A stretch of DNA of 64,000 nucleotides from Sphagnum compactum (taxonomy: Eukaryota). Within the stretch, counting starts at the first letter, position 1. The number at the start of each line of letters is the position of its first letter. The translations under genes were made by a program, and so were the position numbers. Under the pieces are notes generated by a model. That model was not told the DNA's origin and did not search any database. It saw only the letters and a program-made list of their open reading frames with translations. Shown here piece by piece: positions 1 to 64,000 of the stretch. The stretch covers positions 36,570,213-36,634,212 of the forward strand of contig OZ234493.1 in NCBI GenBank assembly GCA_965153455.1. Direction: 5' to 3'.

Positions 1-2
1 TG

Positions 3-1906
3 ATGCACTGCGAGGGCTGCGCAAGTACTGTGAAAAGAGCTGTGAAAAGAATACCAGGTGACAAGAAACTCTCCAGTTCAATCAGATTTTTATGGTTCAT
101 GGCATCACTGCTTTTTTCTGCACTTTGGAGAAATCTCCTAACTGTATTTGGAGGGCACCTTACATACATGAGCATCCTGAGGAGGGATCTTATGCCTACT
201 CCTTAAGAGTGGGAGAGAAACTGCAGTGCAAGATTCCTCCCCACCCACTCTTAAGGAGTAGGTGTAAGAACCCTCCACCTCCTATGCCTTGTTATCGACA
301 AATGTTTAAGTTCATGATAATGCTTGCCTCTTGCTTTACAATGGGTGAAGCCATGGGTGGGAGACATTCCCAAAATGCAGGGGCTGGCCTTTCAGCTACT
401 GCCTAATGTCCCAAAATGCTGGCTGAACTCAGCTACTGCCTTATCCTAGGCCCCCTTGTTTTGGGAATGCCCTGCACCTTGGGGTTTTACCCTACACTCA
501 TTACTCTTTTGCAAATCTGCTGTTCTTTCTTCTTCTTACAATGTGGTGCTGGAAACATTTGATGTTGTTGAGCGCAGGGATGACATCATATCAAGTCGAT
601 TTTCCAGGACAGAAAGTGACAGTCACTGGGGCAGTAAAACCAGAAGAAGTTTTCCGCCGGGTTGCCAAAACTGGCAAGTATACCGAGTTTTGGCCAGAGG
701 AGCCAAAGAAGGCAGAAGGAAAAAAGGAGGAGGAGAAGAAGAAAGAGGAGAAACCCAAAGAGGAGAAACCCAAAGAAGAGAAACCCAAAGAAGAGAAAAA
801 GGAAGAGAAGAAGAAAGAGGAGAAACCCAAAGATGAAAAGCCCAAAGAAGAAAAGAAGGAAGAGAAGAAGGAAGAGAAAAAAGAAGAGAAGAAAGAAGAG
901 AAGAAAAAAGAGGAGGAGAAAAAGGAGCCTGCAAAAGAGGGGAAAAAAGAGGTAAAGGTCTCTAACATCTCTTCCCTGTTGAAAAGTTTACCTGTCAAGT
1001 ATCAAAAACCTTCTCTCACCCTTTGACAATCTTGTACCATTTTCAATCTTTGCGTTGAAAAACTCAAATCCTAAAACTCTATGAAGGAAATTTCACATGT
1101 TCTTGGTGTCTCTTTGATTGAATTTCAGCTCAAGTTGATGCCTTCGAATTTTGCAGCTGGGATTCAAATAGTCCCGTTTTGTGGCATGATTTCACAGAGA
1201 AAATCTTAACTCAAAGAAAGGCATTTAGTTGTTCTGTAGCTGTGAAATTCATTATGGTTACTGTATTCTCAATCCAAACACATGTAGTAGTTCTGCAGTT
1301 GTGATCATCCAGAATGGTGGCTGTCAAGTCGTCAGGAGATGATCATCTTATGTCAATGGCAAAGTCTTATGTGAATGGAAACTTTGGTGTTGATGACAAT
1401 CTTGTGTAGATGGTTTGGATATGAATGTTGTCAGGTGCATAGTTGTAAACCAAATTTGGACAAGGCTTTTAAGTAGAAAGAGTTCAAGGGGAAAGGAATT
1501 CTCTTGAATGTAACAGAAAACATTGGGTGGTGGGTGGTTGTGAATTTTCCAGGAGGCCAAAGTGGAGGCAAAGAAAGAGGAGAAAAAAGAGGAGGGTCCA
1601 AAAGGAGATGGAGGAGGTGGTGGTGGTGGTGGTGGTGGTAAGAAGAAGAAAAAGGGCGGCGGTGGTGGAGGCGGTGGTGGTGGTGGAGGTGGAAGTGGAG
1701 GTGGAGGAGGCAAGAAAGAAGAATCCCCCAAGGAGGAGAAGAAGGAAGAAAAGAAGGAAGAGAAAAAGGAGGAGAAGAAGGAGGAAAAGAAGGAAGAGAA
1801 TGAGGGAAAGAAGAAAGAGGAGAAGAGGATGGAACTACCCAAAGAGGATCCATTCCCAGTGACATTTGTTCTTGGGCCTGACTACACTCGATACTACTAC
1901 TATTAG
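3..1906 (+). CDS. HMA-domain (HPP/HIPP-like) protein with Lys/Glu-rich and poly-Gly tracts; 5'-partial; exons ~<3-57, 578-951, 1553-1906
   Basis: The metal-binding motif MHCEGCAxxVK splices in frame (GT 58 / AG 576-577) to GMTSYQVDFPGQKVTVTGAVKPEEVFRRVAKTGK..EFWP, a typical plant HMA fold. A second intron (GT 952 / AG 1551-1552) keeps frame to the stop at 1904-1906. The window starts inside the gene. Confidence 0.85.
181..276. repeat. Foldback (MITE-like) element in intron 1 of the HMA gene
   Basis: 33-bp arms at 181-213 and 244-276 match at 30/33 as inverted repeats. A related sequence (ttatgcctact...gtaggtgtaagaaccct) recurs at ~17300-17360. Confidence 0.65.
344..495. mobile_element. MITE-like element with long imperfect terminal inverted repeats
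   Basis: gggtgaagcc...gacattcccaaaat pairs with ttttgggaatgcc...ggttttaccctaca. A homologous copy lies at ~17427-17541 and a more diverged one at ~4660-4757. Confidence 0.55.
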
Positions 1907-3483
1907 GCAACAAAAATGAGATTCCAATGGAAGCCAGTATTATTATTTACAAATAGCCTTCTCACTATAAATTAAAGTCCGAATGCCAAGAGCACAGCAC
2001 CAGGACAACAAGGCAAGGTGAGTGCTGGAACAACTGAGGAAGACTAATAGTCTCAATTTCACTCCATCAATACTAGCAATTAGTTTTAGAGAAAGAAAGA
2101 TCAAAAGAAAATGGTCATTCTGATATGAATGTTGGTCAACACAAGTAGTTCTTCCTCCCCTCGATAGATGGTTTGAGTAGTAGTAGAGTCCCTTGCCTCC
2201 ATAGATGAGTTTCTTCTTCTTCTTCTACTACTACTACTACTACTGTGAAACAAGCAGAGATTTCTGAATAGAAACAACAACAATGTTACGGTAAAAGATG
2301 ATGATGATAACATAGCAACCTCAGGTGATGGGATTCGGTGGTGTAATGTCTACAATTTAGAATGATTTGAGAAAGAAAACACACTATGATGATCACCTCA
2401 TCACATGCATCCTTGGTTTGATTGGCTCTTCTTTTTTCCGTCCGCCTTTCTCAGATTTTTCTTTGTATGGAATTCTCAGATTTTGTTTCTGGTTGAAGTG
2501 ATGATGGGTTTCGTAGCAGAATCTGTCATAAATTTTCTGCTCTCTAGTACATTAGATGCTCATGTTTGCATACTAGTAGGTATACAAATGCATTCAAGCA
2601 GGCCCAGTACCATATATGAAAAGCTTGGCCCAACCATGTGAGCTTTTTGTACAGAGTGTTTGTTGTTTTGGAAAATCTGTCTTTTTGTTTGGATGAGAAT
2701 GTTTTTGGTAATTTTTGACAAAAAGAGTGTTTCTGAATTTTTTTACTTTAAAATTTACTTATTGAAAGAAAGTTCATTGCAAGGAGGCTTTGGTGTGTTT
2801 TGTAGTGTGTAAATGCAAATTTCAAATAGTTGGCCATGTAATGATATAATCTCTTTTTAGTGAAAATCACCAAGGTTTTTTTGGGGGCAAAATTTCGTCA
2901 AATCACAGAATTTAAAATATATATTTTTGTTCCCAAATCAACCCCAAAAACAAAAGTGTTTTGGAGGTTTTTGGTAACCAAATTTCAAGAAAATCTTAAA
3001 TTTTTTTCTAAAATCACCAGTTACTATCTTAAAGTTGCAGCAAGTCGCCAAAAATATAGAAGGATGCTACATTTTTATTTTTTTTACCTTCATGATTTTT
3101 TATCACCAAATCTGGCTAAATTGTTTTATGGATGGTCACCACTTTAGCTACATAACAACATTGAAAAAAAAAAAAAACCTAAAAACCACGGCATATAGGT
3201 ACTTGACTAAATTTTTTCTCAAAAAACTGGCCCAAAAATTCACCCTTCAACTTTACCAAACCACCATACTCGACCGATTCTTAGATCTCAGTTACCGAGC
3301 TAGGACTTTTTGGTGTAAAAGGTAGTTCCCTAGCCCTCTTTGGCGCAAAGGCTCTATAAAAAAACAATGGCCTTGATCTTTACACCATGAATATTTTTTC
3401 ATGTAAGAAGTTGCTGAAACAATAGAGTTATCCTTAAAGTCACACAATTAGGGGGGTGAAGAACAGCGAGTTTCAGCATAATG

Positions 3484-4300
3484 TGTCGCAACCCCACTTT
3501 GGGCAAAGTTAGAGGATGCAACTCACACTCTCAAAGTTGGGGACTTGAAGTCTTCCGAGAGTCCCGAAAATTTAGAGCTCGATTTCAGGGGTCAAAACAC
3601 TTCGCATTGAAGAGTTCTTTATACCGTTGGAAAGGTCTTGAAGAGTAAATATGCAAAATGGGCTCGCATGAGCCATTTGAAGATCTGCAGCACAAGTTAT
3701 AGGCAAAAGAAAGGCCGGGAGTCAAACTGACATTTTGACTCCCGACCACTAAAAGTCAAGAATCGACCCGACCCCGGTGCGTGCAGGTGGAGTGCAACAC
3801 ACCGTTGGAAAGCTCTCGACAAGAGCTACAAGATTTCTTCAGAACTCATTTCAATCGGAGGTTGGAGCTGGGAGCTATGAGCTTTCAAAGTCCCAAGAGT
3901 CTAAACCAGGACAGTTTCGGGACTCCTCCTTGGGAGTCCCGGGACAAAAAGCCATTCAGATGCGGGTGCCGCTGGCGAACGCAAAGAATACTATATGGAG
4001 GAAAGTGGTGGCTTCCCTCGAGTCCGGGCCATGGTGAGTCTTGTGAGTCCAAGGTTGCCCGTGGCTTGTCCTAGCACCAAAGTGATCCAGAAAGTGGTTT
4101 AACCAACTTGTGGTTGGTTTTGATGCAGATTCGAGTAAGTGAATAACTTGTCACTCTTCCTAGTCCATCCCGAGAGTTCAGCACGACCCTCTACCCCTCT
4201 TAGTGTTAAAGGTTGGGAGCGTGCCCCGAGTCCCTCCCTTTTCCGCAACTTGAACAAATTAACCCAACTTGGGACTAACTAGGGACTTGGGAGCGCATCA
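3484..4300 (+). mobile_element. Solo LTR (817 bp)
   Basis: Starts TGTCGCAACC and ends GCGCATCA (TG...CA). Identical 5-bp target-site duplication TAATG at 3479-3483 and 4301-4305. No internal gag/pol sequence. Related LTR sequences occur at ~50.1-50.9 kb and ~63.4-63.5 kb. Confidence 0.9.
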
Positions 4301-4943
4301 TAATGTGTAACTGGGAATGACAATTTTACAGAACAAAATAATTGGGACTCAAACTAGGTTTTCCACCAATTTTGGTGGTAAACTGAGTTTCATCCCCTCT
4401 TTCCTTAGTCCTGAGCGCCTTCAGGGCTGCTACATATATTTTCACTACTTCTACCTCTACAACTACTATAATTAGTCGAACCTTGTGCATTAAATGCTGA
4501 GTTTCAACATTTCATACTAAGATTTAGTGAAATTTCATTACTTTGCAGATACCACTGAGAGAGAGAGAGAGGGGATAGGGGGTGAAAGCAGGCCCAAAGA
4601 CAGGGCGACTTTATGGATAAATCTAATGGCCTTGGTTGTTACAATGCATAAGTCCCTTAGTGTGGGACTTCCCCAAAATTCAAACCCAACCTTGGTACTC
4701 CTCTTGCAGCAGGCCCTCCTTTTGGGAATGTCCCCCACTCGTAGGACCTCATGGTACACTTATTATTACTGAAGAGGAGGAGAGGTTCAATGTAGACAGA
4801 AAAAGATGAAGCAAGTGTGGTGATGCCAAGGATACGGCCAGACTGAACCAGCACCCACCAGTGCATCATGCAGGATGGATGGATGGATGATATGTGGACA
4901 GGAAACACTCTTTTTGTTGTATTCTTTGTCCTGTATGTAATTA

Positions 4944-6219
4944 CAGTGGTTAGTTTATGTACTCACCATCCACATGTAATTTACTTACCTAGTAACCACC
5001 GAGCATCATCGCACCTACTCACCTACATACATGGGTAATCACTTACATCGATCATTGGCAAAAAAAAATTCAATTAGTGTATCTAGAGGGCACATTAAAC
5101 AAGCAGAAATTTTTCATTCTCACAAAAGGGTAGAGCATTCTGTTTTTCGAAAAGCTCCATATCTCCTTTCCAACCTTTGTTTTTGAGATAGGATCCAACC
5201 TTGGTAACTCTTTTAACTGTGGTTCATTCTTCACAAGTGAGGCATGCATAACCACAGGTGGTTTCAAATGAATGGTGCACTGGTCGATGCTGGCTCCACA
5301 TGATCCAAACAAAGACACCACCAAGTCATGCACAGAAAGGAAAAAGCTGGACATCAGACTTAATTTTTTGTACAAGAAAAACAAAATCTGTTTGCTAACA
5401 ACAAGCAGAAAATGTAAGGTATACATGTCCTCCAACTAGATTCTCATTTGACAAAATTTCTTTTGGGGATTTGTGGATGAGGAAGAAGTTTTTGTGAGTC
5501 CTACTATCTCCAGACTTTCTTGAGCACCAATTCCTACAAGATCTGCAAAACCCACCCAATGAAGATCTTTTCATGCTACTATACTCTATAATGAATCTAA
5601 ACACAATATCCTTGCCAACAAAAGTACCAAAGCATCTGAAATTTGTTTTTCGATTGCTGCCAAGGGAAGGAAGGGAGGACGGTTGTTGACGATTACACAC
5701 CCCCTCGCCCCCCCTCCTCCCCTACCCATGAACTTTGCATGGTGTCTTGCACAATTCATGATCTCGATCATCACACTTATCTTCCAATTCTCATATATAG
5801 AACGACCCCATTCTCAAAAACGGAAGAAAATTAGTGATAGAATCGTAAAAGAAAACCCACCATTCTTTCCCAGTTCTTTCATGAAACCCATGGGTTTTTT
5901 TGAGTTTTTTGAAATGTGTGGATGAACCCCAACTGGGGTTGGCAACAAGTTCCACCATGGTAACTTATCCTAAACAGGATAGATACTCAATGTAGGTAGG
6001 TCAATTGTGGATGAAACTCAACTGAGTTGATAGTCAAATTTTTACCTTGGTAACTTATCATGTAAAGGATAGTTCCTCTAAGGAAGGTAGATACTTTAGT
6101 ACCTACGAAAGAAAGGTAGTAAGGCGATTAGGTAAGTAGATGTGTGTAAATGGTTAGTGCACATGAGAAGGTGGGTTGTTAGTAGGTACTAAGGGGGAAA
6201 AAAAATGAGCTAACCATCA
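4944..6219 (-). mobile_element. Degenerate DNA transposon relic, possibly hAT
   Basis: Imperfect terminal inverted match (cagtggttagtttat / atgagctaaccatca), opposed acctac/gtaggt subterminal motifs and broken coding-like fragments inside. No clear TSD. Confidence 0.3.
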
Positions 6220-6304
6220 TGGTTAGCTAGGGATATGGTAACTGACCTAGAGTGAGTGGCAACCAGACACACCCAAAAAGATCTTAAACACAATCAAAAT
6301 AAAA

Positions 6305-6386
6305 CGTGCTCGGCAGGATTCGAACCTGCGCGGGCAAAGCCCACATGATTTCTAGTCATGCCCGATAACCACTCCGGCACGAGCAC
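6305..6386 (-). tRNA. tRNA-Ser(AGA)
   Basis: The reverse complement reads GTGCTCGTGCCGGAGTGGTTATCGGGCATGACTAGAAATCATGTGGGCTTTGCCCGCGCAGGTTCGAATCCTGCCGAGCACG. It has acceptor stem GTGCTCG/CGAGCAC, anticodon arm CATGA-CT[AGA]AA-TCATG, a long variable arm and a GTTCGAATC T-loop, followed by a T-run Pol III terminator. Confidence 0.96.
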
Positions 6387-6835
6387 CTTTGATGTACAAT
6401 TTCTCTCAAGTGTTTAGATTTTAAATGTTAAAAAAACCCATGATATTGTGCAACAAGTGACTCATAGTCTCCTTCACACAATTTTTCCTTTTGTATTATT
6501 TTTGAGAAGAGGTCTTTGAAGTTGCCAATTTTTTATTTTCTCCAATCTTGCAAAGTCAGCTGAGTGTGCATTATCCGGGGATATTTATTTATTTATTTAC
6601 ATGTGATAAATTTACGATAAATCTATGTGAAGAATAGTGTCTTGGAATAATCTGGGTTTTTCCATTGGAAATATATATTAAAAAACAGTGCTTCTGAGCA
6701 ATCTTTTACACATGCTGTAGTGTGGGTGGTCAAGATTGGTAAACCCTAAAAATGTTTTGCAAAACACCCCATTGCACCAGAAACCCATTTAGCTTGAGTT
6801 TTTACTTCTCCAACTAAGCCCTAAAATGAGCTCGG

Positions 6836-7412
6836 AAGCCCTAAAGAGAGTTCTGAAACTCTTGAAGAAAGCTCAATGTAATGTAAGTGTCATAAACCCC
6901 AAAAGGAGTTCTGAAGCTCTTGAAGAAAGCTCAATGTAATGTAAGTGTCATAAACCCCAAAAGGAGTTCTGAAGCTCTTGAAGAAAGCTCAATGTAATGT
7001 AAGTGTCATAAACCCTAAAAGGAGTTCTCAAGTTCCGGAAGATCTCAATGTAACGCGTAAGAGCCCAAAACCCTATAAAGAGTTCTCATGTTCCGGAAGA
7101 AGCTCAATTTAACACTTAAGAGCCCAAAACCCTAAAGAGAGTTCTCAAGTTCCGGAAGAACTCAATGTAACGCGTAAGAGCCCAAAACCCTAAAAAGAGT
7201 TCTCATGTTCCGGAAGAAGCTCAATGTAACACGCAAGAGCCCAAAACCCTAAAAAGAGTTCTCAAGTTCTGGATGAAGCTCAATGTACTGCAGAAGCCCT
7301 AAACCCTCAAATGAGTTCTCAAGTTCTGGAAGAAGCCTGATGCAATGCAGAAGCTCTGAGCCTCAAAAAGAGTTCCTAAACCCTAAATGTGTTCTGCAAG
7401 AAGCTCAATGTA
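6836..7412. repeat. Tandem array of ~58-bp units (~10 copies), each with a telomere-like AAACCC(T/C)AAA motif
   Basis: The unit gagttct..aag..c..gaagaa(a)gctcaatgtaa...aaaccc(t)aaaa repeats with ~58-bp period, visible as a 2-nt register shift per 60-nt line. Confidence 0.9.
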
Positions 7413-8526
7413 ATGCAGCACAATAGGTGAATGCTTCATTTTCGTTTCATTTTCCAACCTGCCAGCAAATCATGCTGGACATATGGGCCACAGACTGAAA
7501 ATCAGAAAAGATGAGGATCATAAATCATTCTGGAGTTGTGGCTGGCAGTGAGCTTTATCTCTTCTTTTCATGTAGATGTCAGGTTGTTGAGTCTCCTTAT
7601 CACAGAATCTACAGCAATGGATTGCCCTGCTTGAGGAGGTACTTAGTACTTACATTCTTAAGCATATGTAAGTAGATGTTGCACCATCTCTCATGAAGAG
7701 TTCACATGAAAACTGTCAAGATTAAACATAGCATTATGCCCGTTTGTTTGCTGTCCTCTGTCTTTGCAATCATAATGCCTTAAGGTGAATGCAGTGAACA
7801 ATGAGTATCTTCAGAGTGATTGGTGATACATAGCGGACAACAGAAATTCAGAACATGGGAATGGACATGTGATTAAACATATATATTTAGTGGCATATCC
7901 ATTTCCAAGTTGTGAATTATATATATGTGCTACTGACATTACAAGAATGACCAAAAAACTGAATTCAAGGGAAAGAGATGAGATCCAGATATTCACTCAT
8001 GCCGTGGAGAACAACAAAATTGCACTTCTCAAAGGAAATGTGAGCTCATGAGAATACATAACACACATATATAAATCCTTCATTACTTTGAGAAATAGTT
8101 TCTCCCATCAGTCACAAGCACTATGAATTTGAAAAAACTAGTACAGGTCTTCAACAAACCACACAATCCAAATCCGATTTTGTGCAATATTTTTTCTTTT
8201 GGTTCATCAGAAGAACTATCAACATGAGGCCACAAGTGCAGGGCAACAAACCGACAATCCAACTATACAATTGATTACACTGCACATACAACCTATCCTT
8301 GCAATTTCACTGTCCAAAAATTGACTGCCATGGAGTCAAAGGAGCCTGACTCATGTCAATGGCAACTATTTATAACCCCAAAAAATCCTGGCTCTCTACA
8401 CCAGCGAACGTTACTCAAGAAACTGTCATGTCATACCTCACCTCAAGAGGTATACCTACATCTTTACAAACAACAAGCTCCTCCTCTACAAAGGATTCCA
8501 CTCACTATTTGTTTTTTCAAGGTTTT

Positions 8527-9995
8527 TCAGTACTCAGAAGCAATATGTTTCATGTAATAAGGGTTTGTAACAGGCAGTTTTGAGAATGAAACCTGTGTCT
8601 GATAGACAGGTCGATGAGAGTAGTGAGAGGAATACACAGGCTCTCCTCCATAAGGTGATCCATATTGTGTGTCCATGGAAATGTACTCAGCATCATGGTA
8701 TCGATGTCTGTTGAATGATGGCATGCGGCGCACTCCATAAAAATCTCTCTGTGAATCTCGATTTCCATCTCCATAATAATCATTCCTACGCTCAACATCA
8801 TCACCTCTGCGCATGAAGTCCCGTCGCAGCGGTTCGCGGAGTGTTGAGTTGCCAAATGAAGGAAGCCTTCCCAATTCTCGACCAAAAGAATTGGAGCGGA
8901 TTAAGCCAGCACCAGAGCTTCCACCCCGCCCATAATCTTGACTGGGGTTGTAGGTGGGTGGACGATGGGGATGAGTTCCAATGCTGCTGTTGATGATGTA
9001 ACTACCTGAAGAAATCAGCTCACACTTCCCATCCACTTTGGCTTTCTTCACTTGCTTGAGAGCTTGAAGGGGATCCACAAACCCTATGATAGTCACTCTC
9101 TGATTATACCTGTCACAGATTACGCTGCGCACACCATTCAGCTCCTCCAGCTCTTCTTTCACTTTCTCCTCACATTTATCACAGCACATCGGAACCTTCA
9201 GCTCAAGAGCCGGCACAGTGCCATTCTGAGGAGTAACAGGAGGGTACTGGTTTGTATAACCACCAGAACTAATAGAAGAAGACATGTACATTGGTTCCTC
9301 CTTCCCGTGAAACATCTGCAGCAGCAACAGAAGAGAAAAAACAAACAAACAATGCATACACAACCAACCCCAGGTTACGACTTTTTGTAATACTTGTGAC
9401 TGCTAACTACAATAACTCCTCCTGCAGCCTGGCTGAGGAGTGTTGCACAAGATCAAGACAGATTCTCTGCAAGACTTTAAGAGCATCTCTAGCGGTGCTC
9501 AGTATGTGACCCTGCAAAAATATTTCTCAGATCCAAGTTTTAGTTAGTTACTTTTTTTACCAACTCCGCCCATAAAACTGAAACTCGGACTGCAAATAGG
9601 TGGAAGACTACTAAGAGCAAACCACCTGGACCAAACAAACTAATCAGAAACAATAAGCAGTCAATAAAAACGATTTGAGTGTGTTTATTGCACTGTTTCA
9701 GAGCTCCTCGAGGGGTCTGAAAGATGTGGACTTTTTCAGGATCACAGCAGTCGTCTTCCAGTGGATCCACTGGAAGACGACTGCTGTACCGCATCCAAGA
9801 TTTCCAGTGCAGGGTCACATACTGAGCGCCGGTGGTGGCGATGCTCTAAAGGAAAAAATCAAAACTACTCAAGGAAACTGGGATCATGTATGCATGGATG
9901 GATGGATGGATTGCATTATCATTCCAAGTTCCTGATTAGAAGAAGCTCAAGGGACATGATCATTTCCTACTCACCTCTCGTATCCAGCTGGTCAT
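8527..9995 (-). CDS. HMA-domain protein (HPP-like, no CaaX); exons 9995-9975 and 9315-8527
   Basis: A short exon MTSWIRE with a GTGAGT donor at 9974 joins in phase 0 to the CAG|ATG acceptor at 9315. HMA domain: LELKVPMCCDKCEEKVKEEL...GVRSVICDRYNQRVTIIGFVDP. The C-terminal tail is R/G/S/Y-rich. Confidence 0.85.
9744..9787. repeat. Perfect 44-bp palindrome without spacer, in the intron of the HMA gene
   Basis: ACAGCAGTCGTCTTCCAGTGGA|TCCACTGGAAGACGACTGCTGT, centred on GGATCC. Confidence 0.95.
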
Positions 9996-11228
9996 GGTGA
10001 AGTCCGCGAGTTCCCTTGTGCAGCTTCCAAACTTCGAGAAAGAACCAACAAACGAAAGAAGGAAAGAACGAACTTCTCGCTACAAACAAAGCAGAACTGC
10101 AGCTCCTCTCCGAAAACAAAAAGTCCCAAAAACAAAACAAATGTAAACAAGAAGAGAAGCCGTAGGTTGTAATTATCTCCTATCTCCTACCCCTTGGAAC
10201 ATAAACGAAACTGAAGAGAGAGAGATATATATATATAAAAACAAAACAAAAGCAGCCGGTACAACCAAGATAAACGAAGCCAACTCCTCCGGTTTTGTAT
10301 CCCAACAAGAGAAAAGAAAGAGGAAGAAACAAAGGAACAATTATTAGCACACTGTTGTTCTTGTGTAGCGAGTACTGTAGTTGTTAACTGCAATGTTGGT
10401 GCTAATCCTTGCAAGAAATAAGAAGGAAGAAGGTGGTGGTGTTGGTGGTGGGGCGGAGCTATGGCAAGCACGATGGTGACGAGGAGTGGGGGAAACTACC
10501 GAAGCGTGCGGAAAACACGGGGCAACTACAGCCGCCGACAACAACAGTTGCCGCAGACTGCGGGATACGGCGCGCCGGACACGAAGACTGCGCGCGGGAA
10601 ACGGCGCGCCCGACAGAAAGACCAAGTCCAAATTTTCGCTTTTTTTTTTTCCCCTTTTTGGCTAATTTGTTTTTCATAAAAAACACGCTCAAGCAGGGTT
10701 TTTGTTTTCATATTCCTCAAGTACGTCCACTGGCGAGGATCCCCAGAATTAATTATTAATTAGATGGCGACTTTCGTACGTGTGCTGTAGCATTTTTTCA
10801 CAGAAGTGCTGCTACAAGTGCCGACCTGGGAAGTGCCTTTATGTCTAGATATGATTAATTTAATTATTTTATTCCTAAAAATGGCTAAGAAAAAACCCTA
10901 AAATCAGAATAATTTCTCTTTTTTTAAGAAAAAAATTCTCAAACGAAATTCGGCAAGTTGCGAAATTACGGCATCATTAAAATTTTAAAAACATTGTCGT
11001 AAATCATTGGATTTCTTTTTTTTAAATTTTGTTTTCTTTTTCTTTTTCTTTTTAGCAGTTTTGTGGTTTAGAAATTTATGCGAATTTTTTCCCCCAAAAA
11101 TCGAATTTACAATTTTAAAATATCCCATTTTTCCCAATTTTCTTTGTCATCACAGTGCAAAAAGTCACCAGATGCGAAAAGAAAAAATCGTCGTTTTTCC
11201 GTTGTATTTGAAAGCACCACCCTCACAC

Positions 11229-11531
11229 CAGTGTTTTTCTTTTTCTTTCCAAATTTGCGATGTTTACTCAAATGATGATCATTAATACTTATATTTAGCC
11301 AAATTTGGCAATATTCAAAATCTAAAAATAAAATATCTAAGCACACTTTCATAATTGCAGGTAAATTGTGATGATTTTGTTAATAAAATAAAAAAAACTC
11401 ATTGTTTGGTTGTTTTCTCCCACAAGAAACAGGGAATTTGTGAAAGAATATTTCTTTTTTCAAAGAGCTTTTTTCCCCCCACAAAATGACGAAAATTCGC
11501 CACAAATTTTTTTTAATAAATGAAATCACTG
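11229..11531. mobile_element. hAT-type MITE (~300 bp)
   Basis: CAGTG...CACTG termini with 8-bp flanks cctcacac / ctccacac (6/8 match, a degenerate TSD). Shares a gccaaat(c/t)tgg core with sequences at ~3.1 kb and ~16.7 kb. Confidence 0.55.
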
Positions 11532-14500
11532 CTCCACACGAAAGATCCTTTAATAAAATTATATAATTAATTGATTAATTAATTAATCCTTCCTTTTAAT
11601 CAATTGAAATGGAAGAGATGTTTTGTCAATTGAAAAGAACCTTACACATGTGGAAGGTGCTTTTGCCACATGTCATGGTGAGGTGGATTGAAATGTTGTA
11701 TTACCATAAGCCGGAGCCAATGTTGAATATTGAAAAATGGGTATTCCAAATTAAGATAATTTATATGGTGATGATGATTTTTCATATGCATACATCGCTA
11801 TACATCAATAATTTGGTTGAAAACAAAAAATGCATAAATATGCTTCTATGGACAAGTTATCATTTTTTTTTTCACTATTATTTCCTACACATATGACTTG
11901 CACTTGAGGCTACAAATTTGAGGCCCAATAAATACAAACAATCAACAAAATGGTCAAACATATCGTCGTTATCTTTGTAACCTTTTGGAATTTGAAATTT
12001 TGTAACCATCAAAATACATGTATGTTTTATAATTTCATCAAATGCATCCAAGAACATTGTTAACATAGATGTAAACCTTGTTCATTCATTAAAAAATAAA
12101 ATGGAAGCTAATTGTGTTAATTAATGAGTTCGTTTTGGTTTCTTTTAAGAAAATTTGTAAATTGGACAACTAATATAGTTATTTTGAAAGACTCAAAAGG
12201 AAAATTATATAGTATTATATATAATTAATCTTAGATATGTTTATTTATTTAACATGACATCATTCTTCTATAATTATATTTTAAAAATCACTATGATTAT
12301 AATGAGATAAATGATATAGACACCCAAAATTGGACTATGTAATCCTTTTTTCATTTGATAGTCGTTATGAATAAACCCAATTGAATTATGTAGCTACAAT
12401 AAACCTTGGTGTAACCAATTTTTTTATTATATCATAAGATGACCAAAATTCAATCATAACCAAAATGCCAATTAATGAAATTCAATCACATTTAATCATT
12501 ATTCAATGGAAAATCACTTTGAAAGTGGGTGGAATTAATTTTTGTTGACAATTCAATAATCCCTATCAAATCCAATCACTATCCCAATGGTCCTAATCAT
12601 GTTTAACCATGAATTCAACAATTTTAATCAAATTCAACCACAAATCAAATAGTTATACTCAAGTTTAGTTGTAAATTTGACTATATATTGTGGTTAAATT
12701 TGGTTATAAATATGAGGGTTTTGATTGAATTTTGTTGCAAAATATGTAATCCTTATCAAAATAGTCACCAAAAATATTCAAAAAAAGGAAGAGCAAGTGT
12801 GTCCCAAAAATGATTTAAATTCAACCATAATTTGAATGATCACAATCAAATTTGATAATGATTGAACCATGTGAATAAAGACTACCTATCTATCAACTTG
12901 ATAATCAAAATCAAATTTGATTGTGAATTCCAATATCTTGATCAAATTTGGTTGTGTCATGATTGGATTTGATCAAGACGATTAAATGTGGCACTACATT
13001 TGATCATGACCATTCATTCAATTATCTTGATGGAATTTGACCCCAAAAAAACCGAAAAGTGGGACATCACTTTTGCAACTAAAGTAAAGTCATGAATATA
13101 ACATTCACCATGGAATTTGGTTCCTATTTCCACGTCCCCAATCCAATTTAATAAAAAAATCAATGGTCCCAATCGAATTTAATCTCGAAATCAATAGTCT
13201 TGATAAAATTTGTTCATATGATTAATGATCTAGATAAAATTTAGTTACAAATTTTATGATCTTGATTGAATTTGGTCATGAAGTCAAGAGTTTAGATCAA
13301 ATTTTGTTAGAAATTCAATGGTTGTAATGAAATCTTACCATAGATTCTTCTTTAGTTTTGTAACAATCTAAGTGAGAAAATGGATGAGTAAAATCATGGA
13401 AATTGTGGTCATGAGGGACTTTGTAAATACTCTAAAATTACAACAATAGCAAGTAACACCAAAGTACAAGAAAACTTATGAACCAAATGTCAAGAATGAA
13501 ATAAAATCTAATCATTTTGAAGGTATGCATCAAGAGAAGCAAGGACCACGCTCCTTGATGAAACATCTTGATCAAAGAAATAAGAAAGAAGTGTACAAAA
13601 ACTTGTCAAATCCAACACAAATCCATGCCAAAGTTAAACCATTATCAATAATAACATGTGAGATCAAACCCGTACTCCTACACATGCTTGAAGACCTTTT
13701 GAGAATTGACACAACCAAGGCAAAATAAAAAGTAAAAAATACTAAAGGAGGGGAGATGCAATTGACACTTTTTCCTCATTCAAGACCATCGTTGTCTCCT
13801 CCATACGCTGTATTGCACCACCTCATAATTGATTGGGTTCTCAAGATTATGGAGGTTTTTAAGTACTTTGCACTTGTTGGTATTCAAGAAACCACAAAAG
13901 CCCAAGCAAGGATGAACAAGAAGGTGAAAGGCTTTGTCTTTACATGGAATTCCAAGGACTTGTCCTCCAACAAATAAGGATATGTGAACCATATAAACTC
14001 AAGCAAGGTTTATTCCATGCATAAGTGGTAAGACTAATCATTTGAATGGTTGTCAACTTGGACAAAGGAGTGATGCATTTAATAATGAACATTATGGATG
14101 AATTGTTCATACAATTGGTAAAGATAAGATCATCATACTAGAACGGTCTTTCTACTCGAAGGAGTGATTCTAGAGGATTGGTCTATACCAATGCACACCA
14201 CAAGTCTTTCATTGAAAAATGTGATTCAACGCAGTTTTGAAGAGTTTACCTTCCTTGATGGGCACTTGTCGTGTAGTAGCATTTTACTTGCTGCTGCATC
14301 TAATTTGTTTCAGTTGTTTTATAGCCCAGTAGGATTTACATGTTTAGGCTGTTGTGCCAGCAATTAACTGATGAACATAATCAGAAGCGTCTGAACAGTG
14401 GTGTGGAGCTAAATTATTATTCCAATCTCACTGCAATAGTTGGTGCTGGAGAAATGCAGTTTTGCTTCTTTGGAGACCATCAAGCATGACTTATCTTGAA

Positions 14501-15462
14501 AGTTGCATAGTTCATAGCAGGTCCAAACAATGCTAAAAGAAGTTAAAGCTCCTGACCACATGATTGCAGAGAAGCATCTGAATCTGCATCAGTTTTCAGT
14601 TGCAGATGTTGGAAGACATATGAACTGTGGTGTATCAATGGATGATTCTATGAGCCTATCAGCCCACACTTTCTTTTGGTTTCCTTGCAGATGTAATCAG
14701 CCAAAGAAAAGATGGGGATGTTACACAATCTTGCAGCACTTTGGAAGTACAAGTTCCAAAGTTGTCATCACCTTTTTTTCTAGAGAATGAATAGTCCAAT
14801 GCTCTCTCCTAGTTGAAAGGACACTCTTCTGTAAACTCAAACATGTCATTTGCTGAATCACTTTCGACATTATACAACAGCATGTACAAAGGGCCATGCA
14901 ATACAGTTGATGAGCAAGTGGGAAACCATTAGGTACCCCCACTAACACTCACAGATTACTCACAGAAACACCAAAACCTTGAGTACGTAAAAACCCTATA
15001 CATCCAGTATACCACTGTGTCTCACCCACAGTGCATTGTCTGACTGGAGAAGCAACCAAAGGTGTGCATACACCTTAGATTGTCCCTGACAGCCAAAATG
15101 GAAGCTTGAAAGCTGTCTCCAAACAACACTTCATAGATATATATGTACATGTTCAATGTGCTATAACTTATAACCTGTTGGCATCTTGGGTCACCATCGA
15201 GACTAAAGCTTTCTTACAAGGTATCAAAGTAGCTTCTCACAACAACTGATTCCAGTGCAGGATCTAGCGAAATAACTGCATGTGGAATTTGCTGTATTCA
15301 TAATCTCTCTGCAAATCCATTGAATTGCCAGAGTTCTGAAGATTTGTTCATGAACCTGTCAAGTGCAGAGTCTTTCAGAACACTTAAGGCTCCAAAACAG
15401 CTGGATATCCACTCCAATGCATCAAGGGCAGATGGGTAAGGATGCCACAAGTCCGCAACCCT

Positions 15463-16413
15463 TCAGTGCTCTTTATGCTCGAAAAGTCCATTCGGCCCTG
15501 GCAGACATTGAATCAGGTAGGTTGTCAGGGAGTATCAAAATCACAGAATCAAATGTATCTTCCATGCCATAACCCTGTAAGAAGGAACCCTATCATGTTC
15601 AGTACAACAAATATGGGAAGTGTGGAGATCTCCACACAAAGAGGAACATGCAAAAATTCAGTTTGGCCATTTAGAACATGCAAAATTCAGACCAAAAGAG
15701 GAACACAAAAAGGCCTGCATGTCTCAAAATGATCCAAACATATTGAATGTTCCTACCTGTGAGAGAGAACAGAGAAAAAAACAGTCAAGGTCACGAAATT
15801 GTACCCCATGGAAATTCCTTGTTCCGGATGTGCAAGTAGGAGTACTCCTGCCACACCAAAGAAAATCACACTTTTCAGTGCACTGTTGAATCTGGTGGTT
15901 AGCTCTACAGCTAGATGGATGGATTTCAAAGCTCTTCAGAGGCTTATTATGAAAATTTCCAGAAATCCAAATTGTAGGAGTGTTGGAGCAGCACTACCGG
16001 ATGCTCAAAAGCTTCGTGGTGTTGCTCGCCAGAGAAGTTGTATATGGCCAGAGCAGTACAAGCTATAATTGCCGCAATACTGATGTTACGCCACTTCTGC
16101 ATCTCGTCTGCAGCAGCACCCCGCATCACAAAAACCCGTGATTACCCCACTTACCTACATCAACAGATCATCATCTAAGAAGGAAAAACAAAAGAGAGGC
16201 ATTCTTAAAAGTACGAAACTTTAAGAATCCTCTGTGGGGGAAGGAAGGACTAGGGAAATTATTAGTAGACCGACCAGCATCGTCATGTTCGTGGGCTGTG
16301 GCGAAGAAGCGAGTGAAGACCGCTGAAGGCCGTGCAGCAGGTGCATGAGACCTCGCAGAAACTCTGAATATGGCCGATGAAATCAGGGAATTCGATCTCA
16401 GAAAACCCGCCAT
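15463..16413 (-). CDS. COX6A: Cytochrome c oxidase subunit 6a, mitochondrial; exons 16413-16275, 16107-15998, 15847-15805, 15497-15463
   Basis: The spliced protein has an R/S/A-rich transit peptide, then HEHDDADEMQKWRNISIAAIIACTALAIYNFS (single TM) and the COX6A signature YSYLHIRNKEFPWGPNGLFE. All introns are GT-AG and in frame. Confidence 0.93.
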
Positions 16414-17297
16414 GGCTGATGAGCAGCTCAAGTTCTACTACTTTTATGTCGTTTGTGCTTGTCACAATGTTTCAACCCTTCTTCTTCTTCTTCTTCTTCC
16501 TTGTCTACTTCATCATCTTAGCCTCATCTGGCATTAGATGGAATAGAAAGAGAGTTAGAGCACATAATTGGAATTTCTAGTGTAGGACTAGAAAAGGACT
16601 AGGCTAGAGAGCAGTGTTTTATTTAGGAATTTTTTTCTGCAGCCAAAGTGGCAATCCTCCATTGCAAGGTGTAGAAAAAAGTGGCAATTAACCCTAGGAA
16701 GTTTAAGCCAAATCTGGTTATAAAATAACAACTATGAAATACAAAATTTTAATCATCTTACTAGCTAGATTTTTTTGCTACATGCAGAAAACCAAATACT
16801 AAAATATGTTCCCTAGGTTCCCAATGTGTTCCCCAAGGTGTTCCCAATAGCACCTCGCTTTAATCTCATATGTTTTGCTCAAAATCTTCCCCTTCTCACC
16901 TATACAGCTGGGCCAAAGGGAAAGGCACTCTATCTTTCCATAGAATCATCTATTGTGAGGAGCTTCCATAGTTTCAACTTTTTTTTGTGATGGGCCAATC
17001 AAATTTAGGACTAATTTTTGGTGATAGTGCCAGGCAGGGCAGGGCAGCATCAAAAGCCATGCCTTGTAAAGGAGGGTTTCTTGTACCCATTTCATGCAAA
17101 GGGGTGGTGAGCAATGTTGCCTTTGAACCACCTTTGAAGTGCATATGAATCCCTTATGAACCTTGTGAACCACCCCTGAACAAGCATGGTTTTCAACCCC
17201 CTATGAACCAGCCTTTGAACTGCACATGAACCCCATATGAACCTTTGAACCACCCATGAACAAGCATGGTTTTTGGCACTATCCCAAAAGGGAGTTA

Positions 17298-17541
17298 AAT
17301 TATGCCTACTTGTAGGTGTAAGAACCCTCGCACTACTGAGAAGTAGGTATAAGAACCCTAACATTCATACACCTTTTGATCTACATAGGTTTGGTTCATG
17401 ATAAAATTTTGTCTCATGTGTTGCGATAGGTAAAGCCCTAGGATGAGGGACATTCCCAAAATGTGGGGTCAAACTTGGCTATTGCCTTGTCCTAGGCCCC
17501 TTATTTTGAGAATGCCCCCGACCCTAGGGCGTTACCCTACA
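17298..17541. mobile_element. Two adjacent MITE-like pieces homologous to those in HMA intron 1
   Basis: ttatgcctact/gtaggtgtaagaaccct at ~17300-17360. An element with inverted ends taggtaaagccctagg...gacattcccaaaat / attttgagaatgcc...cctagggcgttaccctac lies at ~17427-17541. Confidence 0.55.
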
Positions 17542-18611
17542 CTTAAACTCTGGGGGATTACAAGGTAGAGGGTTGTAAAAGTAAAATTAAGGCACAATTG
17601 ATTGAACTGACTACCATATTCTGGTCTTTTTCTTCTTTTTACATTATTCTTTTCATTTGTGGGACCATGTTATACATCCATGCAAAGAGTATATGCTAAG
17701 TAGAGGATTCTAAGCAATAAATTAAGGCACAGTTGATTGAGCTAACTAGTAAGTGTCATTCTCTTCTTTTTAAAATTCTTCTTTTCACTTGCGGGACCAT
17801 CTTAGAGAAATCCATGCAAAAGTATTATTAATATATACAAAATATACTATCTTTTGAGTTGTGAAACTGATAACCCCAAAAAGGTAGAAGAGGGTTTTCC
17901 AATTGGTGCAAGACCACACTAGGTAGCTAGTGGTTTTACTTACACTAGGTATGCATGTCATAAGTGGTGTCAATACACTTTTGTCTACTTGTTCCATGTA
18001 AGTATATTGGGGGTATAATATGAGGTTCATCTGTAGGGTAAGGCCACAAGGTAGGTGCATTCTCAAAATAAGAGGCCTAGCAAGAGGCGGCGGTAGTGAA
18101 GTCTTGGCCTTCATTTTGGGGATGTTGGCCACTGGTGGGCTTTCACCCAGCAAGAAGCTCAATATGAAAGTTATCATGAACCTAAACATGTGCAAATCAC
18201 AAGGTGTAGGAAGGGGAGTGCTCTTATGCCCACTTTGATAAGAGAAGGAGGGATTTTTCCCTTAAGATTGCCCAATTTACAAGTACACTTCAAACATAGA
18301 AACATATCAGTCCCCATAGTGGCCCATCTAAAAGAGGATGACTTTGTGCAAAGCATATGGGACAAGTGAGATGCAAATGGGAATACATTGAGAAACATTG
18401 GAAATTTGGGGAACAATTGGGAACTTGATTGGGTAATCATGGAAACTTGATGTGAACAAACCTAAAAATCCAACACCTTCTCCAAAAGGAAAAAAAAAAT
18501 CTGGGCCTCTTAGGAAAAACTCACATCCTCTCCCCCTTCCAAAAGAAAAAGATCCTAGGCCTCTGGGGTGCATGCTGCATCTCCTCATTGGCTGAGCAGG
18601 ATGTTGATTCT

Positions 18612-20176
18612 AGCTTACAGGCACTTGAAGAAGACAGGGATGCTCATGAACAGGTCATTCAAAGTGGTTGCAACTCAGATGTCTTTGTGTTCACTATCCT
18701 TGTTGACATGTATGCCAAATGGGAGCATGGAGGATGCTGGAGAGTGTTCAACAAGATGCCGTCACAAAATGTTGTCTCTTGGACAACCATGATATTGGTA
18801 CTTGTGAAATGTTGACAAGGGCTGAAGGCATTGGAATTATTCTGACAAATGCATCAGGAAGGTGTGCAGCCAGACCCTAATACTTTTGTGGAGGTGCTTA
18901 ATGCCCATGCCAGTGTAGTTGCACTTGAAGATGCTCACGAGCAGATAATTCAAAGTGGCTGTGAGTCTGATGTCTTTGTTGCAAATAGCCATGTTGACAT
19001 ATATGCCAAGTGTGGGAGCATTGAGGATGCTTGGAAAGTGAACTCAACAAGATGGCCTCATGAAATTTGGTCTCTTGGAATGCCCTGAAATTTGGATATG
19101 TGAAATGCGGGCAATGACAGAAAGTATTGGAACTGGTACAATGGCAAGGTGTGCGACCAAACCATGTCACTTTCTTGGGGTGTTCAATGCATGTGCCAAT
19201 ATAGTGGCACTTGAGAAGGGCAGGCATGCTCATGAGCAAATCATTCAAAGTGGTTGTGAGTCAGATGTCATTATGGGGAATAGCCTTGTGGACATGTTTG
19301 CCAAATGTGGGAGCATTGAGGATGCTTGGAGAGTGTTTAACAATATGGCCTTGCCAGATGTGGTCTCTTGGAAAGCCATGCTTGGAGGATTTGCATGGTA
19401 AGGAAGCTCTTGAACATTTTGAACATGTGTGACAAAGGTCTAGAACCAGATAATGTGACTTTTGTCTGGTTTCTTTTAGCTTGTAGCCATGCAGGCCCAG
19501 TGGGTGAAGATTGGGCTGTTTTGATTCCACTGGCTTAGTTTATGAGATATCCCCAACACCTGAACTCTGCACCTGCATAGTTGACTTGCTTTGCTCGACC
19601 GTGCTGGTCACTTGCACAAGGCTGAGGATACGATCTAGACAATGCAGGTGGGTTATATGTCTCTGTGGAAGTTATTGCTCGATGCTTACAGAATCCATGG
19701 TGGTGAATTCATGGTGATGTGGAGATGGGAGAGTGTGTAACAGAATTGAACCCTGAAAATTTTGCAGGTTATGTGCTGCTATCAAACAACATGCTACTAC
19801 TGGCAACTGGGATCTAAGAGAAAATGTTCGACAACTGAGAAAGAAAAGGGGTGTGAAGAAACCAGCACAATCGCATGTGGATGGAAGTGAAGAGTGAGGT
19901 GCATACATTTGTAGTAGTCACTGATCAAGACCATCAGAATGAGTGAAATCCATGCAGAATTGAAAACATTGTCAGGACAGATGCTTGACACAGAGTATTT
20001 GCCAGATACGAAGTTTTGTGCTTCATGATGTGGGTGAAGAAGAGAAGGTATCTCATTTGCATTACCATAGCGAGAAACTGGCGATTGCATATGGACTTAT
20101 CAACATACCTCCTGGCAGTCCACTCTGCATGTTCAAGAAGATGGAGGTCCCTGGGAATTGCCAAACTTTCCACAAA
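18612..20176 (+). pseudogene. PLS-class PPR-E-DYW RNA-editing factor pseudogene (intronless, multiple stops and frameshifts, truncated DYW)
   Basis: Repeated PLS motifs (AHEQIIQSGCESDV..NSLVDM.AKCGSIEDAWRVFN.M..DVVSW), E/E+ remnants (GVKK..W.EV..EVHTFV) and a DYW fragment FVLHDV.EEEK...HYHSEKLAIAYGLI. The CxxC is degraded to PGNC and homology stops before the DYW C-terminus. Confidence 0.9.
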
Positions 20177-20300
20177 CCCTAAACCCTTTTTTCTTGCTTT
20201 GGGATTATAGTTATATAGTTTTATCTCTTGTACTAGGGTTAAACATTTTAAGGCTAGTGCTTGAGTTGTATTGGCTTCAAGAGTGCCCAAATCGTAGACA

Positions 20301-20796
20301 TCTTATACCTATCTGGGAAGTTGGAAAATTTTCTACGAACATTCCAGGTGTAAATCAAGCGTTATCAATCCAAAACTTATAATCTTCCCCAAGCTTCAAA
20401 ATCCAAGCATTTGCCAATAAGTCGCGTCCATGAATATTTAAAAATCTACGTGCAAAGCAAACCGAAAAAGTCTATGAGGGAAGAAGCTGTACCATCGCTA
20501 GGTTAGTAGGAAGGGTCTGCATTTGCAAATCAATCAACTCCATGTAGTTTAACAATCCACGTGCAAACCAAACGGGAAAAGTCTCTGAGGGAAGCTGTAC
20601 CAACGCTAGGAAGGAGGAAAGGATTTGCATTTGCAAATCAAGCAACTCCATGTAGATTAACAATCGTACGTGGAAACTGGAAACCTAAAGTGAAAAAACT
20701 TCCACGCGCTGAAAATTCAAAGAAATTCGAAAAAATCAGGTTTTGGAAGGAAAAATCAGTTGAAGACACTTGCGCCAACGGCACAGGCCACGCTAG
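20301..20796 (+). mobile_element. Non-autonomous Helitron (~496 bp) with an internal ~110-bp tandem duplication
   Basis: 5' end A|TCTTATACCTAT. 3' end has a GC hairpin TGCGCC-AAC-GGCACA, then 6 nt, then CTAG|T. It sits in an A|T site with no TSD. Duplicated units lie at ~20449-20559 and ~20560-20668. Confidence 0.6.
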
Positions 20797-21754
20797 TTAC
20801 TATAAAATTCTAGTCGGTTTGAAGTGCAACCATACCATAAACCGTGAGCACAAATGGCTACCTAAATAAGGTGAGTGGGTAAAGTGTAAAGTGAAAAAGA
20901 TGTGTGTAAATATACTCGGGCATGTGCATAAAAGAGCACATTCATAATTCACATCATTTTCAAGAAAAATACACATGTTTAAGTTAAAGATGTGTGTGAA
21001 TGTGAAAAGTATCACACACAACTTACAAAAAAAATGTTTGAACTTTTATCATAAAGTTTTGTACATACTTTAATTCTACTTCAATAACTATTTATATCCA
21101 TCTAAATTGTAAGCTAGATAATTGCATAATTGTAGCTTCTAGGTGATGAACCAAATCAAACAAACCAAAGTCATTAGAGTCATTGATGCCATAAGAAATG
21201 TTGATGGCATAATCAACCAATTGCTTTGAATTATACATGCCCACGTACTTGTAGTTCTGTTCCATGTGAGACAGAACTTTTGGTTACATGAACTTCAATT
21301 ACATGAGCCACTATTCTTGCCACGCTTTTATTTTAACTTATAAAATTTCATTGTCATCCTCATTAATGTCTTTGTTAACAACTAATTCATTGGGAACCAC
21401 TTTGGATTCTACAAGCCCACCATCACCACTCCAATTAAACCACAATCACTCTCAACCACACCTTCATTATTACCAAGCCCATAGTCAACTACACATAATG
21501 AAAATCCATCATTTTTCATTTCATTTCATTCATTAAAAACCTTATGTATTTGTAGTCTCTGAACAACAACAAACTATAGCAAACCTCACCTTAAACCTTA
21601 AAAAACACAAGCATGATGGTGACCAAGGGTTTTAAATTTAAGCCCAATACGAATATTTGGGTGAAGAAGATGCAAGAGACAAGCTATAACAAAATTGACT
21701 ACCTTAAATGTTTAATCACACACACAAACATTGGTGCTTTCAAATTTGATGGTA

Positions 21755-22250
21755 GATGGTGATGAAAATGCAAAAACACAAGCACAAAAGGTGAAGGTGA
21801 TGAGAATGTAAAACCACAAACATAAAGGCAAAGAAAATGCAAAAACAAATGCAAAAGCAATGATAATGAAAACGCTAGAACACAAATGCAAAACTAAATG
21901 GTGATGAGAATGCAAAAATACAAACACAAAAATAAATGATGATGAGAATGTAAAAACACAAATGCAAAAGGCAAAAGGTGATGAAAATGAAAAAAACACA
22001 AACACAAAAGCAAATGGTGATGAGATTGTAGGAACACAAATGAAAACACATAAACACAAAACACAAAAGTAAAAAATGATAAGAATGTAGAATCTCAAAC
22101 GTAAAAGGTATATGATAATGAAAATGCACAAACATAAACACAAAAGTAAACAATGACGAAAATGCAAAAACAAAAACGCAAAAGGCAAATAATTATGAAA
22201 AGGCATAACATGAACCCAAAAAAAAATGATCATAAGAATGCAATAATGCA
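21755..22250. repeat. Degenerate A-rich minisatellite (gatgaaaatgcaaaaacacaaa-type units)
   Basis: More than 12 recognisable recurrences of tgatga(a/g)aatg(c/t)aaaa.cacaaa. This repeat explains the spurious F/C/V-rich ORFs here. Confidence 0.75.
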
Positions 22251-22791
22251 AGCCATATTGAACAAAGGATTGAAGGTTTACTTGAGGTGAACATTGGTTA
22301 TTGGTTGTAGTGACATCAAAAAATTGACATCCTCACTTCTCAAATTAGCACACTCAACACACTCAAGAATTCAAAAACAAATCAGGGATCCTTCTGAGAT
22401 TCTTTTTTCAAAACCATAAACCCTTAAAAGTTCCTAACCTTAAACCTCCATGCCTCGCACAACTTTACAATGTGAGATGATGCCTACCCCACCCATGCAT
22501 CTCATGACCTTTGTAAAATACAAGCCTGCCCAACTAAGGGAGGAAAGAAGCCGGTTTCGGCCGGGTATATGAGATGGTTTTTTCAACCAACCCTTGATGG
22601 ACAAAGGCACCACCTCATACCCAAGTGCATGCCCTGGTTGATACCCGCCTAACACTGCTTTTTTTACTAAGGGTTGCAAGAACTAAGATCCGAAAAAAAA
22701 AACAAAAAACCCATTAAAAAAACAAGAAAAAAAAAATAAAAATCTAGCTCCGTCCAAATGTCACGCCCCACTATTCCCCTCATCAGCCTTG

Positions 22792-22797
22792 CACGTG
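22792..22797. promoter_or_regulatory. G-box/ABRE-like element upstream of the ABC1K gene
   Basis: CACGTG(TC) in a GC-rich patch, with a second gccacgt at ~22814, ~440 bp before the ATG and just upstream of a pyrimidine-rich 5'UTR/intron region. Motif match only. Confidence 0.3.
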
Positions 22798-23232
22798 TCT
22801 CGGCCGAAACCCCGCCACGTTAGCGTCAACGGTAGCCAGTAGCGCAGCATCTACCACGAATATAATAATCCCCAACACGAAAAACCCATTCTCCTAATTT
22901 ATTTATTTTCCTTTTTGGGTGGTTTGTTGCTGTGTTTCTTCGCTTGTATTTTTCCCTTCTGTCTCTCATTGTTTATCTCATTACCCGATTGCATTTTTTT
23001 CGTTTGTTCTTTTCCTCCCATCTGCTTGTGAGATTGTCGCTCTAGCAAGTGCAATTTTGCCCTTGCTTTTTCTCTGTCCAATGTTTCGCCTCGTTCTTGT
23101 TTTCTCTTCTTCTCTGTTTCTAGGTCTGGCGATCAGGCCTGGAATTGATAGCGTTGTGTGTTTGGTTTAGGGCTCGAGTGTAACCATCAGAACAACAAGG
23201 ACTAGACGAACAAGAACGAGTATAAGACAAGA

Positions 23233-26200
23233 ATGGCGACGATTCAAGTAATGCTGGGAAGTAATGTAGTGCTATTTGACTTGAAAAGAAGATTTGAAGT
23301 AATCGCGAAGAAGAGTAATGTTGGTAAAATTGTTGGGGGACATAAATTGGTGAATCCTCTGCAGAGACCCGGTGTGGTGGTGATCAAGCGAAGTAGGAAA
23401 GCTAGTAGTATTGATGTAGTTTGTGCCGTAGCTACTACTACTCCCAGTGCGGAGCCCAGTATGGTGGATACTTGGGAAACTACGGTGTCGCAGCCCGATA
23501 CTTTTTCGCAGTACTCTGGATACATTGCAGACGCGGCAGTGGAGGAAGCGGATGCTTTGAATGCGTACAATGCTGATAAGTTTGCAACTATATTTAGGAA
23601 GAGGCCGTTTCTGTTGGCTCGAAGACTTGCTCAGATTGCTGGAACCCTTGGCGGATGGGCTGCTCTGCGCTCTTTCGACTCGCTCATGGGACGATCAGAC
23701 ACAAATTTCAAGGTGTGATTTTTTCCCAGTCGCTTGAAATTTTCAATTCCCAGAGTCAATTTTGGTCTCATAATGCAAACCACAAGCACATGAAACTTTT
23801 TTAAGATTCCCTGTGGGACCATCACGAAGAACTTGAATTTCCCCTATGCAACCATCAAATGGGTTGTTTGACAATGGGTAAATACAATGATCCCTCTGTT
23901 TCACACTGGGAAAATTAGAATAAAACATTGAAATATTGCTCCCATGATTCCTTTGGAGAGCTTTGCCTATGTTTTGTTTATTCGACTTTAATTTGTCAGA
24001 GGTTCCCACCCTTTTCCCAACAGGGAATGCCAAAAAAGTTTCTTGTGAAGATGCCACTGCTGCAATGATGCTGACCGCAAGCAGAAATTGAGACCAGTTG
24101 GAGTTTACATGATGCTAAACAGTTCATTTCCTGTCTCCTGGGCTACAAATTCACATGTTATCTAAAGTCTGTGCCATCTAGTTTCATAGAGAGCTTGATG
24201 TTTGTGGATTTTGAATAGTAAAAATGTCAGCAGTGGAGAGGTGTAATGGTTATTTGGAGTTCCACGGAGCTTAACATTGTCCCATAACTACCACTCAGGA
24301 TTGCATTTCACCATTTGTGACACAATCCTCTTGCATATGAGAGCTGTGTATCTGTGCCGACAGAAGATTGCTCATATTCAGGGAGCTGCAAACATAGATT
24401 AGTTAGTTGGAGTTCCAATGACTGAAGCTTTACATTTTCTGGTGGGTTTATTATCAGAAAAGAGCAGGACAATTACGAGCTGCTCTTGTTCAACTTGGCC
24501 CTGTGAGTGTTTGTCCCAATCCTTTGTGCCAGAATCATGCTTCTGTTTGACAGTATCCTTAAGTCAGTAGAATTGGAGGGTCATTTGCCAGTCAGAGGGT
24601 GGAAGCAATGAGTTTCATTGACTTGGAAAACACAGCATCTATAAGAAGTGTGTGAACTTCAAGGACAACGCATCTAATGTGCCAACTAAACCCTATTCAA
24701 TAGGATGTTAGAGTCACTTTCAAGGAGTATTCCTGACATAGGTGGAATAACAGTAGCAAATTCTTTTGTCCCACATAATACCCAATAGTAGGATTTCCTA
24801 CTATGTTCTTTCTTAATTGTTGTGCAATCTTCAGTGTTGTTGTGGAGATTTTCTGCTATGTCCGTGACCTGTGTGATGTGGGAATATGTGTACAGGCTTT
24901 TGTGAAAATTGCGCAAGCAGTCTCATCCCGTCCAGTATGAGATTTCACTGATCACCCTTGTGCATGCCTTATTCATTCCATCTCATCTTGTTTTCAGTTT
25001 TGTAACTATAGATCAAGGAATCAGAGACTGCAAGCCTTCTTCCTCTTTTTTTGAGGGGTCTAATTATCCTATGTTAGAGTTATGTAGGTGGCCAGGGGAG
25101 ATTTGGTTCTGGTTTATGTTGTGATGCAACCTTACTAAGTATTAGCTGCACCTCTTATTGCTGAAGTGGCACCATGTAGCAGTGTAAAGTATTGGTCAGT
25201 GGTTCAACACACTTTTGTTAATGGTCAATACCTGATTTGCAGACACTGGTTATTGATTTTCATGTGTCAGGATGTAATTGCTCCAGAATATCTGGCAGAG
25301 CTTGAATTGTTACAGGACCGGATTGCACCTTTCTCAACAGAGTTGGCCCTTAACATTATTGAACAAGAGTTGGGTGTACCTGTTGAACGTCTGTTTTCTG
25401 AAATATCACCACAACCTGTGGCTGCAGCTTCCCTTGGCCAGGTGCAGTTTTAATCTGAAGCTGTGGCAATTGTATGTCTCCTTTTGTTGTAGAGTTCCAT
25501 TCTGTTCCATTGTAACCAATTGATCATGGGCTGTGGCACCGGTATTCCATAACTGGAATAGTCAGACAATTGGAATGTACTTTGCTTGATAACTCTGGCC
25601 GATGGGCCAGTGCTGCACTGAAATGATTTTGATGTCTGTGAGGTTTCTATCAGGTATATCAGGCTCGACTAAGACCAAGTGGTGAAGCAGTTGCTGTGAA
25701 AGTGCAGAGGCCTGGGGTCCGTGCTGCAATGGCACTAGACCTTTTCATATTGAGAAAAATGGTGGACTATGCAGGAGCTTTGCTCAGACTCAATACTGAC
25801 CTTGCAGTTACATATCGTTCTCAAAACTGAAATAATTCCCTTGTTCTCTTGTTATTGATGTTGCAGGCTCTGGACCAGTGTAGTGTGCTCTGCTTTTGTA
25901 GATAAAATAGAACTGGTGCCCTGCTTGTTATAGATAGAACCTACAGTCGTAAAACCTTATTTTCTGTCAAGGAGATCCATGCTTTCCGGAACCCATTGGA
26001 TTGCCAGTATCAATTCCATTCAAAACATTTCTATCATGGTGGTAGTCTAAGATCAGTCTAACAAACAGCACAGGTGGATGATGATGATCTGTCAGAAGTA
26101 ATTAAGTGAGTGTATTGAAACACAATACAGATTTGTATTCCTCATTTACCTCACAAGCAAATAGATTGGTTGTGACATAGCTATCTGTGCTGAAATGAAG

Positions 26201-29200
26201 ACTTGCTGTATTTTCGCAGGGTGTTGTAGACGAATGGGGATCGAGTGTCTTTCGGGTATGTCATGGTTGCCATCCTACTGATTTGTCTGATTGAGTTGCT
26301 CCCACAGTTTCAGATGCAAGTACGGTGTTTTATGTTCCCACTTCAAAATCAGAAAATCCTTTGAGCGACTCAAGTCCCATTGTTATCAACCTTGTATAGG
26401 AGTTGAGAAATCAACTCATTACTTCAGGTGTGTTATGGTGATGCAGGAAATGGACTACCAAGCAGAGGCCCGCAATGGTGTGCGATTTAGGTTCCTCCTC
26501 ATGAAACCTCACTCACCATACTAGTACACCACTTCCCCTGGAGAGTGTTTTCTTTACACTGCCCTTGCTTTTGGCATGGGTATGGCTTTCAGTATTTTGT
26601 GGTCAAGGTATGGATCCTCTACCTGGAAAGTTTGGTGCTACCAAGGAGTTTCCACTTTGTAGGTGAATGTTCCAATGAGGGTCCTAGGTAAGGGGTGTTG
26701 GAAGTGAAGATGGATAGTAGTAATGAGAAGAAGATGGGGGTGGGTCAGGAAGATGTTTGGGAAAGTACCAGATGTGTTTATACCGGAGATGTTTACGGAG
26801 CTCACAAGCCGACGTGTTCTTGTCATGCAATGGGTCGAGGTGTCTCCCTCTCTTACAATGTCTTTCTCATTAGCATTCTCTGTCAGGATTCCTGCTTGAA
26901 ATTTGTGCTTCTAGGGCTGAGACCTTTTTCCTCTTCCTGCAAGATGATATGCCAGAATTTTTTGGGATGTGCAGGGACAACGACTTTCAGAGGTCAATGA
27001 TCTCCGCCTTGTTGAGGTATAAGTTGGAAACACAAATGCTAACCAGGCATGATCCTCAAAAGAAATAGGCATGTTTGCAACAATCAGACTCCACATTCTA
27101 TTAAGTTGGAATTTTGATTTTCTAAATGTGCAGACCTACAGTTTCTGTAGTTTCTGATGACACAATCATCATATCCACCTATATATTAATTTGAGCATTT
27201 GCTGGATAGGTCAAAAGCAGTTAAATGGAAATATTATTTGCAAGATTTCTAGAGCAACTGCTTTGCTGTAGAAGGATTTGAACTGAAAATCTGGTTCTTT
27301 TATGAAGCTTCAGTTCAGGCTGTGCTTTTCCATGTCAATTTGCAAGTATCATGCTAGGCAATGCTCACTTATTAGTATTCTGACTCGATGGGTTGTGTTT
27401 TCTGAGAAATTTCAGGTGGGTGTGAATTGCTCTCTGACACAATTATTAGACAGCGGATTTTACCATGCTGATCCTCATCCTGGAAATTTGATGCGCACTC
27501 CTGATGGAAAATTAGCATATCTAGGTACATTCCAGGTTTCATCATCAGTGAGATATACTGAAGGAGAGCTTTGTATGCTCCCTGAGTTTTCTGTGCCAGA
27601 TCTTATCAGTTGCAGGTCTAATGGAATAGTTGTGCATAGGAATGTAAAGAGCATGGATTGTAGTGTAATTTCTATTGGTGTCTGCATGTGAATACAGACT
27701 TTGGAATGATGGGTGAAATGAAGGAAAATTTGAGGGATGGCTTGATTGAGGCCTCATTACATCTTGTCAATCGTGAATTTGATGAACTTGCAAGTGACTT
27801 CGTCACTCTAGGGTATTTGTCTCCTGTAATCACTTTTCTCAGTCTTTGTCATTATCCTTTTCAGTTCTTGCTGTCTGTTTCTATTTGCCCTTCCAGATTG
27901 ATTGCTGTTTTAGTTCAGTGCAGAATATGGCCCAGATTCTAATTGATGCACTGTATCGTTGTGCACTGTTGTGGACAGGCTTCTTCCACCTACAGCTGAA
28001 ATGGGGGCTTTGTCACAGGCTCTCACAGGTACTCTGCCTCATTTCTACATTTATTGCAATGTTGATTTGTACTTGATGAAGGTCATGGTCTCGTACGTTG
28101 TGTGTGATACTCACAAGGTTATGCTCTTGTTCTTGTCATGTTTGTTTCACCTTTGGCCAGAACTGACACAATTATTACCTTCAAAGTGTTATTGTGTAGT
28201 TTTCTCTGCAATCTCATTGATATGTTCTCCAGCAGATGTACTGAATCCAAGCACTCACAAATTGGTGTGTGTAAAGCACATGCTCAGGGTGCAGAGGCCC
28301 CAACCACCACTACCCTCTATTTAGGTCTCCTATGGGCCTTAGGTATCTAGGGCAAGCTGAATTGAAATGAAGCTTACTGTTACTGTTTTCTTGCAGCTTG
28401 AATGAGGATATTTTTTGTTAGCTATGCCCCTAAAATGCTAGTTAACATCATCACTCAGTCTTCACATTGCTTCTGGAAATGCAACAGAAGCTTAGGATAC
28501 AGATTTTGTATACTTGTTTGCCCAAGACTTTGATCAGATCTTTGTATACTTATCTACACCCATTGTTGGGGGTTGATGAAGTCAATGGGGAGTAACGGCA
28601 ACCATTCACAACTGTTCATGATGAAATTGATGGTCTGATACTTTGTACGTGACACTCAGAAGGTTATGACCACATTCATTCTTGTTGTGTTTGTTTCAGT
28701 TTGCCTGAAACAGGCATAATAGTTACCTTCAAAGTGTTGTTCTGGAGTTTTCTCTGTAATCTCACAGCTGTGTTGATTTGTCATTGTCTGTTTGTGGTCA
28801 TGGACCCAATTGACTGTGTCTGACCAAGGCAAAATGCAAGTACATTAAGACGTCAGTCAATCTGATGTGAATACCACGCATGGAAATCAATGAACATATC
28901 AATGGGAAATGATTCATGTTTATATTTGAAGGCTGGTCTGCTGTTTGGACTGACCAAGTTTTGTCAGTACGCCAGATGAATGGAGATCAACAAATGGCAT
29001 GTGAATGTTTCTATGGAAAACTTATGTTCAGTTGGGTATTGTGTGTTGTGCAGGGGTGTTTCAGGAGGCTATAAGCAAGGGTGTGCGGAATATTAGCTTT
29101 GGTGACCTCTCAGGGAAATTAGGCGTTACCATGTACATCTCTTCAAATATCAACTACAAATTTTTCTTTTATGTGTTGAAAACAGGCGTAATGGCAAGTG

Positions 29201-32200
29201 TTCAGTTATTATGGTCCAATACTAGATCAGTAGTCTCTTTTACCCCTGGGTGCAAATTCACTCAAGGGTCTGATATATTTTTCTGGTGTGATACAGGTAT
29301 CAATTTAAGTTCAGGATACCATCATATTTTTCGCTTGTGATCCGGAGGTAAGTTCATGAAGGTTAGAACTTGAAAGATTTTTGCAAAAGAATCTCAGTTA
29401 CCTCCTAGCAATCTTCTTGTCTATTCAGTAGGGTCCTACCCTTCTGAATGGACAATTTATGAGTGAAGTGAATTATTGATGGGGGCCAGTGAATGGCAAA
29501 AGCAAAATCTATGCAAAAGATCAAAACTGCACAATGGGCAGGTGTAACAAGTGCAGTGCATTGAGTTAGTTCTTTGAGTATAGTTCATGTAGTGGTTGAC
29601 CTATCTAAGGGAGGAAAAAGGACTGAAAATCTCATGATTAACCTAGGGTTTTTCAGCAGACTGTCCTCTTTTTCCCCTCGTGTTGATATTCTTTCATGTC
29701 CTTTGTTTTTACTTGTGTCATGTTCCTGTTGTTTGGTTCTGGGTTCTTACAGTATTTCCTGTCACCAAAATTGTCAATGCTTGTTTTTTCGGCAGTTTGA
29801 CAGTGCTGGAAGGAATTGCACTCAGCACAGATCCAAATTACAAAGTGCTTAGTAGTTCATATCCTTGGATTGCACGAAAAGTTCTCACTGACAAGTCACC
29901 TCAACTCCAATCAACATTGCGATCTCTTTTGTACAAGGCAATTACCATCACCCCTGACCTTTTCCATACAGTGAATTGTAGTTTGAATGTCCGACTGGAA
30001 AAATGCTAATGAAGTTATTATAGATAATGCTGATGCCCTTCCAGTACAATAAATGTAAGTTGACTGACTACTCACACCTAGGATTAGTTGCTGTACATGG
30101 GAAATAGAATGAAATGGCTTCATGAAAGCAATCCTTATGCGTGTGTAGTTTACCAACAATTGTGAAAATGATTTTAAGATTTGGAAAACATTCAGGAGGG
30201 AAATTGGGTATATTACTTTGTCAGCTTGCCAAGTTTTGTATGCACAACTGCCTGTGGTTGCTGAAACAGAAGAGGGGTTCTAAGAAGCTTGGAATCTCTA
30301 AAAACTTATCTGTTCAGATTCTTAAACTCTTAGCCTTTTAGCAAAGATGGCAAGCGTTCAGAAGAACTGATTTTGGTTTTGTTGGTTGTTATGAGGGGAA
30401 CAGGATGGTTCATTTAGGATTGACCGATTGGAATCATTAATGACTGAGGTATAAGAATTGTAGTCTGTTTCCACCACTTGTGTCACATATTGGACCAGAT
30501 AAATTCATGCCTTATGCTCTCAGAGTTGCTTCAGTATTGAATGACCCTTATGAAGAGATATTGATGTGATGCATTGACTTCAATCACTTTGGTAATAGGT
30601 GGCAAGTGTGTTAAGAATGAAAATAAAACCATTCATTCTTCTTTGTGGCTGTTTGTTATTTGCAGGCTATGAGATCAGAATTGGAAAATCCTGAAGATCT
30701 AGAAGGTTTGGAAGAAAGGAAGGGGTCAACATCAGAGGGGGATGCACGGAACGTAGTGAAGCGAATCCTTACTTTTGCACTCACTGAGCAGGTAAGAACT
30801 GGTTCAATGCTCTGCAACAAGTGATGATATCCATAAAAGTCAGTTTCCTGATTTCCTTATTCAGTGAGCCTGATGCCTCTGCTGCAACTGAATCATTTCT
30901 ATTTGCACCAACTCTTCCAGGTCAGAATAAAACTTTGTGGGAGTTCAGTATCTTTATAAGCTGGCCATCCTTTGGTAGTGTCACCACTGTCCAAACAGCT
31001 TCATTGCACAAAGAAGTTGACCTTTGGTGTATGGAGCTCATTTCTTTATAAATGTTGTCTTACAAGCAGTTTTTCTGCCTGCATGATGTGACAGGGTGAC
31101 TTTGTTCGAGACTTGCTACTAGATGAGCTTGCAAAGGTAATCTATTATGTCCTGTTTGTTAGGGGACTTGCAAAGTTAGGGGGCATCCATCTCATAAGAC
31201 CATCCACTATTATCCTTTTTTCTAAATTCTGCTTCCTTCATGGTTGAAAGCAAAGCTGGCAGGTCTGAACTTGGTTGCAAATTGAAATACTACTGACTCC
31301 TGTAATAATCCAATGTCCTGATTTGAAGGGGCTGGATGCGCTGAATCGGGCAGCATTTGATATGGCAGCCAAAGAGTTGAGGTCACGGGCCCCATTTGCT
31401 CTTCCAGCACTAGCCCCTCTGACAGAAGGTGAAGATGTTAAACACCTCCATAATCTCCAGCAGCTTACTTCTTTGTTGTCTGGATCTTCCACCAACTTCA
31501 CTAATACTGCAGTTATGCAGGTATGTTCCTATTTGTGGTCCTTAAATCATTTTACCCCTTGCTTCTGCATGACAAACCTCTGCATATGTCATAACTTAAG
31601 ACAGTCATTGTTTGCATCTTAATCCTTGTCTTTAGTCCCAGGTCCTAGGTTGTGAAAGTACCAGAAGCTCTTGAGCATGTTGGAGGATATAAGGGTTAGA
31701 TCAGCCTTCTGGAACCATCAGAGCTTCTTTGGGAGTATGAAATGATGCCAAATTGGGTTTGTATGTATCAGGTAAGCAGCACGTCAAAGTCAGACATGGT
31801 CATGAGAACAGAAGTGTTGAATCTGAATGATACAGAAGGGTCATTGACATGGGATGAAGTGAGTGTGCTTTTACAACGGATGAGTTCTTTGTTCCAGTAC
31901 ACTCCAATGTTGTCCGTGGTTCCAGAGGTAGGGTGCTTTCATCCCTATTTGTTGTATGTTGATGATTTGATGAAGCCACCTTTAGTGTTTTGCAATTACA
32001 GAAGGTGGTGTGTGGTTTGTAGCACAATGTTTTCACTTTGCTGGGGGGCACACTTCGTATGATATATTAGACGTGCACGGAGGTTCTTGTTCTGATACAT
32101 GTACTACTAACAAGTCACACACACATCCTGTTATGTTACTCCTGTCATCTTAATTCAAAGCCTTCCAAAACTGTGAATCTTGATTCTGTGAGATATTCTG

Positions 32201-32541
32201 CAAATTGATATCAAGGGTGAATGGTGATTTTGCAGCTCCCATTTTCAGCACAGCAGCAGGCAGTTTTGCTACCAGCAGAACTTGCAACTAGGCTAGCTTC
32301 ACGTTTTCTTGCTCGCTCTATCCGTGGCTCCATTCCAAAAACCACAAGTCGTTTCAGCACAGTTAAGGTGATTAAAGAATCTTTGTGCAGGTTGTTGTTC
32401 AGATAAATTCTTGCCCAGGAATAGTTGCTCTGTTTTGAAATACTATCACAAACTTTTGGTTATGGGAGTGTACCTGTCAGTATGTTCTTGCATCCACTAA
32501 CATATGTTATGCTTTTGTTGCAGGACAACTCTGATATTTAG
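23233..32541 (+). CDS. ABC1K: ABC1K/UbiB-family atypical kinase, plastid type (resembles Arabidopsis At1g71810 from memory); ~22 exons
   Basis: Approximate exons: 23233-23712, 24458-24502, 24896-24934, 25271-25441, 25654-25806, 26220-26255, 26447-26490, 26749-26839, 26975-27016, 27416-27524, 27698-27812, 27979-28028, 29054-29132, 29298-29347, 29796-29937, 30404-30448, 30666-30791, 31095-31136, 31329-31520, 31772-31927, 32236-32367 and 32524-32541 (last exon uncertain; alternative stop at 32406). Motifs: [44 protein letters not shown]. Confidence 0.93.
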
Positions 32542-35500
32542 AGAAGTTAAGAGAATTTCATGAAGGAGGATGAAGTTCGATGAAGAGTTAGCACTTCCAA
32601 ATCCATGTTGGTTCACAGCTTGTGCATTATTGTATGTAAATGTTGTGCAGAAATTTCTTAATTGCAAAGTCCAGTAAGGAGTTGGATGGTTACATGAATG
32701 AGGCAAGTTATGGGATTGTTCTTGCTGCTGTGATTTAGATATCTTCAAAATATCTCTTGGTTTGTAGGTGCAGCTAGTTCTATTTCTCTAACAGAATTTT
32801 ATAATTGTCTAAGCTCCTTCGATAAAGGTGTCCTGCAGGTGGTCAATGACATTGCAATTTCGTCAATATTGGTTAGTTCCTAATAAGCCTGATTTCCCTG
32901 ACTGTCATGTATCTACACAAAGATTATTGGCAGTGGCATGTGCTCTGAATCATTTTGTGAGCTTAATTCTACTTCTATTGGCAAAATTAAGCTCACAAAA
33001 TTCTGCCAATAGAATAGACTAAAAAATCAAAGAGCAGACTTTTGACAGGGTGATTTAGTTAAACGATGCAGCTGTTTAATGCATGATGTGGATTCCAATA
33101 TTTCAGATTATACCAAGTTTGGTTTTAAATGGTGAGTATAATTCTCTCTGTTGAAGAGAAAAAACTACACTTCAAAGTTTCAGTTAAAACAAAGCAGACA
33201 AGTTTAAAGAAAGATTTCTGTTCCATATTTTTGCCTTCAGATTTTACAATGATTATGTAAAGGCTTTCTATGTCAATGTGGATACCTATTCACAGCTCAC
33301 TTTGTCCTCTTAAGAGTATGTGCTCTTAATAGTCAGTATTTTTCTTGTCTTCCTCAATCCTCCTCTTTTCTCGTTTGGGTTTTCTTTTTCTTTCCTTTTT
33401 TCTTTCATTTGTCTCTTATTTTGTCTTCTTTCTTCTATGTTTCATTTGTCTTTCCCTTTCTCTTCTGGTGTTGTTCAGCTAGGAAAGCTAGCATTTTGGT
33501 TAAGTTTTCCTGTTTTGGTCATGATACTGGCAGTAACTGAGCACATTGGTTAATAGATGACATCAAACTAAACCTGGGAGTCAATGAAGTCAGTGGGCAA
33601 GTTATGATGGCTCAACAATACCATGCATGTTGCTCTTGCAAGCTTCTAGATTTTCGTGTGACTGTTGCTGTCATTTAAAACACTCCTCACTTTTGGTTTT
33701 GTAATCTGCTTCAGGTTGAGGATTTCTCCCTTTCCTGCTTACTAATGTGGTCAGATCTAAAATCTCTGTCACCTATTGAGTCAACAGTGAAACCTATTAG
33801 GTTGATTTCAATTGAAACATTGGTGTGAAGAAATTCTCAGTGTGGATGTAGTATTTCAAATAACTCTTTGACAACATCAGCAATAGAAAGCAGAAGTCAT
33901 CTATATGCTGAAATATCAATCACTTTGGTTTGCATGCGACTCTGGTAATTGTTGACCCTTAATATACTACCAACAGATGAAGTTGCAAGTGCCCAACTAG
34001 AAACACTTGCAATATCTGGTCTAACTACTATTTACAGTCAGTGTACCTCTTTCTGAGACTTTTAAAAACAGAGTTGTCCAATTGGACGATTTTAGAGGTA
34101 TGTCCTTGTGCTGTAACTCACATTCGCAGAATCTGATATTCCAACTCTGCACACTTATGTGGTGCAGGACCTATGGGTCTGGTTGTACTAGACATGCCTG
34201 CACAAGTGACAATCTCACCTTGGCAGGCTTGCTTTGCAGAAGCTGTACTGATAACACACTGTCCCTTCTCTATGCAGTGGACTTTGGAATATTAGAAAGT
34301 TGTTACATGTCTTCATGTTTCCCAACAGTGGCACAATGCTAGTTGTTTGACTAACTATGGTGAGCAGCATTAGTGAAAAGAAGTGTAACCACTAGGAAAA
34401 ATTGGAGCATAGGGTTGATTAGCCAAGTTTGTTATTTTGTAACAAGAACAACAGGGAGGAAAAGACAACACATCCCCATCATAACTGTAAACAATGAAAA
34501 CACATTGTTGAATGATTAAAATCCTTGTTTGCACCTCAACAACTTCATAAACTGTATGCTTGAATAAGCTCCTGACATTCTAATTTCTAAAGCACAAATT
34601 AGAGATTAGTTCACTCTGAGTTCACTCTCATGAGCTATCAGTGTCTTCTACGTTGATTCCATCAACCAATCAACCAACTTCAAGCCATAATATCTCACAC
34701 AATTAGACGATCCCAATTCTGCCAGTAATAGGAGGTGTTGCACAATGACGAGAACCTAGGAAAAATAGACACATAACATATCGACAATCCTACCCACTAA
34801 TAACATTGGCTCATGGTACGACAGAAGCTTTTACAAGAGGTAATACCTAGCTAACTGTGACTGCAACAACAATCAAGAAAGTATGCGCATTTGCAGAAAC
34901 AATGAACTTGGTTTCTCTTCAAGTTCCCATTCTTCAAAAGTTTCGTTCTTTCACGCCACATAGCTGCCAACCCACACTCAAAAGTAACAAACCTAAATTA
35001 CACAAAATCACCAAACAAGCTTTCAAACTCCCTATGGCCTTTCATCATTTCCCTGGTGCCTATACTGTGATCTTCTAGCATTTCTCCTAACAAACAATTC
35101 TAATTCCGTGGGCAATGAAATAAAGAGAATGGAAAAACTACTTGTCAAAATCCTCTCTTCAACAAGACATAGGAAAAATGATCTCAAATTCTACATTGTC
35201 ATCTTCAACATTCCAGAGTGTGTACTTAGCTGCATCCATGGCTCCATAAAAAGTCAAGCGCACTCCACATTAGGTTTCGAGCGGATCAATTGCAAACGGC
35301 ATTTCACACATTTGATATTAAATAGGACCATCGAAATCCCATCACCAAATCCGAACATCTAATAATCTCGGCAAACAAACAAAATTTTATTTTTTGAACT
35401 TATCCCAAATATCTCGCTCATCATAACTGGGAATCGTCGCACATAGCCGCCCAACACCTCAATCGTGAATGATGAAAGACAAAAGGGCAAACACCATCGG

Positions 35501-37439
35501 CGTAGCTGAAGTAGATAGTTCACACTCAACGTGAAGACCTCAGCCCTAAATCCATGTCACAATTTATCTAAACAAATCCAAAGAAGGGCTCTAGGGCAAA
35601 AACACCCAACACCATTCTCAAGCCTATCACCAAACACCCCATTAGTGCAGAGCAAGGCCAACCATTGAACGCTTGATATCAAGACACCATGCACCCAGAT
35701 ACCCACAAACAAAAACCTGGATTCAAAAAATAGTTGCTTAGTATTTCAAGCGGTGGTGGTCAAAATAGTTTTTTGGTGTCCAATTTTGGGTGTAAATTTG
35801 TGTTGTTTTGAAAATAAATCATTGCCCTTGTTTTAATTTGTTGTTTGTTAGTATGTTTTACATATGGCCATTTAAGAGTTAATAATGTGTAGGGAATGGT
35901 GGGGAATGAACACCCAAAAGGGGTTTTCTTTTTTGGAGGGGGTTGAAAAGACAATGAGGGGATCAAGAGTCTTGTCAAAGGGGTGTATCGTGAGCACCCA
36001 AGGAGGGCTAAAATTTGTTGAAGGGGGTTGCATGTTGAGTTAAACAAGGGGATCTGAACATACAAAAGAAAAATCTAAAATTATGTTAAGGTTGAACTAT
36101 TAAACATAGTAACAAACTAGAAATCCTAAGAATTGAAACATTTATAAGCATCCTAAAGGGCACAAAGTTCAAATTCCCTTCAAATTTGGACACATTTGAG
36201 TCCTTCCAAAAACAAACAATGAACATTCACACGTGCAAAGTGAAATACAACTCAAATTTCACAATAACTTCTTAATGATTTATGAAAACATTTTTTAAAA
36301 TTTGAAATGAATCTAATAAACATCAAGTACCGAAAAGCATGTAAAATAATGTAGCATGTGATTATGTTGCTTAATGAAATTTTGAAAGCTATTCAAATTT
36401 TTTCAATGACATGTTATGAGAATTTTTTAACATACGTGTTCACATAATTCTAATGACAAGAAATTTTGAAGAACTAATATATGGAAAATTTTGCATAATC
36501 TTTTGTATGGTTGTCTTTCAACAATTCCAAAGACAATTTCAAAGACAACTACCTCACTTCCAAGCCTAACTACTTCAACTCTTTCCCAATACTATTGCAC
36601 TCCTTTTCCTTACCCACCAACATAGATATGAAAGGCAAATTAACATGTGTTTTTTCATGTCTGTGATATTTATATTAATTTAAATTAAGTTTGACATTGA
36701 CACAAATAACGATGAACTATTGGAAACCATATAAAAATATAAGTAAAAAAGTTGAAAAGTGAGCTCCAAGATTTTTTTAAGCTTTTAATTTCAAGTGCAA
36801 TAGCTTTGAAAGCAAATATATAGGATGAAGAAGCATCAATCAAGGTCAAATGTATATAAGACCTACAATCAACAAATTCACAAATAATTAGCAAATCAAA
36901 AGATGGGGAAGAAGTTGGAAAGGAGTTAGGAATTGCAATCACATATAAACTTACAATGTTGAATACAAAAAATTCTTGTTTCATCATAGGATACAGAAAT
37001 CAACAATTCCAAACTATGGGGCATCAAGTTCAAAGAGAGGGAGGTTTCTAAGGGTTGGAGCCTTGTAAATTTTGAAATGCATTCCAACAACCTACATAAC
37101 AACAAGTGATGACAACTTAATGTAGGAGGAGTTTGAAAAAAATTACAATCTAATCAAATCCATTTCCCTATTAAAATCACATATTGTTTCATGTTAACTT
37201 AATTAAACATATTTTTTTAATCTTGGTTTAGTCACAAGAGATGGAAGGTTGTACCCCTTGTCAGATCAAAAAACACATCTCCTATTTGTTGGAAGCTCAA
37301 ATTAGGAAGTAAGGGATAGCCATGATTCCAAAAGTGCCTTGCATGTGAAGAAGTGGTGCGCTCGAACCAGGAAACAACAAACAAGGAAAATGTCCAACTT
37401 GTATCCAACCACACACAAGGCAACCAGGGCCAAAAAAAC

Positions 37440-38590
37440 TCTTGCAAAAAATGAAAGAAGGAAGTGGACATATCAACCTTTAGAAGAAGTCATGGAAATG
37501 GTGGAAAGGGGAATAACCACAATGAGAATAACATCAATATCTTCCCTTGCAAATCATTTGAATGGTTGAACAATGAACAAAAAAGTTTGGTCTAATTGAT
37601 TGTTGATGGTGGAGGAAGATGCTACCATAGTCAATTGGATATTGGTAATGGCAAGAGGTCAAATCTTTTGTCACCCATAACAAATGAAATTGAAAGTGTC
37701 AAAACTCATTCAAACCAAACCTACTCTATTTCAAAATGGATTCGCTTGGGAATAGTTAGTGGTTTTAGTTCAAACACTACCACTTTAAAAATCATTATTT
37801 GTTGACCAAAAGATCTTGAGGTTTACAAAGCCCAAAGGTTGACTAACATCACCTACTAAACGTTTTACAACAACTTGTAGATTTCATACAACATGCACAA
37901 TTACATGGAAAATTGCATATGGAACATTGATGGGATTAGAATTCAAATAGACAAGTAGAATGGAGTGAAGGTGTTAGCCAAACAAAGATCCCAACAAATA
38001 TGCAACATGATTCCAAAGTTTAGAAAGTGGATAACTGTGAATTGTATTTTGAACATAGGTGGACGGTTATACTAATGTTCCACATATTAAGGGGAGATAG
38101 ATTAGGTGACAACTACATCATGAACTATAAATCAAGTAGGTTGATAACTATATGACAATGCAAAAAAAAACCTAGATATTTCATTTATGCTCAAGGAATA
38201 TTTGTCATTCTCCAAGAGGTCAATTGTTGGGGGCATATATCAAGTTAATCATCATTTCTTAATCTTAGATTGGCATGGGTTGCATATCACATTAAAAGTT
38301 GTAATGTAGGCACAACAATTTGGTTTAAATATGATTATATTACTTAATCATACCTTTTGTACTCTACAACCCTTAGATGTCCCATGTTTGAAGCCATCCA
38401 AAACTAGATTCAAAAGAAAAGGGATGAATACATGACAAAGAATAATTATGTTGAATCAAACAAGAACATCATAGCTGATTGGGTGGGCAAGGCATTGGGT
38501 CAAGCTTTGATACAGAGGAACATCACATCAAGGTTTAAAGCTACTAGAATTTAACCCTTACACCTTAGAGCCATGGATGAGAAGAGCAAA
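37440..38590 (+). mobile_element. Degenerate pogo/Fot1-like (CENP-B HTH + DDE_1) transposase relic
   Basis: Broken-frame translation gives RRKWT...LEEVMEMVERG (HTH), CIWNIDG (first D), HFLILDWHGLH (LILDGHxSH) and HT..TLQPLDV (third D region). Many stops and frameshifts. Confidence 0.75.
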
Positions 38591-38884
38591 CCTAATGAAA
38601 TATACATAGCAAAACTAGACAATCATGCATCATACCAAGAGCAGGAGGATTCAAAGGACAAAAAAAAAATAAAGCACAATGGGAGGATGGGACTATTGCC
38701 ACACAACTTTTGAATATGGCAAAAACATATGAAATTGTAGAGTTTGAAGTTCCGCCTGACGTTAATCAAATTATGTGAAGAGACACAATTTAAAAGGAAA
38801 CTATAAAAGAGATTAGGGAAGTAAAGTGCATAGCTAATTTATAAACTATAACTGAGCAAACAACTTATAAGTCAAGTGACAAAT

Positions 38885-39140
38885 GTAAACTAAAGCAAAG
38901 AGGAACATGAACAAGAGTTAAGAACAAAGAGCAAGAGGAGCATGAACAATAGCTAGAAGAACAAAGGCAGAAAAAAACATGTGTAGCAACTAGGAACCAA
39001 GGTGAAGAAAGACATGAATAGCAACTAAGAGCAAGAGAAGCATGAACAGTAGCTAGGAACTAAGAGCAACAGCAACATGTGTAGCAACTACAAACCAAGG
39101 CGAAAAGGAGCATGATTAATAGCTACAAAAGTGAGCACCA
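38885..39140. repeat. Degenerate purine-rich tandem repeat (~35 bp; gagcatgaacaatagctaggaacc-like)
   Basis: About 7 recurrences of a(a/g)catg(aa/tg)...agc(a/t)a..aa immediately 3' of the pogo relic. Confidence 0.55.
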
Positions 39141-40791
39141 TGAGCAACACCACCTGTTGGGGTTGGTGGATGGGATAACCACCACCACAACAACAAAACT
39201 TGGAGGGGAAACCCTCACCATGCATACCATTAGTTTTCAATGAACCCTTAAGCCTTCCACCACCATAGATAGGCATTTCATTTGAATAGGAACATTCTAA
39301 CTATTGATGTGTTATGAACAGGATTTCAAATGTTGTATCATTTGGCTATTGATTTTGCTTGTCCAATCCTAAGGTGCAAAGTGTCTAGTAAACTGGCTGC
39401 AAGGTGTTTAGAGAGGTTTTTTTCAGTGATAGACCCCCCCTGCTTGGGGGGGGGGGCTGAACTTCTTATTGCATGACTGGATTTTGACAAATTTTGAGTG
39501 GTGTTCAATGCACCCAATGTCAAGCTACACCATTTTTTTAAGCCATGGTGATGTGAGCAAGGACCAAGGATCAAATGCCATCTTAGCCACTATGTGTATG
39601 GTGGTCAGCCTATCTACCTTGGTACAAAGTTTTGATGAAACCCTACCAATCATAAATAAATCAAAGCACACAAAAAAGGGGGAATACAAAGAACAAAATG
39701 AAAGGACCAATGTCCAAGAAGACAAAAGAACCACCTTCGACGCTGAACCACAAAGGCGAATAAGTTGCATCTGAAATGACCGATGATGGTTATTTTCAAC
39801 AAAACTGATGTTGCATATATCCAAGAGAAATTAGCCTACACATCTGTTTGTGTCCTCTTATAAAACAATGTAAATCTGCTACTGCAGTTACAGTTCTCCA
39901 TCCATATATCAAAACAGTTGTGATGATTGAACCTGAATCAAGCTAGCCATGATGAAGAGGGTGTACAACTCTGGAGGAAATATTACCATTAGTGTACATA
40001 TATTTCACTAAATCACCAGTACAGAGTGACTAGCAATGAGCATACTAGTTTTTCTCCCATCTTCAAACAAAATGACACAGAATGTGGTGCAAATTTACAT
40101 CGTGCAAAATTTACCATTTTTGTTGAACAATCATCCAACAATCATATACATAGAACAGGAAATTCCACTTGCCCCACTGTTACATAATTTCACCTTCAAA
40201 TCTGAATACTCATACCTAAACACTGACAACCTGCTTGAAAAATTAACCCTGAAGACAACCCTATATTTTCTACCACTCATTCTTGTGCGCACTACAGATT
40301 ATCAATGATATGTTAATGTCCATCAAATACTTTGAACTCAACTCAACAGAAGGAGCGTTACTTATCTACTATAGAAGCCAGCTTCACTAGTGGACAATTT
40401 TAACTTCTGGCTGCATTACATTCTGCTGTGTTCCATAGCTCACAGAGTCTGTTGAACCAAATGTTCTCTTCTTCCAGTACCAACTTCTGTTGAAGATCAG
40501 ACTTTGACCTAGTTAAATGGACAGATCAGATTTTCCACTCTTTTCATAAGACCATTTCACTATCTTTGTGTTGCCTTGTTTCAAGGTGAGAAGTTCACCA
40601 ATCATTAGCTGACTTTATACCCTTTTCACACAGTCAAATTTGCCCTTTTGCCAAATCAGATCCAACGTAATCCAGCACCTTAGTTGCCATATGTTGCACT
40701 ATTCACCTGAGCAGATTGGGACTAGATTCTGTTTCAATATATCTCATCTGGTGACATTCTTGCACCAAACCTTGTAACCACATTTCACCTA

Positions 40792-43700
40792 TTACCAGCA
40801 TTGTACCTTCTTCTGCAATAAAATAACAGAACCATCAGATCTCTAACTCAGCATTTGTCTCCAACTCAGCTCAACAATCAACCCACATACTAGGAATTAT
40901 AGAAACATACAACATCCAAAACACTCCACAGACAGCAGATTCATTAAGCCTGATTGAGATTAGCAATCAAGAAACACACAAAATAGTAAACCACAGAGAC
41001 AAGTATTCAAACAGACAAAAACTGAAACTTCAATAGACTTACTAATAATCAAAATTAAAAAATCAATAAAACAACTTTGGAATATTTTCCTCTGACGATA
41101 GGTTTGCATGCCACAGTGCAGAAGTTTCCATAATTCCCAGGGATCAATTCTTTTTTTGCACTTCAGACACCAGGCCCAAGTGAGGACAGTGTGCAATCAC
41201 CTTAAGATTATGATTCTGCATATGCCCAAACATACTGCACACATCCCAAGAACTTACCATCCACTTATACTCTTTGATTTGCTCCAACGCATCATTCAAT
41301 TCCTCCTGCTTTGATAATAGGGCACTCACAGTCTGTAACATCAACAGTGATTTGCATTAGCCATATCAGATCCTTAGAAGACAATTTAGAAGCTAAGCCT
41401 CACAGTCAATAAAGGTCCAGGTGACAATGTCAAAAATGTGACAACATGAAATACTGAAAACAGCATTGCAGAGCTAGGTCTGGTTCTGCTGTTCAGTAAA
41501 AGTCCAGCCAACAACCCCAGCAACAATTTAAAAATACAGCCTAGTGAAATGTCTACTAACACTTCATATAAACCCCATACAGTACAGTACTCACCTTTTT
41601 AGTCTCCGCAAGTTCAGCTTCAAGAGAAGTCACCCGTTCAACTGCTGGATCCACTGACTTGCTGTCAAGATTTTTGGAAGAGGCTAACTTATCAAGTTGT
41701 ACTTCCAACCTCTCCACTCGTGTGAAAATGGGCTCTTTCTGTACTTTGGCAGGTTCAGCTGCTTCAGTATCCTTACCACCTTTTTGTGTCCAGTTTGCCG
41801 CAACAAGCTGATGTGGGAGTTTAATTATCTCCATCAAAAACAGCACCATTTGCCACAGATATAACCCAATATATTTCTCCCAGCTCCTAACACCAGCTTT
41901 ATGACCATCTGCAAATTCAACTTCCAAACCAAAAGTCACTTGACCACAGGTCAACAACCAGAATGGGAGATGGCGTCACATAATCCAAGATGATAGCTGA
42001 GTAGGTAAACCCTGCTATTTATCAATTTCACTTCATATCTCTGCAAACCCAAGCATTAGAGCTGCATGAAGAAGCCAATACAATCATTTGAAACTGCGGA
42101 ACATGAAGGGTATTAACAGAACACTGAGGCATAAGATTTCAATCTTCTATTGGAAGATGATATACCAGAAGAGTTGGGGGCAGCAAGCGTGTCAGCAGGC
42201 TCAGCTTCGGATAGACTTGTTCCCTGCATCCAAATCACCTACAGAACCTTCATCCTGGCAACAAGTGTTATACCTCTAGCCACATGGGTGAATATATAGA
42301 CTGATAAGCCACAACCCCATTCAACATCCTACTGGTATAGAAACAAACCTGAAAACCTTGAACAAAACCTCTAAACCATGCATGACTAGGGCAGTAACAT
42401 GTCAATTCAGTCAAACAAATAACCTTGACAATGCAGATCAGTTGCCTGCTAACCTCTTCATCAACAGGCAACAGCTTCTGTGAGTGGAAAGTCTGAGCAT
42501 CATCCTGTGAGGGTCTCTCCCCAAGCTCTGAACCTGCCTCTGTATCACCAGACTCCACATTCTTACCCTGTTCAAGCTCTGAATGTTCTGCCACAGTACT
42601 AGATTCCAGATCCTTTCCCTCCTCAAGCTCTGAACCTGCCACTGCTGGAGATGATTCCATATATTTTTCCTGGAGAATAAAATGGTCAATTGTATAAACT
42701 TCAGGAATAACAAAATTTACTCCAAATGTCAAATACCTCCACCAATACCAAATGGTTCCTCTGTCACTATCCTTTTTTCTTGCTCAAAGAGATGAACATG
42801 GTTGAGCCAAGAGATGTTTGCACTTCCAACATCCCTGCTAAAACATGTTCTTACACTATACATAATAGCCCTCTTTCAGGAAACCACTTTAATGACACAG
42901 GACATTGAAAAGAGTGACCAAGGTGAAGGTCATCTTTATCAAAATCCAGCAAATAGAGCCTGCTCTCCTCATATTACCTCAATAACAAAGGCCATAATAT
43001 TATTCAGATCCAAACTCTGTTTCAAACCTTAATAACAAAGCAGCACAACATACTGCTCAAACCAAAAGCTTGCGATTACATTTTGGAACCGCGTCACTCC
43101 CACTTCATTCCTAGTAAATCCATGTCAAGATCATCCAGTTGTCTTGAAAGAAAAAATCAGTAGCACATCATAGGTAAATGATGTCAAACAAGCTGGTCTT
43201 GGTGTTAGGACAAGGAATTTGAATTGCACACCTTCACATGTCCACTTTGAACCGAGACTATTTCCCTTGAGGATTTGAAATGCCCTGCCAGCACAGCCTG
43301 CATCAACCCATGGTGATTTGAAGAGACTTTATAAAGGATTCATAGCCTTGAAACAAATCCCAAGGGCAAAGCCCATAGGGAATATCCTTACTCAAAAACA
43401 TCCAATCACTATAGATTTCCAAATGAAAGGGTAACTGCATGTGAGACTTTAGAAGGGCAGGGAACATGGAAAGGATAAGAGACCATAGACTAAAGAGAGA
43501 TGCCCAAGGAGAAAATGTGTGCAGAAAATTGTGACTTTCATCAGTTCACAAATAACCATGCAAGGCCACACTCCATGACTACACTTCGACTGACTACAAT
43601 GGCTCCCAACAGTAGACATACAATAGTGCAAGACAGACAACTGCCATACTGAGTGTCTCTCAATAATTCCAGGAGTAACAAGGATATTTGGCTGTATTGT

Positions 43701-46700
43701 CATCCACAACAAATACTAAACAAGAATCAGTAGATAAAAAACACACTACAGAGAAGAGACCAACAAAGAAAGGAAAACAAGAAAAAGAAACGGCCTCTAA
43801 AAACCCCTGAAAGAATTACAAGCAGCAGAGATGTTAGAGGGTCTAACATAGCCCCTTAAAAAAGTGAGCCTAGGAGGGCTCCCCAATATCACATAAAGTA
43901 CAAAAAGGGAAACATACAAACTCTCCAAAAGACACAAATAACATGTGAGGTGAAAAGAACCTTTGCAATGTTGTGATCTTCCCAAGGACCCTTGTTGGAT
44001 TGTAAACATCCACCTTCTGAAGCACAGGAACATTGTCCTCCCAAGAAATCTGGCAACTCACTGTTCCGGCATGCAGCAGTAATGAAATGTCACAATCTAG
44101 CAGAACTTACAAAACGGATTGTTACGGAGCTTTTTGTTGGCAAGTCAAAACCTACTAAATGCAGATTCAAGAACACAGTGTCAAAAGTTAAGGAACCCAA
44201 CCTGGCATCTATGACCTGCAGAAGCTTAGCTTGATAATTACTTCCAAGCACCTGCCCAGCCACCACCCATCTATCATCATCATCCCTAAGAATTCACAAG
44301 AAACAGATGAATTTACTGACTTTACCACCTCAAAACCTTAAATATACGGTGTTTGAGACAATTAGCTATCTCACAAAGCATGACCCAACACACAATGATG
44401 CTTGGAAAACTCCACAATTCTCTGGCCATACAGACTAGACTGTGCCTGTAAGGACAGGTCACCATAACTTCCTGTGTATGGGTTTTGAGCACATAGGTTT
44501 AAACAGCCCCTTTAATCAACACTCAAGGCCTGCTGAGGATGCAAAAAGCTTTGTAGTCTTGTTTAAGCTGAGATTCAAGGGTAACATGGCCACATCTCCA
44601 GCAAAAGCTGGATTTCAACAATTTGCTAGTCTGTTGAACCATCTAGGTCCTCCAGAAAGCATTCCTCTCTGCAAATTTGTGGTAAACCCCTTGACTAGTT
44701 CCCTGTCGTCTTTCAGAAAACTCAATTATGAAAAGAAATATAGCTCCAAAATGCATCATTTTGCAACTGCTGTACTCAGTGGGTCGATAACATACACTGA
44801 TCTTTGAAATCGAAACTGGATCCAAGAAACCTTTGATGGTGCTCCACAACATTCTAAAGCCTGGACCTGCATTAATGATGAACATCTTATGCAATGTCTG
44901 CATCATCAAAACCACACACCTGCTAATCAGTTTCAAGCATGCACACAGCTTTGGGTCAGGAAGATGTGCCCTTCTCTGACTTGTGCATGTGTCCAAATGC
45001 AATTGTGACATACCACACAGCCATCAAATTTCTTATATATATATATATATATATATCTTTTACTTCTTGGCAAATCCAAAAAGACCACTGCAACAATTTT
45101 CTGCAAAATGTGCTGTTAAGCGGTCTTTACTCCCTGACAAACATATCTTGTCAAACTTCAACCTCAGAGATACACTGGAAGAGTTTCACCCTCTAAATTG
45201 TAAGGTTAATTAGTAACACCTTGTCCATTACCTATCACACATTGACCAAAGAAATCAATTGACTGGTCACTCTATTGCTCAAGAACTACATTAATCTCCA
45301 TCATCCCTGTCACATCACATTATGTGGCATGGGAGTACTGTAGCTCACCAGGGACAGTTCACCTGGCAGCTTAAGAACCTTCCCCACACAATGAAATGAG
45401 AACTAAGTTGTATTTTTTTGGATAGTGAGATGTGATGGCCAATGACATGTTATTTCATAAGTACAAATCCTTCAGAGATGTGTAGACAAAAATATGAAGT
45501 GAGAAATTTACATCAGAATGGCATATCATCCCAGGACCTATCCATATCACTAGGTCAGTAGGCTTCAAACCAAAAGTTCAATATGCTTTAAAACAAATTC
45601 TATGACACCAGAAATGTGTTGGAGTGCTAACATGGGCATCTAACATACTGCTAGTGTTTAGAAACAAGTAGTACCTCAGGATAATTATTGTTATCAATAT
45701 TCTGGATACTGATAATCAATTCCCTTGCCTGCTTGGTGAAGTTCTTCATTCCCTGCACTAGCACAACAGCCACAATGCAAATCAGTCAAATGCAGCAATC
45801 TGAACATTTACCCATTATGAGGGGGGGGGCACAGAAATGGACTTACCACCCCAGCCACATCCAGAATGGTGGTGGTTGAGTCAATGTGGCGCTTCACAGC
45901 AAGCGAACAGGCTGGGAATTTTATATTAAGCAGCTTCTCAAATTCCAACACGTGATACTTCAAATATCTTTCTAGTGTGGTGACCTCCAACAATTGTGCT
46001 GCATCCACTTTGCCAATTCGTTCAATATACACTGGCCTGCCTTCTTTGTCTACTCCATGATGTCCCTGAGGATAAAACCTTTTGACTTTATCCAATTCAG
46101 TAAATTGGAACTCCTGTAGAAAACAATTAGTGCTGCTGTGTCAGCACAGCTTGCCCCAGCTAACTATTCTCACTGATTGCTTGCCAAAACAAAAACCACA
46201 GGGAATGCACAGTCAACACAACACACTGGAACAGACCTCAGCCAGTGTGTCAGTACCAAATTCCTTGCGCCATTGTAGCATGCTCTCCCACATTTCTCTT
46301 GATTTTGCAATGTCATACTTCCTTGCCTTCAGAAACCTGAACCACACCTCCAAACCATAAGTCACCTAAACACTAAGGTTTCAAAAACTCATCACAAATC
46401 TCATTCCAAAGTAAATGCCTCCTTCATTGTCACCCTTAATTAAGGCAAGTGCAAACATTGAGAGACTGCAACATCCACACAACAATGTACTTCCTGTCTC
46501 ACACCCATTATGAGAGTACAGATAAGTGTACGTTGATGTCTTTCCTCAAGAAGTGATCCCACCAGAAAAATGGTGGTTCCAAATTATCACACAAGTCATC
46601 ATCGAGGATGAAAGCAGGACTTTAAACCTCTCCATCGAAAGCACAGCACATCTGGCTGAGATTGCAGTCCATTCATTTGACACTCAAAATATGCACATGC

Positions 46701-47254
46701 CACAAAATGGGCAAAGGACTGACAAATTGATAGTCTTTTTAGACCATGTAAACCGTCACTAGAAATGCCTGAAATGTGATTAGGTCAGGTTTCTACATAC
46801 TGCATAATTGTAGCCCAAGAAAAAATGAGGCTCTTAGTCACAACTGCAAAAGAAGCAGCAACTAATGGCTGTTATCATACATTCCATTACATCCATGCAA
46901 CAAGCTGCATCAAGTAAAGAGCAAGGGCAACGGAGACAAACCTTAGGAGGATGTGATAGTCGTCATGCTGCTGGGGTAAAAGATCATTGGCCACAAGCAC
47001 CCTCCGGAATTCTTCAACAGCTTTCTGATCCTTAACATCACGCACATCCTGAATGATAAGGGAAGATCTTGTGTTGCCACTTCGTAGTTTCCTCAGACTC
47101 TTACGGAATTTAGTGGATGCAAGAATGGCTCGAAAGGCACCCATCTTTGGCTTCCCCTTACGATCATCATGATCCACAGTCTTTTCCTTCATGTTTTCCT
47201 GTTGCTGAGGTGTAAGAGAACCTGAAGGCACAAACCTCTCAAAACTCAGCCCAC
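40792..47254 (-). CDS. Sec14-nodulin phosphatidylinositol/phosphatidylcholine transfer protein (SFH family); ~13 coding exons; true start uncertain (first in-exon ATG at ~47192)
   Basis: CRAL-TRIO motifs across exons: [112 protein letters not shown]-terminal Nlj16-like coiled coil ([26 protein letters not shown]) ends KKVQCW* in exon 40812-40792. Confidence 0.92.
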
Positions 47255-49799
47255 CTGAAAATCATCACCTACAACAACAGCTCTAACTTCTGATCCTCTC
47301 GCACAGCATCTCACAAGCAGCAAAAGACACACTGCATGCAAAACAGTTGCCAAGTACTCTTCATAGCGCATGTGCACTTCCAGTATCCTGCATGCTAGTT
47401 CCTTGCTACAACTGATGTAAGATAAAAACCATCCCCTCAAAAAGCCTAAGAAGCAGGCAAGATCCCTGTCCTCCACAGGACATATTCGCACCTCACACGA
47501 TAATTTCCACTAAATCCTCAGTAACTGACAAGACAATAATCTCTGTACCACGATGTGTTAAGCTTGCAAATGCAGTTCCATAGGAGTCACAAGCATGAGA
47601 AAAAAACTGTCCCAAGAGTAGTGGTCACACCCTCACTGACTTCACTTAACAATTTTTAAGGATTGTCTTCACCAGAAGAAAAAAAACAGCACATGGGAAA
47701 TCTACTCCTAATCCTTTGATAGTTGCCCACGTGATGACTTTCACCAAGACATCGTTTTGGAACCTAAGAAGACAAAGATAAACCAGGGAGAAAATCTAAA
47801 CAGTAAACAAAACAAAGCATAATCAACGATGCAGTGGGGGGGTGGGGGGTGAAAGAAAAAATCAACCAAAATTAAAGGATAGAAAACACACACCTTGTGT
47901 CCGCACCATGGTGACAAACACTGCAAAAGCTCCGAGATGGTTGGTTCCAAATTTCAGTGTTTCAAGCTGGAAACCCTCGTTCCTCTCTGCACATGAATAA
48001 CTTTCGGAATTGCCCGACAAAAATCAATGACAACCCAGAGAATTTTCCCGAATAACTCTCAATTCCAAATCGACAGCTCGCTCGGAACGGGAGACGAATC
48101 GGACCCCCGATCCAACAACACCACCCCCTGACAAGCTACAGTTGGGGATTTGCAGCTGAACCAAAAACCACAAACTTCAGCTTCCATCGCAGGATCCCTT
48201 AACCGAGATGCGCACAGAAACCCTCAACAGTGGATCTCTCGTAGGATACTTACTTCCTAGGGGGCAAAGCTTGTAGGCAGTACCTGCGTCTGCCATGTGG
48301 CGTTTCTTGGGCCTCCAGGTGTTGGATTTAGTCATAGATCTCCACTAACCAGCAGCCAGCTGTCATGTGGCCGCCTTTGGATAGATAGTCACTAACTCCA
48401 ATCAACCAGAGCGCAAATTTTTCAGGGGAAGGGGGGGAATGGGTCAGGAAAGCAAAAGAATGGGTCGGCTTCTGTTCATGTGTCCTCATTTGGTTGGTTT
48501 TCTTGGTGCCTATCCGTCTACTTATTAGTTCAAAGAACAGGGGTATGGAGAGGGTCGTCTGGGTGATTTTGAAAGGAAGGGTGCTGGTGGTTTTGTGACA
48601 GCAATTCAGTGGCAAACCCTCCTTCTCCAGCTCAACCTAATTGTTGCCATTTTTGTAAAGGACTGAAGAGGGTGTTTCCTACTAAAGAATGCTCCTGAAA
48701 AAGGCCCTGACTTTAGAGTGACTTTGGAGTGAAAGAGAAAAGGGGCTCATTAGTCTTTTGTTGTTATACAAAGGATTGGGTTTGTGTTTATCTGTTTGCA
48801 ATTGATTGGCAGTCAAACTTCTCTTCTTCTTTTTTTGGCCTTTTAAGTTTTGAATGCCAATTTCAGCAGAAGGATTTTGAACCTAGTGACCGGGGGGAAA
48901 AGACTACGCTTTTGAAATTTGACATAGTTTCACAAAAGCTCGTGGATTATTTGCTATGTGTCCTTTCTCTTAAATTTTCAATTAATATTAAACTTTCACA
49001 ATTCAAAATTTAAAAACTATTTGGGGTTAGATTTGTGGAATGGGTCAATGACACCCTGCAGATAACATTTGTGTCACCATTATACACCCCATGCTTCTTT
49101 CATGCAAGCATCACTAAAAAAAGAACAAAGGGATGTGTCACACTGTGGCCTTGCCATTTACATTAAAAAGTATCTTAAGGCAAAAGAAGAATTATGAAAA
49201 CTCAAATATTTCACCATGCAAAAATATAACCTTCAAAAGAATCCTCTAAAAGAAACCAAAATCCTTCAAGATCTTATAACTCTATAATTAATCTCAAGTT
49301 TCAACACAAGCCAAAATATCATCTTTCAAAAATCCTCCTATAAAAATAGACTTATTACCTAGGGGCCAAAATCCCTTAAGCTACTATACACCATAATGAA
49401 TATAAACACAATATCCTTGCCTTGATAGGCAAGGCCAACAACCATATTGTAATGATTCATTTGGATTGCAGTGACTTCCAGCAACACAAAGTTGGAGGGC
49501 AAACAAGGGACATCAGTCGGATGTTAAACACCCCCTACAAACTTTGTGGCATCCACAAGGTTGGACTAGTGGCAACAAAAGAAAAGTTTTTTTTTGTTTA
49601 GCATCCTCCAAGCCATTTGATCTTATTCTCCATGTGTTTAAAACCATGAAATTCCAATTATGAATTCTATACCCAACATGCAATCAAAGAAGAGGTCTTT
49701 TCAGCACAACCTTGTAAAGCTTTATTTATAAAACACACACACACCGCATACTTTAAAAGGCATCAAGTTAGTATAAATTAGATGTCAAAAATTCTCCAT

Positions 49800-52700
49800 C
49801 TCAATAACCAATGGCTTGTAGTAAATCAACCGTAACAATGGGGGTTGTGTCTTGAAGGGGTGGAAGTTGGGAAGTAGTTAGGCCTATTGCTATTGCCCGA
49901 CTTTAGATGGAGGATGCTTCATCCTTTGTAACGTAATTGAAATTCTTTGACAAAAAAAAGTAACCAAGACTGAAAGGGGAGGGCATTTTGGCTTTTTTAG
50001 GCTCCAAATAGCATTAGCACATTTGTGTAAGAACACATTGACATGTTTGTATAAACATTCAAATATTTCAATTGCTAAAGGGAGGAATTGATCGGTCACA
50101 AGGTGTTGGTTGCAATACCCTCGAAAGTAGAGGGGCGTGCTAAAGCTGCAAGATGGGGACTTGGAAAAGTGACAAGTGAGTCAATTATTTACACAGACCT
50201 GTACAAACCAAATAACAAGTTGGTCAATGTGAGGTTGGAGCACTTTCGGTGCTTGGACGAACTACGGGCATCCATGGACTCACAAGACTCACCATGGTTC
50301 GAACTTGGGGGAAACCACCACCTTCCCCCTTATAGTATTCTTTGTGCATGGTCACGAGGGCTACACCCAAATGTCATTTTGTCTTAGGACTCCCGAATCG
50401 AGAATCCCAAAATTCCTAAAATTGGGACTCCCACAACTTTGGGGGCCCATAACTTTTTGTGTAAACTTTCGATTGAGGTGAAGTCTAAAATAAAGTTGTA
50501 GCCCTTGTTGAAATCTTTCCAACGATATGTGGCATGTGGTGCCTACACGTAAGTAAATTAGAACCATTCCCAACTTTTAATGGTCGAAAGTCAAATTAGC
50601 ATTTTGATTCCCATCCTTTCTTTCGGCCATAACTTATATTTTAGACACTCAAATGGGACATGTGAGCTCATTTTAGACATTTAATTTTCAAGAATTTTTC
50701 AATGGTATAAAAAACTTTTCAATCTAATGTTTTGACCCCTGCAATCGCTCTCTGAAGATTCAGGAGTCCATTAGGACTCCAAATCCCAAAGTGGGAGCCC
50801 ACTTGGGAATGTGTGGGTTCATTCCCTCACACTTTCCTACACTCCTGGGAACATGAATGTGACTCCCACGCTTCATTCTCAACCCACACCTTTGCAAGCC
50901 CTTGCTTTGGTCACAAGCCCAAGGTTAAGGTTGCAATAATCTTGCATAATGATGGCAAAGGTGTTGTGAATTGCATCATGGGTCCCCGTGTGTTCGTTAC
51001 CATGGGTGCAACGTAAAAGGTGGATATCCATAAGGTCAATGGAATGGGTGCACACACATCGGGGGAGGCCTACAATTGAAGGATGTGGTAGTCCAAGTCG
51101 CATTTGAAGCGCTATGAAAAAAAATGGGGAAAATAATCAAAGGGCTGGGAAAATTAGTTGAACTATAAGCCAAGCGCATGCCCCAAGGCTGAAACATGAT
51201 AAAATTTGGGCACGATGGGCTTCAAATATCTCATTAGAAAACATGTTAAGAAGGGTATGATGGTGTAAACGCTTTGAAATGGAATCTTGAAGATGAACCA
51301 TTTATTGTTCAATGAGTTATTCCAAAAAAAGAGGACACATCATGTTGGGGGCAATAAAAAAATACATGTTGCTTTGAGGTGTTGTTGGAAAGGGAAGGTG
51401 TTGTTGTTGACTCACACTAAAGCAAGAAGGAAGGGACGTTGGTTGACCATGAACTTAGTTGTTATGATTGAAATTACAAAGGCCCAACTTTTAAAATAAG
51501 CTGTTAGGGCAATGGTGGATGTCAATATGAGGCCAACGCTACTTAAAGTTATTGGGAAAAAAACTTCTTTATGGGTTAAAGGCCTTCAAGGCTATTAAAA
51601 GACCTCGGACCCAAGAGGCATCCAAACATTTGAAGAAGGAAGGAGTCAAAGGAAACAAAGGAATCTATGAAGGTGGGAAAAGGTGATGTGCAACGTAAAA
51701 TATACAATGGTTGTTGCACATAACAATGAGTTAGAATTTTAAAGGCTACGTAGACATCGTCCAATTTAAGGAGAATGTCAACATGTTGAACATCTTTTAA
51801 TGAAGTAACTTTGATGAAGGATGGTTTGAATGATGAGGTGTTTGATGGAACCCTAAAAACTTTAATGCCTTTTGATGGTGTGTTAACTAGGATGAAGTGT
51901 CAAAGTTAAAGGGCAAGCTAAGGGACCATGCTACACATTTTTATAGGTTGGCTAAAAAGACCTATTCCATGAAGTTCAATCTGAAAATGCTCATATGCAA
52001 AGGATATAATGGAAGGGGGGGGGGCCAATGAAGTGAATGTTATTTGCAATGGATGGAAATAGAGAAGAGGGGAAATGGTTAACTATAGAATGTAATGCCC
52101 CAAGGTGAGCTAAGGTAAATAATGCCCCTAGCAAATGATCACCTTGATGAGTTCCCATGGCAAATGGGATGATTATGACATCACCATCACGATTATGGTG
52201 ATTGTAAAACAAGGGAGATTCAAATGCATAAAATGCACAAACAAAGGGGATAAGTTGTATGATGTCCCCACCTACTTTACAAAGTTCCTAAAATATGACC
52301 CTTTTTAACACCAAATGGAAGGAATTCACATTGTCTAGCTAAAAAACAACCCAGTCAGGATGAAGGTGCAAGGTGCATATAATGCCATGGATTACTATTT
52401 CATATCCACCTTTAGTTATTTCAAATTGGTGTGGGGAAAAATTTATTGCAAAGGTGTCGCAAAATTGAAGGCATAAAAGCATGGCTTCTGAATTGATATA
52501 ACGTTTCCCTTATTATAAGGGGACAAACTCCACCTAAAGGTTTGGTCATGGCTAAGAGGTGGGATGCCCCAAGGATATGTGCAATTTGACATGGAATGTG
52601 ACCTTGTGTGATATGAGAGCAAAATTGAAACAATTGTGAGAAGTTAATCATGGAATCTTTTGGGTGAAAGCAGTCTTGGAGGTGTTCAAAAACTATTCCA

Positions 52701-53200
52701 GAAAGACCATTTGCAAAAAAATTGGCATGCATTGGAATGTTAACTTGAAGGAATCAAATGAAAGTTCAAGGTCCTAGTCTAGTTCATAATTTTTCAAAAA
52801 AACCGAAAAACAATTGTCTAATTCAAGATACAAAGTGGTGAAAACTGAGGTGGTCTTGGAAAACATGGGTGCAAGAGAAAATGGTGCCAATACACATGTT
52901 ACCTCGAGAAAATTCTCCTACACGTCCAAGGACTAAACTATGGAAAAGGTGTTTATGAGTTTGAGGATCATGTTGGGTAGGAAATATTAAATTTGAACTT
53001 GTTATTAAAGTTTGGACCCGTAAAAAAAATTCCTCGTGCAAGTTTTCCTAATCGCTTGCTAAAAAACGTTTGAGTTAGATCCTCATTTCTTTATGTTCAC
53101 TAGCCCCTCCTCAAGGGGACAAAGTAAAACACCACTAGGGTAATAGAAAGAGCAAATGCCAAGCTACAACATCATAAAGGTTTTATGCCAACTTATTAAG
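49800..53200 (-). mobile_element. Degenerate non-LTR retrotransposon with a C-terminal restriction-like endonuclease (CRE/SLACS-like)
   Basis: RT remnants LLAMTKPLGGVCPLIIRE and GTHQGDHLLGALFTLAH...FPSIANNIHFIGP (QGDPL and YADD equivalents). CCHC finger plus HD: LRLGLPHP...RCVC..IDLMDIHLLRC.HG.E...THDAI. C-terminal FLPLAIEIF...QRISITLQR. Confidence 0.75.
50111..50938 (-). mobile_element. LTR (same superfamily as 3484-4300) nested in the non-LTR relic
   Basis: The minus strand starts TATTGCAACCTTAACCTTGGG and shares blocks with the 3.5-kb LTR (gggtcaaaaca, gttggaaag.t.tc.acaag.gctacaa, cccctctac). No intact TSD seen. Confidence 0.7.
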
Positions 53201-55599
53201 TGGAAAATGAAATGCCACTTATACATCAACATCGCAAAATGGTAGGGGTGTGGTTGTATAATCAAGGATGACAAAAACGAAAATGGAAGGACCCAAGGAC
53301 ATCTTACGCCAAAACCTAAGCCTAGGCTAATGCAGGCGGATTGGGAGTAAAGGAAGGTATTAGGCCAAGATGGTTATGTATGTTTGAATTAAATGGATTA
53401 ACAAGAACACTAGTGATAGGTTAACCCTTGAAAGGTAAATTGACACCCACAAAGTGGGGTAAAAGGCTTTAGGTGGAGGTTGTAATTGTGTTGGGAGGAT
53501 GGGGGTAGGTTGGGGGGTTTGATCATGGGCAACTATAGGGGCTGACAGAATGGATGTGCATCCTCCAAGGGGACTGGGAAAATGTTGGGTTGGGGTTCCA
53601 CATCTACATGAAGGGTTGGGGGTCGGTAGGGGGAGCTAGTGGGCATGGTGCATGGTTTGTTAAAATGGTGTGGGGAATTGGTGGGTGATGCATGGTTTGC
53701 ATAGGGTAAGGGGTGGAAAATGGGGTTGTGGTGGTGTATGAAAAAACAAATGGGTGGTGTGAACTACGAGGTTCATTGAGACATGATGAATTAAAGGACA
53801 TGGGACATTTTGTGCCCATGAGGAAAGAGGTTTATTAGGAATGCAATTACAAATAGGCCCCACTTCCTAAATACTACATATTTCAACTTGGTAATCTTAA
53901 ACCTATAAAACCAACCACATAAAACTAAGCAGATTAAAAGGAAAAATATAAAAATTGTCACAAATAAACAAGTTTTATTTCAAAGGATAGTTGAACCCTA
54001 ACTTTGTCATAACTCTAGACATTATCATCCCTACTTTACTATGTTTAACATAACTTATACACTTTTGAAAACTATTGTGCAAAGATTAGGGGCCCATAAA
54101 CTTTTAATCTTTTAACCTTTGGATAGCTACCCAACTAGAGCAACACCCAATTTCAATAATACAAAAACACCCTTGACTCAATGCTTTGTTCAAAAGAAAA
54201 TCCTAGAAAACATATGATTGGTCAATAACTAGCCATTATGTATTCACACATTCAAAAACTTTCTAAGCTTGACAAAAATGTAACCAACATGTCATACTAC
54301 ATCATCTTACTTTATAACAAATGAGGTGGCAATTCTAATGTTTTCTATTCAACAATGTATTAATGTGCATTACATGTATTTGCCATTATTGTATCAATAT
54401 ATGAGTTTCATTGTGGGTATATAATATTGGTATGAATATTAGGACTCAAGAATGTATTGATCAAATAACTTGTGTAGATTTGTTAGTTTATTCATTATCT
54501 TGCATTATCACCATTGTTTTAATCTCACCCCAAAGTTCTTGTACACCCTTGTAACTCCAAGTACATGGAACTAGGCTACAAACAAGTTAGTTGGAACTAT
54601 TATAAGTTTAATAAATGATTTATGTTTCATGTTTTTGAATCAAAAATTAATTTCAATGTGAAAAGTGGTCAATGTATTTGCATAAGTATGTTATTAAAAT
54701 AGTATGAAACATGTGGTATGATTTTGAATGAATTTAATAAGGATAGAATATCAAAAGCATTCATTAATCATTGTAATGCATGCTTTTGAACATTGCAAAT
54801 ACTTGTTTTTTGGGGGGAGATTCTTAAAACGTGACATATTTTAAGGGAATTTTTTGAAACATATACAATATACATAATAGTACAATGAAACGTCTTTTTT
54901 TAAGTCATAATAAATTTTTAAAACTTTTATACAAATATTTTAAGAATATTCCTTCTAAAATGCTTACCCAAATGGCAAGTGTAATTCCTATTAGCTTGTT
55001 TACACTTACTTGGGAACACACACTTAATTGCATTTTGTCGTAACTATGGTAATAATAAGGTATTCAAAAATAATAATTTGAGGATGGTTCATATGAAACC
55101 ATAAATGGAAGCTTCTTTGACTCAGGTCCTTCAAAAAATATAAATAAAGGTAATTCTCTTCATTACCATTAATTTGTTTATCACCAATTTGAAGTACAAC
55201 CTTATGCTTTCAACTTATTAGTTTATTTCTTGTTTATAATCATTCCATGTTTTAAATACAATTTCATTTATGTACTTTTAATGCATATTTTATGATCATT
55301 TTTTGGGTTGTCGTGATGTGCAATCTTGATTTAAAATTAGGGTTTATTTTTGCTATAATTTGTCCTAGTTCTTATGCAATATGGGGATTATTATGATGCA
55401 CCCTAGGTATGTCAAATGTTATCAAAGGTAAAAAATCCTTACCAATATCTGATTTTACAATGAGACACAAACCTAAGGTGTGTTCTTTAACTCCCACAAG
55501 GAAAGAAGGTGTGAAATTATCACAAACTCAAGTAAAGGAATTCAAAATGAAATTGATTTGCATAAATTAAGAAATAGGACAATTTATTGTAAATTGGAA

Positions 55600-56687
55600 C
55601 CAAATTAGTGCATGGATTAAATCACAAGAGACATAAACTCACGTGACTCATCATGATATGAACTTGGGAAAAGTCATTGTGTAGCACAAACTTGGGAAAA
55701 ATCACCACAATGCAAATTTAAGAAAAGTTTCCATGACAAAAACTTGAGAATTTTTATATAGGATAATTTATAAATGGTGATGGGGACTATAATAAAGTGA
55801 CAAATTTTCTCAAGATTCAAGATGCGTAAATGAAAGTTCTAATATTTTCAAATTACCAAAATATGAATCTTGTTATTTTTCTTGTTCATAACTCCTACAC
55901 ATGGACTCCAATTCAAAAGTTGTTAACAGAAAAGTTATAACCTTTGAATATACCTTTTCAAGAAGGTATCACATTCTTCAATTGTGATTTGACTCTTTTG
56001 TTGAACATTTTAGTGGTCGAGAATCAAACTACCAATTTGATTCCAAACAATTTATTTGGCTATAATTTGTATTTCAAATTTTCAAATAAGGAATGCGACC
56101 CCATTTTAAATATCCAAACTACCATAATACATGAACGATTTTGGCATACACTAAATTATTTCTTATTTTTCCAAATGTTTGAAAATTTATTTATTACCTA
56201 TGTCCAAATTTTAATAATTATTATTAAATTAAATATCAAAATATTCACATGTTTCAGACCTGCCAATTCTTGAATTTAAAAATGTGATAGTCTATACACA
56301 CCTAAACTGTCCCACAATGACACCAAAATTGTGTTCATTATTTGTTGTAAACATTACCTACCAAAATTTCAAGATGAAAAAACCAATTGTTGAAGTTAAG
56401 ATTTGAGATTTAATTAATTATTCAACAATTTGTTGCCAAATCCATTCAAGTACTATGATATTTAGAACCTTCTAATGCTTTAAAAAAGGCCCAATTTGGG
56501 TTTCAAAAGTTCAAACACCTTAGGACTTTAATTCCCAAAATGATTATCACTTTGGGAGTCTTTGGGATTCATTCCTTTACATTTTGCCACACTTATGGTA
56601 ATGTAACCATGTCTTGAAACACTTGCTTGACTTGCTTCCCTTGTCATGTTTAGTTTTGGTCATGAGTTGAAGGTTAGGATCACAACA
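55600..56687 (-). mobile_element. Highly decayed LTR relic of the same superfamily
   Basis: AT-shifted matches to the 50.1-50.9 kb LTR (actcacgtgactcatcat..aacttgggaaaa; ggactttaattcccaaaatg..cactttgggagt..gggattcattcc; aaggttaggatcacaaca). Confidence 0.45.
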
Positions 56688-58299
56688 TTTTGGTTATGGT
56701 AGTTTTTGTGCCCATGATAATTTGAACAAATTCATTGTTAGTCATACATCTATTATTATTGTTTAGGTGTCATGTTTATGTTAAGAAATAGTTGTGTCCA
56801 TGGAAAAAAATGGTTGCTTTTAAACATATGTAATAAGAAAATTAGGCACTTTGTGAATCCATTATTCATCTATAAGTAATCAAATTTCAACATCATTATT
56901 GTGTGTTTTTACAACATAACCCCAAGCGAAGGAGCTAAAAAGGAATAACAAATTAGTCTTTTTTTAACAAGTTTGATGAAACATGTTCAAAGTTTTGAGG
57001 AATCATGAATCAAATATGTTCGCTCATAATATTCCATGGTCATTATTATTTCAATGGACCAATTTGAAGCCAGTTGGTCCTCTTCCATGATTTGCTACCA
57101 CAGTCAAGCCACGAGGAGATTTTTGGGCTTATGCATGTTCAAAGACCTAGTAGCAACCCCTTCCAATTTCACAACAACATCCTTGTCCATTGTTGCAATG
57201 TGGGCCTTTGTAATCAACCTCCAAACTCATAGGTACAACCTTTCGCTTTGCCACAATCCCCCAACAAAGTTTGTGTCCAAACTTATTGTTTGTGATGTTT
57301 TCATTAGTAGGATAGAATTTGAAATATAATTATTTAGCTCACATCTTCACCTTAGATTCAAGATTAGGGTTGTTTGATCTATAGCCATTGGCCTTCTTAG
57401 GGCCAAACACAATTGCAACCTCATCAAGTGTGATATGCCCATCTTCAACCAATTTTTTAGGCTTTATTCCAAATTTGGGCAATTTCATGACCATAGTCCA
57501 ATATGTCATATCATGATTGTCATAATCTACATCTTTTTGTTTGAGCTTCCTGCAAGCTCCATAGGAGTTTAAGACCATTTTGGCCAAACAAATAACCCTA
57601 AAACCTAAACTTGCAACAAGACCACCAACAACCTTGTTAATGCAAGTATAAGGAGCCCATAATCAAGAGTTCCCAAAAATAAGAAATAATGCAAGAAAGG
57701 TAAGAGATTTTTTTGCAGACAAACTGATACTTCAAAATCTTAAAACAAGGTGAACAATGTCAAATGTAGGATTAAGCTCCACAAAGTTAAAACAAACCAC
57801 CTAGATTTACCTATACTTGTATGATTCTACGTGTGTTGAGAAGAATAAGTGAGTCGTAATTATACACACCTTCCAACAAAAAAACCCAGTGGGTCTCCTT
57901 CTTCAACCACAAAGAAATAGACACATTGTCTTTATAAGCAAAATTTTGTGTTAGCACTAATGTGTGCAAAGGATATTGAACTATGTTATGACCACAATTG
58001 TATGCATAAAATTGTTCTTCAATAATTATACTGCCTAGAAATATATATGTGTCAAACAAATGAAAAGGAAAGTGGTAGATACAAAATTCCTAATCTATAT
58101 TTTAGTTTAAATTTGGACTAAAACATATCATGAAGCTAATATGCTCTTCTTCCATGCTCTTCTTCCATACTCTTCAAAAAATCAATGTTCTACTATGATG
58201 TCTTATCTTGCTAAAAATTATCACCTTAAAATAGTCCTATGATCAATTCAAATTGAAATGGTGATGAAAATTATGTAAACTAGCTAGTAAATCCTAGGA

Positions 58300-61020
58300 A
58301 CATAATTAGGTAAGTAAGTATTAACTAATTAACTAACTATTTACAATGAGTATTTACTCCCTTAACATTACCCCACCCATACTTTGAATTACATCCCGGA
58401 ATTCTAGATCAATGTTGTTAAGAAAGGTGAATCAATTTATTGTTTCTAAGCATGTGGGTTAGAAATCTGATGTTGATCTTCCTATACTATAGTCTGATCT
58501 ATTTATGCCTATTGTACTTTAGATTGAATCAAAAGTTGATTTTTTGTTGTGTTTAGAATCTATTGTTGTGCTTCTTGTACCTCTATTTACAACTATGCAT
58601 TTGTTTGCTGATTTGTTGTTATCTATTCTTGTGATTGCAACTATGATGTGAATTGTATTTATTGTTATGACTACAAATCTGATGTGATTTGAGTCTACTC
58701 TTGTTGTTGCAATTTTGATGTTGGATCAATATAATCTTCCTGTACTTTCTCATTTATGTGTTCCTTAGTTTGTATCTGCTTTCATATTTTTGTAGTTGTA
58801 GATCCATACTCCTGGGAACTAACCTCCTATGGAATAGATTCTAATGGTTCTAGACTATGTTCTGATACATATTTCATACCTCGAGCTTCCTTTTAGGAAC
58901 CATCCCTTCCTCCTCTGAAGTATGTTGGTTCCTTGTCTGTTGTTCTTATCTTTGATGGTCCTACACCATTAGTTTGTCCTCTTTCTTTTTCCTCATCTGA
59001 AGTTTTTGGTTCTAGAGTCAAGACCAGAGGTTCATACTTGAATAATGGTATGACCTTTTCCATCTGGGATATCTTATGCATGTAGAGCTTTTCATTTCTC
59101 TCATACATTTTACAAACATTTCCTATATCCTTCTGGATTATATCATATACTCTATACCACCAAAAATCTGCATTTTTCTCTTCCATAGTCAATGCTTTGA
59201 GTTTTACCTGAAGCGAACTATGCTGCTTCTTGAGTTCATTATTCTTTATAAAGACATTGTCATAGTTGAAGGGTTTGATTTCCTTGGCCTGCTCCAAAAC
59301 CTACTACAACATTTCATTAAGAGTCATCTGCCTTTGCAAGTTTTATTTCTACCTACTCAGATTGCTTCTGTATTTCATTTTTAGATTAATATACATTACC
59401 AATATTTCCTCTAAGCCACTCTAGCTCCTTTTGTTGTTTCAAAAAAGTATGTTCCATATTCCTATAATCTCTTTGAAGTTTATTATGTTCCACACTTAGA
59501 GAATCCTTCTCTGATTTAAGCTTCTAGTAATTGGCATCCATCTACATTAAAGTTGTTTATAAATAATCCTTCTCGACTCTAATCTTCTTTAGATTTTTAT
59601 TGTGTTTTTCCATGTTGTTGATCTTCTATTTGGTTGTTTGTAATTTTGCTAATACTTCATTATTTTCATTTTGCTTCACTTGTAATTCGGCTTTGAGCTT
59701 TTGCTCCTTCTCCAAAGCTCCCTACAAGTTTTGAACAGATTTTTTAATTTTTTTTCTGTGATCTATTTATTTTTTACTTCTAGATTAGAAAGTATAAGCA
59801 GAATGTTGGTCATCTATGTACTCTATTATGTTGCTTGTTGAAACATAATGGCAACTTTCCTATGTTCACCTAGCTTTGCTTCTAATCCTGTTACAGACCC
59901 TGGTATATGAAATCTAGGAGTCTATCCCTTGAAACTAGTATATGAAGATCTTAAACTTTTGTGTGAAGTTCAGATATCTCCAAAAAATGTTTGTTCTTGT
60001 AATAGAACTTGGTCTTGAAGGTAGGATACCTTCATAATTTTATTGTATTGGAGCAAGTTGTTGTACATCAGGCAGATTTAGTTCTACCTATTAAATCTAC
60101 TCCTCTACTTCCTCCTGAGCTTGAGATTGTGGCTCTCTTTTTGGGCCATCTTTGCTACTCATGCCCATCTGATTTCTTGTCTTGCTTTGGAGAGATCTGT
60201 GGTTTTATGTTTGACCTAGGAAAACATTGATTTCTCCTTTGGTTTCTGTTGTTGTTATTGTTGTTTTTTCAACAACTTTGTTGCCTGTTGAAGGGTTAAC
60301 ACTACCCTTCGTTGTGGACTCTTCATATCTTTTCTACCTCTTCAACAAAATTTCCCTTTCATCATCATCATTATATTAGGACATTAAAACTGTTTTATTG
60401 GTTGTCCTTGTTTCTGGTTCTTTCTCCTTTTTAAGAAAAACATGTGCAAGGTTTAGAGGTCTCTTGTTTTTTTTTAACATCTCTCTCAAAATCTTTTCCT
60501 TCTCTTCTCCTCCCATGGTTACTCAATCTGTTTTTTCTTCTCACCATTTCTTAAACACAACTTTTAAAACAATAACAAAATGGCATACATCCTTTTTGGG
60601 CTCTCTCTTAGTATTTCCTTCAACCATGTTCTTTTGATAGTTGTCCCATTTGATCAACTTTTTGACCAACTAAGAATACATGATTGTAGTTTAATTCATA
60701 GATTCTCCATGATCTACTTTGGAGATCATCATGGCATATTTGTTGTTAAAGTACTACACTTTATCTTTCTGATAGATAATGTGCAGAATTATAACAATCT
60801 TCTTAACATACTTTGCTTTCATTTTCTTAACAACCCATCTTTCATTGGTGTTGTAAGTATCTATAACCATGTCAGCTATGTATGCCAGAAGTACTCTAGC
60901 ATATGATTTTTTTCCTAATTTATTTGTTTCACCTGTATGGCAAATTTTTAGAACTTTTGCCAACAAATGTCTATCTATAATCTTTGTTCCTCTGCCATCA
61001 TAACTTTGATTATATTATGC
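58300..61020 (-). mobile_element. 3' internal region of an LTR retrotransposon: decayed extra ORF, polypurine tract and start of the 3' LTR
   Basis: On the minus strand a PPT-like GGGTGGGGTAA is followed directly by TGTTAAGGGAG (TG at 58367). Upstream are broken coiled-coil-like ORF pieces (58893-59297, 60754-60966) of no family I can name. Confidence 0.4.
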
Positions 61021-61034
61021 TTAAAATCTAGTTT

Positions 61035-61930
61035 CTAGTTGTTCATAAATCCTGTAGTAATTACATAGTCCGATGAAGCTCCTTAAAGTGTGAACATCAG
61101 TTTGATTGGGCATCTCCAAAATGGCTAATATTTTGACCCAATGAGCCATAATACCATTTGGCAAAATTCTGTGGCCAAGGTAGACTACTGAAGTGACAGC
61201 AAACTCACACTTTTTAGGATGGATCTTCATATTGACTTCGTGGAGCTTCTTGAATAACTTCTTAAGATGAGTCAAGTGCTGCAGAAGTCCCTTGCTATGC
61301 ATTAGGACGTCATCTATGTAGCACTTCAAGAAATTTGCCCCTTCGAGAACCTGGTTCATGACTCGTTGAAAGAAGACGTGCATTTTTCAATCCAAAAGGC
61401 ATCACAAGCCATTCCCCCAACTTGTTGCTTCCATGGAATGCCATTTTCTTGTGATCCTTCTTTGCGAACACAATCTGGTTGAAATTTTGCCTTAGATCCA
61501 CAATTGTGAAGATGTTTGAGTCTCCAATGCTATTAAACAATTCTTCAGGGATGGGCATGGGGTACCTATCCTGAGGTGTAACTAGGTTCAAAGGCCTATA
61601 ATCCCCGCACATCCTTTTTTCAGTCCATAATCCAGTTGAATCCTTCTTTGCTGGCATTACTGTAGCGCCTACGAAATCAGAACTTAATGGCTAAATGAGA
61701 TCAGCCTCATGGAGCTTTTTGCATCTTTCATCTACCAGTTCCCACTCATGTTTGCCCAACCTATGCCTCCTCTGATAGATGGGTGCCTCATCTGTAAGGT
61801 CTATAGAGAATTGCATGGTCTTACACCTACCTAAGTCTTTCATTAAGAATGCGAACACATTCTCATATTTAATTAACAAGTCCGTGACCTGGTTTCTCTC
61901 CTTCTTGGTGAGTTGGTTCCCCATAACAAA
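61035..61930 (-). mobile_element. Ty3/gypsy reverse transcriptase (frameshifted, truncated before RNase H and integrase)
   Basis: IDLTDEAPIYQRRHRL..E, EKRMCGDYRPLNLVTPQDRYPMP, VDLRQNFNQI, WLVMPFGLKNA, CYIDDVLMHS, KIHPKKCEF...YLGH, LRSFIGLCNYYR. Confidence 0.93.
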
Positions 61931-62229
61931 AGGGTAGTTCGAAACACATGGAATGGGATTGGAAAGTGTGTTTGAAGAACCTGGTGTATTGGGATCTCCA
62001 CTATCCAACCGCGCAGATTTGTAGAAGGTTGTAATTGTTTATCCAGAAATTGATGTACCTCTAGGTGTATTAGAAAGAACTTGAATCAAGTTACATGGTA
62101 CCTCCTCCCCCCAACACTAAAAGTGAAGTGTAGAGTGTTGAAGATAGGCAAGTGTACTTGGTCGTGGTGACATGTAGTCGCATCGCCAGAATTGCAAGCT
62201 GATTGAATCAATGCTAGTGTTGTGTACAT

Positions 62230-63205
62230 TTGAAAAAGTACACAGGTTACCAACAACCATGTAAGGGAGTTCAAGTCCATGCCTCTCCCCAGTAGAGCGT
62301 TACGCTCCAATCTAGTCACCTTAATGTGACTAGTAGTGCCAATTTGGAACCCCATAGCCCTTTCTCTTTCTTCTGGGCTTGGTTCATCCCAAGCGGTTCA
62401 AGCATGACGATACACTATGCCTGGTCCATCTTCCTAAAAGGCGTGTGTTCCTAGGAAGGAGACAAATGTGGGCCAAGCATTTATTGGTTTTCCTATTGTG
62501 TTAATAGGAAACCAAGGAGGTTTCTTTTGTGTTGTAATTGGTTGGCAGGAGCTTTGATCATCCAATATGTGAGAAACTTACAGGTTGGGGTCTCTGATGG
62601 TGTATCTCAAAGCCAACTGCAGAACTGAGAATGGTGCAAAGTTGGTCCACCAGTTGCGCAGCTAGTGCGCATAGGAACCACATTGTGCCGCATCAAGTAG
62701 GAGCGGCTCTCCAAGGTAATGCTTGACTAGCATGTAGTGTTCCTGGACTTTCTGCCTCTCGTCAAGCTGATAAGGGGTGTTCTCAATTACATAACCAAGT
62801 GTAGGAGAAATGGATTGAGCCTAGATGATCAATCAAACCATGTCCATGAAGAGACCGGATCTTGTATCACTCAAGCCTTTTCTGCTAAAACCCTAAATCC
62901 AACTGCTGAAAATCCTTGACACTCTCAACTTGAAATGATGAGGTCCACGGGGCCAAGTAATTCCATATGCTTCTTCTGAATTAGTTGTAGGTTAGAAGGC
63001 AAGAAAGTGAAACTGGCCTTCCATGCGGTGGTTGCAAACTATTGTAGAAATCTGGATGTGAGCTCCATCATTCTTGATGCCGCCATTTGCCTTACAATAG
63101 GATCAATGTCTACATAGAAATACCTCCGAACCACCATCCTTGACTGTAGTAGGGCTTCGAGACCTGTACCGATACCACCAAAAAGTTCAAGTAATATAAT
63201 CCCCT
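62230..63205 (-). pseudogene. DNMT3-like C5-cytosine DNA methyltransferase domain within a gypsy polyprotein (in-frame stops, one frameshift near 62880-62895)
   Basis: Manual translation gives motif I ILLELFGGIGTGLEAL (LELFGGIGTG at 63191-63162), YFYVDID, motif IV GPVDLIISS*ECQGFS (Cys 62921-62919), KGLSDTRSGLF, motif VI YVIENT (EN 62784-62779), motif VIII EPLLLDAAQCGSYAH*LRNWWTN (~62710-62641) and motifs IX-X EERERAMGFQIGTT..VTRLERNALLGRGMD. Confidence 0.85.
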
Positions 63206-63411
63206 CCTTAGGCAGTGTCTAAGTGATTAGTTGACGAAATACTGGCTTAATTGGTTCGCCATGGCTCTCCATGTTTTCAAAACTAAACAGAGTTTTAACC
63301 ACGGGCTTATGGGCTGCTTCGAATCTCTATAAAACCTCTGGTCCATGTTGAATGTCAATAGGAACCACCCTCAAGCTTTCAGTAGCTTGGGTGTAAGTTG
63401 TTTCCTTTTTT

Positions 63412-63530
63412 AAGCACCCACAAGCTCCTTAATAGACTCAAATGTGAGTCTAAACTGAAAACAGCAGAAGAGCAAAGAGTCGAGGCACGCTCCCTGGCTT
63501 GCAACTCTTTGGGGGGGTAGAGGGCTGTGA
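63412..63530 (-). mobile_element. 3' fragment of an LTR related to 3484-4300, abutting the 5' end of the DNMT-containing frame
   Basis: Minus-strand ccctctacccc...gggagcgtgcc.cga.tc...ggagcttgtgggtgc matches the 3' end of the solo LTR (ccctctacccct...gggagcgtgccccgagtc...ggacttgggagcgc). Confidence 0.6.
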
Positions 63531-64000
63531 GCCATGGATTATAATACCACAAATTGTTAAGCTTTAGTTCCATATTTTTCCTTAGTATTAATGATTTGAA
63601 TCCTGATAAACCTCCAAATAATAATCATTAGGAGTTGGATTAGCCTTTGGATATTTCAGCGTAGAAGACTTTTTTGTTTAAATTGATGCAAGGTTTAGTT
63701 AGTTTTAGGACCTAGTAAACCTTTTTAAGGGCATTATCCTTTTATGTTGTAGAGAAAATAAAAGGGATGTAGAATTAGATGTGATTTATTAATATATTTG
63801 GAATACAAGCCCATAACTAACAATAGCATTTCGCCATGACAATATTAAGTTAGCTTGTAAAATAATCTTCAGGCACGAATGATGTACTGGAAAGATTTCT
63901 AAGATGTATTCCTAATACATCTTTATTTAGTTTTCACTTCTATCAGACGCTTAGATAAAATCAAAATCAAACTTAAGTATTAACATTTCCACCTGAGTGG

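Follow-up and report, generated by a model that had tools for sequence, protein, structure and literature searches.

Retrotransposons carrying cytosine methyltransferases

To our knowledge, retrotransposons that carry the silencing enzyme of their own hosts are rare. The closest described system is KnitGypsy-Dnmt3 of Klebsormidium nitens (de Mendoza et al. 2018, PMC5890265), whose Gypsy-type Pol polyprotein, like that of the moss family treated here, encloses a non-permuted DNMT3-like cytosine methyltransferase (DNMT) domain. The legend to Fig. 4c of that paper describes the repeat layout of the element as 'the same as that of a DIRS retrotransposon', and an A-coding-B-A-B arrangement of repeats is common to this legend and to the moss loci. 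The paper also gives a Ka/Ks below 0.2, and signs of purifying selection are found in both families. Further likenesses are the position of the DNMT after the protease (PR), as in the K. nitens protein GAQ93235.1, and homology over the full length of the DNMT. The two differ in host, a charophyte alga there and a moss, hence a land plant, here; in the DNMT itself, which is only 33% identical and has Pro-Cys in motif IV in K. nitens and Glu-Cys in the moss family; and in copy number, which the discussion section of PMC5890265 puts lower for the published element. The term PHD finger, a domain present in the moss family, has 0 occurrences in the main text of that paper.

Three further groups of elements invite comparison. 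SymbioDIRS-Dnmt3 of dinoflagellates resembles the moss family in having a DNMT3-like domain in Pol and A-coding-B-A-B repeats (PMC5890265), but it is a DIRS element with a tyrosine recombinase; in the moss family the integrase is of the DDE type (rve) and target duplications are 4 bp long. EpiLTRs, as outlined in a preprint (bioRxiv 10.64898/2026.05.21.726589), are likewise LTR elements that combine a cytosine methyltransferase with a chromatin reader; in the outline given there, however, the methyltransferase is sister to DNMT4, lies at the 3′ end of pol and is accompanied by a DAM domain and a chromodomain. Green-algal elements with the domain order RT-RH-DNMT-INT-PHD, known from named gene models (Monoraphidium, Haematococcus, Chlamydomonas eustigma and Cymbomonas) and from many environmental proteins, share with the moss family the DNMT family (33-40% identity) and the integrase, and likewise have a PHD finger at the C-terminus, but their DNMT lies between RNase H and integrase and they form a clade of their own (SH-aLRT 97). 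No published description of these green-algal elements as such was found.

The alga Klebsormidium is the sole plant-lineage case that was found in print, to the extent that the publications were accessible. Literature searches on Sphagnum, on Marchantia, on Gypsy-DNMT3 and on works citing PMC5890265 that deal with moss returned no description of DNMT-carrying Gypsy elements in bryophytes or other land plants, in line with the sequence-only reading of this DNA, which knew of none from an embryophyte; bryophyte copies may already be present in the supplementary DNMT trees of PMC5890265 and of PMC12344493.

Identity and state of the moss locus

In the window, meaning the whole 64-kb stretch of DNA that was analyzed, minus-strand positions 61039-63410 encode a DNMT3-like C5-cytosine methyltransferase domain and, downstream of it, a Ty3/Gypsy reverse transcriptase (RT) with a YIDD motif. 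This locus is very probably a dead internal remnant, truncated at both ends, from a Ty3/Gypsy family in which Pol carries a DNMT3-like domain between PR and RT and the integrase ends in a PHD finger, and which belongs to the same lineage as KnitGypsy-Dnmt3, with the PR-DNMT order, the A-coding-B-A-B layout and a homologous DNMT common to both.

Set against the read-through Pol of L066, a near-intact relative, the fragment covers residues 522-1309, starting in the last part of the PR-DNMT spacer and running through the DNMT and a linker into the RT. When the L066 Pol was aligned with the window by tblastn, it matched in four collinear pieces (79-88% amino acid identity) running from 63410 to 61039, so the span of 61035-63410 proposed beforehand was almost exact. 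At the nucleotide level the two copies are 89.5% identical over 2352 positions, and the alignment reveals 12 in-register stops and three frameshifting indels in the window copy. Transitions make up 206 of the 248 substitutions, with 125 G>A plus C>T changes against 81 in the reverse direction, an excess consistent with a methylated and silenced insertion that has decayed. The window copy is a 2.4-kb internal piece of an element of ~9.3 kb, is dead and codes for no working protein.

Along the minus strand, the fragment begins with the PR-DNMT spacer (63222-63410, Pol residues 522-585), which ends in a TAG that is also present in L066 and is replaced by Trp in the relatives P0005 and P0008. The DNMT domain follows at 62227-63218. 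It is interrupted by eight in-register stops, and an 11-bp insertion around 62884-62894 throws it out of frame, so that it spans two frames. The linker and pre-RT region of Pol (61628-62226) has one stop at 62041 and a 1-bp deletion near 62113, the RT core (RVT_1) occupies 61165-61627 with YIDD at 61309-61320 and a 2-bp deletion near 61378, and these two deletions split the RT part. The final RT residues, at 61039-61164, run up to the 3′ truncation point, the tblastn match ending at Pol residue 1309. The 5′ truncation point is abutted by an unrelated repeat at 63411-63865, not part of the element, for which blastn found matches in 12 of the 80 best related loci, some of them within other copies of the element.

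Pfam searches recovered RVT_1 on two ORF pieces (61310-61690, E 2e-6; 61021-61386, E 1e-13), confirming the prediction of a gypsy RT with YIDD downstream of the DNMT on the same strand. The linker had been estimated at ~300-400 nt, which was too short, as about 600 nt separate motif X from the start of RVT_1. Self-comparison by blastn and tblastx, together with tblastn of the L066 Pol, found no gag, protease, RNase H, integrase, PHD finger or terminal repeats of the element in the 64-kb window, and the self-comparison detected no second copy there. Among sequencing runs, 20 rows share part of the stretch, the best with 0.36 of the sampled words; one is labeled 'moss metagenome', and no RNA run is listed among them.

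The methyltransferase domain

Three-frame translation with stops read through as X located the six motifs that had been quoted in the sequence-only reading, on the minus strand and in the order given there: motif I, LELFGGIGTG (63162-63191); motif IV, DLIISS*ECQGFS (62907-62945, catalytic Cys codon 62919-62921), with GLSDTRSGLF immediately downstream; motif VI, YVIENT (62776-62793); motif VIII, AH*LRNWWTN (62641-62670); ERERAMGF (62347-62370); and motif X, RNALLGRGMD (62275-62304). The order I, IV, VI, VIII, IX, X is unpermuted and alignments with DNMT3A are collinear, which bears out the claim that a DRM-type permutation is lacking. The proposed likeness to the DNMT3 motifs also held, except at the residue before the catalytic Cys, which is Glu and not Pro in the window copy and its close relatives.

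The read-through translation of the window matches the relative P0003 with 81% identity (E 4e-144), and tblastn against the window detected homology with Marchantia P0214 (E 1e-53) and Klebsormidium GAQ93235.1 (P0149; E 5e-37). A Pfam search for PF00145 and RVT_1 had been suggested; beside the RVT_1 matches above, it gave 0 hits to PF00145 on the broken pieces of the window or on its X read-through, and scores above the cut-off of 22 bits on five of six close relatives (36.5 bits for the intact P0003), those that pass being 77-81% identical to the window. A phmmer search of the PDB with the window read-through returned DNMT3A chains as sole hits at a non-significant E of 1.6. With the family profile, DNMT3A came first (E 1e-23), followed by DRM (9e-15), whose match is confined to profile positions 92-227, and M.HhaI (5e-10). 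For L066, and not for the window copy, the DNMT ORF was modeled with AlphaFold (pLDDT 96), and Foldseek searches with this model listed DNMT3A, DNMT3B or DNMT3C at every rank to 50 (best E 8e-20, TM up to 0.85), indicating a predicted DNMT3 fold for the retroelement DNMT domain. In the protein atlas, the nearest cluster was a Streptophyta C5-methylase cluster.

The retroelement domain has the fold and motif order of DNMT3, but in comparison with cellular enzymes, animal DNMT3A/3B and plant DNMT3/DRM, it lacks PWWP and ADD domains, is part of a retroelement polyprotein, has Glu-Cys for Pro-Cys and has a longer region between motifs VIII and IX (327 aa vs ~283). DRM is permuted, whereas the retroelement DNMT is not.

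Catalytic loop and putative activity

Glu before the catalytic Cys occurs in at least 39 of the 96 retroelement DNMTs in the tree described below, as opposed to Pro in all 13 outgroup sequences with a readable motif. This replacement raises the question of whether the moss-family DNMT is a pseudo-enzyme that keeps its fold and binds DNA or SAM without methylating, and is retained for a targeting or decoy role. In the yeast work of PMC5890265, the Klebsormidium domain produced no methylation, but human DNMT3B was likewise negative there and the authors call the result inconclusive. Across 36 aligned sequences, no variation was seen at the catalytic Cys, at the Gly and Gln of motif IV or at the Glu of ENV, and at the RxR arginines and the glycines of motif I the residue is dominant or at least 90% conserved, which argues against a loss of catalysis. 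Values of dN/dS fall as divergence rises, from 0.69 to 0.27 in the DNMT, from 0.78 to 0.24 in the RT and from 0.79 to 0.25 in the integrase, and the linker and pre-RT region is conserved among copies with a dN/dS pattern like that of the enzymatic domains. Past purifying selection on the DNMT was equal to that on the RT and integrase. A pseudo-enzyme is consequently an unlikely account of the domain.

If the family is instead a Gypsy lineage that used its methyltransferase, live copies would have made the DNMT as part of Pol, and the enzyme may have methylated DNA, whether the cDNA or insertions of the element itself or chromatin in the neighborhood. Through its reading of histone tails, the PHD finger could have directed integration or methylation.

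Family structure and integration

Metagenome contigs were scanned by pattern with confirmation by tblastn, and at least 586 related stretches were confirmed among the 600 matches listed; the family is abundant, with hundreds of copies, in Sphagnum-like moss DNA. The 68 alignable copies fall into 61 groups at ≥98.5% identity, with a median pairwise identity of 86.5%. None of the best 80 loci holds a fully intact copy, and a plus-strand ORF of at least 400 aa was present in only five of them. The best copy has the order Gag-PR-DNMT-RT-RH-INT-PHD in one frame. In L066 a single frame from 8165 to 14179, with four stops inside, encodes PR, DNMT, RT, RH, INT and PHD in that order. Of the traits that define Ty3/Gypsy elements, the window itself retains the RT with YIDD, and the full PR-RT-RH-INT order is seen only in relatives.

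The related elements do not have a simple two-LTR arrangement. Outside the window, they show A-coding-B-A-B repeats with TGTC...GACA ends; the 3′ B-A-B was found in 22 of the 80 loci, 13 of which also have the 5′ A. Nothing recognizable as a primer-binding site follows repeat A. Target duplications of 4 bp are exact in six of 12 full copies and match at three of four bases in four more, which fits a DDE integrase. A DIRS-like identity was rejected, since the related elements carry Integrase_H2C2 and rve domains and 4-bp duplications in place of a tyrosine recombinase without target duplication; no recombinase ORF was found in L066 between 5400 and 15000.

Origin of the family

Named relatives with a DNMT occur in Sphagnum, Marchantia, Calypogeia and Closterium, two liverworts and one desmid among them. 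Klebsormidium GAQ93235.1, a partial Gag-PR-DNMT protein that ends after the DNMT, aligns with L066 from end to end of the DNMT domain (33% identity over 326 aa, E 9e-51), which establishes the anticipated link to the Klebsormidium retroelement DNMTs, and it is probably one of the published KnitGypsy-Dnmt3 copies.

A tree was built from 96 retroelement DNMTs and 14 other DNMTs, with verified host plant DNMT3 left out. All 96 retroelement sequences form one clade against the 14 others (SH-aLRT 100), and one architecture change suffices for the whole tree. The named streptophyte copies, except the basal Klebsormidium pair, constitute one weakly supported group (SH-aLRT 89), and the pair itself branches within a basal polytomy, not as the sister group of the moss family. 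The sequence-only reading had supposed that the land-plant lineage kept or regained such elements; 'kept' fits better than 'regained', because the named streptophyte copies have one domain order in common and, Klebsormidium aside, fall in the weakly supported SH-aLRT 89 group.

These observations admit a tentative joint reading, possible but short of probable, in which a PHD-bearing Gypsy lineage captured DNMT3 a single time before the split between green algae and streptophytes, moved it once within Pol, and persisted into mosses and liverworts with an unusual replication and a Glu catalytic loop. The move would have been from the RH-INT position to the PR-RT position or the reverse. Reverse transcription would have made the repeat unit B-A, and the DDE integrase would have opened a circular form at the palindromic B|A junction to give A-coding-B-A-B and 4-bp duplications. 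The catalytic loop would use Glu instead of the canonical Pro. If this reading is true, neither 'acquired in the Klebsormidium lineage' nor 'absent from land plants' would stand.

An independent capture of host DNMT3 by the moss family, convergent with the Klebsormidium element and not descended from its DNMT-bearing Gypsy lineage, would agree with the wording of the Klebsormidium case in PMC5890265, where the relevant passage reads it as acquisition 'in the K. nitens lineage', and with the basal placement of the Klebsormidium pair in a tree without verified host plant DNMT3. Convergence is nevertheless improbable, given that the DNMT follows the protease in both the moss family and the partial Klebsormidium protein, that the moss repeats have the layout shown for KnitGypsy-Dnmt3 in the PMC5890265 legend, that the PHD finger is attached to the integrase in both architecture classes, and that the single retroelement clade needs no more than the one rearrangement.

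Linkage of the methyltransferase and reverse transcriptase

In the best 80 loci, at least half of the RT is covered in 78 and of the DNMT in 75, and both are covered on one strand in 73, a figure biased upward because the loci were picked with a DNMT+RT+RH query. In L066, DNMT, linker and RT lie within one open frame of 847 codons. The linkage in multiple copies that was sought after the sequence-only reading was thus recovered, and it indicates that the association of DNMT and RT did not arise by chance. Neither of the outcomes named in advance as fatal to that reading, the lack of a significant C5-MTase match or a single-copy DNMT never linked to RT, came about, the significant C5-MTase match coming from intact relatives.

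That the element gave rise to a methyltransferase gene domesticated by the host and serving it might be suspected from genome annotations, which list element pieces as genes (Sphagnum magellanicum CY35_15G039600 and Marchantia Mp_4g09160), but this is hardly credible for a window copy with its stops and frameshifts, and the Sphagnum gene model is a string of PR, DNMT, INT and PHD element pieces. Chance neighborhood of a processed host DNMT3 copy and an unrelated Gypsy fragment, suggested by DNMT and RT parts that are both broken and in different frames in the window, is refuted to the point of negligible probability by the collinear DNMT-linker-RT of the linked loci, the open frame of L066 and the unbroken collinearity with which the window matches that frame.

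Implications

Elements of this kind bear on how mobile elements manipulate chromatin, and their distribution suggests a capture much older than thought. Some public gene models, including the two named above and others, are element pieces and not host methyltransferases. The moss and liverwort copies offer a handle, in the Marchantia and Sphagnum models, on what such a methyltransferase does.

The copy in the window

Translation of the minus strand between 63410 and 61039 spells out a C5-cytosine methyltransferase (DNMT) domain, a spacer and a reverse transcriptase (RT) across three reading frames. The motifs quoted for the methyltransferase in the sequence-only reading are all present in the read-through translation of that strand, in the canonical order I, IV, VI, VIII and IX/X, and the RT it placed downstream is confirmed by YIDD at 61309-61320 and by pieces matching RVT_1 in Pfam (E 2e-6 and 1e-13). 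The methyltransferase half fared differently: neither the DNMT pieces nor the read-through with X at stops matched any Pfam family, PF00145 scoring above its cut-off in five of six related proteins and not on the window pieces, and the only PDB matches to the read-through were DNMT3A chains at a non-significant E of 1.6. As the window DNMT is too decayed for a family model, the case for its identity rests on relatives.

Aligned with L066, a near-intact related metagenome locus used as the reference, the copy is 89.5% identical in nucleotides over 2352 positions, and by tblastn it represents only residues 522-1309 of the L066 Pol. The alignment shows one insertion (11 bp, near 62884-62894) and two deletions (1 bp near 62113 and 2 bp near 61378) in the window copy, and also 12 in-register stops, including eight within the methyltransferase. 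Transitions make up 206 of the 248 substitutions, and in the direction from L066 to the window G>A and C>T number 125 against 81 in reverse, a pairwise, unpolarised excess of the kind that methylated-cytosine decay would give. Self-comparison and a search with the L066 Pol found no other element pieces and no second copy within the 64-kb window. The window copy is a dead fragment, ordinary debris, and following it up revealed a family that is large, old and under-described.

A TAG at 63222, just before the DNMT domain, is shared with L066 (9917-9919); the related proteins P0005 and P0008 carry Trp at this position. The stop is a defect inherited within a subfamily or else the product of a recurrent TGG>TAG change. 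A separate repeat, 63411-63865, adjoins the 5′ truncation point and also occurs in 12 of the 80 metagenome loci described below. Two further window repeats, 3480-4628 and 49797-51368, had 52 and 47 matches in the sequence flanking those loci, which shows that repeat families are common to the window genome and the plant host of the metagenomes. Outside the element lie what we take, by their look, to be ordinary intron-bearing plant genes (427-1026, 23206-23718 and 27287-27691 on the plus strand, 8527-9402 on the minus strand); by eye, these open reading frame pieces presumably include two heavy-metal-associated-domain proteins with Lys/Glu-rich tails and one ABC1-type kinase.

Linkage of methyltransferase and reverse transcriptase in close relatives

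A protein search with the read-through translation returned the six relatives, the best at E 4e-144 and 81% identity. P0003 holds PF00145, RVT_1 and two RT-RNase H families within one protein, P0006 combines a CCHC Gag, an aspartic protease and the methyltransferase, and P0007 is a gene model of Sphagnum magellanicum. When metagenome contigs were scanned with P0003, at least 600 stretches matched. tblastn verified at least 586 of these, of which the 80 best were retained as loci; the multiple DNMT and RT copies that the sequence-only reading proposed to look for do exist. Counting a domain where at least half of it is covered on the plus strand, with L066 as the yardstick, RT was present in 78 of the 80 loci, DNMT in 75, RNase H in 66, protease in 62, integrase and Gag in 52 each, and PHD in 44. 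DNMT and RT occurred together in 73, a figure biased upward because the query that chose the loci spans DNMT, RT and RNase H.

The 68 alignable copies form 61 groups at ≥98.5% identity, and the same insertion, recognized by ≥98.5% identity or identical flanks, recurs in different metagenome records (L016/L046/L072, L013/L017, L014/L033, L027/L028, L052/L053, L076/L079 and L067/L068); owing to this repeated assembly, the 80 loci are not 80 independent copies. In L066, DNMT and RT lie within one uninterrupted frame of 847 codons. With that frame and the linkage in 73 loci, chance neighbouring of a DNMT and a Gypsy RT is excluded.

Anatomy of the family

In L066, gag occupies a frame at 7239-8291, followed by a single frame at 8165-14179 that four stops interrupt and that encodes, in order, protease, DNMT, RT, RNase H, an integrase with zinc-binding and catalytic domains and, at the C-terminus, a PHD finger. 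Only five of the 80 loci contain any plus-strand open reading frame of ≥400 codons and median pairwise identity among copies is 86.5%, so the sampled family is old and mostly dead.

The termini carry something other than simple LTRs: gag is preceded, at a distance of about 1.4-2 kb, by a 292-bp repeat A, and B-A-B, with B of about 185 bp, follows the coding region. Probing with the L066 repeats recovered the 3′ B-A-B in 22 of 80 loci and the same together with a 5′ A in 13, and found a plus-strand B adjoining the 5′ A in none of the 80. The A...B-A-B arrangement belongs to L066:5558-14882 and 21 other loci, such as L002, L017 and L060. The inserted unit starts with TGTCATG and ends with CACGACA. 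In 12 full copies the flanking four bases were identical at all four positions in six, at three in four, at two in one and at none in one, chance alone giving an exact match once in 256. Insertion of the entire A...B-A-B unit was thus accompanied by a 4-bp target duplication, as fits a DDE integrase but not a tyrosine recombinase. Immediately 5′ of B1 there is a G-run (GGTCTGGGGGGGG) in all eight loci inspected, the B1|A2 junction is palindrome-like (GACA-NN-TGTC), and repeat A contains a TATA box. Copying of this layout may conceivably involve a circular intermediate.

Enzyme type, conservation and selection

Searched against the PDB, a profile of 22 family members matched DNMT3A first (E 1e-23), then 3C and 3B (1e-19), DRM over the permuted half only (9e-15) and M.HhaI (5e-10). 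An AlphaFold model of the uninterrupted DNMT domain of L066, a relative and not the broken window copy, was built from 36 aligned sequences with mean pLDDT 96 and pTM 0.93, and Foldseek placed DNMT3A, 3B or 3C at all listed ranks through 50 (best E 8e-20, TM 0.85 on the target). No variation occurs in the 36 sequences at the catalytic Cys, the Gln that follows it or the Glu of ENV, and the RxR arginines are ≥90% conserved.

Selection was gauged by pairwise Nei-Gojobori dN/dS among copies, with gap and stop codons dropped and the pairs non-independent. The ratio declines as dS grows, from 0.69 in the closest to 0.27 in the most distant pairs for DNMT, 0.78 to 0.24 for RT and 0.79 to 0.25 for integrase. 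This pattern indicates neutral decay of copies after insertion, and because the DNMT trend is like those of RT and integrase, DNMT was kept by selection as firmly as these essential enzymes during diversification.

The wider family and the Klebsormidium element

Searching 1.84 billion representatives by HMMER, with P0005 as the query, yielded 1892 proteins at E ≤0.001, 733 of them at ≤1e-10 and 247 at ≤1e-30; of the best 150, most show 33-40% identity across the whole domain and belong to proteins of 1000-3400 residues. Domain order was scored with L066 domains in 358 collected proteins, 348 of which had matches. DNMT follows RT/RNase H or precedes integrase in 156 of these (77 being complete RT-RH-DNMT-INT-PHD), follows protease or precedes RT in 49, and stands alone in 141; one protein has INT-PHD only and one, P0007, is a chimeric gene model. 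The protease-DNMT order occurs in every named streptophyte (Sphagnum magellanicum, S. troendelagicum, Marchantia polymorpha, Calypogeia fissa, Closterium and Klebsormidium) and the RNase H-DNMT-integrase order in every named chlorophyte (Monoraphidium, Haematococcus, Chlamydomonas eustigma and Cymbomonas).

Pieces of such retroelements have entered public annotation as bryophyte gene models under hypothetical-protein or methyltransferase names: P0007 (S. magellanicum CY35_15G039600), which joins protease, DNMT, integrase and PHD pieces and skips RT and RNase H, P0214, P0239, P0244, P0247 and P0285 (Marchantia), and P0269 and P0279 (Calypogeia fissa). P0270 comes from a metagenome-assembled genome and is labelled 'DNA cytosine methyltransferase [Candidatus Obscuribacterales bacterium]'; it matches the retroelement DNMT profile at E 7e-120, and the DNA behind it is probably eukaryotic and was wrongly assigned to a bacterial bin.

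A maximum-likelihood tree was built by a quick method from 110 DNMT domains: class I was represented by 28 of its 133 long rows, drawn at random, class II by all of its 37 and the DNMT-only rows by 14 of 47, to which were added 16 named rows, the L066 open reading frame and, as outgroup, 14 weaker PF00145 proteins. All 96 retroelement domains form one clade (SH-aLRT 100), the chlorophyte-type rows form another (97), and most streptophyte-type rows group with weaker support (89). The window's family has its own long branch, a second Sphagnum lineage joins the liverworts (99), and the Klebsormidium pair lies in the basal polytomy. On this tree, which compares the retroelement domains with those 14 outgroup proteins and no verified host plant DNMT3, a single change of architecture suffices.

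As de Mendoza et al. (2018) describe it, KnitGypsy-Dnmt3 of Klebsormidium nitens is a Gypsy element with a Dnmt3-related, intronless and non-permuted domain in its Pol open reading frame, and its repeats are 'the same as that of a DIRS retrotransposon', defined there as A-coding-B-A-B (PMC5890265). The K. nitens protein GAQ93235.1 (P0149), ordered CCHC Gag, protease and DNMT, appears to be one of the published copies. From motif I to X its DNMT is 33% identical to that of L066 (326 residues, six gap positions, E 9e-51), and it matches the broken window copy directly at E 5e-37.

The DNMT3-carrying Gypsy kind is already known, and it is the presence in land plants for which we found no description in the literature searched, whose supplements may hold bryophyte sequences; nor, in their available text, were papers citing PMC5890265 and mentioning moss found to mention such elements. 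One of these papers says that land plants 'such as tracheophytes' lack transposons encoding a methylase (PMC6338049), and recent work of the discovering group still refers only to 'streptophytes (Gypsy-DNMT3)' (bioRxiv 10.64898/2026.05.21.726589).

Possible function

In the original study, DNMT domains of dinoflagellate DIRS elements carried out de novo CG methylation in yeast and the Klebsormidium Gypsy domain gave none, a negative that the authors called inconclusive because human DNMT3B was negative too (PMC5890265). The proline that precedes the catalytic Cys in all 13 outgroup proteins with a readable motif is not conserved: Glu takes its place in the window copy and its family and, on the tree, in 39 or more of 96 retroelement rows. 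Across P0010-P0158 this motif IV residue is Pro, Glu or, in a few, Cys, Asp or Ser, and at least seven Pro/Glu switches, each of two base changes, are needed on the tree. The Glu-Cys forms may have a pseudo-enzyme role. By analogy with other retroelement PHD and chromo domains, for which histone reading has been proposed (PMC6673714, PMC8557442), the integrase-linked PHD finger may read histone tails. We favor an active enzyme, in that live copies would make the DNMT as part of Pol and this DNMT would most likely methylate the element's own DNA or its surroundings.
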